Positions 1 to 64,000 of a stretch of DNA of 64,000 nucleotides are shown piece by piece. The DNA is taken from assembly GCA_020632555.1 (NCBI GenBank), contig JACKFI010000002.1, forward strand, positions 130,621 to 194,620, in the 5' to 3' direction. Each line of letters begins with the position of its first letter. Within the stretch, counting starts at the first letter, position 1. Under the pieces are notes generated by a model, which saw nothing but the letters and a program-made list of their open reading frames with translations, had not been told where the DNA came from and searched no databases. The stretch comes from Candidatus Omnitrophota bacterium (lineage in GTDB: Bacteria; Omnitrophota; Gorgyraeia; Zapsychrales; JANLHA01). The position numbers were made by a program, and so were the translations under genes.

Positions 1-37
1 CAATACAAACTTGCCTTCGACGCGGCAACAGCAGAAT

Positions 38-529
38 TTATTGAGAAGAACGAAAAGTAGGAACTGTCCCTACTTCATTATATTCTTGCGCATTAAGCAA
101 GAAATACCTTTCTGACAGGATATTTGTTTTTATAAATTGATTCTTCAGGCGATACGTAATGAAATAAAATAACGGTTTAGTCGGGTTGGTGAATTGGTCA
201 CAAATCAAATGAATTGTTAATCCGAGGGCGATGCCGATAAATATATTGTTGAGGTAAAACACATATATCAAAATCCATAAAATAAACAAATACTCATACC
301 CATGAAAGAATAAATACAGTTTCTTATCTTTGTGCGAGGTACAAAAATCCAGCAAATCTTTATACCGGAAAGGAATTCGTCGCTTCGAAATGTAATATTC
401 CAAATAATGATCCAGATCAATGAGAACCCCGCTGACAAAACACCCCAAAGAAGCCGGCCACGAGTGCAGCATCGCCTGTAATCCTAACGCTACTCCTGCC
501 GAAACAACAATATGATAACTCGCCTTCAT
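38..529 (-). CDS. membrane-bound metal-dependent hydrolase, YdjM/DUF457-like
   Basis: 163-aa ORF with an ATG start. It has several hydrophobic segments and His/Asp-rich motifs ('IDLDHYLEYY', 'FFHGYEY') resembling the DUF457 family. The call is motif-level only. Confidence 0.5.
   Translation of the reverse strand: MKASYHIVVSAGVALGLQAMLHSWPASLGCFVSGVLIDLDHYLEYYISKRRIPFRYKDLLDFCTSHKDKKLYLFFHGYEYLFILWILIYVFYLNNIFIGIALGLTIHLICDQFTNPTKPLFYFITYRLKNQFIKTNILSERYFLLNAQEYNEVGTVPTFRSSQ
41..75 (-). terminator. intrinsic-terminator-like hairpin (paralog of the one at 578-605)
   Basis: Minus-sense AAGTAGG-gacagtt-CCTACTT (7-bp stem) followed by TTTCGTTCTTCTC. It lies inside the last ~14 codons of ORF 38..529, which is unusual. 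Confidence 0.35.
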
Positions 530-577
530 CGCAATCCTGTTCTGTGAAAAATATTATTTAATCTTATTTAAAGCATT

Positions 578-605
578 TTTTATAAAAAGTAGAAGCTGTC
601 CCTAC
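578..605 (-). terminator. intrinsic terminator after the SNase-fusion gene
   Basis: Minus-sense GTAGGG-acagc-TTCTAC (4 Watson-Crick plus 2 G.U pairs) followed by TTTTTATAAAAAA. The stem overlaps the TAG stop codon at 602-604. Confidence 0.45.
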
Positions 606-1681
606 ATTCGCACGGCGTGGCCGGTTTGCAGCAGCAAATTGTTTAAGAAAATATCCTCGTCGGGCAGAGCTTTTGTTTTATCCTCATCTTTCCCTAGCCT
701 GCTCTTTAACAAAAGCGTGGGAATAAAAACATCCGCCAGATAACGAGCGTATTTCTCAGGGCGGCTGCTGCGCACAATGATGCGGTCGGCTTGTTTAATA
801 TAGGACAAAACAAAATCTCTTGCCGCAACACCTTCCTTGGTATTCATCTCCGGACAATCAATGCCGCGTAATCGCAAGGTTTCAATGCGTTCAAAATTAA
901 AACCTTGGTCAAAACGCACTTTCAAGGTGTCACCATCGATTACCTTCTCGACAATCGCCTCGTAAGTAAAAAGAATACTGTCGCCGGCACCCACGACTTT
1001 TGTAAAATGATACCCTCCGTCTTTGGGATACGAAGTCACAATATCACCGACCACAAATTGTGCGGCTGTTCTGACCGATAATTTTTCAAGATTACCAAAT
1101 CCTAAATCCAATCGCAAACCGCTGTCTGTTTTATTGGCACGAGCATCCGGACGACGAATAATTTTGTAATGATACAATTCTCCCCGCAAAGGTTTAAGCG
1201 GCTCTCTTGAAATCGGTTGAATAGGCTCAGGGTAAATTTGTGTCGTAGACTTTATTTTTTCCGCTTTGATGCGGGCCATCAGCTGATCGCTGGTCCAGCC
1301 ATTGCGTTGGGCTTGCGTTTCCAAACGCTTGCGCAGTTTATCGTCGGGGATTCTTGCCAAAACGCGAAAATGCCGCCATTCCAATTGTACACCGCGGTGT
1401 ACAATTGGAAACTTAGGATACGCTTTTGCAAAACTAACACATTCGTGCAAAGTCGTTTTATCAACTTTCAGATCCAGCGCCAAACGATTGATCACCTGTC
1501 TGCCGTAATCGGCACGTTTAGCATATTGCAAAATGTGTTTGTCAATGTCCGTTCCTGTCTGCCAATAGGTGCGCACCTTCGCTTGTTCGACGCGTCGCTG
1601 GCCTTGCATTAATGTCGTGCGGACTTGGGTCAAAAGAATCGTGTACGGGGATTTAGCTGTTTGCAAACTTTTGGATATCAT
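602..1681 (-). CDS. DUF1016/YhcG-N-terminal-like domain fused to a staphylococcal-nuclease (SNase/thermonuclease) domain
   Basis: 359 aa with an ATG start. The N-terminal ~140 aa resembles the YhcG N-terminal helical domain ('RTYWQTGTDI', 'LEWRHFRVLARI', 'NGWTSDQLMARI'). The C-terminal part carries SNase hallmarks ('VIDGDTLKV', 'LRLRGIDCPE', 'YARYLADVF'). Confidence 0.65.
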   Translation of the reverse strand: MISKSLQTAKSPYTILLTQVRTTLMQGQRRVEQAKVRTYWQTGTDIDKHILQYAKRADYGRQVINRLALDLKVDKTTLHECVSFAKAYPKFPIVHRGVQLEWRHFRVLARIPDDKLRKRLETQAQRNGWTSDQLMARIKAEKIKSTTQIYPEPIQPISREPLKPLRGELYHYKIIRRPDARANKTDSGLRLDLGFGNLEKLSVRTAAQFVVGDIVTSYPKDGGYHFTKVVGAGDSILFTYEAIVEKVIDGDTLKVRFDQGFNFERIETLRLRGIDCPEMNTKEGVAARDFVLSYIKQADRIIVRSSRPEKYARYLADVFIPTLLLKSRLGKDEDKTKALPDEDIFLNNLLLQTGHAVRM

Positions 1682-1707
1682 AAACAGGTTATCTTCTGAA
1701 ACAAGAA

Positions 1708-3426
1708 TTATCCTTCATCAAAAAAACTCTCTTCACTCGCAACATGCCGCAATCCACGGTTAATAATATCTATATCGAATTGCTCTGGATCAAAATCTCC
1801 GCCAAGCCACTCTCTCTTCTCTGCATATTCAGGATGGTCGGGATCGCGGATAATCTCTAGAAATCTTTCATACCCCCCAGGACCGCCGCAATCATCAGGC
1901 GGGCAACTGCGCTCACCGGCAAGACACAAAGGATATCTGGTGCCCTTCTGCGGGGCTAATACTTTTTCCAAAAAGACAGCATGTTCCCACCCATCACCAA
2001 AATCATATTCAAAAACAAACTGCCGAAGCTCGTCGACAGAGAAATCACCCAAACGAAACTCACCCTCATCCTCAAAATCATCAAGCTCTGAATAATCTTC
2101 ACAAGGAATACTATACTTTTTCTTACCTATACAGAATTGATGCAAATGACAATTATCCCACTCCATCACAAGAATCAGTGTCGCCGCCAAACGCTTTAGA
2201 GTGATGCCGCTTTTAACCTGAAACCTGCGCCAAATTGCAGGTTGGATATTATTTAAGACGACCTTAAACTCTAACACTTTACTCTGCCCCAATAACGACG
2301 GATTCTTTTTACTGACAACTTTTGATTTCTTCACTTTACGTTTGGATTTGCTAGAAGAATCCTTGAAAGGACCGCCTTCTTTTTTAAATGCCTTGTTAAG
2401 CTCGTCACGCGCATAATCAAGCATGGGAAGTTCTTGAACCACTTGGGTTGTAATACCAAAAACGGCCAATGGCGCAAAAACAGATGCCAAATGCGCCTGC
2501 CGAATACAGATCATTTTTGGAAAAACCCGATTCTTTCTGACAGCCTCACATATTTGATTTAGAAAGTCCGCACCATGATCCACAGCATCAGCCAAATTCA
2601 TATGAAGAATAAACCCAGACTCTTGATCTGCCATCATATAACAAAAAGGAAACCGTGGACGTTCGTCTGAGTTTCTAATAGGCATCTCCCCCATAAAACA
2701 GTCCGCCTCCCAAACCATTTCAGTTTTCTGAGCTTTGCTAAATACCTGTTCAAGTAAAACTTCATCAAATTTGGGAATAATTTGAATAACACGTTTTAAT
2801 GGTTGAGGTGAAATAAATGCCTCTTGCCAAATTGTCCCTTGAGTTGTTTGAACAGGCGTGCGGGCTAAAAAAGTATAATAATCGCCCGGGCCCAGAATAT
2901 CCGGATTATCTTTCGCGCGACGGGCAACATCCACAACCTGCTCAAGACAAACACTCATAAACACCGCATCATTTTCTTGAAATAACCACGGAAAAAATCC
3001 AGGCTCAAATCTACGAAACTGCGGCCAACCCTGTAAGGTCGGATATGACACGCCTGCCGCTTTACAAAAAGCTAAATCTTCTGGATTAAGCATGTTTTTA
3101 TTTTCTAGAAATACCGTCAAGGAGTCTTTCTGATATAAAAAATCTATATCTGGCTCTTCAATATCATTTAAAACGGCTTCATGATAAGCAACAAGCCCCC
3201 GATCACCCAACATTGCGTCAAGCCCGCAACAAATACCCTCAGCACCCATCACAATACAATAAGCAATTTGTTCTGACTGCGGATCACGTACAGCAACAAC
3301 CTCCCGATCTCCCATCCAACGCCACGGTTCCAATGCCACAAACGCATCCAGCGCGGCCAAGAGCCGCCGGGCAGTATTCTCAGACGGAAACAAGAACTTC
3401 TTATTGAGCTGATTTTGTCGAGCCAT
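1708..3426 (-). CDS. pRiA4b ORF-3-like (PF07929-type) domain protein with a large uncharacterised N-terminal region
   Basis: 572 aa with an ATG start and an AGAGGTG Shine-Dalgarno. The C-terminal ~180 aa carries 'LEFKVVLNNIQPAIWRRFQV', 'HLHQF', 'YDFGDGWEH' and 'CPPDDCGGPGGYERFLE', the signature of the plasmid pRiA4b ORF-3 / IS1096 TnpR-passenger family. Confidence 0.7.
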   Translation of the reverse strand: MARQNQLNKKFLFPSENTARRLLAALDAFVALEPWRWMGDREVVAVRDPQSEQIAYCIVMGAEGICCGLDAMLGDRGLVAYHEAVLNDIEEPDIDFLYQKDSLTVFLENKNMLNPEDLAFCKAAGVSYPTLQGWPQFRRFEPGFFPWLFQENDAVFMSVCLEQVVDVARRAKDNPDILGPGDYYTFLARTPVQTTQGTIWQEAFISPQPLKRVIQIIPKFDEVLLEQVFSKAQKTEMVWEADCFMGEMPIRNSDERPRFPFCYMMADQESGFILHMNLADAVDHGADFLNQICEAVRKNRVFPKMICIRQAHLASVFAPLAVFGITTQVVQELPMLDYARDELNKAFKKEGGPFKDSSSKSKRKVKKSKVVSKKNPSLLGQSKVLEFKVVLNNIQPAIWRRFQVKSGITLKRLAATLILVMEWDNCHLHQFCIGKKKYSIPCEDYSELDDFEDEGEFRLGDFSVDELRQFVFEYDFGDGWEHAVFLEKVLAPQKGTRYPLCLAGERSCPPDDCGGPGGYERFLEIIRDPDHPEYAEKREWLGGDFDPEQFDIDIINRGLRHVASEESFFDEG

Positions 3427-3549
3427 AATTCATTACACCTCTAATTTATACATTTATATTTTCACCGCTTCAACAACACCTCTAATAAAAACATTATTTT
3501 AATATAATTAGAATAATTCAAAAAATCTTTTTTCCAGAATCCCAACCTG

Positions 3550-3645
3550 TTGACAATTTAACCCGAATTTTGCATTTCTCTTTTTTATGCGCAACATATC
3601 GTCACGTACTATAGTGTAATGCAAAATTTGGGGTTAATTGTCAAT
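3550..3645. repeat. 96-nt imperfect palindrome: 27-nt arms, 42-nt spacer (repeat copy A)
   Basis: Left arm is ttgacaatttaacccgaattttgcatt (3550-3576). Right arm is aatgcaaaatttggggttaattgtcaa (3619-3645). About 24/27 positions are complementary, with a bulge. Left arm plus spacer (3556-3610) matches 27137-27192. Confidence 0.85.
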
Positions 3646-3653
3646 AATTTTCA

Positions 3654-3693
3654 CAAAAAAACCCGGCTGATTCGCAAATACGAACCAGCCGGG
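3654..3693 (-). terminator. rho-independent terminator downstream of the CxxC gene
   Basis: Minus-sense CCCGGCTG-(16-nt loop)-CAGCCGGG followed by TTTTTTT. Confidence 0.75.
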
Positions 3694-3707
3694 ACAATTT
3701 TACTTCT

Positions 3708-3864
3708 TTATCGGCTATCGCCCTTACGCTTGGAAAAACAATCCTTACAATAGACGGGACGGTCTTCGCGCGGCAAAAGGAACGTCGCATTGTTGTTTAC
3801 AATCTGCGCAAACAGCCTTATGCATTTCGCGCGGTCCACGGTCATATCCACCTTGAAAAGCCAT
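3708..3864 (-). pseudogene. CxxC-x17-CxxC zinc-ribbon small protein, reading frame broken by a 2-nt deficit
   Basis: AGGAGA Shine-Dalgarno 7 nt before the ATG at 3864. Frame 0 reads MAFQGGYDRGPREMHKAVCADCKQQCDVPFAARRPSRLL* (stop at 3745). The +1 frame continues PREDRPVYCKDCFSKRKGDSR* (stop at 3708). Joined with one extra residue, this gives exactly CxxC-x17-CxxC. The break sits in the GC-repeat tract at ~3766-3775. Confidence 0.6.
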
Positions 3865-3917
3865 GTGATTCTCCTGTTGTGGTTTTAGCGTTTCTTATGA
3901 AAACGCCCTGAAATATT

Positions 3918-4313
3918 TTATCGTTCTCTGCTTTTAGAAAAAAACGGTTTCTTTTTACCAGCAAACCCTCGACTGCCGCGGCTGTCGCGATCCCTATAAG
4001 ATCTCTCCCCGGAAGGCGCACGATGACCACTTTCATAACTTCTTTCGCGAGGCGGGCCACTGCGTTCTGCGCGGCTATCCGGCCGGTTACCATGACGTGC
4101 GGCGCCATAAGAGGACGGCCCTGAACGAAAAGACGGCTTAGAAAAAAGTCCTCTCCTTATTAAAAGACGGTTTTTCCTTGGATTGATTAACCAAAATATC
4201 AACTTTGCGTTCCAAAAGGTCAATTGTTCCTGCAGCTTTTTTAATAAAAAAATCACATCCGCCGGTGATCCCGATTCAACAACCTCATCATTCTGCTGAT
4301 CTTGCTGACTCAT
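3918..4313 (-). CDS. hypothetical Arg/Ser/Gly-rich low-complexity protein
   Basis: ATG at 4313 with an AAAGGA Shine-Dalgarno; the track's GTG start at 4391 is less likely. The C-terminal half is RS/RD-rich ('RERSYESG', 'GERSYRDRDSRGSRGF'). The segment 4138-4226 reads more protein-like in another frame, so the frame is uncertain. Confidence 0.4.
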   Translation of the reverse strand: MSQQDQQNDEVVESGSPADVIFLLKKLQEQLTFWNAKLIFWLINPRKNRLLIRRGLFSKPSFRSGPSSYGAARHGNRPDSRAERSGPPRERSYESGHRAPSGERSYRDRDSRGSRGFAGKKKPFFSKSRER

Positions 4314-4577
4314 GTCTATGTCCTTTCGTTGATAAATCTTTTTGCCCAATAATATTTTTAGAAAACCAACTGCCTGCCTGACGCAAATCACACAGGGCTT
4401 TGACAGCCTTTAGTAAATTTTAACGATGGAGAAGATCTGGATTGATTGTCGTGATGAGTTCTCGGATATGAAAAATTACAAAATAATATTAAAAACCTGC
4501 TCCTTTAGAAACTTCAAAGAAAAGCATCATACAGGATACCCTTAAAAAAGCAATAAGCATTTTTTGTGGCTGTCCAG

Positions 4578-4624
4578 CCAAATTAAAAATGTCCTAGTTT
4601 AACCAAATTAAAAATGTCCTAATT
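4578..4624. repeat. tandem direct repeat, 2 copies, period 25
   Basis: ccaaattaaaaatgtcctagtt (4578-4599) and ccaaattaaaaatgtcctaatt (4603-4624). The pair abuts the 3' end of the ISNCY-like transposase remnant. Confidence 0.85.
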
Positions 4625-5850
4625 TTAGAAGTTTCGTAAGCTCCCTTTGAGCTTAAACCCGTTGCGCCAATATGACCCCCTAGGCGGCACATATCGCGGC
4701 AATCTTTTGACCTTTTTGACAACGGCAACCTTAACCTCTGGCTGCGGCCGTTGGTCTATCGGTTTAAACGCTAATGGCTGCTTCCCATACTTGATCGCCA
4801 GCCGGCCATTTAAATACTCAAAAACTACCACCTGCCGAGCCCGCGTTTTATCTGTCACCTGATACAACCGGCGTTCATGCAACACGGTTCGGTCATTGCG
4901 TAACACATGCCCTGTCTGTACGGACAATATCTCGTCGAGTTTAACGCTCTTATCAATCGGCCGATGCATATCACCCAACAACCGCGCTACTACCTAAAGC
5001 GCTTATTAAACTTCGGCAAATACGTTTTTAAGAATGCGTTGGCTTCTTCACAACTCTTAATCCCGGCCAACCGCATCTCTTTAACCAACCGGTCTTGCAA
5101 TGTCTTAAAAACACGCTCGATGCGTCCCTTGGCCTGCGGACTATGCGCATGAATAACTTCGATCCCAAGTTGCTTACATGCTCGCTCAAACTGCGTCAGC
5201 TCTTCTTTGTCCTCAAAATCCCAATTCGCATAGCGATATCTTTTTTTAGCATTGCTTTTTATACGTCGCATGCTTATCAAGATACAATTGCACCGGCAAT
5301 CCATACTTCTGGGCGTAAGACTTTAACCCGCCATCGCCGGTTTGGTCCCCTCATACTCAAGAACAACCCATCAAAAATTACTCGTTGCGTCGTCGATAAA
5401 TCCCATCAAGACCAACTTCGGTCCTCGGTCTTCCAGCCAAAGATGATGACTCCCGTCCATCTGCACCATTTGCCCAAACCGTTCCCTTACGGGCTCGCCA
5501 ACTGCGCTCTTTAACTTTTCGACGCTTGCCCTCATGCCATAATCCTTCTGCTATCAGCCACAGCCGCAATGTCTCATCACTAATCTTAATATGATCTAAT
5601 TCCCAAAGTTTTTTCGCTGGCTAAAAAGTGGACCAAATCCCTTGTATCGCTCACGGTACAAACCCAAAATCCTTTCACGTACCGCTTTGGCAACACTACG
5701 CCGTCCTTTGCATCCTCGCGATCGGTGGATGACTCCGCGTTCTCCTTCCTTGCGTACCCGTCGGACAATCCGCCTGATCTGTCGATCACTTAATTCTATG
5801 GGAATGATACCATTGATCCTTACCCCTGATCCCAGCGGAGGCGATGAAAA
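4625..5850 (-). mobile_element. decayed ISNCY-family IS: DDE transposase pseudogene split by several frameshifts and stops, N-terminus truncated
   Basis: Fragments in three frames. The HTH region reads 'LSDRQIRRIVRRVRKEGERGVIH...YKGFGPLFSQRKL' (5590-5800). Next comes 'ISDETLRLWLIAEGLW...KRRKVK' followed by 'MVQMDGSHHLWLEDRGPKLVLMGFIDDATS'. The rve core is 'LTQFERACKQLGIEVIHAHSPQAKGRIERVFKTLQDRLVKEMRLAGI' (4990-5304). The C-terminus is 'GDMHRPID...RTVLHERRLYQV' (4625-4981). Confidence 0.7.
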
Positions 5851-6179
5851 TTTTATGTATTACGGATGAAGCATTTAAAAATATTAAAGAGGCTTACCAG
5901 GCCTTTTGCCAGGGCCTTAGAGGTCGATTACCCAAAAGATCGTTGAACCCTAGCCCCATTAGGGGGGAGAGTTTATTAGTACAAAAACAACCCGTCCTTA
6001 AGAAAAAACATTTTTCGGATTATGAACCCAGCAAAGCGATTTACCTCAACGAATGTGATTATCGCCGCTGGTGCCGCGTTAAGCGAATGGTTTAACCAAT
6101 ATGGATCTGATTCTGAATATTAAAAATCTATGAATTAAATAAAAATGGACACATAATAGCTCCTAAAATCCTTGGCGGG

Positions 6180-7300
6180 ATGAAAGGAGTGAAAAAACTT
6201 ATGTGTCCGTACAAATATTATCATGTTATGAGACAAAGCAAAGATAAAAAAATCTTACGTTACCAGATGGTTCTAAAGGCTCTAGCGCTGGGCGTCAAGC
6301 CCACAGCCAGACTTTTTAATACCAGCGCGCCTGTGGTCCGTAAATGGTCCAAGCGTTTTAAGACTGACGGTTATCTTGGATTAAACGACCGCTCCCACAA
6401 ACCCCACTATTCTCCCGGTGCCACACCCGAGCCTATAAAAAGTTTATCATCGATCTAAAGGGCAAATATAAGCGTTTGGGCGCAGAACACATTCGAAACT
6501 TAGAAGGTTTAACTTATGCCCCTAAAACCATGCGCAAAATCTGGAAAGAGGCGGGTATCCCGTCGAGAAAGAGACCCAAGAAACATGTCACAAAGAACAA
6601 CCTGCGCGCCGTAAAAATGCTCTTTAAATTATTCGAGCAATCCATGGAGGACACCAAAGACCTCATGGATATCCCCGAATACTATCTCCAAGCTAAAATG
6701 CTTAATCTGCCAAAAGTGCAATATACTTTTTCGGGAAGTCTCCTGCGGAATTCTTTTTACCGGCTTTGCCAATAATCTTTCGCTAACACATTCACAATTA
6801 TTTGCCGTCTATATCAACCACTTCCTCAAGAAATTTAGCGCTCTGCCGAAATCGGCTATGCGACAAACTGATAATGGCAGCGAATTCATCGGCGCTTGGA
6901 ATGCTAAAAAATCTTCTGCCTACACCAAGACCATCGAATCTGTGCCCGGCCAATGGCACAACACAATTTTCCCGGTGCACATCGCATGCAATCTGACGTC
7001 GAGACGATTCACAATCTCATGGAGATGGAATTCTTTGAGATTGAACAATTCAAGAATCAATAGGGCGGACTTCTTTAACAAAGCCACGTCCTATCAATTA
7101 TTCTTCAACCTGCATCGCACAAACTCTTACAAAGAACACAAAACACCTTGGCAATTAGCCCAAGAAAAGAAACCAGATTTGGACAAACGCTTACTGATGG
7201 TTCCTCCAGTCGATCTCGACAAACTACTCAACTGGAAATTATCACTTACTCATTCGAAGGGGGGTAACGATCACTTGACCGTTCCCTCATTTTTTGTGGC
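6180..7300 (+). mobile_element. decayed IS481-like IS: integrase-core transposase pseudogene, at least 3 frame breaks
   Basis: N-terminal HTH is 'ARLFNTSAPVVRKWSKRFKTDGYLGLNDRSHKPHYSPGATP' (6180-6458). The middle fragment spans 6476-6775. The DDE core is 'RQTDNGSEFIGAW' with the tail 'SYKEHKTPWQLAQE...PPVDLD' (6858-~7290). Frames differ between the pieces. This is the only plus-strand coding remnant in the window. Confidence 0.65.
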
Positions 7301-7329
7301 GGTTTTTTGCCCCAATCGCAACAGCACGC

Positions 7330-9726
7330 TCACCCTAAGCGTGTTTGAATATCCTCCGCCGAAATCGCCTTTGAAAAAAAGAACCCTTGTCCGGCATCAC
7401 AGCCATAACGTGTCAAAAAGTCCAGCTGAGCTTGTGTTTCAATACCCTCACCGGTCACCGAATACCCCAAACTGTGCGCCATCACAATAATCGCTTTGAC
7501 AATCGCCGCTTTATCAGGATTCTCAATAATGTCGTGAATAAAACTGCGGTCAATTTTCAATTCATCAATCGGAAAAAGCTTCAAACTGTTCAAAGAAGAA
7601 TACCCAATGCCAAAATCATCAATCGAAATCTTGATGCCCATCGAACGAAATTCATTGAGAACCGCGATGCTCAAAGAAACATCCTTCATCGCGATCGATT
7701 CAGTGATTTCAACCGCCAGCATATTGCCGTCGCCTTGACTTTCCTTCAGAAAGTTTTTAATCGTCCCCACAAAATTCTTTTGCTCAAACTGCTTGGCTGA
7801 AAAATTAACCGCCACGGGAACAACCGCTCGCCCCTGATCACGCCAGAGCTTGACCTGCTGACAAACCGTGCCCACCACCCAATTGCCAATGGTTGAAATC
7901 AACCCCGCTTCTTCCGCCAAGGGAATAAATTCAGCGGGAGTCACAAGTCCACGACGAGGATGATGCCAGCGCATCAGGGCTTCCAAACGAACAATTTTTT
8001 TGGTTGCCAAAGAAACAATGGGTTGATAATAAATAACAAATTCTTGCTTTTCCAAAGCATTGCGCAATTCCGCCTCCATTTGCAAAGAAGCCATCGCGTT
8101 TTTATGCATGGTCGTGTCAAAGACTTGATACCGCGCTTTTCCCAAAGCTTTGGCGCGATACATCGCAGTGTCCGTATCCCGCAAATAATCCGCCGGCTGA
8201 TTGGCTGTTGGATTGCTCAAAACAATCCCGATGCTGGCGGAAATATAAATTTCTTGGCCGGCAATCAAAAACACCGGCTTTAATGCGTTTAATATTCTCT
8301 CTGCCAACTCGGTCGCGTCACTGACATCGGTAATTTCATCCATCAAAATAATAAATTCATCGCCACCCAAACGGGCAACGGTATCCATCGTGCGCAAGCA
8401 CATTTGCAAGCGATGACTGATCGCCACCAAAAGCTCATCGCCTTTGGCATGCCCGAGGCTGTCATTGACATTTTTAAAACGATCCAAATCAACAAAAAGC
8501 ACCGCGAATCGATGCTCATGATGACGACGATTGCGTTCAATCAAACGTTCCAAACGGTCTAATAATAACGAACGATTAGGCAAAGCGGTTAGAACATCAT
8601 GAAACGCTTCATACTGCAGCCGTTCCTCAGACTGGCGCAGACTGTCCATCATTTCATTAAAACTGCGGCTCAATTGACCGATTTCATCGTCAGAAAAAAT
8701 CTCTGCCTTGGTCGTCAAATCTCCTGCTGAAACCCGTCGGGTGGTATTGACCAAACGTTTGATCGGGCGAGTGATATTGTGCGCCACAAAAAACGCGCTG
8801 ATCATGACACTACCCAAAATCAACAAAGAAATCCAAATCGAATGCATCAGCGTCATTTGCAATTCTTTGACAAAAAGCACCTGCGGAATACGCATGGTCA
8901 AATGAAACAATACCGCGCCGCCCTTGCCGACATTCATCCCATGTTCAAACGAATACCACTGCGCTGCGTCATCTTTCGAATCATCAGCTGCCGTTACCGT
9001 AAGCGACTCTTCACTGTTTCCCGAATACAATAAGGTCTTGCGATCAACACTATAAACAGAAGAAATCGACGTCCCGCGGAATCGGATTGTTGAAAGATAC
9101 CGAAAATACGGGGTCAAATCACAATGAAAAATCACCGCTCCGCCAAAACCGCCGGCGTCTGGATCGCGCTTGGACACACCAATCAAGAATGTTGTCTTAT
9201 TCTTATCTTGAAACGGACCTTCAAAAAGCATCAACCCCGAGGGCATATGTTCCAGCCGTTTAAACAAAGAATACAAACGGTCATAAAACTCACTGGGAGG
9301 ATGACTGAGCATCGAAGTATACTGATGAATGCGCCGATTCCCTTCAACAACAATTTCTTCCTTGCCTTGGCTGTTGATAAAACGCGCGGACAAATATTTG
9401 GTGCCGGCACTTTTTGTAAAATGCAAAAACAATTTTTCCGCATTAGGCTGGGTCAGATAAACTTCATTATTTTCCGACATCAAAAAATTATTTAACAGCG
9501 GTGTCGTCGTGATCAACTCCAAATCATTGCTGATTGTCTGGCTATAAAATTCTTCAAAATACCCTATCGCCTTGCCAAACGAATGCGCCACCTGGCCTTT
9601 GACATCCTTTTCAACCCATGTGCGGGATAATTCATAATGACTAATGGCCGAACAAAAAACCGCCACGATCCCGACGCCCAAAAATGCAATCAAAAGCTTT
9701 TTAAAAACAGTCAGTTGTATTTTCAT
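7330..9726 (-). CDS. membrane sensor diguanylate cyclase/phosphodiesterase (periplasmic sensor-HAMP-GGDEF-EAL)
   Basis: 798 aa with two TM segments flanking a ~270-aa periplasmic region. HAMP is 'ITRPIKRLVNTTRRVSAGDL'. GGDEF motif is 'RLGGDEFIIL'. EAL motifs are 'RLEALMRW' and 'DDFGIGYSSL'. Confidence 0.9.
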   Translation of the reverse strand: MKIQLTVFKKLLIAFLGVGIVAVFCSAISHYELSRTWVEKDVKGQVAHSFGKAIGYFEEFYSQTISNDLELITTTPLLNNFLMSENNEVYLTQPNAEKLFLHFTKSAGTKYLSARFINSQGKEEIVVEGNRRIHQYTSMLSHPPSEFYDRLYSLFKRLEHMPSGLMLFEGPFQDKNKTTFLIGVSKRDPDAGGFGGAVIFHCDLTPYFRYLSTIRFRGTSISSVYSVDRKTLLYSGNSEESLTVTAADDSKDDAAQWYSFEHGMNVGKGGAVLFHLTMRIPQVLFVKELQMTLMHSIWISLLILGSVMISAFFVAHNITRPIKRLVNTTRRVSAGDLTTKAEIFSDDEIGQLSRSFNEMMDSLRQSEERLQYEAFHDVLTALPNRSLLLDRLERLIERNRRHHEHRFAVLFVDLDRFKNVNDSLGHAKGDELLVAISHRLQMCLRTMDTVARLGGDEFIILMDEITDVSDATELAERILNALKPVFLIAGQEIYISASIGIVLSNPTANQPADYLRDTDTAMYRAKALGKARYQVFDTTMHKNAMASLQMEAELRNALEKQEFVIYYQPIVSLATKKIVRLEALMRWHHPRRGLVTPAEFIPLAEEAGLISTIGNWVVGTVCQQVKLWRDQGRAVVPVAVNFSAKQFEQKNFVGTIKNFLKESQGDGNMLAVEITESIAMKDVSLSIAVLNEFRSMGIKISIDDFGIGYSSLNSLKLFPIDELKIDRSFIHDIIENPDKAAIVKAIIVMAHSLGYSVTGEGIETQAQLDFLTRYGCDAGQGFFFSKAISAEDIQTRLG

Positions 9727-9727
9727 T

Positions 9728-10861
9728 TTATTTTTTAGATTCCCCGGCTTGCAACGCTAAAGAATAATCCACAAACTCTTCAATAAAATTAACTTGGTCC
9801 AGCGCAATGCCCAACTGCGCCGCCCGAACCCGATTGACGATAATCGCTCCGCGAGAGGTCATGGTCACCGGCATTTGCCCCGGCGGCTTATTGCGCCTGA
9901 GGATTTCATTGGCATAACGCATCGCTTCATAGCCTTGCTTATATCCCGAATCATCCACAACCAAGAGAATACCCTCAAGCACAAATTGTTTCACATCCGA
10001 ACAATCTGGCTTTTGAATATGTTGCAAATACCACGACCCCGCCTCCATTTGTTCAATTAGGCGGCCTTTTCTATCTTTCAAAGTATTGTGATTAAAAACA
10101 ACAAAAGCGTCATTATGCTGGGCAAAACGCAAAGCCTTCTGTTGCCACTCTTCATAAGAATTCGTCATCACGGTATCATTGATATCGACCGGCAGTTTGC
10201 CTTGCGCTGCCAAAATCATCAAACCCTTGACTTTCGCCCGGCTCGTCGGTGAATCATCCGAAAGCACCGCAACCGTTTTAATCGTTGGCACCAACCCCAA
10301 CAAATACTCAAGGCTTTCTTTGATAAACCCCGCCTGATAAACACCGGTGATATTGTGTCCCGGACGCTCAACCGAATCAATCAAGCCATATTTCAAAGGC
10401 AAACCGTTGATGCCCCAAAAAACAACCGGCACCTCACTATCCACAAAGTAATTGCCGATATAATTCACCGCGCTATCATCCCCTAAAACAATGAGATCCG
10501 GACGAAAAATCTTGATATCATTGACAATACGCGCAATGGTATCAGCAATTTGGATTTTAGAATGCTTGCGTTTGGAATCCATCCAGGATTTTTTGATAAC
10601 CGCGCTGGAACTTTCGATATAAAATCTTGTGTTTAATTCTTCGACCTGTTTTTGATTATCCAAAAATTTAAAGTCCAGCAACGCCTGTCCAACGCCTTTG
10701 GCCGTGTCCTGCGACCACAGATAATCGGCACTGTAACTGCTGACAATATACAAACGAAGACGCGAACCCGCGGCGTGCCCGACCGATGCCAAGAGAACAA
10801 ACATCACGTTCACACCGGCAAACAGCAAAATACTTTTTATAATAAATTTCCGCACACTCAT
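9728..10861 (-). CDS. periplasmic substrate-binding protein (ABC_sub_bind/PF04392-like), probable partner of the adjacent GGDEF-EAL sensor
   Basis: Start trimmed to the ATG at 10861 (MSVRKFIIKSILLFAGVNVMFVLLASVGHA signal peptide). The longer ORF would overlap the RNase gene. The stop lies 1 nt before the sensor gene's start. Confidence 0.65.
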   Translation of the reverse strand: MSVRKFIIKSILLFAGVNVMFVLLASVGHAAGSRLRLYIVSSYSADYLWSQDTAKGVGQALLDFKFLDNQKQVEELNTRFYIESSSAVIKKSWMDSKRKHSKIQIADTIARIVNDIKIFRPDLIVLGDDSAVNYIGNYFVDSEVPVVFWGINGLPLKYGLIDSVERPGHNITGVYQAGFIKESLEYLLGLVPTIKTVAVLSDDSPTSRAKVKGLMILAAQGKLPVDINDTVMTNSYEEWQQKALRFAQHNDAFVVFNHNTLKDRKGRLIEQMEAGSWYLQHIQKPDCSDVKQFVLEGILLVVDDSGYKQGYEAMRYANEILRRNKPPGQMPVTMTSRGAIIVNRVRAAQLGIALDQVNFIEEFVDYSLALQAGESKK

Positions 10862-10862
10862 A

Positions 10863-12392
10863 TTAAGATCGGTCAGAACGATTATTTTTTTTATTATGCC
10901 GCGGATAACGATAATCGCGAGCCATTTGCCCAATGCCTTCAAAATCAATAAACCCTTGTTGAATATCCATGGCCGCCAAACGCACCCGCACCTTGGAGCC
11001 AACCTGCAAGCCTGCCTCCCCGCGAATCACCCGACCCTCGACGGGCGGATGGAATAAACGAACATACGTTCCTTTAAAAGACGCGCCAGTCACAATACCT
11101 TCAAAAACTTCACCAATGCGCCCATTCAGCAGAACCGCGGCCGCGACTTTGCGCATATACCGCTCAACTTTTTTCGCGGCTTTGTCCCGTTGCGTGCAAT
11201 TAAACGCGATGCTTTCTAATTCTCCATTGCCATAAGGTGACGACTCTTTGGCTAAAATGGCTTTTAATAAACGCTGAATAATAATATCCACGTACCGGCG
11301 ATTGGGTGCTGTCGAATGGGTGTAATCCTGCACCGCCAAACCAAAATGCCCATAAGCAATCCCCCCGGGCTGGGCCATGACATACTCCCCGGAACCCAAT
11401 AATTTGATAATGGTCAAACACAGATCAGGAAAACGGTCTTGATCTGCTTTTCTTTGCCGAACCAAAAACTCCGCCAAAGCTGGCGCATCAGGCTCTAGCG
11501 GCAAATCATCACCCAGAGAAGCGGCAATCTCACGAATCTGCGGCCAACGCTCTGGTCGACGGACAATACGATGAATATGCGACCGTCCATTCTTGGTCAA
11601 AAACGCCACCATGCTGCCGTTGGCGGCAATCATAAAGTTTTCAATCACATAACGCGCGCGATTTTTGTGCACCAAAACCAAATCCTTGATAGCACCATCT
11701 TGCATCACTGTCCGCGGCTCAATGGTTTCCAACTCTAAAGCCCCCCGTTCCATTCGAAAATCATGCAAACGGCAAGCGGCTTCATCCTGCAAACGCAATT
11801 GCGCTTCTAACCCCTCTATCTGCTTAACTTCCGACGGCATATCCCGATCACCGGAGAGCCATTCGCCGATTTCTTCATAAACCAATTTGGCTTGATTATG
11901 AACAATCGCGCGGAAAATTTCTCCCGGACGAATGTCCCCATCGCGCAAAACAAAAAATTCCGTTACAACCGCCAACCGATCCTCATGAGGATTTAATGAA
12001 GAAATATCCGTGCACAAACGCTCCGGCAACATTGGAAACGTCTCTACCCCCGTGTACACCGACGCGCCATTATGAGCGGCATGTTGATCCGTCAAACAGC
12101 CTTTGTGGACATAATGATCCACATCGGCAATCGCCACCCAAACCCGTATCTCCCGATTGGGCGCACGCTGACAAAACTCAATTTGATCAAGATCGCGAGA
12201 ATCGACATTATCAATCGACGACCACAGCACATCCCGCAAATCCCGAATAGATGTATCAGAAAGGTTGACTTCATATTTGTTAAAGAATTGAGCTTCGTGT
12301 AAAACGGCAGGTGAAAAAGAGGCGGTAAAGCCATAATTGGCCATCGCTTGACGAGCAATAGCGTTCAAGTCATAAGGAAGATCAGAGGGCAT
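10863..12392 (-). CDS. RNase II/R-family 3'-5' exoribonuclease (RNB domain plus C-terminal S1)
   Basis: RNB-type core ('HFGLAVQDYTHSTAPNRRYVDIIIQR') and a C-terminal S1-like region ('GIVTGASFKGTYVRLFHPPVEGRV'). The track start at 12434 is TTG; the ATG at 12392 is preferred. Confidence 0.8.
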   Translation of the reverse strand: MPSDLPYDLNAIARQAMANYGFTASFSPAVLHEAQFFNKYEVNLSDTSIRDLRDVLWSSIDNVDSRDLDQIEFCQRAPNREIRVWVAIADVDHYVHKGCLTDQHAAHNGASVYTGVETFPMLPERLCTDISSLNPHEDRLAVVTEFFVLRDGDIRPGEIFRAIVHNQAKLVYEEIGEWLSGDRDMPSEVKQIEGLEAQLRLQDEAACRLHDFRMERGALELETIEPRTVMQDGAIKDLVLVHKNRARYVIENFMIAANGSMVAFLTKNGRSHIHRIVRRPERWPQIREIAASLGDDLPLEPDAPALAEFLVRQRKADQDRFPDLCLTIIKLLGSGEYVMAQPGGIAYGHFGLAVQDYTHSTAPNRRYVDIIIQRLLKAILAKESSPYGNGELESIAFNCTQRDKAAKKVERYMRKVAAAVLLNGRIGEVFEGIVTGASFKGTYVRLFHPPVEGRVIRGEAGLQVGSKVRVRLAAMDIQQGFIDFEGIGQMARDYRYPRHNKKNNRSDRS

Positions 12393-12447
12393 CTTTATTC
12401 TTTCGTTTAAACTTCGTTTAACAGAATAAACCAAATCAACGAAACCA

Positions 12448-13461
12448 TCAAGCTAACAAACCAGCTTTTCGATTTTTCTCCCACGCCCACGCTGAAGCAA
12501 TCATCTTTTCCAAACTGCGCTGAGGTTTCCAGCCCAAAATTTCCTTGGCTTTGCAAAAATCGGCAATCAATTTGGGGTTGTCTCCCGCTCGCGGTGGACA
12601 AATCTGGACTTTAAAATCTTGCCCAGTAACTTTCTTAACCGCATCAATCACTTGTTTAACTGAAAACCCTTTTTGATTTCCCAAATTAAAAGTTTGATTG
12701 CGCGCGCTTTTTGTCAAATTCTTTAAAGCCAAAAAATGAGCATCACACACATCATCGACATGAATAAAATCGCGAATACACGTCCCATCAACCGTCGGAT
12801 AATCATCACCAAAAACCTGCACAGATTTCTTCTCGCCTAATGCGGCTTTCAAAATCAATGGAATCAAATGAGTTTCCGGATCATGATTCTCACCGATGCC
12901 GCCCTGATCATAAGCACCGGCAACATTAAAATAGCGAAATACAACAAATGAAAAGTCTTTATGTGCTGCCGCCACATCACGCAAAATTTGTTCACACATC
13001 AGCTTGCTGTGTCCATAAGCAGTATTGGGGCCCAAAAGAGCATCTTCGGCAATCGGAAGTTTCTTAGGCGCAGCATAAACCGCGGCCGACGAAGAGAAAA
13101 TCATTTGCTGAACATCAGCCTCTCGCATTGCCTGAATCAGATTGATGAAAGATAGCACATTGTTTTCATAATATCGGCCCGGATCACTGACCGATTCAGA
13201 AACAACAATCGCGCTAGCAAAATGCAAAATACAGTCAATTTTAAATTTCTTTAAAACCTTACGAATATCCGCGAGCTGACGAAGATCCCCTTTAACAAAA
13301 GGGACACCCTTAGGAATGAACCGTCGAAAACCACTGCTCAAATTATCAAAAACAATCGGTGTGATCCCACAAGTTAACAAATTGCGCAGCATATGCGAGC
13401 CAACATAACCCGCACCGCCAATGAGCAAAACACGAGAGCCTAAAGAATTAGTTTCAGACAT
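12448..13461 (-). CDS. galE: UDP-glucose 4-epimerase
   Basis: 337 aa. It carries the 'GGAGYVGSH' Rossmann motif, 'FDNLSSG', 'YGHSK' (YxxxK) and 'RYFNVAG'. Confidence 0.85.
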   Translation of the reverse strand: MSETNSLGSRVLLIGGAGYVGSHMLRNLLTCGITPIVFDNLSSGFRRFIPKGVPFVKGDLRQLADIRKVLKKFKIDCILHFASAIVVSESVSDPGRYYENNVLSFINLIQAMREADVQQMIFSSSAAVYAAPKKLPIAEDALLGPNTAYGHSKLMCEQILRDVAAAHKDFSFVVFRYFNVAGAYDQGGIGENHDPETHLIPLILKAALGEKKSVQVFGDDYPTVDGTCIRDFIHVDDVCDAHFLALKNLTKSARNQTFNLGNQKGFSVKQVIDAVKKVTGQDFKVQICPPRAGDNPKLIADFCKAKEILGWKPQRSLEKMIASAWAWEKNRKAGLLA

Positions 13462-13516
13462 AAGATGACTTTAAAAGGCAGGAACTTCACAAGCACTTAA
13501 TGCGTCGCAAAAGCCA

Positions 13517-13753
13517 TTAAGGCTGACTTTGTAAATTTTCTTTTAATTCCGCAAGCAGACGTTCCCGGCGAGCAGGACTGGCAACAACAAAATTAAATTT
13601 CTCACGCACTGTTCGCGCCGGTTCCGCACTCAACTTGCTAAAAAAAAGTGCAGATGTTAAATGACGATTTAACAGCGGGATTTGATAATCACCTTCGGCA
13701 ATATGTTCTTCAATATTTTTGGTCAAACGCCCCTTTTGAATCATGTTTCGCAT
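13517..13753 (-). CDS. hypothetical small protein
   Basis: 78 aa with an ATG start preceded by GGAGAAGGA. No motif recognised. Confidence 0.4.
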   Translation of the reverse strand: MRNMIQKGRLTKNIEEHIAEGDYQIPLLNRHLTSALFFSKLSAEPARTVREKFNFVVASPARRERLLAELKENLQSQP

Positions 13754-13944
13754 GGTCCTTCTCCGAGATCAAACTATGTTATGGATATAATATTTAGTAA
13801 GAACGATAAATTTAGAATATTTGTTCATCATTGCGGCAACTTCCATACTGCTATTTATCTGGATATTAAATTAGCATAACTTATTTAAAATGTATAGATA
13901 ACAAAATAAATTTATATTCATAGATCCTGGTCCGTCAAACAACA

Positions 13945-15612
13945 TCAAAAGCGGCTGGCAACCAAACGCTGATATTCCCTATGAGCAATCAGATTTTGCG
14001 GGTCAATTTCTAAAGCTTTGGCCAAAGCGTCCAATGCGTGCACCCTCATTCGCAAGTCCAGATACACCATCGCTTGCGTGATATACACAGCAACCTTCTG
14101 CTGATTAAACAAATGCGGCAAAGCTTTATCATAATAAAAAATGGCTTTCTCTAAATGCTGTCTGCGCTGGGTCTTGGTCAAATTCTGATTTTCTATGCGA
14201 AAAAGATACGCGCTGGCCATATTCGAATAATCAATCCCGCGAACACCCCCATTAAAATAACGCTGCATAATGCCTTTGTCAGGAAACGTGAAAAGAAACA
14301 CAAGCAGCAATAAAGCAGACGCCAAACTCAGCGGGCGATACAATTTTCTCTGCAGCATTTGGCCAAGCCAAAACAAACTATAACCCGCGGCTAAGATATA
14401 AAAAGGAATAAATGCCAGACGATAACGACTTTGAATATGAAAAATAAAAACAAAAACAGTCAAAGCAAAGACGAAACTATAGAGGATACCAATAAAAGGA
14501 TATTTACGAAAAAACAAAAGCAATCCCAATAAAGCCAAGGGCGAAATCAAAGTGAAATTGAGAAAAGCAATTTTCAAAATCACCGATTGTTCTTTAAAAA
14601 GGTCATAACTCAAATTCGCCGGAATTTCGAAACCATTAAATAACATTTTAAATTTCCGGCTCCACAAACCGAGATACTCCAGAGGATGAAGAAAAACCTC
14701 ACGTCCCAACACTTTGAGTATTGGCCCAATGCGGCCTTGAGTTTCTGCCGTTAATTTCTTTTGTGTATCCGTATAAGTTAAACCAATGCCCGGAGAATCA
14801 AAACTATTTCCCAACCAGAATAGCGTCGGTCCAGATGTTTCGGTCAAAGCTTTAAAGCCTGAACAATAATTACGAATCGTCAATGGCGCAATCACAATGA
14901 CCATACCCGCCAATACCCAGAGCACTCTCTTCCATTTCTTTTTCCAATGCTCTTCCAAAACCACAAGATAGCCCAAAACAAAAACCGGTAAAATCCCAGC
15001 ACGCAAGATCAGCGATAAAGCCGTGGTCATGCCCGCAAAGAAGTAATTTCTACTTTTGCCTTTGCGCAAAGCCAATAAAAAAAAATACAAAGCCATAACA
15101 TTCACATAAGCAATCATCGATTCGCGCAATAAGGCGCATTCATAAAAAATAAACGGCGAATACACCGCGGCCATACCAGCCGTCATCAGAGCTAAATTCT
15201 TGTTTTGGAATAACAAAACCGCGCAACGGTACAATACATAAACAGCCAAAACTCCCAAAACAATCTGAAAAGCAAACACAACATTCATATCATTGCCAAA
15301 AATATTAAATAGCGAAGCAATCACATAAGAATACACCGGAGAATGACCCGGATGCTGTGAACCAACCCACTGATGACGCACAATATCCTGCGCCATGGTG
15401 ACATAATTGTATTGATCAAAAGCCGGGTCAAGGCTGACCATCGCCGGCATTGGATTAGCCTGCAATTCAATCAAAAAGGAAAATCGCAAAACAGCGGCGA
15501 GGATAAGGATAACTATCAAAACCGGTCGAGTATACGACCGATCTTGTGCATCAACCGAAATTGCCGGAAATACCACATTGCCCATATCAACCCTAACTCT
15601 TAACAACCTCAT
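13945..15612 (-). CDS. GT-C fold membrane glycosyltransferase (GT39/ArnT/PMT-like) with C-terminal TPR
   Basis: 555 aa with more than 10 TM segments. The C-terminus is TPR-like ('ALAKALEIDPQNLIAHREY'). An alternative start exists at 15585. Confidence 0.65.
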   Translation of the reverse strand: MRLLRVRVDMGNVVFPAISVDAQDRSYTRPVLIVILILAAVLRFSFLIELQANPMPAMVSLDPAFDQYNYVTMAQDIVRHQWVGSQHPGHSPVYSYVIASLFNIFGNDMNVVFAFQIVLGVLAVYVLYRCAVLLFQNKNLALMTAGMAAVYSPFIFYECALLRESMIAYVNVMALYFFLLALRKGKSRNYFFAGMTTALSLILRAGILPVFVLGYLVVLEEHWKKKWKRVLWVLAGMVIVIAPLTIRNYCSGFKALTETSGPTLFWLGNSFDSPGIGLTYTDTQKKLTAETQGRIGPILKVLGREVFLHPLEYLGLWSRKFKMLFNGFEIPANLSYDLFKEQSVILKIAFLNFTLISPLALLGLLLFFRKYPFIGILYSFVFALTVFVFIFHIQSRYRLAFIPFYILAAGYSLFWLGQMLQRKLYRPLSLASALLLLVFLFTFPDKGIMQRYFNGGVRGIDYSNMASAYLFRIENQNLTKTQRRQHLEKAIFYYDKALPHLFNQQKVAVYITQAMVYLDLRMRVHALDALAKALEIDPQNLIAHREYQRLVASRF

Positions 15613-16102
15613 CTAAGAAGTCCGCAAAAAGTTTTTCTATAGCAGGCATCGCACTGATTAACCGATGGTCACTCACAACCAGATCCAAACGAACTTTGTG
15701 CTCTTTGGCATAACGGACAATATCATCCGCCGCAATCAATTCATCGTCCCATCCGTGCACAATCATCGTCATGCCGGCCACCGGCTGCGGATTTTGCATA
15801 TCATACTCGGCACGAAAAAAAGCAGGCGCCAATAAAAAAAGCCCGGCTGGTTTTAAATCCTGAGAGGCCACGGTAGAAACATATCCCCCCATGCTTGAGC
15901 CTACCAACACCAAGCATTGCGCGGCAGCCGGTTTTAATTCTAATAATTTCTCAACCCGCGCTTCCGGATCCACCATCCCGGAATAATCCGGACTCTCGAC
16001 GTGAAAACCCTTAGACTTAGCAATCTGGGCTAACTGTGTAATTTTGGTTCCCCACGGTCCGCTTTCCTTGCCATGCGCGAAATACACAACTTTATCTTGC
16101 AT
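15593..16102 (-). CDS. small alpha/beta-fold hydrolase (esterase-like)
   Basis: ATG at 16102 with an AAGGAG Shine-Dalgarno; the track's TTG at 16156 is rejected. It carries a 'GSSMGG' nucleophile elbow and 'HGWDD'. Confidence 0.6.
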   Translation of the reverse strand: MQDKVVYFAHGKESGPWGTKITQLAQIAKSKGFHVESPDYSGMVDPEARVEKLLELKPAAAQCLVLVGSSMGGYVSTVASQDLKPAGLFLLAPAFFRAEYDMQNPQPVAGMTMIVHGWDDELIAADDIVRYAKEHKVRLDLVVSDHRLISAMPAIEKLFADFLDEVVKS

Positions 16103-17555
16103 CCTCAACTCCTTTTTTAAAATTAAAAACTTTTCTAAAAAACCCAACTTCAACAATCAAAGCAATCAGAACAATAAACAATGCCGCAATCGGCAACGAA
16201 AACCGAGGCACAGTAAAAAACAAAGCGTGCAGCAAGGTGTGACAAAGAATCATATACGACACAAACAAAATAGAAACAAAAATTTTGTCTTCTTGGTTTC
16301 GACTATCCCGCAGCAATTTACGCCGTCTCCAAAGAACAATCCCCGAACATAACCAAGCTGTTAAAGACGCAGCACCCGCAAGAAATCGCAAACCGCGAGC
16401 CAAAATCGGCTGATCATACACTTTGTCCAGCCAATCCGGATAAGCCACAAAACCAATGCGTGTGGATTCCCAAAAAAACAAATGCACCCAATCCACAGCC
16501 ATCAGCACCACGTATTGAAAGGGATTCTCTAAAATCTTAGCCAATGACAAACGCAATAATTCCTGATTTTGCTGCTGCCGAGGGAAGTTGGCGCTGACCT
16601 GATAATTCTTTTCTTCCGCAAGTTTATCCGAGGCAGCGACATCCCATGCGCGGCATTCTTGCGCGCTAAAGAAAATTCGGCAACCTTCGTCTTCGAAAAG
16701 ATTATATGCCGCCGCTGCCCCGAAACCACGCGGTGTTAAAGGTTGTTGACGTCGAGCAGCGCTGCCATACAAGGCCCACGCGGCACGATCCGTCATAACA
16801 TAAAGTCCATTGTATTTATAATTCAAATACTTGTAACCGCCAACACCCATTTGCACAACGACGATAGCGGTTAATAAAAAGGCTGCTGCCTTTCTAACAC
16901 CACTGACATCTTTCTGTTGCCACGCTCGCCACAGCAACACGCCAAATGGAATCAAACACAAAAAAGAAATCACTTCATACGCTGATTTGACCAAAATAGC
17001 CAAAAGAAAAAGAACAGCCCAAACAAACCCGCTCCAGAAAAAATTCTTGTCTTCGCGCCTTTGCAAAGAATAAAAAACCTCACTGCTCCACCATGCAATT
17101 CCCAAAATAAAAGCATGGGCCGCGATTTCAGAATAAACACTCAAGGCTGTATTGATCATCGCCGGAGAAAGGCCAATATACACCATGGCCAAACACGCAA
17201 GCCAACGGGAAACCCCGCAGCGTGATAAAAAAGCGAATACCAAAAACGTCGTCGTGCCTAATAAAAAAATCTGGAAGATTTTCAAAACCGCTAAAAATGA
17301 TTCCGGCGCGGTCAACCACATAGAGAATGCGACCAAAAAAGGATAAATCGGCTCTCGATTAGGGCCAGAAGTAAAATAGGTCAACCACCCCTGTTGAGTA
17401 ATCATCCTCGCCAAATCGTAATACCCTTGAGCATCGTTCACCAAAACCGGCTGTGTCACAAAAGCCAAATACACCCAATAGGCCATCAAACCAGCACAAA
17501 TAACAAAAAATAATGTTCTGCCATTAAAACCAGGAAAAAAACGAAATCCCAACAT
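16092..17555 (-). CDS. polytopic membrane protein, GT-C/PMT_2-like glycosyltransferase candidate
   Basis: 487 aa with many TM segments. The N-terminus resembles ArnT-like enzymes ('NDAQGYYDLARMI', 'GPNREPIYPFLVA'). Confidence 0.5.
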   Translation of the reverse strand: MLGFRFFPGFNGRTLFFVICAGLMAYWVYLAFVTQPVLVNDAQGYYDLARMITQQGWLTYFTSGPNREPIYPFLVAFSMWLTAPESFLAVLKIFQIFLLGTTTFLVFAFLSRCGVSRWLACLAMVYIGLSPAMINTALSVYSEIAAHAFILGIAWWSSEVFYSLQRREDKNFFWSGFVWAVLFLLAILVKSAYEVISFLCLIPFGVLLWRAWQQKDVSGVRKAAAFLLTAIVVVQMGVGGYKYLNYKYNGLYVMTDRAAWALYGSAARRQQPLTPRGFGAAAAYNLFEDEGCRIFFSAQECRAWDVAASDKLAEEKNYQVSANFPRQQQNQELLRLSLAKILENPFQYVVLMAVDWVHLFFWESTRIGFVAYPDWLDKVYDQPILARGLRFLAGAASLTAWLCSGIVLWRRRKLLRDSRNQEDKIFVSILFVSYMILCHTLLHALFFTVPRFSLPIAALFIVLIALIVEVGFFRKVFNFKKGVEDAR

Positions 17556-17571
17556 AACCCATCCTCACGCC

Positions 17572-19764
17572 TTAATGAAAACTCCCAAAATCTTTTAAAG
17601 AATTTAAAAGCTCCTCATACTTAACAACCGTTAGCATATTCGAATATTGATCTGTCCACAATCGATTACCCGCCGCAGCCGCTGTATCCTTTTGACTCCA
17701 TTGAAATCGCCAAAGCAATTCTTTAAAACGCTGCTCATCCCACGTCACCGCCGCCCAATCCGAAACCAGCTCATAAGAATTGACTTGCTGTGTTGACTTA
17801 AAACAAAAATGCGCGTTCAAAGCTTGCGCGCTGCGCCCGACAACCAAGCCCGCTTTTAAATACCGATTGGTCACATGAAATAAAATAATTCCGTTTTTCG
17901 AAAGCCGCTCGCGATATTTCGCCATCATTTCAACCGTCAATAAGTGCGCGGGAATAGAATCCCCACTAAAAGCATCAACAATAATAACATCATACTGAGC
18001 TTGTTGATTATGTTCCAACATCAAACGCGCGTCACCCATAAAATATTGAATATCCGCCAAAGATTCTTTTGTGAATGAAAAAAACTGATTCGCAATTTTA
18101 TACACATCTTTATCCAATTCATAAAAATCAATGATTTGCCCAACCCGCCCATAAGCGGCCAACGTTCCCGCCCCTAAACCAACAATCGCCATACGCTGAG
18201 CCGCAAAAGAATCCTCACCCAAAACTTGTCCCACCGGCGAATGCTCACCAAAATAGCTGGTTGGTTGCTGCTGCATCTGTTTGTCCAAAAGCTGCATCCC
18301 GTGCAAAGTTGTCCCATGCATAAAAGAGCGCACCCCGCCATAATCAAAAACACGACAAATCCCATAGTAATTTCGTTTCTGATACAAGTACACTTTGGGA
18401 CTCCAAAGCGCTTCTAAAGGCGGCGTTAACAGCAAAGTTAAAATCATCATTAAAGCAAAAGCATTCTTTGTTGCATTTAATCGATTAAACAAAATCATTG
18501 TTAAAATAATAATCAGACCCAAGCCCAACCAACTATTTTCTTTAAAGGCTAATGGCCACATAAATAAAGACACAATCAAGACCGCCATAGCCCCCAAAGA
18601 AAGCCAGCTGGATTCTTTTTTCTGCTGGCCAAAACACGGGATAACAGCTAAAGCAACAATGGTCAAACCCAAGACATATTCCAAAATAGAAGTTGAAACC
18701 AAAGGCACAATCCAAGTTGCCGCCAAACCGCCAACAAAGCCACCCAAAGAAAGCAATAAATAAAACACCGTTAAATTTCTACTTCCCGACGGCCGAGTGC
18801 GAACCAATTGATTCTGACAATACATACACACAATAAAAAGCAAAACAACCAAAACTAACATTTCAAAAATAACCGGAAATATCCTCCGCTCCAATAATAA
18901 ATAAAACACAACACCGATCCCAATTGTCAGGTGAATACTCTGACTGATCCAACGCGGGCACCATGGGTTTTGTTTAAAATTAAGAACAAAAGCTAAAAGA
19001 TAAATCCCCAAAGGAATGATCCACAACAAGGGAAAAGGCGCGATTGCCATCGTCACAATATTGGTCACCGCTAAAAACAAAATAACCGCACCGGAACTTA
19101 AGAAAAACCAGCGCAACAGCTCTTGCTTTTTTAAAGCAACCGATTGTTCTGTTGGAATCATTGTGACCTGGCCGACCGGAATCAACCAAAAAACCAATCC
19201 ATTGAGCACAATCAAAACCAAATAACTCAACCGCCACATTAACAGTTGCGACGATAAATCAAAAAAGAATTCAAAAACAAAAGGATAAGTCAGCAAAGCA
19301 GCAAAAGAACCCAAGTTTGACCACGCATAAAGCGCATAGGGGTTTTTGCGTTGCGGCAAATCAGATTCCAAAAGCCAAACTTGCGCGACAATGCTGATCG
19401 TCGATAAAACAAAGAAAACGGGGCCAATAGTTAACGTCAACTGACGAAAAACATCGACCGCTAATAAAACATTCATCTGCACATTGCCAACGGTCAAATC
19501 CCGACCAGGAAAAAACAATAAAGGAATCAGCAAAAACCCCAGATGAATAATTCGATACCGCGACATTCCCACCCGACTTAAAAATAGATGGGAACACAAA
19601 TAGCCGGCAAATAAAACCGCCTGAAAGAACACAATGCAGGCGCCCCAAACCATATAGCTGCCGCCGTAATGCGGCAACAAAATTTTCGCGGCAATCAATT
19701 CAATTTGGAATAAAAGAAAAGCAGAAAGAAAAACCAACAGATTAAGAAGAGAGATTTTTTTCAT
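17572..19764 (-). CDS. fused polytopic membrane domain / spermidine-synthase-like (class I MTase fold) protein
   Basis: ~730 aa. The N-terminal ~480 aa is all TM. The C-terminal part carries 'IVGLGAGTLAAY', 'DVIIVDAFSGDSIPAHLLT' and 'NGIILFHV'. The ATG at 19764 is preferred; the TTG at 19767 is not. Confidence 0.7.
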   Translation of the reverse strand: MKKISLLNLLVFLSAFLLFQIELIAAKILLPHYGGSYMVWGACIVFFQAVLFAGYLCSHLFLSRVGMSRYRIIHLGFLLIPLLFFPGRDLTVGNVQMNVLLAVDVFRQLTLTIGPVFFVLSTISIVAQVWLLESDLPQRKNPYALYAWSNLGSFAALLTYPFVFEFFFDLSSQLLMWRLSYLVLIVLNGLVFWLIPVGQVTMIPTEQSVALKKQELLRWFFLSSGAVILFLAVTNIVTMAIAPFPLLWIIPLGIYLLAFVLNFKQNPWCPRWISQSIHLTIGIGVVFYLLLERRIFPVIFEMLVLVVLLFIVCMYCQNQLVRTRPSGSRNLTVFYLLLSLGGFVGGLAATWIVPLVSTSILEYVLGLTIVALAVIPCFGQQKKESSWLSLGAMAVLIVSLFMWPLAFKENSWLGLGLIIILTMILFNRLNATKNAFALMMILTLLLTPPLEALWSPKVYLYQKRNYYGICRVFDYGGVRSFMHGTTLHGMQLLDKQMQQQPTSYFGEHSPVGQVLGEDSFAAQRMAIVGLGAGTLAAYGRVGQIIDFYELDKDVYKIANQFFSFTKESLADIQYFMGDARLMLEHNQQAQYDVIIVDAFSGDSIPAHLLTVEMMAKYRERLSKNGIILFHVTNRYLKAGLVVGRSAQALNAHFCFKSTQQVNSYELVSDWAAVTWDEQRFKELLWRFQWSQKDTAAAAGNRLWTDQYSNMLTVVKYEELLNSLKDFGSFH

Positions 19765-19783
19765 CAAAGACTGGCACCACTGA

Positions 19784-20536
19784 CTAACCCATAACCAACA
19801 AAATCGCCATTAGGCCAATGCCCAAAACAATACACGTAAATTGCCCCAGCGCCGCGCGAACACTGACTTCATGCCCATGATGCAATTCCGGAATAAGATC
19901 CGATCCGGCAATATACAAAAATCCACCCGCGGTAATCGGCAAAAGATAAATACTAAAGAGAGCCGCCTGCGAACCGACCAGAAAAACAATAAATGCCCCC
20001 AAAAAAGACGTCAACGCCGAGAAAAAATTTAACAACAAGGCTCGTCGAACCGGAACCCCCCCATGAACAAGAATGCCAAAATGCCCAATTTCCTGAGGAA
20101 TTTCATGCAGAATCACGGCAACGGTGGTTGTGATGCCAATCGGCACACTGGCCAAAAAGCTAGCCGCGATCAACATTCCGTCAATCATATTATGAAACCC
20201 ATCGCCCACAATATTAAGCGCCACCACCGGATGCACATGATCACTGGATGCCGGAATGTGGCAATGCTGCCAGCGTAAAAACTTTTCCAAAATAAAAAAG
20301 ATCAGGATCCCGCCTAAAATACAAAAAGAAGCAATCGGCGCCGGAGAAATCACCGCAAATGACTCCGGAATCAAATGAATCAGCGCGTCCCCAAAAAGCC
20401 CGCCGACGGCAAAGCTCACCAAATACAATAACATCTTTCGTAGAACTTCTTTATTCAGCGCCAAAGTAAAAACACCGATTAATGAAATCAAACTCACAAT
20501 CAAAACACTGACAAAAATATAAATCCAAATATTCAT
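19784..20536 (-). CDS. ZIP-family divalent metal transporter (ZupT-like)
   Basis: 250 aa with 8 TM segments. It carries the 'HNMIDG' and 'LHEIPQEIGHFGILV' signatures. Confidence 0.85.
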   Translation of the reverse strand: MNIWIYIFVSVLIVSLISLIGVFTLALNKEVLRKMLLYLVSFAVGGLFGDALIHLIPESFAVISPAPIASFCILGGILIFFILEKFLRWQHCHIPASSDHVHPVVALNIVGDGFHNMIDGMLIAASFLASVPIGITTTVAVILHEIPQEIGHFGILVHGGVPVRRALLLNFFSALTSFLGAFIVFLVGSQAALFSIYLLPITAGGFLYIAGSDLIPELHHGHEVSVRAALGQFTCIVLGIGLMAILLVMG

Positions 20537-20561
20537 GAATAATCCTTACTCTCCCATACCG

Positions 20562-23500
20562 TTAATGAGCTTGATTCGTATTGACCCAACCGCCGCCAAT
20601 CGCTTTAATCAACTGCACCGCGGCGATCAAAGTTTCGGACTGAATTTTAATCGCGTCCCGCTCTGAATCCAAACGTGAACGCTCGGCGTCAATCACCTCC
20701 AAGAAACTCACCAACCCTTCCTTATACCGTTGTATCGAAAGATCCGCCGCTTGTTGGGCAGAATCACGCACAGCACTTTGCGCAGCATATTCTTCTTTGC
20801 GCAACCGAATATTTACCAAAGCATTTTCCACTTCGCTCAAAGCCGTCAAAACACGCTTTTTATATTGCGCCTGTGCTTTTTTATATTCCGCTTGCTGAAC
20901 TTTCACTTTGGCATTTAACCGTCCGCCATTAAATAATGGCAGGGTTATTGACGGATTAATAGACCACACCCGGCTTTCCCAATTGAGCAAATCACCCGAC
21001 GAAATGCTCGAGTATCCGGCGCTGCCCATCAATGTCACCGCTGGAAAAAAAGCCGCTTGTGCCACACCTATCCGATCGCTGGCTGCTGACAATAAACGTT
21101 CAGCCTCCACAATATCCGGCCGCTCCATCAAAACACTCGATGGCAACTTCACCGGAATTTCTGGCGTGATATTTTGCAAAAATAGCGGCGCCAAGCTAAA
21201 ATCACTGGCATTTTGCCCGCACAAAACCGCTAAGACATTAACCAAATTTTCCCGCCGCCGACGGCCATCCACCAAATCAGCTTGGGCTTGCGACAATTGC
21301 GTTTGCGCTTGAAAGAAAGTTAATTCGCTGTTCATCCCTTCCTGAAAACGCAATTTGAGCATATCCACCGCGCGCTGCCGCAATTCCACTGCTTTTTCTA
21401 AAGCAATAATCTCCGCGTCCACCGCGCCAATTTGAAAATACGTCCGTGCCACATCCGCTGTCAATGTCAAATACACCGTTCCATACGCGGCCACTTGCGC
21501 CTGCGCATCCGCCCGACCTGCCGCAAATGCCTTGCGCACCTTGCCCCAAATATCAATTTCATAACTCACATCCAACGGCAAGTGATAAGAATTACTGATC
21601 GCCGCCGGGAAATGGCTGCTGGCCGCCGAACGCGTCCGCCCAAACGACGGCTGCGCCTCAATCTCTGGCCAAAGAGCAGCCCCATCAACACGCGCTAAAG
21701 CCCGCGCTCGGTCCACATTGGCCATCGCGATCACCAAATCCTGATTGTTCGCTAAAGCTTTTTTTTGTAAATCATTTAATGTGCCATCACCAAACAATTC
21801 CCACCACGTCGATGTCACAGCCAAACCTGTATTCGTCGCTTGCGTATTTTTCCATCTGAGCTTTTGATCCATTGGCGGCTTTTGATAATGCGGTCCGACG
21901 CTGCAACCATTTAAAGTCAGAAAGAAAAACAAAACAATAATACTTACGGTTGTCGAATTTTTTAAACTCAAATCCTTCTGTTCCTTTTGCGCCAACTTGC
22001 TAAAAAACACATATACAACCGGAATAACAAATAAAGTCAAAAACGTGCTGGTCAACATCCCAAAAACCGCGGCAATACCCAGCGGCCGGCGCGCCTCGCC
22101 GCTGGCACCAAAACCAATAGCAATGGGCAGAATACCGACGATGGTAGCGGTCGCTGTCATCAAAATCGGGCGCAGCCGAATCAAGCCCGCCGCCAAAATC
22201 GCTTCGGTGGCCGTCTTGCCCTCAGCCATTTTTTGATTGGCAAACTCCACTAAAAGAATACCGTTCTTAGTCACCAAACCAAACAAGAGAATCATACCAA
22301 TCTGACTGTACAAATTAATATTCATGCCCGCCACAACACCCACGACTCCTGTTTTGCTGATCAAATTCATCAACCACAACCCCCCCAAAGCCCCAAACGT
22401 CGCCAATGGCAAAGTGAACATCACCGTCAAAGGATGAACCAAGCTTTCAAACTGCGCCGCCAAAACCATATAAATAATCAAAATCGATAAAATCATGACA
22501 AAATAAATACCCTTATTCGACTCATTGAGATCCCGCGCTTCTCCTGCCCATTCATAACGAAATCCGTCGGGTAAATCTGTCTTTAAAAGCGCCGTCGCTT
22601 GATCAACCGCAGTGCCCAAAGGAATACCCATTGGCGTCGCTTCAATGGTCGCGCTGCGCCAGCGATTATAATGATTAATCGCGCTGGGTCCAGCCCCGGT
22701 CTGCGTGTTAATCACATTATTCAAACCAATCAATTCGCCGCGATTATTACGAACATAAATCTTTTCCAAATCCGACGGCAACAAACGCGACGCGCGTTCC
22801 AATTGAACAATGACCTCATACTCTTTTCCCTTGATATTGACCTTCGAAAGGTCCAATCCGCCAAACAAAATTTGCATCGTCCGCGAAATATCTTCAACAT
22901 TAACACCAACCGCCGCGGCCCGATTGCGATCCACATCGATGCGCAGTTCTGGTTTATTCATTTCAAAGGTCGTGCGAACATTCAACAAAAAACCGGTTTG
23001 TCGTAATTTATTGGTCAAATCTTGAGCGTAATCATTGAGCGCGTTCAAATCTTGGCTTTGAATAACCAATTGAAACGGCTGGCTAAACCCACGGCCAATC
23101 GCTTTAGGAATAATCGGAATCACAAAAGCGCCCTCAACATTATTAAAGAACTGCGCTCCCAAGCCCGTCGGGCCGCCAATAATATCGCGCAAATGCCGCT
23201 TGCGTTTATCTTTCAAACGAATAAACGCCAAGCCTTGCGATGTTTGTCCCGGACTGCCGCGCGACAAAGCCACCGCGGAAAAATAACCTTCGACCTCCGG
23301 CACCTTCGAAATAATTCCTTCCATTTTTTTGATCATCCGATCCGTGTATTCGCTGGTCGAACCTTCCGGAGCCAAAGCAAAACACAACAATCGCCCTTTA
23401 TCTTCGTCAGGCAGAAATTCTTTTTCCAATTGCGTAAAAAAGAACACCGTCAAGCCAATAGCCACCACAACCACTGAAGCCATCAGCTTAGGATGCGACA

Positions 23501-25067
23501 GTGCCCAGCGCAAACCACGGCCATAACGCTCATTGATCTTGGTCAAAAACCGTTCAAACATGCCCAAAAAACTTCCCTTGGGACTATGCCCAATCGGTTT
23601 TAAAATCCGTGAAGACAACATTGGGCTTAACGTCAAAGCAACAAATGAGGAAATGATCACCGACATGCACAAAGCGACAGAGAATTCCACAAACAACCGG
23701 CCCGTGACACTGGTTTGAAAAGCCATCGGCAAAAACACGGCGATCAAGGCAATCGTCGTCGCGATAATGACAAAACCAATTTCCTGCATGCCCTTAAACG
23801 CGGCCGCCCGCGGATCCATGCCGTCCTCAATATGCCGATAAATATTTTCCAAAACAATAATAGAGTCGTCCACAACCAAACCAATCGCCAAAACAAAAGC
23901 CAACATGCTGACAATATTGATAGAATAGCCAAATAACTGCAACACGCCAAAGGTCGCGACAATAGACACCGGAATGGTCAAAGCTGGAATCAGCGTCGAC
24001 CGGCCATCATGCAAAAAAAGATAAATCGAAAGCACAACCAAACCAAAAGCAAGAAAAAGCGTTTCCCAAACTTCTTTGATCGCGCGATCCACATAAATGG
24101 ATTCATCATAGGGAAAAGCCGTTTCAATCCCTTTGGGCAAAGTGGGGATAATTTTAGCCACTTCGGCCTTAACCCGACGGGTAACGTCAATGGTATTGGC
24201 TTTAGACTGACGCACAATGCCAATGCCCAAAGCCGGTTTGCCATTAAAACGGGCAATGGCTTTTTCATCCTCAACACCGACTGTGGCATGCCCGATATCC
24301 GACAAACGGATGAAGGTCGCCCCGTCTTGTTTGATAACCAAATTATTATATTCTGCGGGCGTTTTCATTTCCCCGCGGGTTTCAATGGATAAAACCCGGC
24401 TCCAACTTTCCACCAAGCCGCTGGGCAATTCCACATTTTGCGTCTTAAGCGCCCGTTCGACATCCAAAACCGTCACGCCGCGCGCGGCCATTTTTTGCGC
24501 GTCTAACCACAACCGAATCGCGAAACGTTTTTCTCCGCCCAAAATCACCGAGCTGACACCCGTGATGGTTTGCAAACGATCTTTAAAAGTTGTTTCCGCA
24601 ATCGATGTTAGCTCCAGCGTCGAGTAACGATCACTGAACAAAGCCACCCACAACACCGGCTGAGCATTGGAATCCTGCTTGGCCACAATCGGTTCTTTGA
24701 TATCATCCGGCAAACGGCCCCGCACCCGAGCCACGCGGTCACGCACATCCTGCGCGGCCAAATCAATATCACGCGAAAGATCAAATTCAACCGTTACCGA
24801 GCTGACTTGTTGACGGGATTCGCTGGTGAGATTTTTAATACCCTCGACCGACGTGATGGATTCTTCCAAGATTTCAGTAACCTGCGTCTCAACCACACTG
24901 GCGCTGGCACCGGGATAAACAGTGGTGATATTGATAATCGGCGGGTCAATGTCGGGAAGTTCACGCACCGGCAGACGGGAAATACCGATGATGCCAAACA
25001 AAATGAGCCCTAAGCTCATCATTGTGGCCAAAACCGGCCGTTTAATACTGATTTCGGAAAGTTTCAT
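20562..25067 (-). CDS. RND efflux permease (AcrB/HAE1-like, codons 1-1032) in frame with a NodT-family outer-membrane-factor lipoprotein (codons 1033-1501)
   Basis: One uninterrupted 1501-codon ORF. The AcrB-like N-terminus is 'MKLSEISIKRPVLATMMSLGLILFG'. From TTG codon 1033 (21971) a lipoprotein signal begins (SLKNSTTVSIIVLFFFLTLNGC, lipobox LNGC), followed by an OMF body ('GPHYQKP', 'WWELFGD'). See the finding on the T6 run at 22002-22007. Confidence 0.85.
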   Translation of the reverse strand: MKLSEISIKRPVLATMMSLGLILFGIIGISRLPVRELPDIDPPIINITTVYPGASASVVETQVTEILEESITSVEGIKNLTSESRQQVSSVTVEFDLSRDIDLAAQDVRDRVARVRGRLPDDIKEPIVAKQDSNAQPVLWVALFSDRYSTLELTSIAETTFKDRLQTITGVSSVILGGEKRFAIRLWLDAQKMAARGVTVLDVERALKTQNVELPSGLVESWSRVLSIETRGEMKTPAEYNNLVIKQDGATFIRLSDIGHATVGVEDEKAIARFNGKPALGIGIVRQSKANTIDVTRRVKAEVAKIIPTLPKGIETAFPYDESIYVDRAIKEVWETLFLAFGLVVLSIYLFLHDGRSTLIPALTIPVSIVATFGVLQLFGYSINIVSMLAFVLAIGLVVDDSIIVLENIYRHIEDGMDPRAAAFKGMQEIGFVIIATTIALIAVFLPMAFQTSVTGRLFVEFSVALCMSVIISSFVALTLSPMLSSRILKPIGHSPKGSFLGMFERFLTKINERYGRGLRWALSHPKLMASVVVVAIGLTVFFFTQLEKEFLPDEDKGRLLCFALAPEGSTSEYTDRMIKKMEGIISKVPEVEGYFSAVALSRGSPGQTSQGLAFIRLKDKRKRHLRDIIGGPTGLGAQFFNNVEGAFVIPIIPKAIGRGFSQPFQLVIQSQDLNALNDYAQDLTNKLRQTGFLLNVRTTFEMNKPELRIDVDRNRAAAVGVNVEDISRTMQILFGGLDLSKVNIKGKEYEVIVQLERASRLLPSDLEKIYVRNNRGELIGLNNVINTQTGAGPSAINHYNRWRSATIEATPMGIPLGTAVDQATALLKTDLPDGFRYEWAGEARDLNESNKGIYFVMILSILIIYMVLAAQFESLVHPLTVMFTLPLATFGALGGLWLMNLISKTGVVGVVAGMNINLYSQIGMILLFGLVTKNGILLVEFANQKMAEGKTATEAILAAGLIRLRPILMTATATIVGILPIAIGFGASGEARRPLGIAAVFGMLTSTFLTLFVIPVVYVFFSKLAQKEQKDLSLKNSTTVSIIVLFFFLTLNGCSVGPHYQKPPMDQKLRWKNTQATNTGLAVTSTWWELFGDGTLNDLQKKALANNQDLVIAMANVDRARALARVDGAALWPEIEAQPSFGRTRSAASSHFPAAISNSYHLPLDVSYEIDIWGKVRKAFAAGRADAQAQVAAYGTVYLTLTADVARTYFQIGAVDAEIIALEKAVELRQRAVDMLKLRFQEGMNSELTFFQAQTQLSQAQADLVDGRRRRENLVNVLAVLCGQNASDFSLAPLFLQNITPEIPVKLPSSVLMERPDIVEAERLLSAASDRIGVAQAAFFPAVTLMGSAGYSSISSGDLLNWESRVWSINPSITLPLFNGGRLNAKVKVQQAEYKKAQAQYKKRVLTALSEVENALVNIRLRKEEYAAQSAVRDSAQQAADLSIQRYKEGLVSFLEVIDAERSRLDSERDAIKIQSETLIAAVQLIKAIGGGWVNTNQAH

Positions 25068-25089
25068 TTATTCACTGACCAAAGCACGC

Positions 25090-26187
25090 CTAAGGTTTTG
25101 ATTCTTCGGACGGCTTATCACTCTTATCTGTTTTGATTTTGACCAAAGACCCCGGGCCAATTTTTTGATATCCTTCGACAATCACATTCTCACCGGCAGT
25201 TAAACCTTCAAGAATCTCAACTTGACCGACCATACGAATACCGACTTTCACTTTTTTCATTTGCGCTTTATTCTCACTGTCCACCACAAAAACAAAAACA
25301 TCATCACTTTTCATCATCAGCGCCGTTTCCGGAACCACCAAAGCCTGTTGACGAATGCTCACAATCAAATTCAAATTCGCGAACATTCCGCGAACCAATC
25401 GGCCGTCGACATTGGGCAGTTTTGCTTTGATCAAAGCGGTACGAGTCAATTCATCAACCTGCGAATCAATAAAATAAACTTCCCCTTTAAAGGTTTCATC
25501 TGGATACGCCGCGACCGTAACTTCAATACCTTGGCCCTCTTTGAGTTGCCCCAAAAAACGTTCAGGAATACGAAACTCCGCTTTCATCGGATCTTGCTTG
25601 ATCAAAGTCGTTAACAAAGTCCCTTGATTTACAAATTGGCCAATGCTGACCTTGCGGTCACCGGTAATGCCGGCAAAACTCGCGGTAATCTGCGTTTCTT
25701 TCAACTGCGCATTAATCAAATCTATCTGCGCTTTGCACGCCTCTAAATCAGAGGTCGCCTGATCAAACTCCTGTTGAGAAATGGCATTGGCTTTTATGAG
25801 GGTCGACAGCCGCGCGAAAGTTGTTTGCGCCAAACCCAAACTCGCTTGAGCCTGCGCCAAAGATGCTTTGAGTTTGCCCGCGTCAATCACAAACAACATT
25901 TGACCTTGCTCAACGGCTTGTCCTTCGGAAAAACCAATTTCTTCAATCACGCCGGCAATTTGATTCTTGATTTCAATCGATTCATCGGCCTGCAAATTTC
26001 CCACCAAGGAAATTTTTTCCTCGATCTTCTGAATCTTAACGGGTACAGCCACCACATTCATCGCAAAACCGCCCATCGCCCCGCCGGGATGACCACCCTT
26101 TTTATCCGAACCGCAACCCGATACAACAAATGTGGAAATCAAAACGGCACAACCGCACAAAACAAAAAGACTATTTTTAAAGCGCAT
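25090..26187 (-). CDS. RND efflux periplasmic adaptor (MFP/HlyD_D23 family) lipoprotein
   Basis: ATG at 26187 with an AAGGA Shine-Dalgarno 6 nt upstream; the track's TTG at 26220 is rejected. The signal ends in a 'VVSGC' lipobox. It has coiled-coil and beta-barrel regions typical of AcrA-like adaptors. Confidence 0.85.
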   Translation of the reverse strand: MRFKNSLFVLCGCAVLISTFVVSGCGSDKKGGHPGGAMGGFAMNVVAVPVKIQKIEEKISLVGNLQADESIEIKNQIAGVIEEIGFSEGQAVEQGQMLFVIDAGKLKASLAQAQASLGLAQTTFARLSTLIKANAISQQEFDQATSDLEACKAQIDLINAQLKETQITASFAGITGDRKVSIGQFVNQGTLLTTLIKQDPMKAEFRIPERFLGQLKEGQGIEVTVAAYPDETFKGEVYFIDSQVDELTRTALIKAKLPNVDGRLVRGMFANLNLIVSIRQQALVVPETALMMKSDDVFVFVVDSENKAQMKKVKVGIRMVGQVEILEGLTAGENVIVEGYQKIGPGSLVKIKTDKSDKPSEESKP

Positions 26188-26337
26188 ACGCATTCCTTTT
26201 TTTATCGCCGCCAAAGCCAAAATACGGCAATAATCTTAACACATTTTTCAGAAAAGTTGACGTTGAAATTCCCTATCACCGTCCCGTAGTATTACTACGC
26301 TCAATCTCCATATTTACTTCAAAAACAAAGCTTCAAC

Positions 26338-27003
26338 TTAGCTCGACGTCCATTCCCATCCGCATTTAGAACAACGGTGTTCATGAGCATAAATAATAGC
26401 CCCACAGGCAAGGCAATCCGTTGAACCCAGTTCTTCTAATTGAGAATTTAATTCATTAATCATATCTTCTATATTTGCTTGGGTCATTTCTCTTTCAGAA
26501 GAACTTTGTCTCTTATATTCATTAAGGATACGCATAAAATCTTTTATAAATGCCCCCCATTCAATATCCACGACTGTTCCATTTGAATCTTTAATAAATT
26601 TATCATCAGATCCGTATCTGTTTGGCATTTTAAAGTGCGATTCCAAAGATTTAAAAAGCCTATATGAAACATCAATGTCACCGTCTTTAATAGCCTGATA
26701 TAAATCTTTGATTTTTTGATTAATATACTTTTGTGGCGATAAGCAATACGTCAACCTATCTTTAAGCAACCAAACCGTAGCCGCAATACCAAGTCCCAAT
26801 AAAATCGCATGAATAAGAATTCCCAAGTAAAAAACCTCAGGCGTGTCTTTCAGCGAATACTCACCAGGGGCAACAAATAAACGCAAAGGATCACGATAAT
26901 AATCCATAACATGAACCTTACCCGCAAGAATTTCATTGCCGACGAAATATAAAAGAAAGAAAATAGTAAAGATAAAAAGCACCAGGATCACATTCTTTTT
27001 CAT
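26338..27003 (-). CDS. hypothetical membrane protein with C-terminal CxxC...CxxC zinc ribbon
   Basis: ATG at 27003 with an AGGAGA Shine-Dalgarno. It has two TM segments and the C-terminus 'CLACGAIIYAHEHRCSKCGWEW'. The region is visibly AT-rich. Confidence 0.5.
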   Translation of the reverse strand: MKKNVILVLFIFTIFFLLYFVGNEILAGKVHVMDYYRDPLRLFVAPGEYSLKDTPEVFYLGILIHAILLGLGIAATVWLLKDRLTYCLSPQKYINQKIKDLYQAIKDGDIDVSYRLFKSLESHFKMPNRYGSDDKFIKDSNGTVVDIEWGAFIKDFMRILNEYKRQSSSEREMTQANIEDMINELNSQLEELGSTDCLACGAIIYAHEHRCSKCGWEWTSS

Positions 27004-27050
27004 TGTGCATATCTCCTGTAGAAATTTGAAAAATTCAAAACAGACCAAAC

Positions 27051-27128
27051 TTACGTAAAATAATTCCCCACCGGCAATCTTTGTCCAACGGCAAAGGCGT
27101 GAGCAGACATGGGCTTAACGGATTGCAA
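27051..27128 (-). pseudogene. orphan duplicate of the fmt C-terminal 25 codons
   Basis: Reads LQSVKPMSAHAFAVGQRLPVGNYFT*, against fmt's PQSGKEMPAYAFAVGQRLSVGSCFG*. The 24-nt core 27075-27098 matches 28505-28528 at 23/24. There is no upstream coding continuation. Confidence 0.8.
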
Positions 27129-27136
27129 ATAAAGTA

Positions 27137-27192
27137 TTTTAAACTCGGATTTTGCATTTCACTTTTTTGTGCGCAACGTATCGTCGCGCACT
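27137..27192. repeat. 55-nt dispersed repeat, copy B (homolog of 3556-3610)
   Basis: My hand alignment gives 47/55 identities with copy A (tttaaactcggattttgcatttcacttttttgtgcgcaacgtatcgtcgcgcact). It lies directly between the orphan fmt fragment and the Fic stop codon. Confidence 0.85.
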
Positions 27193-27232
27193 GTTAAGAA
27201 CCCACCAAAACATTAACGAAAAGCGACTTGAA

Positions 27233-28261
27233 TTATTTTTTACGATCCAAACTTGCGATATGCTCCGCCATATCATGAACACGAACATACCAGAGCTTTC
27301 CCTTCTTCTTGGCCTTGAGCACTCCACGATTGATCAGATTACGCAAATAATCTTGAGAATAATCATATAGCCGCGCCAGATCGCGCAAAGGAATAATAGC
27401 ATCCTTATCCAAACTATTTGTCGTTGTCCTATTCATACGCTTAAAACTTTCAGCCAATCGATCCAACACGATTTTTTTAAGCCCTTTTAACGGGACATCC
27501 GTAACGATCCCATCCGCCTGCTCTAACGAAATCTTCTTTCCCTGCTCAAGCCTTCGATTGATCGCTTCAAAACAATCATCTCCTTGTTCTAAAGCATTAT
27601 AATATTGATCTCGATCTGTCTTAGAAAAACCCTTGATCGCAATATTAAGATGCCCCGTACCAATAAGAATATAATTCAAAAGAATACGTCCGCAACGTCC
27701 ATTCCCATCTCTGAAAGGATGAATTGTTTCAAACCAAGTGTGTGCCAAGGTTGCCAATGTAATAGAAGAATACTTAGATCGCTTCAAATGCTTATTGACC
27801 CAACGAACCATCAAGTCCATCGCTGCTCGAAGATAAAAATGATCAATCGGTTTAAAACGAGATTGTGTAACTTCAACGGTTAATTCACGAAAGTCCCCGA
27901 TCTGCCCAATATAACTGCCCAACTCTTTCTCATACCGCATGAGAATCGTGTGAATCTGCTTAACATCTGACATCCTTAAAACAAACTCCCCCTCCTGCCA
28001 CTGATTGTAAGCATAGTCATACATAGCGCTAGCGGATTCAAAATACCCCAAAATCGCAGCCGCCTTTTCCTTATTGGTCCGACTATTATGTTCAAGGACA
28101 TCAATCAGTTCTTGACGATTAGCAAAAACTCCCTCAATCGCAATAGAGTTGCGAATCTCTTCACGGAAAAGCGAATACCACTCCACATTCTGAACCGTAA
28201 CAAGCCGTCTTTTGTCGGAATGTAGTGTGGCAATGGCTTTTTTTAGACTTTTTTCATCCAT
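27233..28261 (-). CDS. Fic-family protein (class II, N-terminal inhibitory helix) with C-terminal excisionase/MerR-type HTH
   Basis: 342 aa with an ATG start. The canonical active site is 'HPFRDGNGRCGRILLNY' (HxFx[DE]GNGRxxR). The inhibitory motif 'SIAIEG' ([ST]xxxE[GN]) lies upstream in the same chain. The C-terminal HTH is 'LRDLARLYDYSQDYLRNLINRGVLKAKKKGKLWYV'. Confidence 0.9.
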   Translation of the reverse strand: MDEKSLKKAIATLHSDKRRLVTVQNVEWYSLFREEIRNSIAIEGVFANRQELIDVLEHNSRTNKEKAAAILGYFESASAMYDYAYNQWQEGEFVLRMSDVKQIHTILMRYEKELGSYIGQIGDFRELTVEVTQSRFKPIDHFYLRAAMDLMVRWVNKHLKRSKYSSITLATLAHTWFETIHPFRDGNGRCGRILLNYILIGTGHLNIAIKGFSKTDRDQYYNALEQGDDCFEAINRRLEQGKKISLEQADGIVTDVPLKGLKKIVLDRLAESFKRMNRTTTNSLDKDAIIPLRDLARLYDYSQDYLRNLINRGVLKAKKKGKLWYVRVHDMAEHIASLDRKK

Positions 28262-28277
28262 AACAGCTCTCCCATCT

Positions 28278-28373
28278 ATTTTCGAACCACCTCACATGGT
28301 TCGGAAATAGTATACTGAATTATCGACGATATGCAATAAATAATGTCTCATATATTCCGAACTTTCCGAACCA
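28278..28373 (-). promoter_or_regulatory. Fic promoter with repeated TTCCGAACCA-type operator half-sites
   Basis: Minus-sense TTGCAT-16 nt-TATACT is followed at once by the inverted repeat TTTCCGAACCA-tgtgagg-TGGTTCGAAA, then the GGGAGA Shine-Dalgarno and the ATG. A second pair, GGTTCGGAAAGTTCGGAA, lies ~70 nt upstream (28355-28373). Confidence 0.55.
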
Positions 28374-28480
28374 TACCTCCTGCCAGCACGGCAGAACTCC
28401 GTTGAAATACACCAACAGCTGAATAATACCATCCTGTGATTTAACAAACTCTGACAAGAATAAAAACAAACCCTACCTCA

Positions 28481-29410
28481 CTATCCAAAGCAACTACCAA
28501 CGGACAATCTTTGTCCGACGGCAAAGGCATATGCCGGCATCTCCTTGCCGGATTGCGGATGAACTGTTTTTAACACCAACGCATCTTTGCTGGTCGCAAC
28601 AATAATGCCCTCTTTGGTGATCGTAAGGATTGTTCCCGGCGTTTGTGAAAACTCTTGAGGAACAACCGCACTGCTAAGAACCTTAAATATTTTGCCTTGA
28701 TATGAAGTATACGCGCCCGGCCAAGGAACAAGCCCGCGAATCACATTATGAATATCACCTGCCGGCTTATTCCAATTGATATGCCCTAACTCTTTGCTCA
28801 ACTTGGGCGCCAAGCTCACATCGTTCTGATTTTGTGCTGTTAATGAAAATTGTCCGTCGGCAATATTTTTTATCGTAGGACACAAACATTGCGCGCTGGC
28901 TTTGGCCATACGACTACGCAAACTTTGCGCTGTTTCATCAGCGGCAATACTCATCTTCCCTTGTACAATAATTTCACCGGCATCCATTTTCGAATTCATT
29001 TTAATCAAAGAAAACCCCGTCTGTGTTTCTCCCCGAATAATAGCCCAATTGATCGGCGCCGCTCCCCGATACTTTGGCAAAAGCGAACCGTGCACATTAA
29101 CACAAAATATTTTAGGAATTTGCAGCACACAAGCTGGAAGAATTTTACCATAAGCAATCACCACAAACAGATCCGCAGCAAAATTTCGTAAAGACTCTAA
29201 AAAGGCTGAATCCCGCACATCATCCGGTTGTAAAACCGGAATCTGCTGCTTCAAAGCGATCTGCTTAATCGGTGAAGCGACCACCTGCAAACCTCGTCCG
29301 CTGGGCCGATCTGGCTGAGTCACGCAAGCAACAATCGAAAACTTTTCCGACAATAATTGCCGCAAGCTCTCTGCCGCGAAATCATCACTGCCAAAAAAAA
29401 TAATTTTCAT
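28481..29410 (-). CDS. fmt: methionyl-tRNA formyltransferase
   Basis: Motifs seen are 'IIFFGSDDFA', 'PDRPSGRG', 'NVHGSLLPKYRGAAPINWAII' and a C-terminal beta-barrel domain. The ATG at 29410 is preferred; the track's TTG at 29431 is not. Confidence 0.9.
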   Translation of the reverse strand: MKIIFFGSDDFAAESLRQLLSEKFSIVACVTQPDRPSGRGLQVVASPIKQIALKQQIPVLQPDDVRDSAFLESLRNFAADLFVVIAYGKILPACVLQIPKIFCVNVHGSLLPKYRGAAPINWAIIRGETQTGFSLIKMNSKMDAGEIIVQGKMSIAADETAQSLRSRMAKASAQCLCPTIKNIADGQFSLTAQNQNDVSLAPKLSKELGHINWNKPAGDIHNVIRGLVPWPGAYTSYQGKIFKVLSSAVVPQEFSQTPGTILTITKEGIIVATSKDALVLKTVHPQSGKEMPAYAFAVGQRLSVGSCFG

Positions 29411-29434
29411 AGCCACCACTCTATCTTTCAATAA

Positions 29435-31270
29435 TTAAGGGTTCACATCAACGGTTAGAATAACACCTTTACGTTTATGATAATCCGATAGAACAGGTTC
29501 AACCTGAGCCAACATCTTTTTAACAATCTTACCCTTGAGCATTATAGTGTAGCGAAACTTATCCCGCAATTTTGGTATCACATCTGGCTGCGGCAAAGCA
29601 ATTTCAAAGCCCTTACCCTTGATTCCTTTGAGCTGCTCATACAATTCTTGCGCCTGTGTCAAAACACTTTCTTCCACCGTCCCCCGCAAAGCCAATGCCA
29701 TGACCTGCGCATACGGCGGCAAATTCAATTCCCGACGAACTTTAAGTTCTTTCCGATAAAATGTATCGGCATCCAGTGAGGCCGCAGCGACAATCGACTC
29801 GTGCTTTGGACTACGTGTTTGCACCAGCAATTTTTCGCCAGCCGCTTGCCGCAAACGAATTAACAATGAAAACACGCGGCTGCTGGCACGAAAATCAATA
29901 CGGTTGATTTCACCATCAAAATCCAAAACAGCAATCAGCGAAAAATGCGCCCGATGCAAAAACGGCATCACCGCCGCTGTCGCGATCATCAGATTGGATT
30001 GCTTCGAAAAAGTTTTGGCCCCCCGGTCAAATGTGGCCACCTGCGCCTGCGGATAAATCCGCGCCAATTCACTTTCCAATTTTTCTATGCCTGTTCCCGT
30101 TGATCGTAAATACGAACCATTGCACTGCGGACACATTTTAGGCAAATCCGATGAAAAGCCGCAACGATGACACATTAATTTCTTTTTAGAATACATAAAA
30201 CTTAAGTTTGTGTTACACCGTTGACATTTGAGCACCAGCCCGCATTGATTGCATTTGGTCGAAGTGCTAAACCCTCGGCGATTCAAAAACAACAAAACCT
30301 TACCGTTTTTGACCAATGTTTCTAGAATCATATTCTGCAGGGGAAAAGACACCAGCATGTTCTGATATTTATAATTCGCTAAATCAATCACCTGAAAATC
30401 CGCCAAATGTTTTTCGGCACAAATCTCTGGGACAACTTTTTTATCTTTAAGAATTTTCCACAATTCCGCGCTGGGCGCCGGACTGACAAATAAAACATCA
30501 CACTGTTCATTTTTGTGCCGCCACAAAGCCACCTGCCGCGCGTGATAAAAAGGCGAAGGCTCTTGTTTATACGAAGGATTTTCTTCATCAACCATCACAA
30601 TCAAACCCACATCCGGCATCATGGCAAAAACAGCTGAACGCGTTCCCAACACCACGCGCGCCCGTCCTTCTTTGACCGCCAACCACTGGGTCAACTCGTG
30701 CTTAACACCCTGATAACGATCTAAAACACATACATCAACAGCACAAACTTTTTCTAAAAACTCTTTGACCACCATGATCTGGCCAATCTCAGGAACAAGA
30801 AAAATAATCCCCCCTCCTTGAGCCAAAATACTTTTTAGTTTTTGCGCGACCGTTTTTGCCGCAGCTTGCAATGAACCTTGGTAAAAAAGAATCTTGGGCT
30901 CTGTCGGTCGCATGATCTGTGGCTGAGGCGTCCAAACAATTTCTCTTTTATCTCGCAAAATCGCAGGCAAAGCCACTTCAATGGCCTCACCCCACGAACA
31001 GGCATAATATTGAGCTAAATCCCAAGTCAATTTTAGAAAATGTTCATCAAGTGTCGGAATATTATCTAAAACAGTGCTCAACGGTTTGATTCGTGGAAAT
31101 TGGGTTTCGGTCAACAAACCAATGACAAAACCTACGCGAAACTTGGATCGGAAAGAAACAACCACGCGCGAACCCACACGAATATGTTCCCGCAGATGAT
31201 GCGGAATTGAATAATCAAACGGACCGGCAACGGGAAGCCCGACAACAATTTGGGCAATCGAATGACACAT
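29435..31270 (-). CDS. priA: primosomal protein N' (PriA) homolog with degenerate ATPase motifs
   Basis: 611 aa. The N-terminal 3'-DNA-binding/WH region ('VGLPVAGPFDYSIP') and the Cys-rich zinc region (CNQCG...CQRCN...CHRCG...CPQCN) are present. The Walker A position reads 'GSLQAAAKT', Walker B reads 'DEEN', and 'AGRAGR' reads 'RQAAGE'. Confidence 0.8.
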   Translation of the reverse strand: MCHSIAQIVVGLPVAGPFDYSIPHHLREHIRVGSRVVVSFRSKFRVGFVIGLLTETQFPRIKPLSTVLDNIPTLDEHFLKLTWDLAQYYACSWGEAIEVALPAILRDKREIVWTPQPQIMRPTEPKILFYQGSLQAAAKTVAQKLKSILAQGGGIIFLVPEIGQIMVVKEFLEKVCAVDVCVLDRYQGVKHELTQWLAVKEGRARVVLGTRSAVFAMMPDVGLIVMVDEENPSYKQEPSPFYHARQVALWRHKNEQCDVLFVSPAPSAELWKILKDKKVVPEICAEKHLADFQVIDLANYKYQNMLVSFPLQNMILETLVKNGKVLLFLNRRGFSTSTKCNQCGLVLKCQRCNTNLSFMYSKKKLMCHRCGFSSDLPKMCPQCNGSYLRSTGTGIEKLESELARIYPQAQVATFDRGAKTFSKQSNLMIATAAVMPFLHRAHFSLIAVLDFDGEINRIDFRASSRVFSLLIRLRQAAGEKLLVQTRSPKHESIVAAASLDADTFYRKELKVRRELNLPPYAQVMALALRGTVEESVLTQAQELYEQLKGIKGKGFEIALPQPDVIPKLRDKFRYTIMLKGKIVKKMLAQVEPVLSDYHKRKGVILTVDVNP

Positions 31271-31309
31271 GAGGTATTGTATCTCTTATTTCAAAAACCT
31301 AAACTTTAA

Positions 31310-32398
31310 TTATTTGATCAAGGCTACAATATCAGAAACAGCTTGCGGACGAGCCAAGGCTTTGATTTTTGCTTTCACATCAGATAATTCTTGCTGAGAA
31401 CTCTGCAAACGTTTTAACTCCGCGGCCATTTGAATCATGCTGCAATCACTGATCCCGACGCCATAGCTCGCCAAGACCTTAACATTATTGGTTTCCTGTC
31501 CGGGAATCGCATTAAAAAAAATCATCGGCAAACCACGAACCAAAGCTTCAGTAATGGATAGCCCGCCGGGTTTGGTGATCATCGCATCCGAAAGCCCCAT
31601 CATTTCATCCATATTCTGAACTAAACCAAAAACTTTGACATGATCCCCGGCCGCCATCCGCAAACGTTCATACAGTTTTTTATTATGCCCGCAAATCACC
31701 ACCACTTGAAAATCCTGCAAATGTTGAATAATTTCTTCAATCGGCCCGATCCCAAAAGAACCAGTGGCAATCAAAACCGTAAACCGATCTGCCGGTAAAT
31801 TCATTTTCGCCCGCAATTGCTCAACATCAACAGGGCGAGAAAAATTCTTATGCGTCGGTATACCGGTCAACTTCACCTGTTGAGGATCAACTCCCAAAGA
31901 TATGATTTTGCGCTGTGTCCAATCACTGGCAACGGCATAATAATCGATGCCTTGTGCCAACCAAATGCTATGCACATCATAATCCGTAACAACCGAAATA
32001 ATGGTTGAGCGAATCTTGCCAGCTCTTTTTAAAGCGGCAGAAACTTCATTGCCCAGAAAATGCGTCGAAATAATATAATCAAAATTTTCTTTTTGCAAAT
32101 ACGCGTGAAATTTCGGCGTATTGATAAAATTATAAACTCTTCGGATCACTCGCACCGCCGGCCGCAAAAATGGAATATCCAGCAGAGCAAAGAAAAATCC
32201 CCACACAGCCGGAGTCCGCGTGATCAAAAAGGTATACACTCCGCTATACGACTTTCTAAAAAGCGCATTGGCATATTGCAAAGAGTCAATCAAAACAACT
32301 TCATGCACTGAACCAGACGCTTTAAACCCATGATAAATTGCCTCAGCGGCTTTACGATGACCAGCGCCAGCTGTGGCGTAAACAATTAAAATTCGCAT
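31310..32398 (-). CDS. GT28 glycolipid synthase (MGDG synthase / UgtP-like diacylglycerol glycosyltransferase)
   Basis: 362 aa. It carries 'ILIVYATAGAGHRKAAEAI', 'HFLGNE' and 'ITKPGGLSITEAL'. Confidence 0.75.
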   Translation of the reverse strand: MRILIVYATAGAGHRKAAEAIYHGFKASGSVHEVVLIDSLQYANALFRKSYSGVYTFLITRTPAVWGFFFALLDIPFLRPAVRVIRRVYNFINTPKFHAYLQKENFDYIISTHFLGNEVSAALKRAGKIRSTIISVVTDYDVHSIWLAQGIDYYAVASDWTQRKIISLGVDPQQVKLTGIPTHKNFSRPVDVEQLRAKMNLPADRFTVLIATGSFGIGPIEEIIQHLQDFQVVVICGHNKKLYERLRMAAGDHVKVFGLVQNMDEMMGLSDAMITKPGGLSITEALVRGLPMIFFNAIPGQETNNVKVLASYGVGISDCSMIQMAAELKRLQSSQQELSDVKAKIKALARPQAVSDIVALIK

Positions 32399-32458
32399 AA
32401 TAAATTCCTTAAATGACAGCGGCTCTTAGATTGAAACTTAAAACGGCAAAAGAATTGA

Positions 32459-33022
32459 TCACTCACCATTGGCAAGAATAATATCCGTCGCGGCGGCCAA
32501 ATCTTCCACCGTATAATCCGGCCGGACTTTCCACGTACGCACCATATTGCGATCACTCATTCCCGAAAGCACAAAAATCGTTTGGCAACCAGCTGTCTTG
32601 CCAGCTGTCACATCCACTTCGGTATCACCAACAAAATACGCATGCACCGCATGACTAATGGGTTTTTTCATCAAAGTCAAAGCCGCTCGAATCGAGCCGA
32701 TTCCCGGCTTGCGGCAATCACACCCCTGTTGGGTAGTGTGCGTACAATAATAAACTTTTTTAATTTCCCCGCCATTGCGGAGAACTTCCTTGTTCATCAG
32801 ACGAGTAATCCGATCAAGCTTATTCTGACTATAAATTTTTTTACCAACCCCCGCCTGATTGGAAACCACAAACACCGTATAGCCATGTTCTTTCAAGCGC
32901 CGCAAAGCATCCAACGCGCCGGGTATAAAATGAAATTCCTTAACCTTGGTCACATAATTGCCATGACCGGGAAATTCATTGATCACCCCATCACGATCCA
33001 AAAAAACAATTTTTTTACTCAT
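32459..33022 (-). CDS. gmhB: D-glycero-D-manno-heptose 1,7-bisphosphate phosphatase (HAD-IIIA)
   Basis: It carries 'FLDRDGVIN', the zinc motif 'CTHTTQQGCDCRKP' and 'VGDTEVD'. The ATG is at 33022. Confidence 0.8.
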   Translation of the reverse strand: MSKKIVFLDRDGVINEFPGHGNYVTKVKEFHFIPGALDALRRLKEHGYTVFVVSNQAGVGKKIYSQNKLDRITRLMNKEVLRNGGEIKKVYYCTHTTQQGCDCRKPGIGSIRAALTLMKKPISHAVHAYFVGDTEVDVTAGKTAGCQTIFVLSGMSDRNMVRTWKVRPDYTVEDLAAATDIILANGE

Positions 33023-33153
33023 CAAATCACCCGAATTGTTTTAAAAACGCGTTTGCGAGCCATCAGTATACTGGACACTATCCGCCCTAATCAACACGAA
33101 AGGCAGAAATTTTCATTTCTGCCTTTTGCAAAAAACCCAACAATTTAAATCGG

Positions 33154-34272
33154 CTACACGCCAACTTTTGAACTGACAATCATTTTCAAACTATCACAAA
33201 CATACTGCACTTGCTCTTTAGTGATATGAGGAAACATCGGCAAGGATAAAATTTCCGACGCCACTTGCTCAGAAACCGGAAAATCCCCCGTCTTATGACC
33301 CAATTCTTGATAAGCCTGCTGCAAATGCAGAGGAATTGGATAATGAATCAAAACACCAATCCTTTTTTCTTTGAGCGCATCTACTACGTGATCACGATTC
33401 TTGGTCCGTATCGCATAGGTTTGATAAACATGCGTCCGATCTGATTTCAAAACCGGCGTAACAATATCCGCAACAGCGGCTAACTCTTGACGATAAACAT
33501 CAGCCATACCCGCACGCATCTGATTCCATTGATCCAGGCGTTTTAATTTTGCCGACAGAATAACCGCCTGCACTGTATCCAAGCGTGAATTATACCCTTT
33601 AATTTTATGCTCATACCGGCCTTCACGGCCATAATCACGCAACATCAAAGAATTTTTATATATGGTTTCATCACTGGTCACAATCATCCCTCCGTCGCCA
33701 AAAGCACCCAAAGCCTTGGTCGGATAAAAACTAAAACACGCCACATCGCCCAAAGACCCCACCCGCCGGCCTTGATAGCGAGCGCCGTGAGCCTGCGCGG
33801 CATCTTCAATCACTTTCAACTTATGTTCTTTGGCAATGGCACAAATTTCCTGCATATTCGCCGCTTGACCATAAATATGAACCGGAATAATCGCCTTGGT
33901 TTTGGAAGTAATCGCTTGCTTTAACTTTTTAGGGTCTAAATTATACGTATCGGGTTCAATATCAACAAAAACCGGCTTGGCGCCACCGTAAGAAATGCAC
34001 AAAGCCGTCGCGATAAACGTGTACGGCGGCAAAATTACTTCATCCCCTTCCTTAATATCCAGCGCCGCCAAAGCCAAATACAAAGCATCTGTTCCCGAAT
34101 TTACCCCGACCGCGTATTTCGCATCACAATACTTAGCAAAACTGGCCTCAAAATCTTTTTCTTCCTGACCCAAAATAAAATTACCGGCTTCAAAAACTTT
34201 ATTCAAGCCCGGTTCAATTTCATCTTTAATGATCTGATATTGTTCACTAAAATCTACAAATGGAACGTCCAT
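33154..34272 (-). CDS. DegT/DnrJ/EryC1/StrS-family PLP aminotransferase (nucleotide-sugar)
   Basis: 372 aa. It carries 'AVGVNSGTDALYLAL', 'EDAAQAHGA' and 'SFYPTKALGAFGDGG' (PLP lysine). Confidence 0.85.
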   Translation of the reverse strand: MDVPFVDFSEQYQIIKDEIEPGLNKVFEAGNFILGQEEKDFEASFAKYCDAKYAVGVNSGTDALYLALAALDIKEGDEVILPPYTFIATALCISYGGAKPVFVDIEPDTYNLDPKKLKQAITSKTKAIIPVHIYGQAANMQEICAIAKEHKLKVIEDAAQAHGARYQGRRVGSLGDVACFSFYPTKALGAFGDGGMIVTSDETIYKNSLMLRDYGREGRYEHKIKGYNSRLDTVQAVILSAKLKRLDQWNQMRAGMADVYRQELAAVADIVTPVLKSDRTHVYQTYAIRTKNRDHVVDALKEKRIGVLIHYPIPLHLQQAYQELGHKTGDFPVSEQVASEILSLPMFPHITKEQVQYVCDSLKMIVSSKVGV

Positions 34273-34297
34273 GAATAAAACCTTTCGTAATAATGTT

Positions 34298-35374
34298 TTA
34301 TGTTAATGAATTCTGAACCGCATTAAAAACGTCGCCAACTTCAACATTCTTGACACAACTGATATGTTCACACGCCGCCCGACGAAAATTTCGATAACAC
34401 GGTCGGCAAGCTATCGAACTTGTGACAACACGATGTTGTCCGGGCACACCCGCATAAGGGCCATAAACCTTTTCATCAACCGGGCCGAAAACAGAAACTG
34501 TTTTGATACCTGCCGCCACCGCCATATGCAAAGGCCCGCCGTCATTGACCAATGCCAAAAAACTTTTCTTGAGAATCGCCAGCGTCTGCAATAAACTCGT
34601 TTTTCCACAAGCGTTAAACAGCGGGCATTTTACTAAACTTTGAATCTCTTTGCAAAGAGATTCCTCTGCGTGATTGCCCAGCAAAATGATATTCACATTA
34701 AAATCAGCCATTATTTTTGTAATCAGCTGCGCATATTTTTCAGCCGGCCAACGTTTAAATTTCGCGTCCGGCCCCCAGCTTTCACCGCCCCCCGGGAAAA
34801 CAGCAATCCATCGGGCTTGCAAAGAATTAGCATCCTGCAAAAATTTCTCCGCCCATAAACAACCCTCCGGGGCAACAGCAATATCCATCGATTGCGGACT
34901 AATATGAAAATTCACGGCGCTCAAAAGCCCCTGATAATATTGCGCCACATGCCGACCTTCATAACCAGAAAGCAAAACCTTTTTTGTTAAGAAAATACTG
35001 CGATTTTTATAATTAAGACCAACCCGTTGTTTAATTCCGGCCAGCCAACAATAAAATCCGGCATACCATGTCATCGAAAGATCAAAAACCGCGTCATATT
35101 GTCCTTGCTGAATCTGGTTCTTAGTTCTTTTGATTAACTGCAAAAACTCAAACCGGGAACGGTCAGAAACAACTTTAAACTCACTGCGGTCATAAACAAT
35201 CACCTGATTAATCTGCGGCAAACTCTCCAAAAGCGGCGCAGTGCGTCGATTGGAAATATACCCAATATAGGCATCAGGAACATTGGCTTTGATGTTCTTC
35301 ATCAACGGAACTGTAAATAAAACATCGCCTATACCAAAAGTATTAATAATCAAAAACCGTTGAGCTCTGCGCAT
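34298..35374 (-). CDS. glycosyltransferase family 9 (heptosyltransferase-like)
   Basis: 358 aa. It carries 'RFLIINTFGIGDVLFTVPL' and 'VNDGGPLHMAVAAG'. Confidence 0.8.
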   Translation of the reverse strand: MRRAQRFLIINTFGIGDVLFTVPLMKNIKANVPDAYIGYISNRRTAPLLESLPQINQVIVYDRSEFKVVSDRSRFEFLQLIKRTKNQIQQGQYDAVFDLSMTWYAGFYCWLAGIKQRVGLNYKNRSIFLTKKVLLSGYEGRHVAQYYQGLLSAVNFHISPQSMDIAVAPEGCLWAEKFLQDANSLQARWIAVFPGGGESWGPDAKFKRWPAEKYAQLITKIMADFNVNIILLGNHAEESLCKEIQSLVKCPLFNACGKTSLLQTLAILKKSFLALVNDGGPLHMAVAAGIKTVSVFGPVDEKVYGPYAGVPGQHRVVTSSIACRPCYRNFRRAACEHISCVKNVEVGDVFNAVQNSLT

Positions 35375-35406
35375 TACAATTTCCCATGGATCTTATGTTA
35401 ATAAAC

Positions 35407-36252
35407 TTAATGAATCCGCAGCTTTTCACGCCGCGAAGTTTTAAAACGCGGGCGCAAATACGTGCAAGGATTAAACATATTCCTTCGCTTGATATCTTGC
35501 CAATCCTGCTGACTGATAGCATGCCGCGCAATCTTCTCCTGCATCACCAATGGATGTGACCCAAAATAAACCGGGAAACGATTCAAATCCCCAAACGAAT
35601 ATTCTTGCGTCTTTTCTGATTCTGTGAGCGTCGTAATCCCCATCATCTCTGCGTTAACGCGACGCTGGGTCATCACATCCTGCGGTTGGACCCAACCATA
35701 ATGATACAAAAAACAGCCTGTATGCTGGCGCCGCATAGGTCGGTCATCGCAGCGTTTAAAACCGTACGCGTCGCCCATCGACTCAACAGACCCATTATTG
35801 CGAATAATCCGATCCTGCTTCTGATACCAGCCGCGGTCAATGCGGTAACGATAATAACTGCCATAAAAATGCAGCCACGCAAAACGCAAAGCGTCAACGT
35901 CTTGATGCAAATATTTTTCCATACACCGTCGAAGTTTTGGCAAATCCGTTTGATGAATCACTTCATCCGATTGCAAATAAAAAGCCCAGTCGCCTCGGCA
36001 TTCTTGCAAAGCCATATTCGTTTGCCGTGATAGCTCAATATTGCCTTCTGAAAAATCCCAATCTGTTTGAAAAATGCGAATCTTAGGACTTCTTAAAGAT
36101 TCAATCAAAGCCAGCGTGCCATCCTGAGATTTTCCAACATTAACAATAAACTCATCGCATATCGGCAGAAGGGATTGAATTGACTCTAAAGCTGGGTAGT
36201 TAAATTGAATGGCATTGCGGACAATTGTAAATCCACTGATTTTCATCGTCAT
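35407..36252 (-). CDS. glycosyltransferase family 2
   Basis: 281 aa. The N-terminal 'ISGFTIVRNAIQFNYPALESIQS' and 'YLQSDEV' (DxD-like) fit a GT-A fold. Confidence 0.65.
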   Translation of the reverse strand: MTMKISGFTIVRNAIQFNYPALESIQSLLPICDEFIVNVGKSQDGTLALIESLRSPKIRIFQTDWDFSEGNIELSRQTNMALQECRGDWAFYLQSDEVIHQTDLPKLRRCMEKYLHQDVDALRFAWLHFYGSYYRYRIDRGWYQKQDRIIRNNGSVESMGDAYGFKRCDDRPMRRQHTGCFLYHYGWVQPQDVMTQRRVNAEMMGITTLTESEKTQEYSFGDLNRFPVYFGSHPLVMQEKIARHAISQQDWQDIKRRNMFNPCTYLRPRFKTSRREKLRIH

Positions 36253-36264
36253 AGCCAGCCGCCT

Positions 36265-37371
36265 TTAAGCAAACTCCTGATAAACAGCCAAGGTTTCCTG
36301 CGCGGTCTTATCAAAAGAAAAACTCACAGCACGATTCAAAGCTTTCGCTTGCAACTGGCTTTTGAAATCCGCGTCTTCCAAAAGACGCAATACCGCACCC
36401 GCGATTTCATCAGGGTTATAAGGATTAACCACCAACGCTCCATCAGCGGCAATCTCCGGGCAAGAAGAAACATCAGAAGTCACCACCGCTGCCCCGCACG
36501 AAAAAGCTTCCACAATCGGAAAGCCAAACCCTTCATAAAAAGACGGGAACACAAAGACATCACACAAATTGTACAAAGCCCGAAGCTGTTCATCCGAAAC
36601 ATAGCCGGGAAAAATCACATCATCTGTCAAATCAAATTTCTTAATCACATCCGCCAAACCCTCAACCATCCACCCTTTCATTCCGCTGACCACCAATTTG
36701 CTTTTAAATGCCTTATTTTTCTTTAAAATGGACAAAGCGAGCAATAAATTCTGCAAATTCTTGCGCGGCTCAATGGTCCCAACAAAAAGCAAGAACGATT
36801 GCGGGATTCCTCGTCGTGTTAAATCTGCCCGTGCCTGCGCTCGCGCCAAATCTTTGAGCGGATAAAAAACATTTTTATCCACCCCCTGATAAACCAAACG
36901 CATTTGTTCTGGCTTAACTGGAAAATATTGCTGCAAATCATGTATCGTGCTTTGCGAACAACAAATAATACGGTCGGCCCGCTCGACAATTTGGGTCAGC
37001 TGTTTCTGCGCTGTTTCGCAAGTTTGTGCGGTATGCCCGGCGGGATAGGTTTTATAAACCAAATCGTGCACTGTCACAACAATTTTAGCTTTTTCAAAAG
37101 TCAATGTTTCAATCGTTGGCGTATGGTACAAATCCACCGGACCTAAAATCTTGTTTAAACCTTGTCCGAACCAATCAACTTTGACGTGAAAATTCTCAGC
37201 CTGCACGCGGGGAATGGTGCGCTTAAAATCAAAATATTTTTTTTGCGCGTAAAGCCAATATTCATTTTTTTGATCAATTTCACTCAATGATTTAACAAGA
37301 TTATACGCATAGCGACCAATCCCTGTATAATTTTTGAGAAGAAACGAACGGCAATTGATCGCAATCCGCAT
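36265..37371 (-). CDS. glycosyltransferase family 4 (GT-B, GT1 clan)
   Basis: The ATG at 37371 (MRIAINCRSF) lies 5 nt after the upstream stop; the track's TTG at 37425 is rejected. It carries the 'FVFPSFYEGFGFPIVEA' EX7E motif. Confidence 0.85.
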   Translation of the reverse strand: MRIAINCRSFLLKNYTGIGRYAYNLVKSLSEIDQKNEYWLYAQKKYFDFKRTIPRVQAENFHVKVDWFGQGLNKILGPVDLYHTPTIETLTFEKAKIVVTVHDLVYKTYPAGHTAQTCETAQKQLTQIVERADRIICCSQSTIHDLQQYFPVKPEQMRLVYQGVDKNVFYPLKDLARAQARADLTRRGIPQSFLLFVGTIEPRKNLQNLLLALSILKKNKAFKSKLVVSGMKGWMVEGLADVIKKFDLTDDVIFPGYVSDEQLRALYNLCDVFVFPSFYEGFGFPIVEAFSCGAAVVTSDVSSCPEIAADGALVVNPYNPDEIAGAVLRLLEDADFKSQLQAKALNRAVSFSFDKTAQETLAVYQEFA

Positions 37372-37375
37372 GACG

Positions 37376-38551
37376 TTAAACTCTCTTGCCGTGAAGGCTA
37401 AGAAATTTCTCAACGGTTTGCACAATATAATCTAATTGCGTTAAATCAATGTCTTGATGAATGCCAAAATGAAAACCATGGTCACCGCAATATTCAGCTT
37501 GCGGAAAATCACCCAGCTGATACCCTAAGAAAGCATAACTTTCACATTGCGTCGGAATGGAATTAAAAAGGTTACGGGAATCCACCCCGGCCTGATCAAG
37601 ATACTGCACCAATTCATCTTTGGTGAAATTAAGACCTTCCCGTAAAATCACAGAATACGCATGCGGTCCAATCTTTTCGCCGGTGTCTTCCTTGATCGTT
37701 ATAAAATAAGCTTCAAATTTCTTAAACTGTTCGATCAAATGCAATAAATTCCGGCGGCGACGGCCAAGAATATCTTGATAAATTTTAATATTCCCTAAAC
37801 CAACCGCCGCCTCCAACTCATTCATCTTGGCCGAAAAACCAATCCGTTTAAAATCAAATTTATTAACCATGCCATGATTGCGCAATGACCGTAAAGCTTC
37901 AGCCATCGCCGCATCATTGGTGGTTACAATTCCCCCTTCAATGGTCGTAATAATATGCGCCGCGTAAAGACTATACGCTGTCATATGGCCAAACGTCCCC
38001 ACCAGCTGACCATGAAGCTCGGCGCCATGCGCTTCGGCCGCATCTTCAATAACATATAACTTATGTTTTCTCGCCAAATCCATAATCGGCCCCATGGCCG
38101 CGGGTTTGCCCATCAAATGCACCGGCATAATGGCGCGAGTGCGCGATGTGATCACTGCTTCAATCTTATTCGGATCAATGTTTAACGTTTCCCGATTCAC
38201 GTCAACAAAAACAGGTTTAAATCCCGCCTGAAAAACCGCATTGGCTGTCGCCACAAAAGTCAAAGCCGGAATAATCACTTCATCCCCGCGCTGAGCGCCA
38301 TAATCATAAAGCACCGCGCACGCCAAAGCATCCGCGTCTGTGCCGCTGGACACCGCCACAGCTTCTTGTGCACCAAACAAATGCGCGAATTGTTTTTCAA
38401 ACTCCGCGACATATTTGCCGCGCGTCACAAACTTAGAATCCAGCGCCATATCAATCAATCGACGAGCTTCCTCTGTAATCGAAACAGTTCCAAAAGGAAC
38501 ACGATATCGTGCCTTGACTTCCACGCTTTGATTCTTAATTTTTGTGTCCAC
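37376..38551 (-). CDS. DegT/DnrJ/EryC1/StrS-family PLP enzyme (aminotransferase or 3-dehydrase-like)
   Basis: It carries 'AVSSGTDADALA', 'EDAAEAHGA' and 'SLYAAHIITTIEGG'. The start is uncertain: the track's TTG is at 38608, and I prefer the GTG at 38551, which has an upstream GAAAGG. Confidence 0.8.
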   Translation of the reverse strand: MDTKIKNQSVEVKARYRVPFGTVSITEEARRLIDMALDSKFVTRGKYVAEFEKQFAHLFGAQEAVAVSSGTDADALACAVLYDYGAQRGDEVIIPALTFVATANAVFQAGFKPVFVDVNRETLNIDPNKIEAVITSRTRAIMPVHLMGKPAAMGPIMDLARKHKLYVIEDAAEAHGAELHGQLVGTFGHMTAYSLYAAHIITTIEGGIVTTNDAAMAEALRSLRNHGMVNKFDFKRIGFSAKMNELEAAVGLGNIKIYQDILGRRRRNLLHLIEQFKKFEAYFITIKEDTGEKIGPHAYSVILREGLNFTKDELVQYLDQAGVDSRNLFNSIPTQCESYAFLGYQLGDFPQAEYCGDHGFHFGIHQDIDLTQLDYIVQTVEKFLSLHGKRV

Positions 38552-39269
38552 GATCTTTGACCTTTCGTATTGTTTCCTGCGCGCTCGAATAACGCTCTGG
38601 CGTGCCAATATCTAAAAACTCTTGATCAACAACAAAACTCCTAAACCGCTCGCCCAACTTCACCGGCAAAACAGGGAAAAAATCAAGTTCAATCGAAAAC
38701 TTGCCTGCCGGCATTAACTCTAATACTTCTTTGTTAAAGCAATACGCACCAATATTAACAAACCCTCCGCCCGCGACATCTTTCTTTTCTTCAAAGCCAA
38801 CAATCACATCATGAGCTCCCAAAAGAACTGTGCCATAATCCCGGCACTCAGCAATTTTCGCAACCGAGAGGGTCACCGCGCTTTTTTGGGCTAAATGAAA
38901 TTTCAAGAATTCCTGATAATTCAAAGAACAAAAACAATCCCCATTCATGGCAAAAAACTGATCTGACTCAATTAAGGATTGCGCATTCTTAATCGCGCCG
39001 CCCGTCCCCAAAGGAAGCTCTTCTCTTGAGAACTCAATGATTAGCCCCATATCATGCGCGCGATAATACTGCTCGACTTGTTGAGCTTGATAACCAACGG
39101 CTAAAATAATCCGACGAAATCCTTGCTCCTGCAAATGCCTTAACACTTTGTTCAAAAAAGGTTCTTCTCCAACAGCAGCCATGATTTTTTGTGACTGGCC
39201 AATGGTCGAGCGCAATCTGGTCCCCAAGCCGCCGCAAAGAATCACCATATCTGTTTTTGATAAATTCAT
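38535..39269 (-). CDS. sugar-1-phosphate nucleotidyltransferase (HddC-like heptose-1-P guanylyltransferase candidate)
   Basis: 244 aa with 'MVILCGGLGTRLRS' (the GxGxRL signature). It is adjacent to an HddA-like kinase. Confidence 0.75.
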   Translation of the reverse strand: MNLSKTDMVILCGGLGTRLRSTIGQSQKIMAAVGEEPFLNKVLRHLQEQGFRRIILAVGYQAQQVEQYYRAHDMGLIIEFSREELPLGTGGAIKNAQSLIESDQFFAMNGDCFCSLNYQEFLKFHLAQKSAVTLSVAKIAECRDYGTVLLGAHDVIVGFEEKKDVAGGGFVNIGAYCFNKEVLELMPAGKFSIELDFFPVLPVKLGERFRSFVVDQEFLDIGTPERYSSAQETIRKVKDRGHKN

Positions 39270-39298
39270 AAAACCCTCGTCAACATATTGCTATTTAA

Positions 39299-40297
39299 TT
39301 AAGCCACCAAACCTGTATTGGGCTGATAAAAAATAATTTGACTGCCCAGTGATTCAAATTTAAATGGGATTTCTAATAAATTCTTAAGCCGTGCGCGAAC
39401 TTTCGGCTGGACTTGTGGCGCCGCAAAAATAAGGACAAATCCACCACCGCCCGCCCCCAAAAGTTTTCCGCCCTGCGCCCCAGCATCTCGCGCAGCTTGA
39501 TAAATTTCATCAATGTGCGGCGTTGAAATTTTCTCCGAAAGACTACGCTTTAATTGCCAAGCTTCATGCAATAAATGGCCAAAATCCAAAATATCGCCAT
39601 TTTTAAGAACACCCAAAGCCTGCGTCGTTAAACCAAAGATTTCATTTAATTCCTTAATCTTATTGGGAGTATTCTTAATTTGATGCGCCGCAATCTCAGA
39701 AGCTGTCCGCGAAAATCCGGTAAAAAATATCATCAAGTGGGACTGTAATTCTTTGAGTCTATCAGGCCCGACCGTCACCATCCGAACTTGCAAATGATTA
39801 GGTCCGCCAAACTCAATATAGTTAAACCCGCCGTAAGCGGCCAGCGTTTGATCCTGACAACCCACATTTTCTTTAATCAAATCCTGTTCAATATGAACAG
39901 CCTCGCGAGCCAATTGCTCCTTAGTGGTCATTATGCCTTTAAGCGCGTATAAGCTATTGAGCAAACCAACCGTAAAAGATGAACTTGAGCCCAAACCGGT
40001 CCGCGCTGGCAAATCACCGTCGTGATGAATTTCGATACCTTCATGAATATTCAAAAATTTTAAAACCTCGCGCACCGAAGGGTGATCGATTTCCTCAACA
40101 TTTTGCACATGCTCTGTGACCGAATAAATAATTCGCGACTTGTGTTCAAAAAACGGCGGCAAATAGCGGCAGGTGATGTAACAATACTTGTCTATTGTTG
40201 TCGCCAAAACCGCGCCTTTGTGTTCTTGATACCACGCTGGATAATCAGTGCCGCCACCAAAAAAAGACACGCGAAAGGGTGTCCGTGAAATAATCAT
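39299..40297 (-). CDS. GHMP-family sugar kinase (HddA-like D-glycero-alpha-D-manno-heptose 7-phosphate kinase candidate)
   Basis: 332 aa. It carries 'RTPFRVSFFGGGTDYPAWY', 'PARTGLGSSSSF' and 'GAQGGKLLGAGGGGF'. Confidence 0.75.
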   Translation of the reverse strand: MIISRTPFRVSFFGGGTDYPAWYQEHKGAVLATTIDKYCYITCRYLPPFFEHKSRIIYSVTEHVQNVEEIDHPSVREVLKFLNIHEGIEIHHDGDLPARTGLGSSSSFTVGLLNSLYALKGIMTTKEQLAREAVHIEQDLIKENVGCQDQTLAAYGGFNYIEFGGPNHLQVRMVTVGPDRLKELQSHLMIFFTGFSRTASEIAAHQIKNTPNKIKELNEIFGLTTQALGVLKNGDILDFGHLLHEAWQLKRSLSEKISTPHIDEIYQAARDAGAQGGKLLGAGGGGFVLIFAAPQVQPKVRARLKNLLEIPFKFESLGSQIIFYQPNTGLVA

Positions 40298-41814
40298 AAG
40301 CGCACCTGCTCTTCAAGGATTTTTCTTTTCAATTTGATTTTCGTGGACCGCAATGTTTCCTCAACTGCTAAATTCCCAAACTTTCTTTCCAGCAAACTTA
40401 AAAATTGAGGATTGGTATGATATTGCATCCAAGCTTTATCCCGAAATTCTAAAACTTGCGGCGCCGTTAAATATTTCGTCGGCAAAGGCTGCGCATTATA
40501 CGAATGCTGAGAAAATCCAGAATACGCATCCGGCAGTTTCCAGCCCGCTTTGCGCGCCTGACCGTGCAAAGGACTGCCCGGATAAGCCATCGCGGAATAA
40601 AAATTAGCTTCCTCAGTGTTCATCTCTAACGCCAAATCCAAAGTCATTTGCATACTGGCAATATCATCTTCCGGTAAACCAAAAATATAATTCGCAATCA
40701 CATTAATATCATGAGCTCGAATCTTTTTAACCACATCGCGGATATCGACATCCTCAAAACGTCCTTTGGTCACATCTTTACGAACACGGGTATTACCGCT
40801 TTCAATACCCAAAGCCAGCCAATTGACACCCGCTTTCTTTAAAATATCCAAATACTGTTCTTTGACGGTATCAACCCGAGAGTAACACCAAATATTAAAC
40901 TTGTATCCCCGTTGAATAATCAATTCGCACAACTTGACAAAATGATTGGCATTGAGCACAAAAAGTTCATCCGCGATTTTGATATTGGTAATTCCTTGTT
41001 CCGCAAAGAAATCAAACTGCTTAATAATAAACTCCGGATCCCAATAGCGGAAAACAGCGCTGCCGTCAGAAAATTCATTCTCCTGCCGATTGATGATATT
41101 GATCATACAAAATGAACAACGCATCGGACAACCCAAACTTGTGTATAAAGCGGCAAAAGGCTGACGCTTAACATGATTAGAATACGAATGCCATAAAGAT
41201 GTACGATAGCGCTGCAAGGGCAAATGATCCCAGGCGACACCGGGCAGATCTTGCGGCAGATTTTCTTTGGCCACAATCGGCGAGGGTGGGTTCAAAACAA
41301 TTTGATTTTGATCGCGATAACCCAAGCCCAGCACCTGATCAAGCTTATCCACGAGGTTTGTCTGCAATAAATTAGAAATGGTATAAACCCCTTCATTTTG
41401 GCAAACAAAATCAATACAAGAATGATTTTCCAAAACTTCTCGCGGTAAAGCCGCCACATGCCCGCCGACAAAAAGAATCTTTGTCTCTGGAACATGTTTG
41501 CGAACCAACTGCGCTAAAGCAATCGCCCCCTCCATATTCTGCGAACTAGCACTGGGCTGTTGACCATAAACCACAAAACACACAACTTTGGGATTAATGT
41601 CAGCAATGTATTGTGTTGACTCCGCATCTGAAAATGCCAAAGCTTCGCTGTCCAAAATTGACGCTCGGAAACCTTTTTGCAAACAATGATTGGTCAACAT
41701 TCCCGCCCAAATCGGCGGCTCGATTGCTGAGAAAACCGTACTCAAATCCTGATAAACTTTATAAGCCGCATTGGCTTGAACAAACAAAATATCCAATTGC
41801 TTAAATGTTGGCAT
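40294..41814 (-). CDS. B12-binding-domain radical SAM enzyme
   Basis: 506 aa. The N-terminal part is a cobalamin-binding-type Rossmann region. The 'CPMRCSFC' CxxxCxxC cluster is present. A 4-nt overlap with the next gene indicates translational coupling. Confidence 0.85.
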   Translation of the reverse strand: MPTFKQLDILFVQANAAYKVYQDLSTVFSAIEPPIWAGMLTNHCLQKGFRASILDSEALAFSDAESTQYIADINPKVVCFVVYGQQPSASSQNMEGAIALAQLVRKHVPETKILFVGGHVAALPREVLENHSCIDFVCQNEGVYTISNLLQTNLVDKLDQVLGLGYRDQNQIVLNPPSPIVAKENLPQDLPGVAWDHLPLQRYRTSLWHSYSNHVKRQPFAALYTSLGCPMRCSFCMINIINRQENEFSDGSAVFRYWDPEFIIKQFDFFAEQGITNIKIADELFVLNANHFVKLCELIIQRGYKFNIWCYSRVDTVKEQYLDILKKAGVNWLALGIESGNTRVRKDVTKGRFEDVDIRDVVKKIRAHDINVIANYIFGLPEDDIASMQMTLDLALEMNTEEANFYSAMAYPGSPLHGQARKAGWKLPDAYSGFSQHSYNAQPLPTKYLTAPQVLEFRDKAWMQYHTNPQFLSLLERKFGNLAVEETLRSTKIKLKRKILEEQVRL

Positions 41815-42733
41815 ATTGATTCCTTTTGATCACTTGATACGCTTTAACCAATTCCGCTATTCCCGCCGCCAAAGACACATCCGGTTTAAAACCTGTTTTT
41901 TCAATTTTATCATTACTGACAATATAATCCCGCTTGTCAGGGTCCTCGCCAATAGTCGCTTCCACAAAATAAAAATCTTTGACCTGTTTTTGTATTTCCT
42001 GGCATAACCCCAACTTGCTGATATTCGCATCACTCAAGCCCACGTTATAGGCTTGATTTTTCATTTTCTCAAACTGATTTAAACTGTGACTAAACGCTTT
42101 GGCCACATCGCGCACATGAATAAAATTTCGGTTAAAATGCGCTTCAAACAAAATCACAAACCGATCATACACCGCGCGATAAACAAAGTCATTGACCAAT
42201 AAATCCAAACGCATGCGCGGCGAAACACCAAAAGCCGTCGCTAAGCGCAGCGTAATCCCATTGCCCGCCGCGAGAATGGCGTCTTCGGCTTCCACTTTCA
42301 ACTTGCCATATAGAGAGATGGGACGCAGCGGCGTCTCTTCGGTACAATGTTTGCCCTTTTCACCAACGCCATAACCGCTATTAGTCGTCGGAAAGATAAT
42401 CATTTGATTTTTACTGCGCAATTCCAAAATCAATTCAACCGCATCCAAAAGAATCGATTGTGCTCCAATCGGATCTTTGGCACATAAAGGCGCGCCCGTT
42501 AAACAAGCCAAAGGAAAAATCGCATCCACATCTTTAAGCAATTTTGTCATCAAACTTTTATCGCGCGTATCGCCACGAACAATAGTCAAAGTAGGATAAT
42601 AACAGACATCTAAAAGAGACGTCTGGTTGTACATAAAATTGTCTAAAGCAACAATCTCATGACCTTCAGCCAAGAACCGCGGAATCATCACAGACCCCAA
42701 ATATCCAGCCGCACCGGTGATTAAAATCTTCAT
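41801..42733 (-). CDS. NAD-dependent epimerase/dehydratase (extended SDR)
   Basis: 310 aa. It carries 'ILITGAAGYLGS' and 'YGKLK' (YxxxK). Confidence 0.8.
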   Translation of the reverse strand: MKILITGAAGYLGSVMIPRFLAEGHEIVALDNFMYNQTSLLDVCYYPTLTIVRGDTRDKSLMTKLLKDVDAIFPLACLTGAPLCAKDPIGAQSILLDAVELILELRSKNQMIIFPTTNSGYGVGEKGKHCTEETPLRPISLYGKLKVEAEDAILAAGNGITLRLATAFGVSPRMRLDLLVNDFVYRAVYDRFVILFEAHFNRNFIHVRDVAKAFSHSLNQFEKMKNQAYNVGLSDANISKLGLCQEIQKQVKDFYFVEATIGEDPDKRDYIVSNDKIEKTGFKPDVSLAAGIAELVKAYQVIKRNQYANI

Positions 42734-42782
42734 AAAAGAATTTCCTTTCTTAACATGCCTGCTTTAATCAAAATGTTTTTTG

Positions 42783-42890
42783 TTTTGCCACAAACCCTTC
42801 GGCTCAATGAACGGTCCCTGGTCGATGTCCCGCCTAAAGGCGGGAGAAATTCAGGGCTGCGTTCAATTCGCCGTTGGGCTTGCGGCAAAA
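42783..42890. repeat. 108-nt GC-rich imperfect palindrome / structured intergenic element
   Basis: The 31-nt arms (42783-42813 and 42860-42890) are complementary at 24/31. They enclose a CCCTG...CAGGG helix and a perfect hairpin CCCGCC-taaa-GGCGGG (42829-42844). The element lies between two co-oriented sugar genes. Confidence 0.8.
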
Positions 42891-42901
42891 CAAACACATC
42901 C

Positions 42902-43807
42902 CTAAATCATCTGCTGAATACCTTCTTCTAACCCAATCTTTGGCTGCCAACCCAAATTTTTCATACGAGAACTATCCAAAAGTTTTCGCATCGCTCCGTC
43001 TGGTTTGGAAGCATCAAATTCAATTTGGCCTTGATAACCCACCTGTTTAGCAATCATCTTAGCCAAATCTTTAATCGTAATATCTTCGCCAACACCAACA
43101 TTGATCAATTGATCCTCATTGTAATTTTTCATCAAAAATACACAGGCATCGGCAAAATCTTCACTAAACAAAAACTCACGCTTAGGTTTACCGGTTCCCC
43201 AAAGGGTTACCTTTTTCTGGTTATCCTCCTGAGCTTGAAAAAATTTCCCCAACAATGCACCCAAAACATGCGCATTTTGGCTGTCGGTATCCGCTTGTGG
43301 TCCGTATAATGTTGCAGGAACCATCGCAATCGCGTTAAATCCATATTGCCGTCGATACGCCCGGCACATTTCAATACCAGCAATCTTGGCTACCGCATAC
43401 GGTTGGCTGGTCGGCTCTAAGGCTCCCGTCAAAAGATATTCTTCTTTCATCGGCTGAGGACAAGCTTTGGGATAAACACAAGAACTGGCAATAAAAAGCA
43501 GTTTCTTAACTTTGCTTTTATAGGAGGTATGAATGATATTGTTTTGGCTTTGCAAATTCTCGTAAATAAATTCCGCACAATATCTCTGATTAGCCTCGAT
43601 GCCGCCAGAACACGTTGACGCTAAGAAAACATACTCAGGTTCAATCTCGCCAAAAAACTTTTCAACTTGCTGCTGATTAAAAACATCCCATTTCTCTGGC
43701 CCGGCAGAAATCACATTCTTAAAACCACTTTCAACTAGATGGTCATACAACGAATGTTCGACGATATCATTATGTCCGACGATAAGAATGCGCGATTGTT
43801 TCTTCAT
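42902..43807 (-). CDS. GDP-L-fucose synthase-like 3,5-epimerase/4-reductase (Fcl family) with an atypical dinucleotide-binding loop
   Basis: 301 aa, collinear with E. coli Fcl as I recall it ('SSCVYPK', 'PYAVAKIAG', 'MVPATLYGP', 'FDASKPDG'). The N-terminal GxxGxxG loop instead reads 'GHNDIVE'. Confidence 0.7.
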   Translation of the reverse strand: MKKQSRILIVGHNDIVEHSLYDHLVESGFKNVISAGPEKWDVFNQQQVEKFFGEIEPEYVFLASTCSGGIEANQRYCAEFIYENLQSQNNIIHTSYKSKVKKLLFIASSCVYPKACPQPMKEEYLLTGALEPTSQPYAVAKIAGIEMCRAYRRQYGFNAIAMVPATLYGPQADTDSQNAHVLGALLGKFFQAQEDNQKKVTLWGTGKPKREFLFSEDFADACVFLMKNYNEDQLINVGVGEDITIKDLAKMIAKQVGYQGQIEFDASKPDGAMRKLLDSSRMKNLGWQPKIGLEEGIQQMI

Positions 43808-43899
43808 AAAACTATTCGACTCTCCCCAAAATATCTCTTAAGCACACCCAACACCTTAAAAACTTTTCTCTCTTTTTAAAAAGGGATTCAGGGAAGCTC

Positions 43900-44451
43900 C
43901 TATTTCAGATTATAATAATTCCCGTGCTCAATGAGCATCGTCGAGCGGCCATCAGGCCGCTCAAAAGCATGTTTATACGCAGGGAAGATTTCTTCTGGTT
44001 CATTGAGTTCAATCACATCAATGGTGGTAAATAAATTACGAAAAGCATTGGCGTAATTGCCAACATGCTGATGTCCCGGGTGAACCGGCGCATCAGGTCC
44101 AGCGGCCACGCGAATCAACATCTTGGGCATCACCTGTCCGCCGCTAATGGCTGGGATTTTGTCCAACATATTGGTCATGTCAGATGTCGCCAATAATAAA
44201 AAATTCTGACGCGGATAGACGGAAATAGGAACATAACCCGCCAAAGCCATGCCAATTGAAAACTGCATTTGAAAACTTTCATTAATCGGCATTTCCAATG
44301 CGCGCTCCGGCGGACAATCCCGCAATGTTTGAAACATAAATGTCCCCGGCCCGGCCACAGTTTGTCCCACAAACATCGCTTGCGGCTGAGTCGCCAGCCA
44401 TTCCATCGTGCGCTTTAATTCGTCGAAATATTTCACCTTATCATTCTCCAA
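43900..44451 (-). CDS. ThDP-enzyme pyrimidine-binding subunit (E1-beta-like, truncated to the Pyr domain)
   Basis: 183 aa. 'MFVGQTVAGPGTFMFQTLRD...ALEMPINESFQMQFSIGMALAG' parallels the N-terminal domain of E1-beta or transketolase. The start is the TTG at 44451 or the GTG at 44436 (GGAG upstream). Confidence 0.6.
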   Translation of the reverse strand: MENDKVKYFDELKRTMEWLATQPQAMFVGQTVAGPGTFMFQTLRDCPPERALEMPINESFQMQFSIGMALAGYVPISVYPRQNFLLLATSDMTNMLDKIPAISGGQVMPKMLIRVAAGPDAPVHPGHQHVGNYANAFRNLFTTIDVIELNEPEEIFPAYKHAFERPDGRSTMLIEHGNYYNLK

Positions 44452-44466
44452 TTAAAGAATTCATAT

Positions 44467-44796
44467 TTAAAAAACCTTATTAATCCACTTTCTTAACTGC
44501 GGCAAACGGTTTTTGATAACCATCCAAACGATGACAACATCAACACCCATATAGTCATGGATCAAAACATCCCGCATCCCAGCAATTTTCTGCCATTCAA
44601 TATTGGGATACTGATTTTTAAATTCTTTATCTATCTTCTTCGCGGCTTCGCCAATAACTTCCAAGTTGCGAATGACCGCATCCTGCACCATCTTATTCTT
44701 CAAAAATTCCGACTCTTTTAAACCACGAGTGTAACTTTCAATATCCTTAATCGCATCCGCAATATGATGCAAATAAACCTTATTATCGTGACTCAT
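44467..44796 (-). CDS. hepT: HepT-like (DUF86) RNase toxin of a type VII TA pair
   Basis: 109 aa with 'RDVLIHDY', the Rx4HxY active-site motif. Its ATG overlaps the MntA stop (ATGA). Confidence 0.85.
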   Translation of the reverse strand: MSHDNKVYLHHIADAIKDIESYTRGLKESEFLKNKMVQDAVIRNLEVIGEAAKKIDKEFKNQYPNIEWQKIAGMRDVLIHDYMGVDVVIVWMVIKNRLPQLRKWINKVF

Positions 44797-45086
44797 AAAT
44801 AAACGGCCTCACGCAAAACCTGCGCACGAATATATCGGCTTAAAGATCGCGGCGTTGCGACATCAACCTTTTTCTTCAATAACTTCTCTAAATCCTGCTT
44901 GAGGCCGACCTGATCAAAAAGATCAGCATTTTCTTCAAACTCGACCAAAAAATCCAAATCGCTGCCGCGTGAAAACCGGCCCGTTGCATAGGAACCAAAA
45001 AGTGCTATTCTTTTAACTTTGTTTAATTTAAGGGCACTTTTAAATTTTACTCCGCTAAAAACCACGTCTAAACGCTTTAGAATCAT
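44793..45086 (-). CDS. mntA: MntA-like minimal nucleotidyltransferase antitoxin
   Basis: The ATG at 45086 has a perfect AAGGAG Shine-Dalgarno; the track's TTG at 45101 is rejected. 'ALFGSYATGRFSRGSDLDFLVEF' matches the GSx9-10...DxD nucleotidyltransferase motif. Confidence 0.85.
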   Translation of the reverse strand: MILKRLDVVFSGVKFKSALKLNKVKRIALFGSYATGRFSRGSDLDFLVEFEENADLFDQVGLKQDLEKLLKKKVDVATPRSLSRYIRAQVLREAVYL

Positions 45087-45097
45087 ATAGTTCTCCT

Positions 45098-45718
45098 TCA
45101 AAACTTAATCAATTTACCCAAACCTGAATGGGGATAACCATTCACATACTGAAAATAAATAATCTTGGATTCGTATTTGGTTGCTTTAAACCACGGATCT
45201 TCGCTGCCCCACACATCCCGCGTCTTGGTCATAACGCTCAAACCATTGTCGCAAACAATAAACTTAACCGGCAAATCAAAATTATACGCATATTTTACCG
45301 CTTCGAAAAAAATCCCTGTTTCCGACGACATTTCTCCACAAAACAAAAATGCTCGCCCGGACTTGCCTTGATTCTTCAGCGCCCAAGCAACACCCGTTGC
45401 GGTGCCCATCAAACTGCCAACGATGCCGGAACAAAGAACTTTGTACTTAGGAAAACACAAAGAAATACTTTTGCCATCCAAAATCGCTTGTTTCACTTCT
45501 TCGCGCGGCACACCTTTTAAAAGCGCCAACTCATGCGCATCCCAAAAACCAAAAATATAATCATCATCGCCAATATTTTCTTCACGGAAAATTTTAATCA
45601 ACTGATCCTCGCGCCCCGCACGCAAATGCACCGGAGCCCGAATCGCGCCGGTCGCAAAAACATCCGCAATCTCTTGTTCAAACGTCACCAAATCTTCTTT
45701 AGTCAACTGTGTTTTCAT
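45098..45718 (-). CDS. ThDP-binding subunit (E1-alpha-like, truncated)
   Basis: 206 aa. It carries 'APVHLRAGREDQL', 'GIVGSLMGTATGVAWALK', and the ThDP motif 'CGEMSSETGIFFEAVKYAYNFDLPVKFIVCDNG' (GDG...NN type). Confidence 0.65.
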   Translation of the reverse strand: MKTQLTKEDLVTFEQEIADVFATGAIRAPVHLRAGREDQLIKIFREENIGDDDYIFGFWDAHELALLKGVPREEVKQAILDGKSISLCFPKYKVLCSGIVGSLMGTATGVAWALKNQGKSGRAFLFCGEMSSETGIFFEAVKYAYNFDLPVKFIVCDNGLSVMTKTRDVWGSEDPWFKATKYESKIIYFQYVNGYPHSGLGKLIKF

Positions 45719-45829
45719 AAGACTCTAAACCCTTCACAAAGTAATAATTAATAATCCCCCCGCCAACGAAAGAAATACGTGCCATTATGAAATAATCTCG
45801 AATTATTCGCAACCCCAATTCAATATTTA

Positions 45830-46780
45830 TTACTTCTCGTCGCAACAATTCGCTTTAAACCAAGCCAAGGTTTCTTGCAATCCTTGTTGAAGACTAACCT
45901 TTGGCTGCCATTGCAAATGTTTCTTTGCCAAAGTGATATCCGGACACCGTTGTTTGGGATCATCCACCGGCAAATCACGATAAACCAATTTGCTGTGTGC
46001 CCCTGAAAATTTCAAAACCATGTTCGCAAATTCCAAAATGGTGAATTCTTTGGGATTACCGATATTCACCGGTTGATGCAAATTTGAATACAATAAACGC
46101 ACAATCCCATCAATCAAATCTGAATAATAACAAAAAGACCGTGTTTGTTGGCCATCGCCATAAATCGTCAGCGGCTGATTATGCAAAGCTTGATCAATAA
46201 AATTAGGAACAACGCGGCCGTCATTGACTTGCATGCGCGGCCCGTAGGTGTTGAAAATGCGCACAATCGCCGTATTAACGTCATACGAACGATGATAAGC
46301 CATGGTGAGCGCTTCAGCAAAACGCTTGGCTTCATCATAAACACTGCGCGGCCCAATAGAGTTGACATGCCCCCAATAGGATTCTTTTTGCGGATGTTCC
46401 AGCGGATCACCATAAATTTCAGAAGTCGATGCAACCAAAAAACGCGCTTTTTTCAATTGAGCCAATTTTAAACAATGTTCTGTTCCCTGTGATCCAACCT
46501 TCAAAGTCGCTAAAGGGTGTCGCAAATAATCCACTGGACTGGCCGGTGAAGCAAAATGCAAAACATAATCCACCTTCCCCGTTATGGTCCAAGGCCGGCA
46601 CACGTCTTTTTTGATAAACTCAAAGTTTTTATTTTTTCGCAAATGCGCGATATTGCGCAAACTCCCCGTTATCAAATTATCGGCCGCAATCACCCGGCAA
46701 CCATCAGCCAATAAACGATCGCACAAATGACTGCCTAAAAATCCCGCGCCACCGGTAACAACAGCTATTTTCTTTTTCAT
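45830..46780 (-). CDS. UDP-glucuronate decarboxylase (UXS/ArnA-C-terminal-like SDR)
   Basis: 316 aa. It carries '[16 protein letters not shown]', 'STSEIYG', 'YDEAKR' and '[10 protein letters not shown]'. Confidence 0.8.
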
Positions 46781-46801
46781 TTCAACGATCCTTAATCAAA
46801 T

Positions 46802-48103
46802 TTACAACTTTACAATTTTTTTATGATTCAAAGCCCCGTACACATTACGGGTATCAAAAATCATTTTCGCCGACTTTAGAATCAATTGATAATTGACCTG
46901 ACTATGATCGGTGGCAATCACCACACAATCAAACTCGGCCACATTTTTTCCTGTCAAATCAGTCGCCGCCAGATCAATGGCGCCGATTTTCAAATACGGA
47001 ATAATCGGATCATAATATTCAACCTTAGTTCCCTTACCTTGCAATAATTCAATCAAGCGCAAAGGCGGAGATTTACGCAAATCTTTAACATCTTTTTTAT
47101 ACGTCACGCCAATAATTAAAATTTTTGCGTTCTCAAGAACCTTATTATGCGATTTAAGAATAGCTTGAATGCGCCCAACCGCATAAGCCGGCATCGACGA
47201 ATTGGTATCCGCGGACAAGCGAATGTATTTCGAATTAAAACCATACTTGCGCGCTTTCCAATGCAAATACAAAGGGTCATCGGGAATACAATGACCGCCT
47301 ACCCCCAGCCCCGGATAAAAAGGCATGAAGCCAAATGGCTTTGTTTTGGCTGCCTCAATCACTTCCCAAATATCAATATTCAATTTATGGCACATCATGG
47401 CCAATTCATTGATCCATCCGATATTGACAATTCGAAATGAATTCTCCAGAAGCTTGGTCATTTCCGCGGCATCTGCGGAAGAAACCAAATGTACTTCTTT
47501 GATAATCGTTTGATAAAACAACTGGCTCAACTGCCCGCTTTTCTGATCAATCCCGCCGACAATTTTAGGAATACGGGTCACATCATATTTTTTGTTGCCC
47601 GGATCAATGCGTTCCGGCGAAAAAGACAAATACAATTCTTTGCCAACCATCATGCCCGATTTTTCTAAAACTGGCTTGACCAATTCCCGCGTTGTTCCCG
47701 GATACGTCGTGCTTTCCAGAATAACCAAGGTGTCTTTTTTAATATATTGATCAATCAATTTAACAGCATTAACAATAAAAGAAACATCCGGCGTGTATTT
47801 GCGACGCAACGGAGTAGGAACACAAATCATAATCACATCCGCAAATTTAAGCAAAGAAAAATCTGTTGACGCCATCAAGCGGCCGTTATTGACCACCGTT
47901 GTCAAATCTTTGGCTGTGATATCGGCAATATAATTTTTTTTAGTCTGCACGCGCTGGACACGATCCACATCCATATCCAACCCATAAACTTTAAAACCAA
48001 CCTTGGCAAAACTCACCGCCAAAGGCAGTCCTACATAACCAAGACCCAAGACTGCGACAATGGCTTTTTTATTGTGAATTTTATTTTTTAAAATTTTTGA
48101 CAT
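46802..48103 (-). CDS. nucleotide-sugar 6-dehydrogenase (UDP-N-acetyl-hexosamine dehydrogenase type, WecC/TviB-like)
   Basis: The ATG at 48103 is preferred; the track's TTG at 48136 is rejected. It carries 'VLGLGYVGLPLA' and 'GLGVGGHCIPDDP' (catalytic Cys). Confidence 0.8.
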   Translation of the reverse strand: MSKILKNKIHNKKAIVAVLGLGYVGLPLAVSFAKVGFKVYGLDMDVDRVQRVQTKKNYIADITAKDLTTVVNNGRLMASTDFSLLKFADVIMICVPTPLRRKYTPDVSFIVNAVKLIDQYIKKDTLVILESTTYPGTTRELVKPVLEKSGMMVGKELYLSFSPERIDPGNKKYDVTRIPKIVGGIDQKSGQLSQLFYQTIIKEVHLVSSADAAEMTKLLENSFRIVNIGWINELAMMCHKLNIDIWEVIEAAKTKPFGFMPFYPGLGVGGHCIPDDPLYLHWKARKYGFNSKYIRLSADTNSSMPAYAVGRIQAILKSHNKVLENAKILIIGVTYKKDVKDLRKSPPLRLIELLQGKGTKVEYYDPIIPYLKIGAIDLAATDLTGKNVAEFDCVVIATDHSQVNYQLILKSAKMIFDTRNVYGALNHKKIVKL

Positions 48104-48142
48104 CGATAAACCTTTAAGCTCTATTTTGTAAATCAACTCACC

Positions 48143-49462
48143 TTAAACAACTCCGCGGCCGATTCCAAAATATTCAAATCCTAAATCATCCAAATGATCA
48201 TTCTTATATAAATTTCGTCCATCAAAAATCATCGGTTGGCGCATCACATTTTTTAAACGTTTAAAATCAACCTGCCGAAATTCATCCCACTCGGTCAAAA
48301 CAACCAGACAATCTGAATCTTTGGCAACGGCATAAACATTCTGACAAAATGTCATCCCCTTAAATATTTTCTTCGCTTGATCCATCGCTTGCGGATCATA
48401 CGCCTTAATCTTGGCCCCTTCGGCTTGCAAACGTGTAATAATATCAACTGACGGAGCATTGCGCATATCATCGGTATTGGGCTTAAAAGCCAGCCCCAAA
48501 ACGCCAATCTTTTTTCCCTTGATGATCCACAACTTGTCTTCAATCAAACGAACAAACGCCGCTTTTTGTTCTTCATTGGTCAAACGAACCGCTTTTAAAA
48601 GATTAAAATCGTAACCACTTTTTTCACTCAAACGAATAAACGCGTCCACATCTTTAGGAAAACAACTGCCGCCAAACCCAATGCCCGCATTTAAAAAACT
48701 CGGGCCAATCCTTTTGTCATAGCCCATGCCCTCAGTCACTTTGAGAATATCAGCTCCAACTTTATCGCAAATCTGTGACAAAGCATTGGCAAAAGAAATC
48801 TTGGTTGCTAAAAATGAATTCGACGCATGCTTGATGATTTCAGCTGACGTGATGTTGGTCACAACAATGCGCGTCTTAAGCGGCTTATAAATTTCCTTGA
48901 GTAATTCTTCCGCCTTCTTGGACTCCACGCCAATCACCACCCGGTCAGGATTCATAAAATCCGCAATGGCCGAACCTTCGCGCAAAAATTCTGGATTCGA
49001 CGCGACATCAAAAGGAACATTGTGCCCGCGTTCTTTAAACTTTTTAGGTAAATTCACCTTAATGGTATTTTCAATCCGCCGGCCGGTTGCCGCCGGTACC
49101 GTAGATTTCTCGACAATCAATTTATAGGAATCCATACTCAAAGCAATTTGCCGCGCGACATTTTCCACATAGGTCAAATCCGCGTCGCCATTTTTTTTGG
49201 ATGGAGTTCCAACCGCGATAAAAATCACCAAAGACTTTTTAGAAGCCTCTTTAATCGTTTCACAAAAAAAGAGTTTTTTCTTTTTGATTTGCTTGGTCAT
49301 CAATTCTTGCAAACCCGGCTCATAAATCGTCGCAATCCCTTTGCGCAATGTCTTTAATTTTTCACGATCATTATCCACACAATACACCGTGTGTCCAATA
49401 GCTGAAAGACAAACCCCCGTGACTAAACCAACATATCCGGTTCCCACAATACCAATATTCAT
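48143..49462 (-). CDS. ugd: UDP-glucose 6-dehydrogenase
   Basis: 439 aa. It carries 'IVGTGYVGLVTG', 'NPEFLREGSA' and 'GFGGSCFPKD'. Confidence 0.85.
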   Translation of the reverse strand: MNIGIVGTGYVGLVTGVCLSAIGHTVYCVDNDREKLKTLRKGIATIYEPGLQELMTKQIKKKKLFFCETIKEASKKSLVIFIAVGTPSKKNGDADLTYVENVARQIALSMDSYKLIVEKSTVPAATGRRIENTIKVNLPKKFKERGHNVPFDVASNPEFLREGSAIADFMNPDRVVIGVESKKAEELLKEIYKPLKTRIVVTNITSAEIIKHASNSFLATKISFANALSQICDKVGADILKVTEGMGYDKRIGPSFLNAGIGFGGSCFPKDVDAFIRLSEKSGYDFNLLKAVRLTNEEQKAAFVRLIEDKLWIIKGKKIGVLGLAFKPNTDDMRNAPSVDIITRLQAEGAKIKAYDPQAMDQAKKIFKGMTFCQNVYAVAKDSDCLVVLTEWDEFRQVDFKRLKNVMRQPMIFDGRNLYKNDHLDDLGFEYFGIGRGVV

Positions 49463-49486
49463 AAAAATTCACCTTTCCTAGAATTT

Positions 49487-51595
49487 CTAACGATTTGCTC
49501 CCGCTTTGCTGCGATTAAATCCTGTTCCAAAATTAATTGCTAAATCAGGAAATTCTTTCAATGTAAAGATAACCCATACCGCGTCACCATCATTATCTTT
49601 GTGATTAAAACTGATTCGTCCCTCCCACTCGTGCAAATCACGCACAATCGCATATTGCTGTTCTTTATTAATCCCGCGATCAACATCCCAGCGCTGATAC
49701 ACTTCCCCATACCATTTTTGATTAATACGATAATTCAATTGGCTGGTGATCTGATCATCAACCGCGCGGTCGTAGCGTTTACCAAAACCCATGGACCATC
49801 GGCTCTGTTGGGGATCGTGAAAATAAACATCAAAATTTGCCACACTCAAATGCTCTTCTATAGTGTCATAGGTCGATTCCGCATACAACGTCATCCAGCG
49901 GTTTGGAATAAAATCCGTTTTCGTCGTTACATTATTAAATCCACCTTTATGCGAGTCCTCTTTTAAATAAAAATCTGATGAAACAAGAAAACGCAACAAA
50001 TCCTCGCTTTTATTAGAACGCTTGGTCTGCAATTTGTTTTCTAAACCAAAGGTTATGCCGTGACCACGCACCACACTATCAATCCCATCAAACTGAACCA
50101 GTTTTGAGGACTCCAAACTTGGATCATGCGTATAAAAATACGCCACCGAAGGGGTCACCACATGTCGCAAACGATGAATATCCAAATTCAACCAATTGGT
50201 TTGCGCATCATACACACGAAAGAACCTGGTGCTGACATCCGCGCCGGTTTTAAAAACACCCCGCAAAGTGTTATTATCAGTTTTCTCCAATGTTTTAGAA
50301 TAAAAAGTTTCTTGTCCTCCGACAAAAGGCCGCAATTCAATAAATTTGACTTTAAACGGATAAGAAATTTCATTATCAGCATCAAAACGCATTGTTTCAT
50401 AACGATGCGCACTGGGACTGGCCTCTAACTTGGCCAAATTGGAAAATGTCGTATTGCTTTTCCAATAAAATCCACTGTCCAAGATCTTGTTTCCCGGTAA
50501 AAGATAATTGATCTCCGGCAATCGATTGACCGCCGCATTGAAGCGATTGACCCGAACATCACTGCGTAAACTCAAAGTCCCGGCCGTCTCAAATCCTTTG
50601 CTTAATAAGAAATACGTCGCAGGATTAACATCTTCCTCATATTCACGAGGAAAAAAATCTTTAACAAACTCCGCGTCACTTAATTTATAATACTGCCAAA
50701 CAGCTTTGGTATGATCATCAATATCCCATTTATGCCGCCACTCCCCTTTATACCGTTCCCGTTCAATAACCGCTTTATTATTACTCGAATTAAAATCAAA
50801 AAAGAATTTCTCATCGCTCAAACGTTCTTGTGTGTAATAGGCCTTCATAAAGCCATTACCAAAACGCTCATTTTGATAATTCAAATCCGCACCTTCACCA
50901 AAACCTCTTTTGCTGCGATAGTCCACATGGACCACCGTATTAACGCGATCATTCCAATAATGGCGCCATTGAGACAAAGCAAAACTCCCCCAACCTTTGT
51001 AATAACCCGGAGTGATGGTAAACATCGGTTTTTGATGTCGTAAATCCTGAGTATAACGAGGCAAATAAAAAATGGGCACTTTGCCCAACACCACGGTCAT
51101 ATTGCGGGCTACAGCTTTATCTCCTTGATAAATATCCACGCGGGGAGCTCTCAACTTAAAATGCGGATGATCCAAATCGCAGGTGGTGATATATCCATCT
51201 TTTAAAACAATATGCTTATCATCTTCTTTAGATATTTCCTTGCCAGAACCATAAAAAGGCTTTGACGTGATCTTTGCGTCAATAAATTCCCCTTTCATTG
51301 TTGCAAAGTTGTAAATCATTTTGTCGCCAGTCAAACGAGCACCATCCCGCTCCAAAACAACATGTCCTTGCGCTATCCCCACATTTTGTGTCCGATCAAA
51401 CTCCATGCGGTCAGAAGACAAAGTCACCCCCAAACGCTTAACCACAACATGCCCGATAGCGCTCACCTTATTGCCAGTTACCGAATATTGAACTTCATCC
51501 CCATTGATCTCGACCGGCACAATGTTTTCTTGAGCAAAACTCACCGCCGCGCAGCTGATCATTAAAACACCCAATAGGATTTGAAAATACTTCAT
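49487..51595 (-). CDS. lptD: LPS-assembly outer-membrane protein LptD (OstA family)
   Basis: 702 aa with a signal peptide. The N-terminal OstA-like domain ('EINGDEVQY...VVKRLGVTLSSDRMEFD') is followed by a large beta-barrel-type C-terminal part. Confidence 0.75.
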   Translation of the reverse strand: MKYFQILLGVLMISCAAVSFAQENIVPVEINGDEVQYSVTGNKVSAIGHVVVKRLGVTLSSDRMEFDRTQNVGIAQGHVVLERDGARLTGDKMIYNFATMKGEFIDAKITSKPFYGSGKEISKEDDKHIVLKDGYITTCDLDHPHFKLRAPRVDIYQGDKAVARNMTVVLGKVPIFYLPRYTQDLRHQKPMFTITPGYYKGWGSFALSQWRHYWNDRVNTVVHVDYRSKRGFGEGADLNYQNERFGNGFMKAYYTQERLSDEKFFFDFNSSNNKAVIERERYKGEWRHKWDIDDHTKAVWQYYKLSDAEFVKDFFPREYEEDVNPATYFLLSKGFETAGTLSLRSDVRVNRFNAAVNRLPEINYLLPGNKILDSGFYWKSNTTFSNLAKLEASPSAHRYETMRFDADNEISYPFKVKFIELRPFVGGQETFYSKTLEKTDNNTLRGVFKTGADVSTRFFRVYDAQTNWLNLDIHRLRHVVTPSVAYFYTHDPSLESSKLVQFDGIDSVVRGHGITFGLENKLQTKRSNKSEDLLRFLVSSDFYLKEDSHKGGFNNVTTKTDFIPNRWMTLYAESTYDTIEEHLSVANFDVYFHDPQQSRWSMGFGKRYDRAVDDQITSQLNYRINQKWYGEVYQRWDVDRGINKEQQYAIVRDLHEWEGRISFNHKDNDGDAVWVIFTLKEFPDLAINFGTGFNRSKAGANR

Positions 51596-52527
51596 GCGTG
51601 CTTTCCTAAACCTTCTGCCAATAAAACACGAGCCCCAAAAATACCGGCATCATGACCCAATTTGGCATGAACAATTTTCACCATCTTCGCCTGCACTTTC
51701 ATCGCCCGTTCTTGAATCACCCGATGAATAGTCGGAAAAAGAAACCGATAATTACTAGAAACACCGCCCCCGATAATGATCAACGGCGGATTTAAAAGAT
51801 TCACCACTGCCACCAAACCATTACCAATGTGAATAGCGACTTCCTCAAAAAATCGCAATGCTCTTTTATCTGCCTTTAAAGCCAAAGCATGAACATCTGG
51901 AATGCTTAAATTTTTATCACCAAAAATACGGGCAATCTTTTTTAATAACTGCGCATTTCCAACATGCCCTTCAAAACAGCCATAACCGCCGCAATTGCAA
52001 GAATGCCCTTTTTCATTAATCGGCATATGTCCAATTTCACCAGCGACAAACCCCGCTCCGCGATACAGTTTTCCATTCAAAATTAATCCACCGCCAACAC
52101 CTGTACCCAAAGTCATACAAACCAGATTGTCCTGACCTTTGCCTGCACCAAACTTCCACTCTCCTAAGGTGATCATTTTAGCATCATTATCAATACACAC
52201 TGGCTTGCCAAATTCTTTCTCAAAAATTCTTTGCAAAGGAACATTCTCCCATTTTGGAATATTAGGCAAAGAAATAACCAATCCTTTAAAAGGATCAATG
52301 GCCCCCGGCAAACCAATGCCAATGCCAGAAATTTGCGATAAAGTGATTTGAGAATCTTTGAGCAGTGCACGAACGTGCGCAAAAATGGCCTGAATTAAAT
52401 CATTTTTATTACGATTGTAAAGCTTTGTAGATAGAGAACTTCTAACTAAAACGCAACCTTTGGCATCGACAATGCCAAGCTTGACCTTTGTCCCGCCGAC
52501 ATCAATGCCTAAAACCAAGTTTTTCAT
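51592..52527 (-). CDS. ROK-family sugar kinase (glucokinase-like)
   Basis: 311 aa. It carries 'GIDVGGTKVK', 'LGTGVGGG' and the ROK zinc motif 'CNCGGYGCFE'. Confidence 0.85.
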   Translation of the reverse strand: MKNLVLGIDVGGTKVKLGIVDAKGCVLVRSSLSTKLYNRNKNDLIQAIFAHVRALLKDSQITLSQISGIGIGLPGAIDPFKGLVISLPNIPKWENVPLQRIFEKEFGKPVCIDNDAKMITLGEWKFGAGKGQDNLVCMTLGTGVGGGLILNGKLYRGAGFVAGEIGHMPINEKGHSCNCGGYGCFEGHVGNAQLLKKIARIFGDKNLSIPDVHALALKADKRALRFFEEVAIHIGNGLVAVVNLLNPPLIIIGGGVSSNYRFLFPTIHRVIQERAMKVQAKMVKIVHAKLGHDAGIFGARVLLAEGLGKHA

Positions 52528-52661
52528 GGGGAAAGACGATAATTATGGATTATAAAATACTCACACTGCCGGTAAAAACGTTTGATTCTACCTGAAAAGA
52601 GAAACTGTTTCAAGCTGAATTATCGACGATTTTTCGTCTAAATTTGCTTCAAAAGAAAGCT

Positions 52662-53678
52662 TCACTTATGATAAACACCAAAAGCACAAACCCGATTACG
52701 ACCCTCTTTTTTGGCGCGATACAAAGCCCAGTCTGCTTTATCAATCAATTCATTAATTTCTTTGCCATCTTGAGTATACACCGCAATGCCAATGCTGACC
52801 GTCGCCTTGGTCATCGTATCATAAGCTTTAATGGTCGCCGCTTCCACAGCCGCCCGAATACGCTCTGCAACATACACAGCTGCTTCATAATCCGTATCCG
52901 GTAAAACCACGCAAAACTCTTCACCGCCATAACGCCCAATAATATCAATTTCACGAATATTCGCTTTGATAATCAAAGAAATCTCACGCAAAATCTGATC
53001 ACCGGTTAAATGGCCATACTGATCGTTAAAGTTTTTGAAGAAATCAATATCAATCATTAAAAATGACATATTGGTCTTATGAAGCTGAGCCCGGCTACGC
53101 TCTTCTTCCAAACGCTCCATCACATGCCGGCGCGTATGAACCTCCGTCAAACTATCGGTAATCGCCAACTGTTCGATATCCTGATAAAGCCGCACCCGCC
53201 GAAGAGCCAAAGCAAATTGATTAGCTAAAATCGTCATCTTGGCTTGTTGATCATCGGCAACCCCGCTGACAGCCAAAACCCCCAGCGCTCGTCTTTGCCC
53301 GGTCAAAGTCCACAACAAATACCCTTGCGATTGTTTCTCCTCAATCTCCCGCTGAGCCAACGGGTCCAATAAAAGACAATCGTCAAAACTGACACTTTCA
53401 CTCAACTTGGTTTTAAAAGTCTGAAATGTTTTATTTTCGGAAAAAGTTCTGGTCATTTCGCGCGTCAAATTATATAGCGTAAAAATCTGAGACACCTGCT
53501 CTTCCAAAACTTTCTGTTCAAGATCCAAGCTTTTTTTGATATCCAAAAATTCTTTTTGTTGATCTTGAATCACACCAACCGCATGGATTTCTTGACGAAT
53601 AAGAATAGCAATGGTTCGCTTCACCACAAAAATCGCGACCAAAGTAAAAATGATTAAACCAATGGTAATAAAAATCAT
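52662..53678 (-). CDS. membrane-anchored GAF-like/GGDEF diguanylate cyclase
   Basis: 338 aa with one N-terminal TM segment. It carries 'RYGGEEFCVVLPD' and 'YRAKKEGRNRV'. Confidence 0.85.
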   Translation of the reverse strand: MIFITIGLIIFTLVAIFVVKRTIAILIRQEIHAVGVIQDQQKEFLDIKKSLDLEQKVLEEQVSQIFTLYNLTREMTRTFSENKTFQTFKTKLSESVSFDDCLLLDPLAQREIEEKQSQGYLLWTLTGQRRALGVLAVSGVADDQQAKMTILANQFALALRRVRLYQDIEQLAITDSLTEVHTRRHVMERLEEERSRAQLHKTNMSFLMIDIDFFKNFNDQYGHLTGDQILREISLIIKANIREIDIIGRYGGEEFCVVLPDTDYEAAVYVAERIRAAVEAATIKAYDTMTKATVSIGIAVYTQDGKEINELIDKADWALYRAKKEGRNRVCAFGVYHK

Positions 53679-54979
53679 TTGCCCTCTTTGGCTAAAACAA
53701 CTCGATTGCGCCCAGAAGCCTTCGCCGCGTACAAAGCCATATCTGCTTTTTGCACCAATTCCTCTTTGGTATGCGCGTCAACTGGAAAAGTCGCTACCCC
53801 CACTGAAACCGTAATGCACGTCTTCTCTCGACGCAGGATAATCGTCTGCGTTTCAATGCGCCGACGCACGTCTTCAGCAAGCTGACCAGCCCTTGTTTTC
53901 GAACAATCCGGCAAAAGAATACAAAATTCCTCGCCACCATAACGGCAAACAATTTCTCCCGGTTGAACAAACATATCTGAAAGAATCATCGCGACCGTCT
54001 TTAACACAATGTCTCCTGCCATATGGCCAAAACGATCATTGTATTTTTTAAAAAAATCCAAATCAATCATCAAAAATGACAATTCGCTCTCGGCACGTAA
54101 ATGACGTCCAATTTCAGTTCCTAGCCGTTCTCGCAAATGACGTCGCAAATACAAGCCTGTCAAACTATCACGAATAGCCAAATCCTCAACATGTTCATAA
54201 AGCCGGGCATTTTCTAAAGCCACCGCGCTAATATTACCCACTGTATTTAAAAACCTTAAGTCTTCCGTAGAAAAGTGATGCTCTTGGCTGCTATCAACTC
54301 GCAAAACACCCACCATAACCTCCCCGACCGCCAAAGGGACAATCATCAAAGACCGTATCGCGCGACCATCTTCCGTTTGAATTTGTTCCAAATCAAAGCG
54401 AAAATCCATTTCTGTATCTGCAACCAACAATGGCTTGGCATTTTTAACAACCCACTGATCATACAAATCACCTTTTTTGGCTTTTAGATTCAACGAATTC
54501 TTATTCTTCAAAGATGCCGTCAAAGCTAAATCGCCAGTGCCATTTTCCAAGAAATAAACAATCACCGTCATCGCTTCATGACCATACACATCATTGACCT
54601 GCGCGGCAATAATCTGCGCCGTTTCACTCATCGTAAAAGACGCGCATAACTTCTCGGTCAAATCTTTTAACCGCGAATAATTTGTAATTTTATTTTTTAA
54701 AGCAATATTTGTCAGCCTCTGGCGGGCAATGTCTGCTTGCAACAAATTCAATTGTTCTTCACATTCTCCACGATTCAAGGACAATTCCGTTTGGCGGTTT
54801 GTCAAAAAAACATAAGAATACACCAAATAACTAATAATCAAAGTCAATGACCCTGCCAATAAAATAAAAAATTGCGCTTCAAAATACCGAGCATAAAGAA
54901 AAAACCCGGCCAGAGGAAAGACCAAGAGACTAGCTAGAAAATAAGGTGATTGAAGAATTCGGTGAAATAAATTTTTCAT
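53675..54979 (-). CDS. membrane GAF-GGDEF diguanylate cyclase (paralog of the downstream gene)
   Basis: It carries 'RYGGEEFCILLPD' and 'YAAKASGRNRV'. The start is uncertain: the ATG at 54979 avoids overlap with the ABC gene, whereas the track's TTG at 55066 overlaps it. The stop overlaps the next start (ATGA-type, 4 nt). Confidence 0.8.
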   Translation of the reverse strand: MKNLFHRILQSPYFLASLLVFPLAGFFLYARYFEAQFFILLAGSLTLIISYLVYSYVFLTNRQTELSLNRGECEEQLNLLQADIARQRLTNIALKNKITNYSRLKDLTEKLCASFTMSETAQIIAAQVNDVYGHEAMTVIVYFLENGTGDLALTASLKNKNSLNLKAKKGDLYDQWVVKNAKPLLVADTEMDFRFDLEQIQTEDGRAIRSLMIVPLAVGEVMVGVLRVDSSQEHHFSTEDLRFLNTVGNISAVALENARLYEHVEDLAIRDSLTGLYLRRHLRERLGTEIGRHLRAESELSFLMIDLDFFKKYNDRFGHMAGDIVLKTVAMILSDMFVQPGEIVCRYGGEEFCILLPDCSKTRAGQLAEDVRRRIETQTIILRREKTCITVSVGVATFPVDAHTKEELVQKADMALYAAKASGRNRVVLAKEGK

Positions 54980-55034
54980 ACTATGAAACTCAAAACAAAA
55001 TGAGAGGAATAACTTGACGATGGCATGAGTGCCG

Positions 55035-56138
55035 CTAAATAATTCTGTTTTCCGTTTTTTTATCAAAAAAATGCACCTTGCTCATGTCCAGAACAAGCTC
55101 CATGTCCCGATTGATCTGAGGACGATCATGAGCACCAACACGGGCAATAAAATTGTGGCGTCCGGTATTCAAATAAACAAAAACTTCTGATCCTATCGGT
55201 TCAACAACTTCACAAGTGGCCTGTATCGTATTATCCGGCGTAGCTTGCGAAACAACCAATTTGTCATAAATGTCTTCCGCCCGGACCCCAAAGATAACCT
55301 CTTGCCCTTCATACGCGCTTATTTTAGAATACATTTCCTCGACGATTTTCACATGAAATTTTCCTTCATCAAAATAATACTTTCGCTCTTTCTTAATAAC
55401 TCGGCCTTCCATGAAATTGATCGGCGGAGATCCAATAAAACTGGCCACAAACTTATTGACCGGTCGATCATACGTCTGAATTGGATCGTCACATTGCAAA
55501 ATCCGGCCATCTTTCATAACCGCGATACGATCTCCCAAAGTCATCGCTTCAATCTGATCATGAGTGACATAAATAAAAGTAGTTTGCAGACGCAAGCGGA
55601 GCTTGTGAATTTCTGTGCGCATTTGAACCCGCAATTTCGCATCTAAATTACTCAGCGGCTCGTCAAAAAGAAACACAGCCGGTTTACGAACAATGGCGCG
55701 GCCTAAAGCAACACGTTGCTGTTCCCCTCCAGAAATCTCCCGCGGACGGCGATCTAAATATTTCTTAATTCCGAGAATTTCAGCGGCTTCATGAACACGA
55801 CGAAAAATTTCCACCTTAGGCAGCTTGCGCAACTTCAGGCCAAAAGCCATATTTTCAAAAACCGTCATGTGGGGATAGAGAGCGTAATTCTGAAAAACCA
55901 TCGCGATATTGCGATCTTTGGCGGGCACGTCATTAACTCGTCGATCTCCAATCCAAATGTCTCCGGATGGAATCTCTTCAAGGCCGGCAATCATTCGCAG
56001 AGTGGTGGATTTACCGCACCCGGAGGGACCAACCAAAACCAAAAACTCTTTATTCTTAATTTCTAAGCTAACTTGATCAACAGCCTTGGCCCCATTGCGG
56101 TAGACCTTGCTAACATTTTTTAAGCTGATCTGCACCAT
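55035..56138 (-). CDS. ABC transporter ATP-binding protein, MalK/UgpC/MsmX type (no permease adjacent)
   Basis: ATG at 56138. Walker A is 'GPSGCGKST', the signature is 'ISGGEQQRVALGRA', and Walker B is 'FLFDEPLSNLD'. A C-terminal TOBE-like regulatory domain is present. Confidence 0.9.
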   Translation of the reverse strand: MVQISLKNVSKVYRNGAKAVDQVSLEIKNKEFLVLVGPSGCGKSTTLRMIAGLEEIPSGDIWIGDRRVNDVPAKDRNIAMVFQNYALYPHMTVFENMAFGLKLRKLPKVEIFRRVHEAAEILGIKKYLDRRPREISGGEQQRVALGRAIVRKPAVFLFDEPLSNLDAKLRVQMRTEIHKLRLRLQTTFIYVTHDQIEAMTLGDRIAVMKDGRILQCDDPIQTYDRPVNKFVASFIGSPPINFMEGRVIKKERKYYFDEGKFHVKIVEEMYSKISAYEGQEVIFGVRAEDIYDKLVVSQATPDNTIQATCEVVEPIGSEVFVYLNTGRHNFIARVGAHDRPQINRDMELVLDMSKVHFFDKKTENRII

Positions 56139-56202
56139 AAACAAAACCGTCGCTGTCGATTTTTATTCTAGCCAAAGCTCTGCAACAAAAAAATGAATTT
56201 CA

Positions 56203-57144
56203 TTATAACCCCAAGAGGGCCCGCAGTGTGGTACGAGCTGTATCCATAATCCCTTTTGATTTGCTGTAAAGCTTATCGTATTCATCGCTAAAAACGGTAT
56301 ATTGATGCTCAAAGGCTTTATCACTTTGCGAATCCAATTTTTGAGGCTCTTTAATCTCCCGCCACAATAAAGAAAGCATGCGTTCAATACGCTCAATCTG
56401 GTCAACACACCCTCGATAACGTCGGAAAGATCTATTATCAGACAATGTTCCTAAAAAAGCCTTGGAAATATCATAACGCCATTTGGCCTCTTCATAATTC
56501 CAAGACCTGATCAAGAAATTTAAGGTCTGCTCATAAGCAAAACTTCGATTCTTGATAATCAACTCACGCAAGACCGATGTCTTAATATTCAAAAACTCCG
56601 ATCGCGCCCTATTCAACGGAAAAGAACGAATACTTTTTGAAATTTCCGGAAACCAATTAGCCAAAAGAGAATACGTTCCATAAGTATCGACCAAGCTTTT
56701 CGCGCTGTATTGATTACCAGTGCGAAAATCCCCAATCACAATATCTGAAGTTGTGGTTTTGATAAACTCCGTCAGATTATTATAAAAACCAACATCCTCC
56801 TCCACATAATCAATATCACCCGGGATTTGCACAATGCGCTCAGCGTCGGGATAATGATCAAGAATATGTCCCCAGCCGGAAAGCCACGTCTGGCAAGTAT
56901 CGACCGACCAAGCTTGCACAACCTCCAGCGTCTGATAGCGGGGGTCTTTCAAAAAAGAAACCGCATCTTTGCGGATAATAGTCTCCCGTGGGATAACAAC
57001 AACCGGTTTGGGATCAATCTCTTTACAGCGGTCAACCGTCCACCAAAAATACCATTCACACTGCTTATTATGCTCATATCCCATGTAGGGAAAAATGATC
57101 AATGGTTTTGAATTCATAGCTTTTTCAGTTGATTGCCTATGCAT
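56203..57144 (-). CDS. hypothetical protein (no recognisable motif; weak GT-A-like feel)
   Basis: 313-aa ORF with ATG candidates at 57144 or 57117. It is co-oriented between the MFS transporter and the ATPase. The ORF at 56163..56408 overlapping it is rejected. Confidence 0.4.
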   Translation of the reverse strand: MHRQSTEKAMNSKPLIIFPYMGYEHNKQCEWYFWWTVDRCKEIDPKPVVVIPRETIIRKDAVSFLKDPRYQTLEVVQAWSVDTCQTWLSGWGHILDHYPDAERIVQIPGDIDYVEEDVGFYNNLTEFIKTTTSDIVIGDFRTGNQYSAKSLVDTYGTYSLLANWFPEISKSIRSFPLNRARSEFLNIKTSVLRELIIKNRSFAYEQTLNFLIRSWNYEEAKWRYDISKAFLGTLSDNRSFRRYRGCVDQIERIERMLSLLWREIKEPQKLDSQSDKAFEHQYTVFSDEYDKLYSKSKGIMDTARTTLRALLGL

Positions 57145-57182
57145 GATTTATCAAAATTTATCGTAAACGTTCGAAGAATTCC

Positions 57183-58883
57183 TTAAGTCTTGCCTCGTCT
57201 GGCTTCCAATTGTTGACGAATTTCGTAAGCCTTATCTTCAGAAATATCAAAAGTCATAATAATATAAATCGCGATCAAAGACGTAACTATCGGAATCCCA
57301 ACATCACAAACTCTCATATAAAATAAAGCATGCGCGGTCTGATTTAAACCCGATTTAATATCAAAACCCGTCGCATTCAACAAAACTCCAGACAGCATCG
57401 ACGCACCGGCTATCCCCAGTTTTTGTATCCACCAATAAATACCACTAAACATTCCCTCGCGGCGCGTACCAGTTTGCAATTCATCCAAATCACAAACATC
57501 CGCGATCATCGAGCAGACAATCGTAAAAAGTGACCCCAAATGAAAGGCTAAGAATGGCGTGGCAACCAAAAGCAAGTAAGGTTGCGCGGCATTATATCCG
57601 ACCCACTTTAGAATATACCCAAAGATAGCCAACGACATTGTGATCAAAAAAGTTTTCCTTTTTCCAAGCATCGACGATATCGATGTGGTTAAGGGGATTG
57701 CAATGAAAGCTGTGCAAATTGAACTAAGCGTTCCAAAAGCGCCCAGTAAGGCTCCCCCATTTTGGTACATCAAGTCCATCGTCGGTTGTCCACCAAAAAC
57801 ATAGAAAAAAACAACATAAGCAGTGAACGCCGAGGCGAGCATAAACCCATTAAAAATAAGAAATGTCACTACAACAAGCTTAACAAATGGACCACATTTA
57901 AACGAAGTGGCACAATTATGCAAAATATCTTTAATCACGCTTATATTTCCAAGTCTTGCGAGGAATAAAAAGACACCAGCAAAAATCGCCAACAAAAAAC
58001 AAAATTTCACTAATGCCCCATGATTAAAAAATGTTCCAGTAAGGATAGGATGAATCGATAAAAATATCGCAAACAAAAGCATGACCCGAGCAAAAATTTT
58101 AGAAGAGACCATCGGCGCACTCAAAAATTCACGAATTGGATTACTTTTCTCCTTAATAGCCTTGGGCAAGTTGGCATAAATCTCTTTATTAAAAATCGCC
58201 GGAAGCACCCCAAACATCGTAATAAGTACCCCAACGACAATAGAAATAACCCGAACCGCATGAGTAATATCTGTAAATGGGGAATTAAAATGAACGATCG
58301 TCCATTTCCATATTTTGAGATCAACAATTTTGGATGTCATAATCAAGGGAATCCAAGGGGCGATCATCCAAGCTGGTTGAGCAAAAAAACTGGCATACGC
58401 TTGCAAGCGGGTGCGTTCATGATAATCCGGGGTCATTTCATAACCCAAAGCAAGCCATGGAATTGAATAACAAGTAAAAGCCACAACAAAAAGACACTGA
58501 ATGATTAATATATACCAAAAATAGTAATTCTCGCTGCGTCCAGGATACAGCTGAAACATGGCGGCTAATAAAATCCCTGAGGTGACCGCTCCAAAAAGAA
58601 TCCATGGCTTACGACGTCCAAAACGAGTACGCGTATTATCCGAACTATATCCAATCAAAGGATCTGAAAATGCATCGAGAAAGCGCGGAACAGCACCAAT
58701 GACCCCAACCAAGGCCGGATTGACACCTAACCCAAGGTTCAAAACAAGAATTAACTGTCCCGTCGCGGCCGCCGCAAACTGATTAACAAATGATCCAATC
58801 CCATAAACAACCTTTTGAAAAAATGGAATGCGATCCGCAATGGCTGTCTGATGATGAGTTGACTGATCCTTAACTTGCGACAT
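57183..58883 (-). CDS. MFS transporter, glycoside-pentoside-hexuronide (GPH/MelB-like) family
   Basis: 566 aa with ~12-14 TM segments. It carries the GPH N-terminal signature 'PRFLDAFSDPLIGYSSDNTRTRFGRRKPW'. Confidence 0.8.
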   Translation of the reverse strand: MSQVKDQSTHHQTAIADRIPFFQKVVYGIGSFVNQFAAAATGQLILVLNLGLGVNPALVGVIGAVPRFLDAFSDPLIGYSSDNTRTRFGRRKPWILFGAVTSGILLAAMFQLYPGRSENYYFWYILIIQCLFVVAFTCYSIPWLALGYEMTPDYHERTRLQAYASFFAQPAWMIAPWIPLIMTSKIVDLKIWKWTIVHFNSPFTDITHAVRVISIVVGVLITMFGVLPAIFNKEIYANLPKAIKEKSNPIREFLSAPMVSSKIFARVMLLFAIFLSIHPILTGTFFNHGALVKFCFLLAIFAGVFLFLARLGNISVIKDILHNCATSFKCGPFVKLVVVTFLIFNGFMLASAFTAYVVFFYVFGGQPTMDLMYQNGGALLGAFGTLSSICTAFIAIPLTTSISSMLGKRKTFLITMSLAIFGYILKWVGYNAAQPYLLLVATPFLAFHLGSLFTIVCSMIADVCDLDELQTGTRREGMFSGIYWWIQKLGIAGASMLSGVLLNATGFDIKSGLNQTAHALFYMRVCDVGIPIVTSLIAIYIIMTFDISEDKAYEIRQQLEARRGKT

Positions 58884-59000
58884 GTACGACCTCCAGATTA
58901 TATAAGGACAGCCAAGTGTCCGATTTCAATTAAGTGGCGCATTATAACAAACAATATTAAACGGTGCAAGAATTCGGCTGCTCGATCAAAACAAATTAAA

Positions 59001-59867
59001 TTACTTTTCAGATTTGGCCACAAGAGGGGATTGCGAATAGCTAATCAAATGTCCAATGGTGCTTTTCATTTCTTTGCGTTCAACAATCATATCAATCAAG
59101 CCATGCGCCAAGAGAAATTCCGCTCGCTGAAATCCTTCGGGAAGTTTTTTACGAATTGTTTGCTCGACCACACGCGGACCAGCAAAACCAACCAAGGCTT
59201 TAGGCTCAGCCATTATAATATCCCCGACACCAGCAAAAGAAGCCATAATCCCGCCCATCGTTGGATCAGTCAAAACAGAAATATATAATAATCCCGCTTG
59301 ATGATGCCGCGCTAAAGCCGCGCACGTCTTGGCCATTTGCATCAGGGAAAACATCCCTTCATACATACGCGCCCCGCCGCCAGACCCCGAAACAATAATC
59401 ACCGGAAGTTTCTTCTTAATCGCATATTCAATCATCCGCGTAATCCGCTCACCAACAACAGATCCCATCGAACCCATAATAAAACGAGAATCCGTCACCG
59501 CGATTCCCACCAATTTCCCCTCGATCTTACCAACACCAGTAATCACCGCGTCTTTGAGTCCAGTGATTTTCTGATCAGCGGCTATTTTGTCCTTATAAGT
59601 CTTTAACCCCTTAAAATCCAATGGATCTTGCGACATCAAGTCAGCATCATGTTCTTCAAAAGTTCCTTCATCAATTAAAAGTTCCACACGTTCTAAAGCG
59701 GTCAATGGAAAATGATATCCACAATTCGTGCAAACATTTTTATTATTCTTTAAACCCTTAACGTAAGACGGCGATTCACACTCCGGACATTTGGACCAGA
59801 TGCCTTCCGGAATATTACGCTTGCGCAAACTCACCAAAGTGTATTTATTTCTTCCAAATAGTGTCAT
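59001..59867 (-). CDS. accD: acetyl-CoA carboxylase carboxyltransferase beta subunit
   Basis: 288 aa. It carries the N-terminal zinc ribbon 'CPECESP...CTNCGYH', plus 'GGSMGSVVGE' and 'SGGARMYEG'. Confidence 0.9.
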   Translation of the reverse strand: MTLFGRNKYTLVSLRKRNIPEGIWSKCPECESPSYVKGLKNNKNVCTNCGYHFPLTALERVELLIDEGTFEEHDADLMSQDPLDFKGLKTYKDKIAADQKITGLKDAVITGVGKIEGKLVGIAVTDSRFIMGSMGSVVGERITRMIEYAIKKKLPVIIVSGSGGGARMYEGMFSLMQMAKTCAALARHHQAGLLYISVLTDPTMGGIMASFAGVGDIIMAEPKALVGFAGPRVVEQTIRKKLPEGFQRAEFLLAHGLIDMIVERKEMKSTIGHLISYSQSPLVAKSEK

Positions 59868-59891
59868 AGAAAATTTTTCTGTTTAAAGATT

Positions 59892-61157
59892 TTATGCAAT
59901 CCGATGAGAAACCAGCCCTGAAAGAACTTTGGGATAAAAATATGTAGTCTTAGGCGGCATACGCTCACCATTTAAGGCAACAGCTTTCAACTGCTGAATC
60001 CTCACAGGATTCATAATAAATCCCGCATCGGCAATACCCTCATCAACTTGAGAAATGACCTCCAGCGCGTCCTTGGTGTAAATGATATCTTCTGACTGAA
60101 CACCCATCTTATCAAAAACAAAATATTTGAGAATCGTCGCGTCCAACCGACGATAATCCTTAGAACCTTCCTGAATCGTTTTATCAATCAAAGCTTTATT
60201 TTTCAGCCGCAATAATAGATATCCGTCCTTGGTATACAAACCAAAGGCATGTTCATTTTGACCAGCTTTCGTCAATAAAACCATAAAGTCATTTTTATTT
60301 TTAACGCGGTCCATACGAAAGAATTCTTCCAAAAAAGAAAGTTGGCCGGGAAGCTTGGTGACAATGCGATGCATCGGAAAGATTTTTAAATCTTTCGAAT
60401 CAATATTTGTAAAATACGTCATTACATAATTAAAAGGCTCTTTGCCGGTTGGCTTGGTAATCTGCGCTAATTTATGGCGGCGAACTTCACAAGCCACTTC
60501 ATAACGATGATGCCCATCGGCGATAAACAGCGATTGACTGGCTAAAGTCGCAACAATTTGATTGGTTAACTGAGGATCATCTAATTTCCAAAACAAATGC
60601 TTAACCCCGTCATCATCCGTTACTTCAAATAACGGTTTGGTAATCGCCAAATGAGTAATAAAAATCTTTTCAATTTTTCTTTCCCGATCAGAAAAACATA
60701 CAAAAATCGGACTCAAATTCGCGTCCACACTGGTCCACAACTTAAAACGATCTTGTTTGGCAGCGGTATGAGTCTTTTCATGCGGAAAAATCTTGGAATC
60801 TTTATCATCCTGAATTTTCATTGCGGCAATAAAACCCAACCGGCTATGACGTTCCCCTTGAATTTTATATTCTTGCCGATAATAATAAATCGCCGGCTGC
60901 TCATCTTGAATGAAAATACCGCTATCCAGCCACTGATTTAAGAACTCTTTAGCCCGGCTATACTTATTCTGCCCATCATGATCACCCGGCTTATCTTTGC
61001 CATGCTCAAGTCGAATGAAATTATATTCACTTTTTGCGTAAAAACCATCCTGCTGCACTGATGAAATCACATCATACGGCGGACACATCACCTTTGAAAG
61101 ATTACTAATTTTCTCCGGATTATAACGAATACCTTGAAAAGCTTTGATTTCAGTCAT
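59892..61157 (-). CDS. DUF1015 domain protein
   Basis: 421 aa. It carries 'IKAFQGIRYNPEK', 'IADGHHRYE' and 'PPKTTYFYPK', typical of DUF1015. Confidence 0.75.
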   Translation of the reverse strand: MTEIKAFQGIRYNPEKISNLSKVMCPPYDVISSVQQDGFYAKSEYNFIRLEHGKDKPGDHDGQNKYSRAKEFLNQWLDSGIFIQDEQPAIYYYRQEYKIQGERHSRLGFIAAMKIQDDKDSKIFPHEKTHTAAKQDRFKLWTSVDANLSPIFVCFSDRERKIEKIFITHLAITKPLFEVTDDDGVKHLFWKLDDPQLTNQIVATLASQSLFIADGHHRYEVACEVRRHKLAQITKPTGKEPFNYVMTYFTNIDSKDLKIFPMHRIVTKLPGQLSFLEEFFRMDRVKNKNDFMVLLTKAGQNEHAFGLYTKDGYLLLRLKNKALIDKTIQEGSKDYRRLDATILKYFVFDKMGVQSEDIIYTKDALEVISQVDEGIADAGFIMNPVRIQQLKAVALNGERMPPKTTYFYPKVLSGLVSHRIA

Positions 61158-61301
61158 AATTAAAAAATCTGCTCACCGCAGATTCATCACTTTCTCATTT
61201 ATCATATTAAATTTAGAAATTCAGTAGACCAGACGAAGGTCATAATAGCAAAAGAGCAAAAAAAAGGTACCAAATTCTTAAAAATCTTTGCCACTATTTG
61301 G

Positions 61302-61589
61302 TTATGATTTGCTGGCTGTTTTGGCGGGAGTCGAAGTACCAGCGCAACCGCAACCGCCCGAGTGACAATGTCCGCTGCTTTGGGCAGGTTTCGATTCCGC
61401 GGGCTTATTTTTATAATCCGTTTCGTAAAACCCAGATCCCTTAAAAATAATGCCACTGCCACCACCAATATGACGAACCAAAGACATTTTGGCGCATTTA
61501 GGACATTTTCTTAACTTCTTATCCGTCATCGACTGCAAGGCTTCAAAAAGATACGAACATGATTCACATTCATATTGATACGTTGGCAT
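61302..61589 (-). CDS. FmdB-family (CxxC_CxxC_SSSS) zinc-ribbon protein
   Basis: It starts 'MPTYQYECESCSYLFE...CPKCAK' and has a Gly/Cys/His-rich tail 'GHCHSGGCGC'. Confidence 0.85.
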   Translation of the reverse strand: MPTYQYECESCSYLFEALQSMTDKKLRKCPKCAKMSLVRHIGGGSGIIFKGSGFYETDYKNKPAESKPAQSSGHCHSGGCGCAGTSTPAKTASKS

Positions 61590-61623
61590 GATTTTCTCCG
61601 TTTTAAACTTTTTTGTTTCTTTT

Positions 61624-61702
61624 CAATTTTGGGAACCGTTTTTAGACTCAATTGTTTGGCGCCTCTATGGCGCTATTCGCCTTAAAACGGTTCCCAAAAT
61701 TG
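61624..61702. repeat. perfect 19-bp inverted repeat with 41-nt spacer
   Basis: caattttgggaaccgtttt (61624-61642) pairs with aaaacggttcccaaaattg (61684-61702). The spacer holds an inner hairpin GCGCC-tctat-GGCGC. The element lies between the dnaJ stop and the fmdB-like start. Confidence 0.9.
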
Positions 61703-61708
61703 ACAAAC

Positions 61709-62845
61709 TTATTTAAACACATTCTTCAGCTTATCCGCCAAAGAATCAGTGCCTGTTGAAATTTTATCACCACTGCTCTTAGCAAATTCTTCCAACAATG
61801 TGCGTTGTTCTGCTGTCAAATGTTGTGGCACACTAATCATCACTTTAACATATTGTTCGCCATGCCCGCCCTGATGCAAATCCACCATCCCCTTGCCTTT
61901 TAAACGGAAAACTTTACCGCTTTGCGTCCCAGCAGGAATTTTCATCGCGACATTACCACTTAAAGTCGGCACCGAAACTTCTCCACCTAAGGCAGCAATC
62001 ACAAAACTCACTGGAAGTTCAAAATGCAAATCTTTGCCATTGCGTTCATACAAAGAATGCCGACGGACAAGAATATAAAGGTACAAATCTCCCGGACCAG
62101 CCGCGCCAACTTCCCCTTCACCTTTAACCCGCAAACGCGTGTCATTATCAACACCCGCTGGAATATTGACATCAATATTGCGGGTAACCTTGACAACCCC
62201 TTGGCCATGACACGCCGGACAATACTCAGTAATGATTTTACCTTGACCGCCGCACGCCGAACAGGTCTGCGCCATACGAAAAAATCCATTGGACATCACA
62301 ACTTGTCCTTGCCCTTTACAGGTCGTACACGTCTTTGCCTTACTGCCCGGCTTAGCTCCATCCCCATTGCAGGTTATGCAATGCTCATGACGAGGCACTT
62401 TGATTTTCTTCTTCACACCGGCATAAGCATCTTCTAGTGTGATTTCAACTTCATATTGAATATCCCGACCTCGACGCGCACGGTTCGAACGGCCAGAACC
62501 TGCCCCGCCCATCACCGATTCACCAAAAAAACTACCCAAAATATCTCCCAGACCGGATTCCCCAAAAATACTGCTAAAATCCGCACCCTTGAAAATATCT
62601 TCAGATGTGTAGCGCTGATCAATGCCCGAATGGCCATATTGATCATACATTTGCCGCTTTTGCGCATCGGATAAAACACCGTAAGCTTCCGAAATTTCTT
62701 TAAATTTCTCCTCAGCTGCCTTCTTTTCCGCTTCCGGCACGCGATCAGGATGAAATTTCAAGGCCATCGAACGATACGCTTTTTTAATAGCCGCGGCATC
62801 CGCGTCCTTGGCAATCCCGAGAATTTCGTAATAATCTTTTTTCAT
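61709..62845 (-). CDS. dnaJ: molecular chaperone DnaJ
   Basis: 378 aa. It has a J domain ('DYYEILGI...KFHPDR'), a G/F region and four CxxCxGxG zinc motifs. Confidence 0.95.
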
Positions 62846-64000
62846 TTTGTATCGCTATCCGCTTTAAAATCCGCGTCAATAACATCTTCGTCCTTACCGG
62901 CTGGCTTTTCAGCTGATTGCTCTGTTTGAGCTCCAGCTTCAGGCTGTTGTTGATCAGCGCCGCCCTGAGCAGCTTGTTGACTGGCCGTTGACTTATAAAC
63001 TTCTTCAGCTAATTTATGGCTCACCTTTTGCAAAGCTTCCATACTGGACTTGATTTTAACCTGATCTTTAGCCTTAACCGCTTCTTTTAAAAGACCCAAT
63101 TCTTTCTCAATATTTTCTTTGTCCGACGCAGAAACTTTATCACCATAATCTTTAAGCGATTTCTCCGTTGAATAAACCAAAGTGTTGGCCTGATTGACCA
63201 ATTCAATTTCCTCACGCTGTTTTTTATCCTCTTGCGCGAACTTTTCCGCGTCCTTGATCATTTTATCAATGTCTTCTTGCGATAACTTGGTTGGTGCAGT
63301 AATTTTGATTGTTTGTTCTTTGCCGGTACCGGTATCTTTTGCCGTCACATGCACAATCCCATTAGAATCAATGTCAAAAGTAACTTCAATTTTAGGAACA
63401 CCGCGCGGCGCTGGCGGAATGCCAACTAAATCAAAACGTCCCAATTCCGTATTGGCGCTGGCCAATTCCCGTTCTCCCTGCAAAACACGAATCGTCACCG
63501 CTGGTTGATTATCCGCGGCGGTTGAATACACTTGCGACTTTTTGGTTGGAATCGTTGTATTTCGCTCAATCAATTTATTAAACAATCCACCTTCAACTTC
63601 AATACCCAAAGACAATGGCGTAACATCCAAAAGAAGAACTTCCTTGGCATCACCCTTAATGATACCCGCTTGAATAGCCGCTCCCATCGCCACACATTCC
63701 ATCGGATCAATACCGCGTTCAATAGTTTGGCCAACTTCTTTTTCCACAAAAGTTTGAACAATCGGCATACGCGTTGGACCGCCAACTAAAATAATTTTAT
63801 CAACCTTAACTTCACTGCCTAATTTTGTTGAAGCATCTTTCATCGCCTGAACAATTGGTCCCCGGCAACGATCAATCAAAGGCGAAACCAATTGCTCTAA
63901 TTTGGCGCGATCCAAAGGCATTGTCAAATGTTTCGGCCCGCTGGCATCCGCAGTAATAAAGGGAAGATTAATTTCCGTCGATACTGTGCTGGAAAGCTCA
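62842..64000 (-). CDS. dnaK: molecular chaperone DnaK, C-terminal part (5' end outside the window)
   Basis: The frame stays open to the window edge. It carries '[11 protein letters not shown]', '[10 protein letters not shown]' and '[19 protein letters not shown]'. The Met at 63927 in the track is internal. The stop overlaps the dnaJ start. Confidence 0.95.

Follow-up and report, generated by a model that had tools for sequence, protein, structure and literature searches.

Two short, non-coding repeats in a contig of a Candidatus Omnitrophota bacterium (GCA_020632555.1, JACKFI010000002.1:130621-194620; hereafter the window, meaning the whole 64,000-nt stretch that was analyzed) are probably relics of a new MITE-type (non-autonomous) family of mobile elements in the Omnitrophota, moved by a putative transposase. 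We put the probability of this reading at about 0.75. Prokaryotic MITEs are <500 bp long, with terminal inverted repeats (TIRs) of 4 to 30 bp and flanking direct repeats that decay with age; their targets are A/T-rich and intergenic, and their transcripts form stable stem-loops (PMC10969869). The family described here has the small size without coding capacity, the TIRs and the flanking direct repeats, and its copies are dispersed and differ in presence and absence between related genomes.

In the window, positions 3557-3610 (copy A) and 27139-27192 (copy B) have 85% identity across 54 nt; they share one orientation and are 23,582 nt apart. A 37-nt pattern made from the shared bases, ATTTTGCATTTCNCTTTTTTNTGCGCAACNTATCGTC, has exactly two matches in the window, against 0.00 expected from 100 shuffles, and neither copy contains a coding sequence. 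The original prediction for this DNA had described just such a dispersed non-coding repeat, with a long hairpin at copy A and one arm at copy B, and both descriptions were confirmed. The palindrome arms of copy A (3550-3581 and 3613-3644) are 84% complementary and form a hairpin of ~95 nt, which as RNA folds at -37 kcal/mol (z = -7.7). The right-arm sequence AATGCAAAAT was not found in copy B, which has the left arm only. Also as predicted, each copy adjoins the 3' side of a minus-strand accessory gene identified by Pfam, the zinc-finger gene for copy A and Fic for copy B. The surrounding features are as follows.

1708-3426, minus strand: PRiA4_ORF3/DUF7309 protein (Pfam)
3662-3693, minus strand (read from 3693 to 3662): intrinsic terminator of the zinc-finger gene, the sole one nearby and separate from the repeat
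3708-3851, minus strand: treble-clef zinc-finger protein (Pfam)
27233-28261, minus strand: Fic/DOC + HTH_17 gene (Pfam), in a 1430-bp insert
28481-29431, minus strand: fmt (Pfam)
29435-31270, minus strand: priA (Pfam)

Nearly all long ORFs of the window (1-64000) lie on the minus strand, and the GC skew is about -0.2 throughout. The left 7 kb resembles a junkyard of accessory genes and mobile-element remnants; it includes short ORFs at 4990-5304 (minus strand) and 6180-6458 (plus strand) with transposase fragments (rve_3; HTH_28 with an IS481 leucine zipper).

The repeat is not confined to the window. An exact-pattern scan for TTGCATTTCNCTTTTTTNTGCGC through one genome per species (185,579 species) matched, apart from one chance hit, only two related MAGs, one of which has four copies; both MAGs are labeled "uncultured Planctomycetales" (study SRP278252). 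A covariance model, R1, was built from five copies. Within the window it finds copies A and B only, and elsewhere it finds full-length copies at loci L141 and L156 and a short variant at L005 6783-6868. The negative control, about 100 unrelated metagenome and viral loci, gave no R1 match. The tally is at least five copies on four contigs of one MAG, two in another MAG, one in L156 and two in the window; ten copies were examined in all, with six to seven full-length sequences. The original prediction had allowed that the repeat might occur only twice, or might belong to a known sRNA or regulatory family. Neither proved to be the case: further copies are present in the related MAGs and at L141, L156 and L005, and Rfam yielded no match to the window at gathering thresholds, while the loci and three window regions gave only far-sub-threshold generic hairpins at E<=1.

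The hosts are related to one another. The genome GCA_964474085.1, labeled Planctomycetales (loci L001 and L141), has 70% PriA identity to the window, and its L141 locus groups with the Omnitrophota by PriA and gene order. For L156 (GCA_020049755.1) the PriA identity is 87%, and for L139, used in the comparisons below, 89%. Because the hosts are related by PriA, the family appears to be restricted to one lineage, a small clade of Omnitrophota. In plasmid and phage collections (PLSDB and INPHARED), blastn found no match to the full element. Three patterns run against IMG/VR contigs gave nothing or unrelated 17-mer matches without an R1 hit, and a metagenome scan with the loose pattern ATTTTGCATTTCNCTTTTTT returned at least 120 loci, with no real copy among the matches listed.

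Copies in the related MAGs define the full element, which is non-coding, ~190 bp long and 91-92% conserved; the window motif is its 3' module. The element ends in 16-nt imperfect TIRs, CCCGGATTTTGCATTA / TAATGCAAAATTTGGG, and in all complete copies the left end, CCCGGATTTTG[C/T]ATTA, matches the reverse complement of the right end, CCCAAATTTTGCATTA, at 14/16 positions. Core lengths range from 71 to 192 bp across the copies, which lie in intergenic gaps. Immediately outside the TIRs are A/T-rich 5-nt direct repeats that are perfect in 5/8 complete copies and match at 3-4/5 positions in the others. Because the flanking repeats are all WTWAA, left and right agree only modestly more often than chance would give (about 1 in 4 per copy with both sides constrained); the TTAA-like flanks are also self-complementary. 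The perfect flanks are ATAAA/ATAAA (L001, L002 and L004), TTTAA/TTTAA (L003) and TTAAA/TTAAA (L141), and the imperfect ones belong to L005a, L005b and window copy A. Of the seven MAG copies (L001-L005 and L141), five have the TAA stop of the gene upstream within their left 5-nt flank.

Each terminal repeat pairs with an internal complement, and the element thus folds into five helices (z = -9.5). Folding and covariation across copies had been proposed as a check on the repeat, and the six full-length copies bear the structure out: 97.3% of cells are paired, versus 29-46% with slid partners, and compensatory double changes occur at four pairs. The hairpin GTCCCTGCGGGAC is swapped wholesale for a different complementary hairpin in L004 and L156. 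Variants exist in three forms, namely the full element, the left end with P1 and P2 (L005 6783-6868), and the left end with the 3' module (the window copies). A signal and ORF scan of the full-length elements revealed no ORF of note, promoter or terminator inside them.

Comparison of orthologous junctions provides evidence for insertion. At L141 the copy is placed between the end of a GHMP-kinase gene (...TCT TAA) and the start codon (ATG) of the following one, and TTAAA flanks it left and right; the corresponding junctions in the window, L139 and L140 lack the element and contain 0-30 nt of unrelated spacer. In L156 the copy is located upstream of priA, where its right end abuts ATAATAAATTTTAGGTTTTTGAAATAAGAG, and at the same site the window and L139 carry the uninterrupted sequences ...AAATAATTAAAGTTTAGG... 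/ ...ATCAAATAATTAAAGTTTAGGTTTTTGAAATAAGAG. The species that supplied these empty sites have 70-89% PriA identity. The neighbors of the copies in relatives are housekeeping genes: dnaE, an enolase-family gene, sugar-nucleotide genes and priA, and one ATP synthase operon holds two copies. Among the copies in relatives, 7/8 are in sense orientation between co-directional genes, often starting from the stop codon.

The L156 copy (1-110) is full-length except for the first 4-5 nt of the left TIR. What lies upstream bears no relation to the neighbor gene expected there, which marks another rearrangement ending at the element.

The fold and the orientation bias bring up a second explanation, that the element is primarily a functional structured RNA, either a cis-acting part of polycistronic mRNA or a multi-copy sRNA, which is spread by transposition and has degenerated in the window. 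We regard this as unlikely. It draws on the five helices with their compensatory substitutions and very low folding energy, on G.U pairs, among them a conserved U.G pair midway along a 12-bp helix, that would be C.A mismatches on the opposite strand, and on the sense placement of 7/8 copies in relatives between co-directional genes, two of them in one ATP synthase operon. The compensatory changes, the G.U pairs of one strand and the sense bias hint at selection at the RNA level, which is more than purely selfish DNA requires, and to that extent they speak against the MITE-type reading. However, DNA palindromes can stay complementary without RNA selection, and the full-length sequences sampled number only six to seven. 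Moreover, the element has no promoter or terminator within it, no Rfam match and no consistent gene association. Since close relatives lack the element at these intergenic sites, it is dispensable to the host there. In the window, both copies run antisense to the genes beside them and are structurally decayed; neither is likely to do anything now other than form a hairpin if transcribed. It is likewise doubtful that the ~190-nt element is a mobile RNA module working in cis at operon stop codons (in processing, stabilizing or coupling), although, if true, this would make it a new mobile cis-acting RNA module.

Under the MITE-type reading, copy A can be divided as follows.

3550-3556, no strand: outer palindrome arm TTGACAA, pairing with TTGTCAA at 3638-3644
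3557-3561, no strand: left 5-nt flank TTTAA, a putative target-site duplication (partner GTTAA, 4/5 match)
3562-3632, plus strand: copy A, a 71-bp short-form element (model R1, 44.6 bits, E=1e-10)
3562-3577, plus strand: left TIR CCCGAATTTTGCATTT (TIR table)
3578-3616, plus strand: 39-nt interior with a decayed GC hairpin (folding, alignment)
3617-3632, plus strand: right TIR TAATGCAAAATTTGGG (TIR table)
3633-3637, no strand: right 5-nt flank GTTAA (flank comparison)
3638-3644, no strand: outer palindrome arm TTGTCAA (inverted-repeat search, folding)

Over 67-73 nt, the element proper and the 3' module of the MAG copies are 82-85% identical. It is the TTGACAA/TTGTCAA arms that extend the copy A hairpin to ~95 nt; judged by its limits in relatives, the element does not include them, and at this position the sequence of the MAG copies is unrelated. 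When the element and one flank copy are removed, a 7-5-7 palindrome remains, and insertion into a pre-existing palindrome is therefore suspected: the target site of copy A was possibly such a palindrome.

Copy B and the gene fragments around it are laid out in the same way.

27049-27143, minus strand: orphan fmt 3' fragment, encoding ...FKILYLQSVKPMSAHAFAVGQRLPVGNYFT*, the last ~28 Fmt residues
27139-27143, no strand: TTAAA pentamer at the left end of copy B, fitting the family target motif
27144-27195, plus strand: copy B, a short form with the right arm missing (model R1, 17.9 bits, E=0.0017)
27144-27159, plus strand: left TIR CTCGGATTTTGCATTT (coordinates checked)
28487-28574, minus strand: intact fmt 3' end, the other copy of an 88-nt duplication (repeat search)

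The 36-nt interior of copy B includes the hairpin GTGCGCAACGTATCGTCGCGCAC, and similarity to the family stops at ~27195. Identity is 97.8% over 46 nt to the full-length L156 copy and 93-95% to the MAG copies. In both window copies the left TIR is joined straight to the sequence that follows an internal ATTTTGCATT in full copies (TTTC[A/T]CTTTTTT...). By this comparison, the short form of both corresponds to a deletion between two direct ATTTTGCATT repeats; judged in the same way, copy A keeps both terminal repeats and copy B has lost the right arm. A Logan contig of the same organism breaks at window position 27165, inside copy B; exact-protein look-ups yielded Logan contigs of 1.5-2.6 kb only. 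Copies A and B share no run >12 nt, so the break points to other copies with the same k-mers in that sample.

Copy B had been said to end near the orphan fmt fragment, and indeed the two abut to the base at 27144. The TTAAA at 27139-27143 lies within the fmt-like reading frame (GAG TTT AAA, minus strand). Because the intact left terminus abuts this TTAAA inside the leftover fmt 3' end, copy B is most simply read as an ordinary, old insertion into a redundant fmt copy beside the Fic insert, and the right arm would have been deleted afterward.

The Fic insert can be compared with L139, where the order is priA, fmt, the gene for a 221-aa protein and MFP-RND, with no Fic gene and no repeat. Relative to L139 the window has an extra 1430 bp (27145-28574); an 88-nt stretch of the fmt 3' end, duplicated in direct orientation, brackets it, 27057-27144 being a 73% copy of 28487-28574. 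The insert being bracketed in this way, the fmt duplication rather than the repeat is likely the recombination scar. At their core, GCCTTTGCCGTYGGACAAAG, the two duplicates are nearly identical, and to each side they carry different allele types. In the stretch upstream of this core, L139 matches the intact fmt end at 44/48 positions and the orphan fragment at 31/48, while the orphan fragment resembles the L156 fmt allele (21/24 in its second 24 nt), its left half being also like L141. This allele pattern around GCCTTTGCCGTYGGACAAAG suggests recombination within fmt between two alleles, as when a circular or foreign segment integrates, and the alignment favors that origin for the orphan fragment over a decayed duplicate.

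The Fic+HTH_17 gene with ~115 nt of upstream sequence (27233-28378) is found again as a unit (74-86% identity in DNA) in accessory surroundings that are unrelated; one Omnitrophota MAG has it twice, and in L149 it lies near a tyrosine integrase. Homology to four other contigs (L147, L148, L149 and L155) extends only from those ~115 nt to the Fic stop codon, and none of the four Fic loci has a copy of the repeat. A promoter-like site, TGGACA-16-AATTAT, lies at 27060-27087 on the minus strand, inside the conserved fmt-end core. The 221-aa membrane-protein gene downstream may have its native promoter here, which could account for the conservation of that part of the fragment.

These data also bear on whether copy B is an att site of an integrative Fic island and copy A a second such site. 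The Fic segment is a lineage-specific 1430-bp insert with copy B at its edge, and the L149 homologue lies near an integrase. Even so, the proposal is very unlikely: the 88-nt fmt duplication, with its GCCTTTGCCGTYGGACAAAG core and different allele types, places the crossover inside fmt and not at the repeat, the repeat is absent beside Fic elsewhere, and it is present at many loci that have no island.

It is highly improbable that the repeat is a shared operator or promoter for the minus-strand genes downstream (the PRiA4_ORF3-like gene and that for the 221-aa membrane protein), even though a minus-strand start codon follows each copy at a distance of 125-135 nt and TTGACAA/TTGTCAA half-sites border copy A. 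In L139 the 221-aa gene and the sequence upstream of it are the same but the repeat is missing, promoter-like matches are not above shuffle expectation and none falls in the shared segment, and in relatives the family follows stop codons inside operons.

At first inspection, copy A could be taken for an attC site of an integron, or else for some other conserved end at which small gene cassettes recombine, possibilities that the original prediction had raised, in the case of attC only as a lead. An attC site has paired RYYYAAC/GTTRRRY cores at the base of one imperfect hairpin, which includes extrahelical bases, an unpaired spacer in its center and a terminal structure that varies; each such site closes a promoterless cassette on its 3' side, in arrays that usually lie near intI (PMC5027507). 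Copy A on its own resembles attC/VCR-type sites in its imperfect, bulged hairpin, in having a small accessory gene 5' of it, as both window copies are 3' of accessory genes, and in one GTTRRRY-like heptamer; AATTAAC...GTTAAAT occurs close to its arm bases on the gene strand. However, AATTAAC is one base off RYYYAAC, and a regex search of both strands with 15-nt flanks found the paired cores (R''/R') in attC arrangement in 0/9 copies. Moreover, the heptamers of copy A fall within its 5-nt flanks, a variable part that other copies have as direct (ATAAA...ATAAA) and not inverted repeats. Full members of the family are 190-nt, five-helix elements rather than a single attC hairpin. The location of the copies is not linked to cassettes: they occur singly and without arrays, 23.6 kb apart in the window, and in relatives between housekeeping genes and inside operons rather than 3' of accessory cassettes, while the homologous Fic units elsewhere lack the repeat. 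A cassette end is thus barely credible, and a tempting but wrong lead, integron-like cassettes in the Omnitrophota, is removed. The connection to mobile DNA drawn in the original prediction survives in another form, since the repeat holds the true terminus of a mobile element and the copy B terminus is at a rearrangement junction. A terminator reading was rejected, in agreement with the earlier view of the repeat: no terminator-like site overlaps copy A or copy B, and no GC-rich stem with a T-run occurs in the copies or the full-length elements.

Returning to the MITE-type reading, the element would be moved in trans by a putative DDE-type transposase making 5-bp staggered cuts at WTWAA, and its insertions would survive mainly in tight intergenic gaps, in sense orientation, where they would simply be co-transcribed. 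No longer element with matching ends was found in the sequences examined, and the transposase fragments of the window (rve_3 and the IS481-type HTH) have no matching ends nearby. The TIRs give a handle for tracing the responsible transposase.

Several known MITEs are similar in general plan. Correia (Neisseria), ERIC/IRU (enterobacteria), RUP (pneumococcus) and QMITE2 (Coxiella) are likewise <500 bp and non-coding, have TIRs and flanking direct repeats, are dispersed over A/T-rich intergenic targets, yield transcripts predicted as very stable stem-loops, and are found inserted inside operons and beside rearrangement junctions. The Omnitrophota element differs in sequence, having no similarity to any entry of the plasmid, phage, viral and Rfam collections searched; in its 5-bp WTWAA duplication, whereas the target duplication of Correia and RUP is TA; and in its multi-branched five-helix fold, in place of a single long hairpin. 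BOX elements are built of boxA, boxB and boxC modules and are not known to have clear TIRs or target-site duplications. Those of Streptococcus pneumoniae are also modular with module-subset variants, intergenic and able to form stable RNA folds (PMC3049150). They have no sequence relationship to the Omnitrophota element. The REP/REPIN sequences, mobilized by RAYT, are again short, hairpin-forming extragenic repeats that are often co-transcribed, and copy A is of REPIN size. However, REPINs are inverted pairs of short GC-rich palindromes with no known target duplication, whereas the arms of the Omnitrophota element are A/T-rich and not palindromic themselves, with 5-nt direct repeats outside.

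A literature search found no earlier description of a MITE-type repeat for the Omnitrophota; the present one is the first sequence-level description found in this uncultured phylum. The element accounts for assembly breaks and one rearrangement junction in these MAGs, and its preference for TAA-containing pentamers at gene ends illustrates how small mobile elements persist in compact operons.

A second hairpin family, unrelated to the first, was observed at window positions 61620-61706 and at ~9837-9919 of L141. In the window it lies between dnaJ and an FmdB-like zinc-ribbon gene (z = -9.4), and in L141, from the relative with 70% PriA identity, it lies between an MGDG-synthase-like gene and priA. 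It belongs to no Rfam family. The two members have an identical ~45-nt loop, ...CAATTGTTT(G/T)GCGCCTCTATGGCGCTATTCGCCTTAAAA, and stems that differ yet stay complementary. The Logan assembly breaks inside this hairpin (~61656), as it does in copy B at 27165, which is consistent with repeats or palindromes that fragment assemblies. Its topology, a small GC hairpin enclosed in a long A/T stem, matches that seen in the main family's 3' module; were the ~190-nt element a mobile RNA module after all, this shared topology would point to common host or mobile machinery that recognizes long A/T stems around small GC hairpins.

Follow-up and report, generated by a model that had tools for sequence, protein, structure and literature searches.

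In all characterised tripartite RND efflux pumps, the closest being MexAB-OprM, MtrCDE and CusCBA with their lipoprotein OMFs (and, more distantly, AcrAB-TolC), the RND permease and the outer membrane channel (OMF) are separate proteins, and the OMF bears its signal at its own N-terminus. The locus described here has the same three full-length components, with the periplasmic adaptor (MFP) gene likewise upstream, but its permease and channel are encoded as a single polypeptide with an internal lipoprotein signal. It lies in a window of 64,000 nucleotides, the whole stretch of DNA that was analysed, from a contig of a Candidatus Omnitrophota bacterium.

The arrangement has two partial parallels. 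In FbcH of Bradyrhizobium japonicum, studied by Thony-Meyer and colleagues, cytochrome b and cytochrome c1 are reportedly made 1:1 as one precursor with an internal signal that is cut by signal peptidase. As in the window, a polytopic inner-membrane protein is thus said to be fused, via an internal signal, to a partner from the same complex that is exposed to the periplasm; however, the FbcH site is said to be of type I and its partner to stay in the inner membrane, whereas the window protein has a lipobox, and the proteins are unrelated. SecDF of Thermus thermophilus is a gene fusion within the RND superfamily that places two partners of one machine in one chain, according to a comprehensive 2021 review; it is left uncleaved and both of its halves are inner-membrane RND-type domains, whereas the second half of the window protein belongs in another membrane.

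Searches of the open-access literature found no account of a natural RND-OMF fusion or of an internal lipobox, although absence there is not proof, and the part searched of the 2021 review mentions no such fusion. The terms "internal lipobox" and "internal lipoprotein signal" had zero occurrences in the open-access literature searched, and no precedent was found there for cleavage by LspA so deep in a polytopic protein, where the lipobox lies some 1050 residues from the start. The reading favoured here, with a probability of roughly three in four, is that the gene is a genuine, conserved fusion and that its product is a polyprotein precursor from which the OMF would be cut free at the lipobox.

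A permease and a channel in one reading frame

The fusion gene occupies 20562..25067 on the minus strand (stop codon 20562..20564) and is listed as one ORF of 1501 codons with an ATG start, in which RND permease, internal lipoprotein signal and OMF follow one another without a change of frame. As the first-pass annotation of this DNA had noticed, no stop codon separates the AcrB-type permease from a complete NodT/OprM-type OMF, and both Pfam families are present in full: ACR_tran (PF00873) matches residues 4-1022 (989.5 bits, cutoff 28; 2-1020 of the 1021 profile positions), and OEP matches twice, reaching residue 1491. An open frame of 4.5 kb across two full-length protein families is no chance feature. 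The same 1501 residues are deposited at NCBI as MCB9757104.1, the source being a MAG of Candidatus Omnitrophota. NCBI names of fused members refer to just one half of the protein, as "outer membrane subunit" in some and as "RND permease" in others.

Alignments to profiles and to PDB sequences indicate that both halves are complete. The permease half (residues 1-1032 including the cytoplasmic C-terminal tail; 21972..25067, minus strand) aligns end to end with the structures of MexB, AcrB and MtrD, query residue 1034 pairing with AcrB residue 1041. Its translation contains AIGLVVDDSIIVLEN and FGLVTKNGILLVEFAN, judged by eye to match the proton-relay motifs of TM4 and TM10 (D407, D408 and K940 in AcrB). 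Despite full-length alignments, the NCBIfam cutoffs for the multidrug efflux and HAE1 subfamilies were missed (NF033617, 1020.7 against 1250 bits; TIGR00915, 795.9 against 940.35). This half is safely an RND permease of the AcrB type, multidrug transport being a possible function.

The mature OMF (C1055-H1501, 447 aa; 20565..21905, minus strand) is a channel of the NodT/OprM type. The profile TIGR01845 (outer_NodT) matches residues 1047-1493 over its positions 2-460 of 460, with 399.1 bits (cutoff 210.05), and phmmer aligns positions 1-441 of the OMF part to 1-451 of the OprM chain 1wp1 (E 6e-55). Cys1055 pairs with residue 1 of mature OprM, OprN, MtrE and CusC, with no extra linker, and the OMF part also aligns with OprJ from residue 1. 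In the established structures of OprM and CusC the acylated residue 1 of the mature protein is located at the outer membrane, a long way from the inner one. The signal belonging to this OMF is internal, at residues 1033-1054 of the 1501-residue chain, and not N-terminal as is usual for NodT-type OMFs.

The separate adaptor gene lies directly upstream of the fusion gene (25090..26220, minus strand; TIGR01730 RND_mfp, 266.2 bits, cutoff 94.9; Pfam HlyD_D23), and the order MFP-then-fusion recurs in L001, the relative at 97% identity, and in L083-L085. Immediately downstream lies a gene for a ZIP-family metal transporter (19784..20536, minus strand; PF02535, E 4e-44), also adjacent in L001 and given here as context only. 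Because genes for an LptD-like protein and a heptosyltransferase are located within the window, an LPS outer membrane is evidently encoded nearby. Scanning the window for Rfam families and tRNAs gave no hits.

Fused and split relatives

Fused relatives, taken as chains of more than 1200 aa with PF00873 and PF02321 together, were sought in NCBI, JGI, ENA and Logan assemblies with the full-length protein as query, which recovered 83 fused cluster representatives at 47-97% identity, mostly from Candidatus Omnitrophota. A query of 220 aa spanning the junction did not recover the family; nearly all of its matches were short RND C-terminal fragments and only one (P0009) crossed the junction. Independent assemblies at about 93-97% identity retain the junction (P0121; P0391, on a 1.1-Mb contig; P0393), and a fragment at 57% identity also crosses it. 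An exact look-up of contigs for the window protein gave no record, and near-identical cluster members were compared in place of identical assemblies. At least 20 further fused families exist at 26-47% identity, one of them named Acidobacteriota; an internal lipobox was found in 17 of the 19 more distant fused representatives that were read, including the Acidobacteriota-named cluster with its 8 full-length members. Comparing orthologous operons for the position of the stop codon and the length of the T run, as had been proposed in the first-pass annotation, has thus revealed a stop-less junction conserved many times over, which is the result that the annotation had named as refuting the error explanation. 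It should be noted that some singleton fused metagenome sequences could themselves be indel artefacts.

A scan of contigs with the junction alignment gave, among the matches listed, mostly unfused RNDs (Verrucomicrobiota, Acidobacteriota and others), a listing that is unusable for taxonomic counts and in which several MAG labels (Planctomycetales, Actinomycetes) look unreliable. Seven loci among the matches listed matched the whole query, namely five fused genes (L003-L006 and L009) and two split pairs (L007 and L016). The split operons resemble the window in gene order, in having an OMF with a lipobox and in their RND, which is of the same family (RND parts 63-67% identical), but have a stop codon and a frame change between the genes: in L007 (RND at 2962..6165) the ATG of the OMF overlaps the RND stop as AATGCATAA in another frame, and L016 is organised likewise. 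Their OMF carries an ordinary N-terminal lipobox signal (MHKIIALLILSLSLPGC), whereas the window form has neither stop nor frame change, and therefore the RND tail replaces the Met and the n-region of the signal peptide.

Because the start of the unfused OMF overlaps the RND stop in another frame, small indels evidently suffice, in the course of evolution, to turn split into fused pumps and back. In a neighbour-joining tree fused and split pumps interleave, which suggests that the two forms were exchanged repeatedly in evolution, the number of events being uncertain because the internal branches are short. The evolutionary intuition of the first-pass annotation was therefore sound in so far as unfused relatives do overlap RND stop and OMF start, but the fusion in the window is no recent lesion.

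The junction and its possible readings

The in-frame tail at the junction reads FFSKLAQKEQKD, and the segment LSLKNSTTVSIIVLFFFLTLNGC ends at Cys1055 (codon 21905..21903). Three elements can be distinguished, all on the minus strand: a basic tail, SKLAQKEQKDLSLK (residues 1023-1036; 21960..22001), which is at once the RND C-terminal tail and the putative n-region, with lysines K1024, K1028, K1031 and K1036; a hydrophobic h-region, NSTTVSIIVLFFFLT (residues 1037-1051; 21915..21959), predicted to form a 13th membrane segment with N-in/C-out orientation; and a lipobox, L-N-G-C (residues 1052-1055; 21903..21914), with a predicted LspA site between G1054 and C1055.

In all 75 Omnitrophota-type fused members the tail is basic, a short hydrophobic segment follows it and the lipobox Cys is kept. 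Gly stands at -1 in 72 of the 73 scored, the net charge of the tail is between +1 and +9 in all 74 scored, and the uncharged run before the Cys, at 8-23 residues (median 16) across the family, has the length of a signal peptide. The distance from Tyr1019 to the Cys is 28-42 residues and the residues between vary freely; in the h-region the letters drift while the hydrophobic character is preserved. Asp at +2 after the Cys was found in none of the family members checked. The Asn at -2 in the window places its lipobox outside both the strict [LVI][ASTVI][GAS]C rule and a looser PROSITE-type pattern; the strict rule fits 32 of 73 relatives and the looser pattern 61 of 73, and xNGC also occurs in 3 of 92 free-standing OMF homologues. 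A second fused group (P0232 and relatives) has a type-I-like (AxA) internal signal in place of the lipobox and would be a closer analogue of FbcH than the lipobox form.

The DNA of the junction is as previously described, including the T6 run, an in-frame TTG and the hypothetical product of a one-T deletion. The T6 run (plus-strand A6; 22002..22007, minus strand) forms the codons TTT TTT of Phe1021-Phe1022 and, judged from its sequence and from the relatives, is no frameshift site. The TTG (21971..21969, within the basic tail) encodes L1033 and is preceded by AAGGAA 9-10 nt and by AAGGAT 1 nt upstream. Deletion of one T would give an RND ending in VVYVFLASWRKRNRRI, with a TGA at 21970..21968 overlapping the TTG. 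Among the relatives the run is T6 in L001, T8 in L002 (86% identity) and TTC TTT in L003 (about 83%), and the frame is unchanged in all. Codons 1017-1036 differ from those of three relatives mainly at third positions, with synonymous to non-synonymous ratios of 5:1, 9:1 and 7:2; frame 0 is under purifying selection through the junction.

Several other readings of this junction have to be weighed. One accepts a genuine fusion but has the OMF of this genome made also, or mainly, by initiation at the TTG, and takes the full-length chain for a by-product that the cell tolerates. Such a start would yield a normal lipoprotein signal peptide of 22 residues (LSLK...LNGC), and the AAGGAA motif precedes it in the window and in L001; the lipoprotein signal with its in-frame TTG and upstream AAGGA, which the first-pass annotation took for the start of the OMF, does exist in this genome. 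The TTG with its AAGGA is lost, however, already at 86% identity: L002 and L003 have TTA with AAAGAG or AAAGAT, and neither contains an ATG, GTG or TTG before the h-region, nor is the alignment column of L1033 restricted to L, M or V across the family. Because these relatives lack both the AAGGA motifs and any start codon ahead of the hydrophobic region, internal initiation cannot, on these sequences, be the conserved route to the OMF. Moreover, because no stop codon ends the RND part, each ribosome completing the RND enters the OMF, and the fused precursor would be made regardless of the TTG. Initiation at this codon would at best be an additional route and no alternative, and as the principal explanation it is unlikely.

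It is still less probable that the fusion is left uncleaved, with a permanent 13th helix and an OMF tethered to the RND across the periplasm. A covalent tether would guarantee assembly of the pump, and cleavage is itself deduced from sequence features. Yet an anchor helix needs no invariant Gly-Cys, while here these residues are kept and the sequence of the helix drifts; the type-I group has AxA-type sites instead; and the position of Cys1055 at residue 1 of mature OprM and CusC leaves no linker. The hydrophobic core of about 12-16 residues is also short for a stable transmembrane helix, and the interleaving of split and fused forms in the tree likewise speaks against a permanent tether.

Programmed recoding, in which ribosomal or transcriptional slippage on the T run would give a separate RND (a -1 shift leading to TAG, ending in VYVFF) beside the fusion and would tune the RND:OMF ratio, is very improbable. 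A run of T6-T8 followed by AGY and a -1 frame TAG are present in the window and in L001-L004, but the run is broken in L003, the TAG is missing in L005, L006 and L009, Phe-Phe-Ser is simply conserved protein sequence, and the stoichiometry requires no surplus RND. Programmed frameshifting was accordingly rejected as a conserved signal.

Least probable of all, and in practice disproved by the comparison with relatives, is the explanation preferred in the first-pass annotation, that a sequencing artefact or very recent lesion changed one base of the T6 run and joined two coupled genes, the RND ending in FLASWRKRNRRI and the OMF starting at the TTG: homopolymers are error-prone, the one-T deletion does produce a basic tail whose TGA overlaps the TTG, and unfused relatives do show overlapping stop and start, but the stop-less junction is kept in all 83 representatives, down to 47% identity, the T run varies with the frame intact, the conserved Ser1023 and SKLA/SDLA tail are found only in frame 0, and the +1-frame stop arises automatically from Leu-Ser codons TTR AGT. 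The tail created by the deletion is indeed basic, but FLASWRKRNRRI, which had been supposed typical of RND C-termini, does not resemble the RND tails of unfused relatives (FFSDLA..., LFSNGIK...); the in-frame tail, FFSKLA..., does.

Predicted processing and its meaning

The comparative data thus favour the option that the first-pass annotation had rated less parsimonious, namely that the fusion is genuine and carries a lipoprotein signal inside the chain. The fusion is real and conserved, its signal features and lipobox Cys are conserved, and this Cys corresponds to residue 1 of mature OMFs; from these features we infer that the OMF part is exported through Sec, lipidated, cut by LspA and sorted, and that the RND retains the 13th helix. 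One ribosome would produce the 1501-residue precursor, of which the 12-helix RND permease would enter the inner membrane, leaving its C-terminus on the cytoplasmic side. The basic tail and the hydrophobic segment (residues 1023-1036 and 1037-1051) would then act as an internal signal/anchor, inserting N-in/C-out as the 13th membrane segment and starting Sec-dependent export of the 447-residue OMF part. At its periplasmic end the lipobox would be diacylglyceryl-modified by Lgt and cut by LspA at LNG|C1055, so that an internal lipobox cut most likely frees the channel after export. The released OprM-like lipoprotein would be sorted to the LPS outer membrane and trimerise, the RND would retain the signal as an extra C-terminal helix, and both products would assemble with the separately encoded adaptor as a normal tripartite pump. 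The fusion would set RND and OMF synthesis at 1:1, fitting a trimer:trimer stoichiometry, while the adaptor, which is required in another ratio, would remain a separate gene.

In its widest form the proposal, which we regard as reasonably likely, is that LspA would serve as a polyprotein-processing enzyme, cutting at a lipidated lipobox some 1050 residues down the chain of a 12-helix transporter, so that a single translation event would deliver, 1:1 and at the same site, an inner-membrane pump whose 13th helix is the retained signal and a lipoprotein channel for the outer membrane; that this arrangement was gained and lost repeatedly (in Omnitrophota, Acidobacteriota and others); and that a version dependent on signal peptidase I arose in parallel.

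A gene of this kind is tempting to miscall, as pipelines or curators might split it or flag a frameshift, and the present result corrects such calls. The apparent back-and-forth between split and fused pumps through small changes at the junction makes a clean case for studying how genes of an operon fuse and separate where their stop and start codons overlap. If cleavage occurs as proposed, the substrate range of Lgt and LspA would extend to internal sites in polytopic proteins, and a rare example of a bacterial membrane polyprotein would be added. The fusion raises the question of how a retained 13th helix affects the RND pump, and it offers a natural system for the coupling of RND and OMF synthesis, stoichiometry and assembly.

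The junction between the RND and OMF parts

The first-pass annotation had described the permease and the OMF as one 1501-codon reading frame without an intervening stop codon, and this is borne out: the ORF at 20562..25067 on the minus strand, which encodes NCBI MCB9757104.1 of a Candidatus Omnitrophota MAG, matches both Pfam families, ACR_tran on residues 4-1022 (989.5 bits, nearly the whole 1021-position profile) and OEP twice, reaching residue 1491. The T6 run (plus-strand A6, 22002-22007) provides the codons TTT TTT for Phe1021-Phe1022 within the junction GTG TTT TTT AGC AAG TTG GCG CAA AAG GAA CAG AAG GAT TTG. The in-frame TTG pointed out earlier is present (Leu1033, 21971..21969), with AAGGAA 9-10 nt and AAGGAT 1 nt upstream, and the codon of Cys1055 (21905..21903), like the other junction elements on the minus strand, specifies the final residue of the stretch LSLKNSTTVSIIVLFFFLTLNGC.

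Deletion of one T reproduces the alternative end proposed for the RND part, ...VVYVFLASWRKRNRRI*, with a TGA (21970..21968) that overlaps the TTG. This alternative tail had been considered typical of RND C-termini; however, the Phe-Ser-x-Leu/Ile pattern that is general among RND tails is found in the frame as it stands (frame 0), where the tail past the last RND helix reads VVYVFFSKLAQKEQKD, and it is absent from the tail created by the deletion (FLASW...). The same pattern occurs in ...VVYTFFSDLAARL... of Verrucomicrobiota-type fragments and in VVYVLFSNGIK... of a split relative.

Among the loci of close relatives, the length of the T-run varies while the frame is fixed: L001 (97% identity to the window) keeps T6 and has the synonymous changes AGT, TTA and CAA, L002 (86%) reads GTT TTT TTT (T8) ... 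AAA GAG CAG AAA GAT TTA, and L003 (~83%) reads GTT TTC TTT, with the run broken, ... GAT TTA. For codons 1017-1036, comparison of the window with close relatives gave synonymous to non-synonymous ratios of 5:1, 9:1 and 7:2, with 5/6, 8/11 and 9/11 of the changes in third positions. Judged from these substitutions, purifying selection on frame 0 runs right through the proposed frameshift site. A full-length protein search retrieved 83 cluster representatives that exceed 1200 aa and combine the two Pfam families in a single chain, at 97% down to 47% identity, from NCBI, JGI, ENA and Logan assemblies; the named ones are Candidatus Omnitrophica/Omnitrophota. Members of the 90% cluster of the window protein from other assemblies share this junction, one of them on a 1.1-Mb contig. 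The evidence thus supports a genuine RND-OMF fusion in the window. It should be noted that the contigs of three close relatives (L003, L007 and L009) are titled 'uncultured Planctomycetales' or 'Actinomycetes bacterium' and are probably mis-binned or mislabelled.

Internal initiation at the TTG could at best supplement OMF production in the window genome. The window and L001 have the TTG with AAGGAA upstream, but L002 and L003 have TTA and AAAGAG/AAAGAT instead and contain no ATG, GTG or TTG upstream of the h-region, and the alignment column of Leu1033 is not L/M/V across the fused family. Moreover, a fused precursor would be made regardless of internal initiation, because no stop codon precedes the OMF. 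Recoding by a -1 slip on the T-run, ending the RND part at a TAG, could draw on the TAG that follows immediately in the window and in L001-L004, but the T-run is interrupted in L003 and the TAG is missing from three further loci (L005, L006 and L009), so that no selected recoding signal is seen. The fusion of two genes by a homopolymer indel or recent mutation, preferred in the first-pass annotation, is refuted by the conservation of the stop-less junction in relatives; of its second option, the genuine fusion stands, and the lipobox cleavage attached to it is plausible in view of the conserved signal features.

The internal signal and its proposed processing

Starting at Cys1055, the C-terminal 447 residues align with mature OprM, OprN, OprJ, MtrE and CusC, first residue to first residue (OprM 1wp1: E 6e-55, query 1-441 on chain residues 1-451), and they match TIGR01845 for NodT-type OMF lipoproteins with 399.1 bits (cutoff 210.05; profile positions 2-460 of 460). 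By alignment, the OMF part starts exactly where mature OMF lipoproteins start, with no linker added. The alignment of the RND part with AcrB extends to query residue 1034, which corresponds to AcrB residue 1041 of 1049, so that the C-terminal tail of the RND part would double as the n-region of the signal. The RND part exceeds the Pfam threshold but stays below the cutoffs of the NCBIfam 'multidrug' subfamilies (1020.7 versus 1250; 795.9 versus 940.35), and therefore no substrate is claimed.

The junction was surveyed in an alignment of 84 fused sequences, 75 of which are of the Omnitrophota type, with counts taken over the members scored. The lipobox Cys is present in 75/75 Omnitrophota-type proteins, preceded by Gly at -1 in 72/73, by S, T, N or A at -2 in 64/73, and at -3 by Leu in 42/73 (F, A, T, S, V or C in the others). 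Asn at -2, as in the window protein, is atypical for a lipobox and is shared with 11/73 fused relatives and 3/92 free-standing OMF homologues; Asp at +2 was found in no Omnitrophota-type member. In these proteins an uncharged run of 8-23 residues (median 16) precedes the Cys, the tail before it carries a net charge of +1 to +9, and the Cys lies 28-42 residues past Tyr1019. The h-region varies freely in sequence, with 9 non-synonymous changes in 20 codons (residues 1037-1056) against L002 and L003. Nine fused proteins of lower identity (47-51%, e.g. P0232) are without the Cys and have a type-I-like signal with AxA-type ends, such as ...LSLPVRA|ED and ...LTGPAQA|EE; their operons, in the order MarR-MFP-fusion, are seen on 12 JGI contigs, the longest measuring 4.4 Mb (L083-L085; L083 5001-9581). 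This group would represent a parallel solution using signal peptidase I. What is conserved in both fused groups, as far as sequence can tell, are the features by which the machinery recognizes a cleavable signal, and no particular helix.

Beyond the synthesis of the fused precursor, we infer the following steps from the conserved sequence features and from what is generally known about Sec, Lgt and Lsp. The twelve RND helices would enter the inner membrane, and the basic tail and h-region would form a 13th segment (N-in/C-out), leading to export of the OMF part. Cys1055 would be modified by Lgt, LspA would cut between G1054 and C1055, and the OMF lipoprotein would be sorted to the outer membrane, while the 13th helix would stay with the RND part and the products would assemble with the adaptor. 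The fusion would thereby set RND:OMF synthesis at 1:1 (trimer:trimer) and free the OMF beside its partner. The first Cys of solved OMF lipoproteins is acylated and located at the outer membrane; an uncleaved fusion would hold the equivalent Cys1055 at the inner membrane, which argues strongly for cleavage.

Split relatives, spread and genomic setting

In split relatives the OMF gene directly follows the RND gene in a different frame; an example is L007, where the RND stop and the OMF ATG overlap (AATGCATAA) and the OMF sequence opens with MHKIIALLILSLSLPGC. A small indel at such an overlap would yield exactly the fused architecture. In a neighbour-joining tree of RND parts, the window protein falls into a purely fused clade of 53 representatives (57-98% RND-part identity), and outside that clade fused and split pumps interleave, with free P0204 beside fused P0178 and free P0197 beside fused P0176, P0173 and P0171. 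The internal branches are short, so this interleaving is only suggestive of repeated switching between the fused and split states. Such switching would make sense if both forms gave, once processed, products of equal function.

A search with query residues 702-1501 against 1.84 billion 50%-identity representatives revealed, among the best 150 matches, at least 20 full-length proteins (1372-1557 aa; 26-47% identity) and about 8 fragments that match both halves. Of the 19 full-length sequences inspected, 17 carry an internal [GAS]-Cys lipobox preceded by a hydrophobic segment, and 2 carry type-I-like signals. Some singletons could be artefacts. Independent assemblies contribute 8 full-length members to the P0243 cluster, with the NCBI names Acidobacteriota/Bryobacteraceae and, for one member, the JGI name 'HAE1 family protein/NodT family ... 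outer membrane'; judged from this cluster, the architecture recurs beyond Omnitrophota.

The fusion gene lies between an adaptor gene immediately upstream (25090..26220; TIGR01730, 266.2 bits, cutoff 94.9) and a ZIP transporter gene immediately downstream, and L001 shares both neighbours. An LPS outer membrane would be available for the OMF, as indicated by a family-9 heptosyltransferase (34298..35374) and a long cell-envelope sugar-nucleotide/glycosyltransferase cluster (33154-51595) that closes with an LptD-like protein (49487..51595) and contains two DegT aminotransferases, several epimerases/dehydratases, two UDP-glucose/GDP-mannose dehydrogenases, GT2, GT4 and GT9 glycosyltransferases and a B12-radical SAM enzyme.

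A Fic/DOC protein whose C-terminus is an HTH_17 domain (27233-28261) is encoded a short way upstream of the efflux operon, beside a 236-aa ORF (26338-27048) without Pfam or NCBIfam match. A 731-aa ORF at 17572-19767 has a weak spermine-synthase-like match only; in L007 an ORF of equal length starting with TTG (8778-10973) is found downstream of the split pair, and a link with the pump family is no more than a possibility. Three c-di-GMP signalling proteins (HAMP-GGDEF-EAL, GGDEF and GAF-GGDEF) are encoded in the 64 kb (7330-9726, 52662-55066). The region 4600-7500 contains no intact gene and has broken transposase remnants on both strands, namely an rve_3 integrase-core fragment (4990..5304, minus) and an IS481-type HTH/leucine-zipper fragment (6180..6458, plus), which look like decayed insertion sequences. 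Over the whole 64 kb, almost all ORFs of at least 140 aa lie on the minus strand and the GC skew of the plus strand stays strongly negative (-0.10 to -0.26), which points to one long co-oriented replichore stretch with unusually strong strand bias.

Relation to known systems

The window system has the same parts and working as tripartite RND pumps of the MexAB-OprM type, but in it RND and OMF form a single chain that carries an internal signal. The nearest conceptual precedent known is the cytochrome b/c1 precursor (FbcH) of B. japonicum, which is reportedly cleaved at an internal type-I signal; no literature precedent was found for an internal lipobox. RND-OMF fusions are not mentioned in the searched text of reviews of tripartite pumps and outer-membrane pore families, targeted literature searches found no description of them, and the database names of the fused proteins are half-correct. 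The fusion architecture is thus widespread and apparently undescribed; its component parts are thoroughly familiar, and its processing step is unusual and testable.

Follow-up and report, generated by a model that had tools for sequence, protein, structure and literature searches.

Certain integrase-mediated islands and prophages enter a tRNA or protein gene at its 3′ end and replace that end with one of their own. In Campbell-type integration, circular DNA such as a suicide plasmid enters by a single crossover through short homology. Class II Fic proteins are auto-inhibited AMP-transferases with an N-terminal inhibitory helix motif, (S/T)xxxE(G/N). Among proteins with a Fic domain, SoFic is listed as a single-gene anti-phage defence candidate (PADLOC PDLC03963). 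CIMEs (cis-mobilizable elements) are decayed derivatives of ICEs and IMEs that keep attL and attR without integrase or transfer genes (PMC5704250); those that occupy the fda 3′ end in Streptococcus thermophilus are an example.

The locus described here lies in a 64-kb stretch of DNA from the uncultivated phylum Omnitrophota, which was analysed as a whole and is called the window (Table 1). A 1430-bp cassette with a Fic gene is situated at the 3′ end of fmt, and its organisation shares features with each of these systems. Like CIMEs, it keeps attL- and attR-like direct repeats that include a housekeeping-gene end, leaves the target gene intact, carries accessory cargo and has no recombination, integration or transfer genes of its own. 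Unlike CIMEs, it measures only 1.43 kb and holds one gene, its decay from a larger element being conjecture; its repeats agree at 73% of positions overall and at 23/24 in the core, whereas CIME att sites are near-identical; and its target, fmt, and its phylum, Omnitrophota, are both different. A cognate ICE or IME that shares its specificity is not known. As in integrase islands, there is a replacement end at one junction, a displaced end at the other and an empty site in a relative; however, the cassette has no integrase, and its fmt look-alike reaches about 28–45 nt upstream of the core, a length that is not needed to rebuild the gene. The resemblance to Campbell integration lies in the duplicated homology that brackets the insert, the two copies being reciprocal chimeras if the crossover was internal, but RecA works efficiently only with far more homology than the 90 nt or so present here, which are 73% identical and contain identical runs of 11–12 nt or less.

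Table 1. Features of the fmt–Fic locus (positions in the window)
Feature	Position	Strand	Basis or remark
fmt, methionyl-tRNA formyltransferase, intact, 309 aa	28481..29410	-	Pfam, identity and synteny
Working fmt 3′-end copy, attL-like junction	28487..28574	-	Repeat search; aligns to L088 8837-8924
GCAATCCG copy 1, second candidate crossover site, at the left limit of clear homology	28549..28556	-	
24-nt core copy 1, GCCTTTGCCGTCGGACAAAGATTG, candidate crossover region	28505..28528	-	
Imported fmt tail (last 8 codons and stop) with 104-nt spacer	28377..28504	-	No counterpart in relatives
Upstream block travelling with the Fic gene, 115 nt	28262..28376	-	blastn to the block of relatives
Inverted repeats ATGGTTCGGAAA and TTTCCGAACCAT	28363-28374 and 28296-28307	Read on minus strand	Predicted operator
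Fic/HTH_17 gene, 342 aa	27233..28261	-	Pfam, PADLOC and PDB matches
Cassette 3′ flank, 88 nt, with 46-nt hairpin unit at 27149-27194	27145..27232	-	
Orphan fmt 3′ end, attR-like junction	27051..27144	-	Aligns to L088 from 8837 onward
Orphan parts: 25 in-frame codons and stop, about 16 nt of weaker similarity upstream	27051-27128 (codons and stop)	-	
GCAATCCG copy 2	27119..27126	-	
24-nt core copy 2, GCCTTTGCCGTTGGACAAAGATTG	27075..27098	-	
221-aa membrane/zinc-ribbon gene, native downstream neighbour of fmt, now cut off by the cassette	26338..27003	-	

The target gene was recognised as methionyl-tRNA formyltransferase by its full length, matches to both Pfam domains (Formyl_trans_N, 7e-41; Formyl_trans_C, 1e-27), 82% amino acid identity to P0122/P0123 and the mgdg–priA–fmt synteny, which over 60 of the Omnitrophota loci share. 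An earlier reading, made from the sequence only, had noticed that the last 25 codons of fmt recur about 1.43 kb downstream, and re-measurement bore this out: on the minus strand, 28481-28558 and 27051-27128 share 54/78 nt and 16/25 residues, with 6, 6 and 12 mismatches at codon positions 1, 2 and 3. The copied fmt end forms an 88-nt direct repeat (27057-27144 and 28487-28574; spacing 1430), the strongest direct repeat that a search of the whole 64 kb returned. Local alignment of the Fic flanks scored 59 against 21.4 ± 2.3 for shuffled sequences (z = 16.6). The window contains exactly two occurrences of the 24-nt core GCCTTTGCCGTYGGACAAAGATTG, against 0 expected from 100 shuffles; the core includes identical runs of 11 and 12 nt, none being longer between the two copies, and an 8/8 block, GCAATCCG, is also common to both. 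The orphan does not belong to any longer real ORF: a TGA closes its own frame 24 nt (8 codons) upstream of 27128, and a 40-aa ORF is all that the other frames contain. A Pfam search confirmed Fic/HTH_17 as the sole gene between the copies.

The sequence-only reading had interpreted this arrangement as an integration footprint and predicted an empty site in which fmt would be followed directly by a homologue of the 221-aa gene. Such a site, with a single att sequence, was found in L088, a contig known from a congener at about 85% DNA identity and not from a conspecific, where one fmt end is present and the gene order is mgdg–priA–fmt–221-aa gene–MFP–RND. The 221-aa gene, without a family match in Pfam, NCBIfam or PADLOC, is 191/222 identical to L088 8979-9644, which starts 48 nt past the L088 fmt stop; in the window it is the displaced fmt end that directly precedes this gene. 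In blastn alignments, window 31000-28487 corresponds to L088 6410-8924 and window 27144-24001 to L088 8837-11979; the two ranges overlap on L088, and therefore its one end matches both window copies. Compared with the empty site, the window has an excess of exactly 1430 nt. Homology of the working copy to L088 stops at 28487, from the orphan onward the two are colinear at 84% identity over 3.1 kb, and the working tail and spacer gave no blastn match in 96 loci. These alignments indicate that the DNA downstream of the orphan is native and that the tail and spacer after the working fmt, and with them the last 8–25 codons of the gene, are imported. The fmt domain model ends at residue 300/309, so that a swap of the last 8 codons falls outside the conserved domain. 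The base composition of the insert is not distinctive.

To survey relatives, four fmt C-terminal peptides were compared by tblastn with 80 of them and a fuzzy core search was run on all loci; a second copy was found only in the window. Core-like sequences are single in the other 96 loci, the duplication is thus limited to this genome, and Fic-less relatives carry one copy only. The same 96 loci yielded no second occupied fmt site, no donor arrangement and no fmt-targeting integrase element, and no excised circle of the cassette came to light. An independent Logan assembly (L001) reproduces the attL side and Fic at 100% and ends 68 nt after Fic (about 27165, in the hairpin unit), so the attR junction is represented by the present assembly alone. 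In a separate observation, the DNA that separates fmt from the MFP gene proved different in each relative, which suggests frequent replacement through flanking recombination: it contains Bro-N genes in L002, L004 and L005, YbjQ and an M48 peptidase in L003, GNAT, PfkB and MarR in L023, and HTH_3 with a broken Fic/Doc gene in L091. An orphan fmt end was detected in none of these six loci.

The two copies belong to different allele classes. Over the 20 nt 5′ of the core, the working copy matches L088 at 17/20 and L089 at 10/20, and the orphan matches L088 at 11/20 and L089 at 19/20, so that the affinity of the flanking segments switches across the core between an L088 type and an L089/L091 type. 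The MPAY-type allele is carried by the working copy, L088 and L023, and the MSAH-type allele by the orphan, L089, L091 and L002-5, a distribution at odds with the priA–fmt tree. Since this tree places the window outside L088, L089 and L091, the 5′ half of either copy could be native. Upstream of GCAATCCG, the identity of the orphan drops to 12/21 by hand count and then to a random 7/26. We consider a crossover within the 24-nt core and one at GCAATCCG, the left edge, about equally probable. If it took place in the core, both copies would be chimeric, half native and half imported; if at GCAATCCG, the whole orphan would be native. The earlier suggestion that one copy is foreign is thus exact for a crossover at GCAATCCG, and each copy would be half-foreign for one in the core. 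Relatives at 72% identity would make the orphan wholly native, and L088 would make both copies chimeras; the priA–fmt identity matrix gives firm support to neither assignment.

A product of this topology arises when a circular cassette with a look-alike of the fmt 3′ end recombines with the chromosome in one reciprocal crossover, giving attL and attR. We conclude that a non-autonomous 1430-bp cassette most probably entered the fmt 3′ end by such a Campbell-type event. Its circular form would have comprised the Fic/HTH_17 gene, the 115-nt regulatory block, the 104-nt spacer, the 88-nt 3′ flank and a look-alike of about 75–95 nt, the last recombining with the chromosomal fmt end. In the sequence itself, fmt is intact with a new tail, and the displaced old end lies 1.43 kb downstream. 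The look-alike is probably a genuine fmt end derived from a different member of this genus-level group, and therefore the cassette probably sat at the same locus in a related donor.

Could both copies be native, through a local tandem duplication of the fmt 3′ end into which Fic was inserted later? Direct repeats bracketing the Fic gene and the absence of a recombinase would suit such a history, but the decay of an identical duplicate cannot converge on the allele of another species at 9–10 positions, as the L088-like and L089-like states of the same 20 nt would demand, and no native counterpart exists for the tail and spacer of the working copy; we regard this scenario as exceedingly improbable. 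An assembly chimera of two co-occurring congeners, in which the orphan is not truly downstream of Fic, also seems highly improbable. It would account for the attR side being seen in one assembly, with the Logan contig breaking off in the hairpin unit, and for the resemblance of the orphan's 5′ half to another species' allele; however, the 12-nt longest identical run is too short to mislead an assembler, a mis-join needs two coordinated jumps, and the result is an exact reciprocal product, precisely 1430 nt longer and colinear with L088 on both sides.

A history in which the whole occupied locus (attL–Fic–attR) was imported ready-made, by a double crossover in the flanking genes after integration in another lineage, gains from the variability of the fmt–MFP interval and the flanking recombination it suggests. 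It is nevertheless improbable in our view, as both flanks are about equally distant from L088 (~84–85%) with no obvious imported tract, and the original single crossover would still be needed, merely moved. Least credible of all is an integron-type attC cassette or an IS/Tn insertion with target-site duplication. The small single-gene cassette, the hairpin near its 3′ end and GTTRRRY-like strings seen by eye in the orphan recall such elements, but no intI, attI or transposase is present, the closest DDE fragments, about 20 kb off, are decayed, terminal inverted repeats are missing, and a diverged 88-nt repeat is no target-site duplication. The hairpin lacks R″/R′ core sites, and the insert is a single cassette with its own upstream regulatory block, the conservation of which with Fic ends at the stop codon. 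Site-specific elements are matched in the flanking direct repeats, one of which takes in the 3′ end of the target, in the shared core with its 8/8 companion block and in the empty site, and missed in the integrase, as the only ORF of the element is Fic/HTH_17.

The lack of an integrase in the cassette, already pointed out from the sequence alone, was confirmed and extended: no recombinase domain was detected in any ORF of at least 150 aa in the window. The element is therefore non-autonomous and CIME-like, and would have been moved by a trans-acting or lost integrase or by host recombination. For the single-crossover reading, an integrase supplied in trans or since lost has roughly an even chance of being the enzyme. 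Host homologous recombination through the short identical blocks is a tentative second candidate, identical blocks of 11 and 12 nt within 73% identity being very short for RecA-type recombination; some other enzyme is unlikely.

The repeat at 27137 to which the sequence-only reading referred corresponds to the 46-nt hairpin unit, with stem GTGCGCGAC/GTTGCGCAC followed by A6; its only other copy found, in L091 (227-272, opposite strand, 97.8% identity, sharp borders), lies outside any fmt end. Exact-pattern scans of JGI metagenomes returned 0 matches for the cassette spacer and 0 for the hairpin unit, viral contigs gave 0 matches for the unit, and an Rfam search, a terminator scan and RNA folding of the 3′ flank yielded nothing significant. 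By-eye readings of core and hairpin as dif/Xer-like or as integron attC/GTTRRRY sites were dropped because the matches were at chance level and cognate genes were missing.

The Fic protein has a Pfam Fic domain (4.4e-16) and a C-terminal HTH_17 domain just above threshold (27.9 bits; cutoff 27). Its active-site motif HPFRDGNGRCGR (residues 181-192) fits HxFx(D/E)GNGRxxR, and SIAIEG at residues 39-44 fits the inhibitory (S/T)xxxE(G/N). As in SoFic and class II Fic AMP-transferases (Shewanella SoFic, PDB 3EQX/3ZCN), both motifs and a C-terminal DNA-binding-type domain are present, and the PADLOC SoFic model matches nearly full length (1.6e-33, residues 6-325). Unlike SoFic, the protein scores far under the NCBIfam equivalog cutoff (40.7 bits; cutoff 550), its C-terminal domain is HTH_17-like and its defence role is predicted; PDB searches returned FICD/SoFic, SoFic chains at only ~1e-5. 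By these matches the cargo is classed as a SoFic-like, auto-inhibited AMP-transferase, and probably serves as a single-gene defence (anti-phage) or toxin-like module. The gene is probably autoregulated through its HTH and the upstream inverted repeats, which share the motif GGTTCGGAAA, a putative HTH target. A promoter of its own, as the sequence-only reading had claimed, is plausible: a promoter-like TTGCAT-16 nt-TATACT (28336-28309) can be read by eye in the 115-nt block, where a sigma-70 scan made no call.

The Fic ORF with its 115 upstream nucleotides recurs at 74–86% DNA identity in L082-L087 and L092-L095 in unrelated neighbourhoods (ParE, AbiEii, SLFN-type helicases, DUF1016), and is therefore mobile cargo; the conserved block stops at the stop codon. 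In one of these neighbourhoods, at a locus other than fmt, a phage-type integrase is adjacent. The idea that Fic might be found beside fmt elsewhere was not borne out, as none of the eight contexts of the closest Fic relatives (74–89% amino acid identity) adjoins fmt, and viral contigs gave 0 matches for Fic relatives. When these contexts were examined for flanking repeats, only L092, an unrelated contig, resembled the window (z = 17.9): a diverged direct repeat of 145 nt brackets its Fic module. Because the 55-aa flank of L092 has no homologue, no empty site could be found for this contig. A 50-nt repeat in L083, 4.1 kb apart, was discarded as a flanking repeat since it looks like a terminator.

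A more speculative reading, which we consider unlikely, is that the cassette is an integrase-free "homing" element that carries an essential-gene end and, through this look-alike, relies on nothing but host recombination to pass from one related genome to another, excising and integrating variably within about 90 nt. Each visit would then swap a short fmt-end patch, and this would explain the 20-nt MPAY/MSAH patch that runs against the genome tree (L088 versus L089/L091). On this reading, the L092 arrangement hints that the defence gene spreads by means of target-mimicking repeats, possibly with help from its excisionase-type HTH_17 domain.

The fmt locus, for which the occupied site, an empty site, the two junctions and reference alleles are all available, is an unusually clean natural example of a single defence-type gene joined to an essential gene's end without harming it. 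It adds fmt to the list of 3′-end integration targets, no prior report of this role having been found in a literature search, and it comes from a phylum with very few descriptions of mobile elements. Att-like junctions can be borne by very small cassettes that lack a recombinase, and island finders that depend on an integrase would overlook such cassettes. Were the integrase-free reading true, it would offer a simple route for the exchange of defence genes among close relatives and would account for patchy alleles at housekeeping-gene ends.

The region reads mgdg, priA, fmt, Fic/HTH_17, a 221-aa gene and an RND efflux pair, all on the minus strand, and the end of fmt is present on both sides of the Fic gene. 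The last 25 codons of fmt and a second copy at 27051-27128 are identical at 54 of 78 nt and 16 of 25 residues, with third codon positions accounting for half of the mismatches. As an ungapped repeat the similarity spans 88 nt at 73% identity (27057-27144 and 28487-28574, spacing 1430), and no direct repeat in the 64 kb is stronger; its 24-nt core (27075-27098 and 28505-28528) occurs exactly twice in the window, where chance would give no occurrence. The flanks of the Fic gene align to each other with z = 16.6 against shuffles, and no longer ORF contains the orphan fmt end, which confirms the duplication proposed in the sequence-only reading.

Genes of the fmt region in the window, and contents of the corresponding interval in relatives (L091, a congener; L002-L005, the next clade out; L023, a further relative)
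Feature	Sequence	Position	Strand	Interval
MGDG-synthase-like glycosyltransferase	window	31310-32398	-	
priA	window	29435-31270	-	
fmt	window	28481-29410	-	
Fic/HTH_17 gene	window	27233-28261	-	
221-aa gene, without family	window	26338-27003	-	
RND efflux pair	window	25090-26220 and 20562-25067	-	
164-aa gene, HTH_3 gene, frameshifted Fic/Doc gene	L091	3125-5274		fmt-MFP/RND
Bro-N genes	L002, L004, L005			fmt-efflux
Bro-N	L002	1787-2753		fmt-MFP/RND
YbjQ + M48 peptidase	L003	4887-7062		fmt-MFP/RND
GH2-like gene	L004	8931-12773		fmt-MFP/RND
GNAT, PfkB, MarR	L023	8937-11014		fmt-MFP/RND

The fmt protein assigns the window to Omnitrophota; mgdg-priA-fmt synteny is kept in more than 60 fetched genomes of the phylum, and three closer relatives appear in the protein database at 79-82% amino-acid identity. 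An empty site, with a single fmt end followed directly by the 221-aa gene, had been predicted, and it exists in one of these three, the congener L088 (a 105-kb Logan contig), where the order is mgdg-priA-fmt-221aa-MFP-RND. The 221-aa gene of L088 is identical to that of the window at 191 of 222 positions and starts 48 nt past the fmt stop. Two blastn alignments (window 31000-28487 with L088 6410-8924; window 27144-24001 with L088 8837-11979) overlap on L088. Both fmt ends of the window therefore align to the only one of L088, with a surplus of exactly 1430 nt in the window. No Fic-less relative with two fmt ends was found by tblastn in 80 loci or by a fuzzy core search in all 97, and the insertion interpretation is supported. 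DNA identity to the window over priA-fmt is 84.8% for L088, 83.4% for L089 and 82.8% for L091, versus 85-88% among these three congeners, a matrix that places the window outside them.

Both fmt-end copies were aligned with L088, L089 and L091. The end of the intact gene, here termed the working copy, reads as ordinary fmt (24-25/26 to relatives) at more than about 45 nt upstream of the core, where the orphan is random (7/26). The orphan reaches 12/21 in the 21 nt preceding GCAATCCG (hand count from the alignment), and both copies match at 8/8 in GCAATCCG itself. Over the following 20 nt the working copy agrees with L088 at 17 and with L089 at 10 positions, the orphan with L088 at 11 and with L089 at 19. 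The cores of the two copies share 23 of 24 nt. Past the core, the orphan tail is nearer to L088, ending ACG-TAA versus ACG-TAG, and is then colinear with L088 over 3.1 kb at 84% identity, and it keeps the downstream gene's native leader (48 nt) and Shine-Dalgarno; the working-copy tail and its adjoining 104-nt spacer have no match in any locus. Robust in these comparisons are a native left and an imported right side for the working copy and, for the orphan, a native right side and a far left that is part of the insert. Such a structure is what a single reciprocal crossover yields when the chromosome recombines with a circle that carries an fmt-end look-alike; in att notation, attL is B-O-P' and attR is P-O-B'.

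The 20-nt patch just 5' of the core (e.g., L088 8863-8882) falls into two allele classes among fmt 3' ends: a GK(A/E)MPAY type in the working copy and L088 (GNAMPAY in L023), and an AKPMSAH type in the orphan (as VKPMSAH), L089, L091 and L002-5. L088 and L089 are 87% identical overall, yet they agree at 10/20 in the patch. There is about an even chance that the crossover lay within the core, and specifically among its first 11 nt. In that case the lone mismatch of the core goes with the tails (C as in L091, T as in L088), and a mosaic parent is needed on neither side: the chromosome parent would be L088-like throughout, and the look-alike on the element (...QSVKPMSAHAFAVGQRL-SVGSCFG*) would be identical to the L091 fmt end at 23/25 residues. 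With a crossover inside the core, both fmt-end copies would be chimeras. A crossover at GCAATCCG, with the entire 25-codon orphan as the native end as first proposed, has evenly balanced prospects; it agrees with the sharp similarity drop directly upstream of GCAATCCG and with the MSAH-type allele being the majority in L089, L091 and L002-L005. Since the window falls outside the three congeners, each placement needs one additional recombination at the patch somewhere within the genus. Under either, the patch distribution contradicts the genome tree given by the priA-fmt matrix, which suggests short-patch recombination at the fmt end, and because it runs against that tree, it also suggests that this end was visited more than once.

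A local tandem duplication of the fmt end is excluded by the two allele classes, and an integron or transposon mechanism by the failure of its defining features. The attR junction rests on one assembly, since the independent Logan contig L001 ends 68 nt past Fic; an assembly chimera is nevertheless unlikely, as the two copies have no run of more than 12 nt in common, the reciprocity of the product is exact, and L088 is colinear on both sides. Import of the occupied locus ready-made by flanking recombination is possible, but merely shifts the integration event to another lineage.

The claim that the cassette holds no integrase or transposase stands: no recombinase is encoded in it or, by Pfam scans of ORFs of at least 150 aa, in the window. 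Apart from decayed DDE-transposase fragments about 20 kb from the cassette, there are no mobility-related remains; at 4600-7500, short overlapping ORFs on both strands encode DDE (rve-type) transposase-like peptides (e.g., HSPQAKGRIERVFKTLQ, DNGSEFIGAWNA) and appear to be remnants of one or two IS copies. As for the enzyme, an integrase acting in trans or since deleted may be considered; insertions at 3' ends usually arise through an integrase, and one of the Fic relatives has an integrase beside it. Host homologous recombination via short identical blocks may be considered as well. It would require no recombinase, would explain why the look-alike also reaches beyond the core on the upstream side, which contributes nothing to restoring fmt, and would allow variable crossover points, hence patch swapping; however, RecA uses identical runs of at most 11-12 nt within 73% identity very poorly. 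A mechanism of another kind is a further option. The collections scanned yielded no fmt-targeting element, circle or donor arrangement.

The Fic/HTH_17 protein has 342 aa, a canonical Fic motif HPFRDGNGRCGR at residues 181-192, an N-terminal inhibitory motif SIAIEG at residues 39-44 and a C-terminal HTH_17 at the Pfam threshold. The PADLOC SoFic model (1.6e-33) covers almost the entire protein, which scores far under the cutoff of the NCBIfam SoFic equivalog, and is only distantly similar to solved Fic structures. More than 400 homologues were found, with Fic and HTH_17 both present in 119/120 among the matches listed. Among the closest relatives, DNA conservation is confined to exactly the ORF and about 115 nt in front of it (window 28376-27231). 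The upstream block holds the inverted repeats ATGGTTCGGAAA / TTTCCGAACCAT and a TTGCAT-16-TATACT site, a consensus promoter scan of it called no site, and we infer that the gene may be autoregulated through its HTH. In three relatives this block, with GGTTCGGAAA-type inverted repeats, is tandemly duplicated (L082 5769-5860, L095 5776-5867, L092 514-545). Elsewhere the module adjoins ParE, DUF1016 with a second Fic gene, methyltransferases, or SLFN-type helicases with a phage-type integrase about 1 kb downstream, or lies near AbiEii and a YoeB-like toxin; these settings are unrelated, and the module is therefore accessory cargo that moves, of a kind typical for defence or toxin-antitoxin regions. 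Two accessory-type genes lie side by side in the window (602-3426), one DUF1016_N/nuclease-like and the other PRiA4_ORF3 / DUF7309 / DUF6930; a DUF1016_N gene also adjoins the Fic relative in L082.

In L092 (GCA_021733325.1), a diverged direct repeat of about 145 nt (216-359 / 1879-2023) brackets an 89%-identical Fic gene, with a perfect 15-mer CAACCTGAAGGTCAA at its left edge and z = 17.9 relative to shuffles; possibly an insertion of this style has occurred here again, at a different target, and a search for its empty site found none. Another relative, L083, has five genes, among them ParE and an 89%-identical Fic, in a 4.1-kb block between the copies of a 50-nt direct repeat (3092-3138 / 7211-7260; 88% identity, 97% over a 35-nt stretch) that resembles an intrinsic terminator.

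The interval from fmt to the efflux operon differs in content in every relative. The L091 HTH_3 and frameshifted Fic/Doc pair resembles 'mobile mystery proteins', and remnants of the L003 cargo are present in L004 too. None of these variable-interval relatives has an orphan fmt end; the interval is a hot spot of gene turnover in general, and the att-like footprint is particular to the Fic insertion. No terminator-like site was found between fmt, Fic and the 221-aa gene. Farther downstream, the RND transporter (20562-25067) has 1501 aa and is a fusion, with an outer-membrane-factor (OEP) domain as the C-terminal third per the precomputed Pfam of the L088 orthologue (ACR_tran plus OEP); pump and exit duct would be joined in one polypeptide.

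A 46-nt unit with sharp borders is 97.8% identical between window 27149-27194 and L091 227-272, versus about 83% for the two genomes overall. It consists of a 9-bp stem including a G-U pair (GTGCGCGAC/GTTGCGCAC), followed by A6 and then by GTGAAATGCAAAAT, and its sole difference keeps the stem paired via G-U on the Fic-sense strand. In L091 the copy is on the opposite strand and upstream of priA, within a hairpin-rich segment that is not syntenic. The unit occurs once per 64 kb, has no Rfam match and gave zero matches in metagenome and viral scans.

CIMEs are operationally defined by retained att sites and absent integration genes (PMC5704250). The cassette, without a recombinase and with att-like sites kept, therefore fits this definition; its descent from a larger ICE or IME is putative. 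The insertion is best described as a minimal islet of CIME-like type, located where a housekeeping gene ends (3'); its target, fmt, is new, its cargo is SoFic-like and its comparator set is unusually complete.
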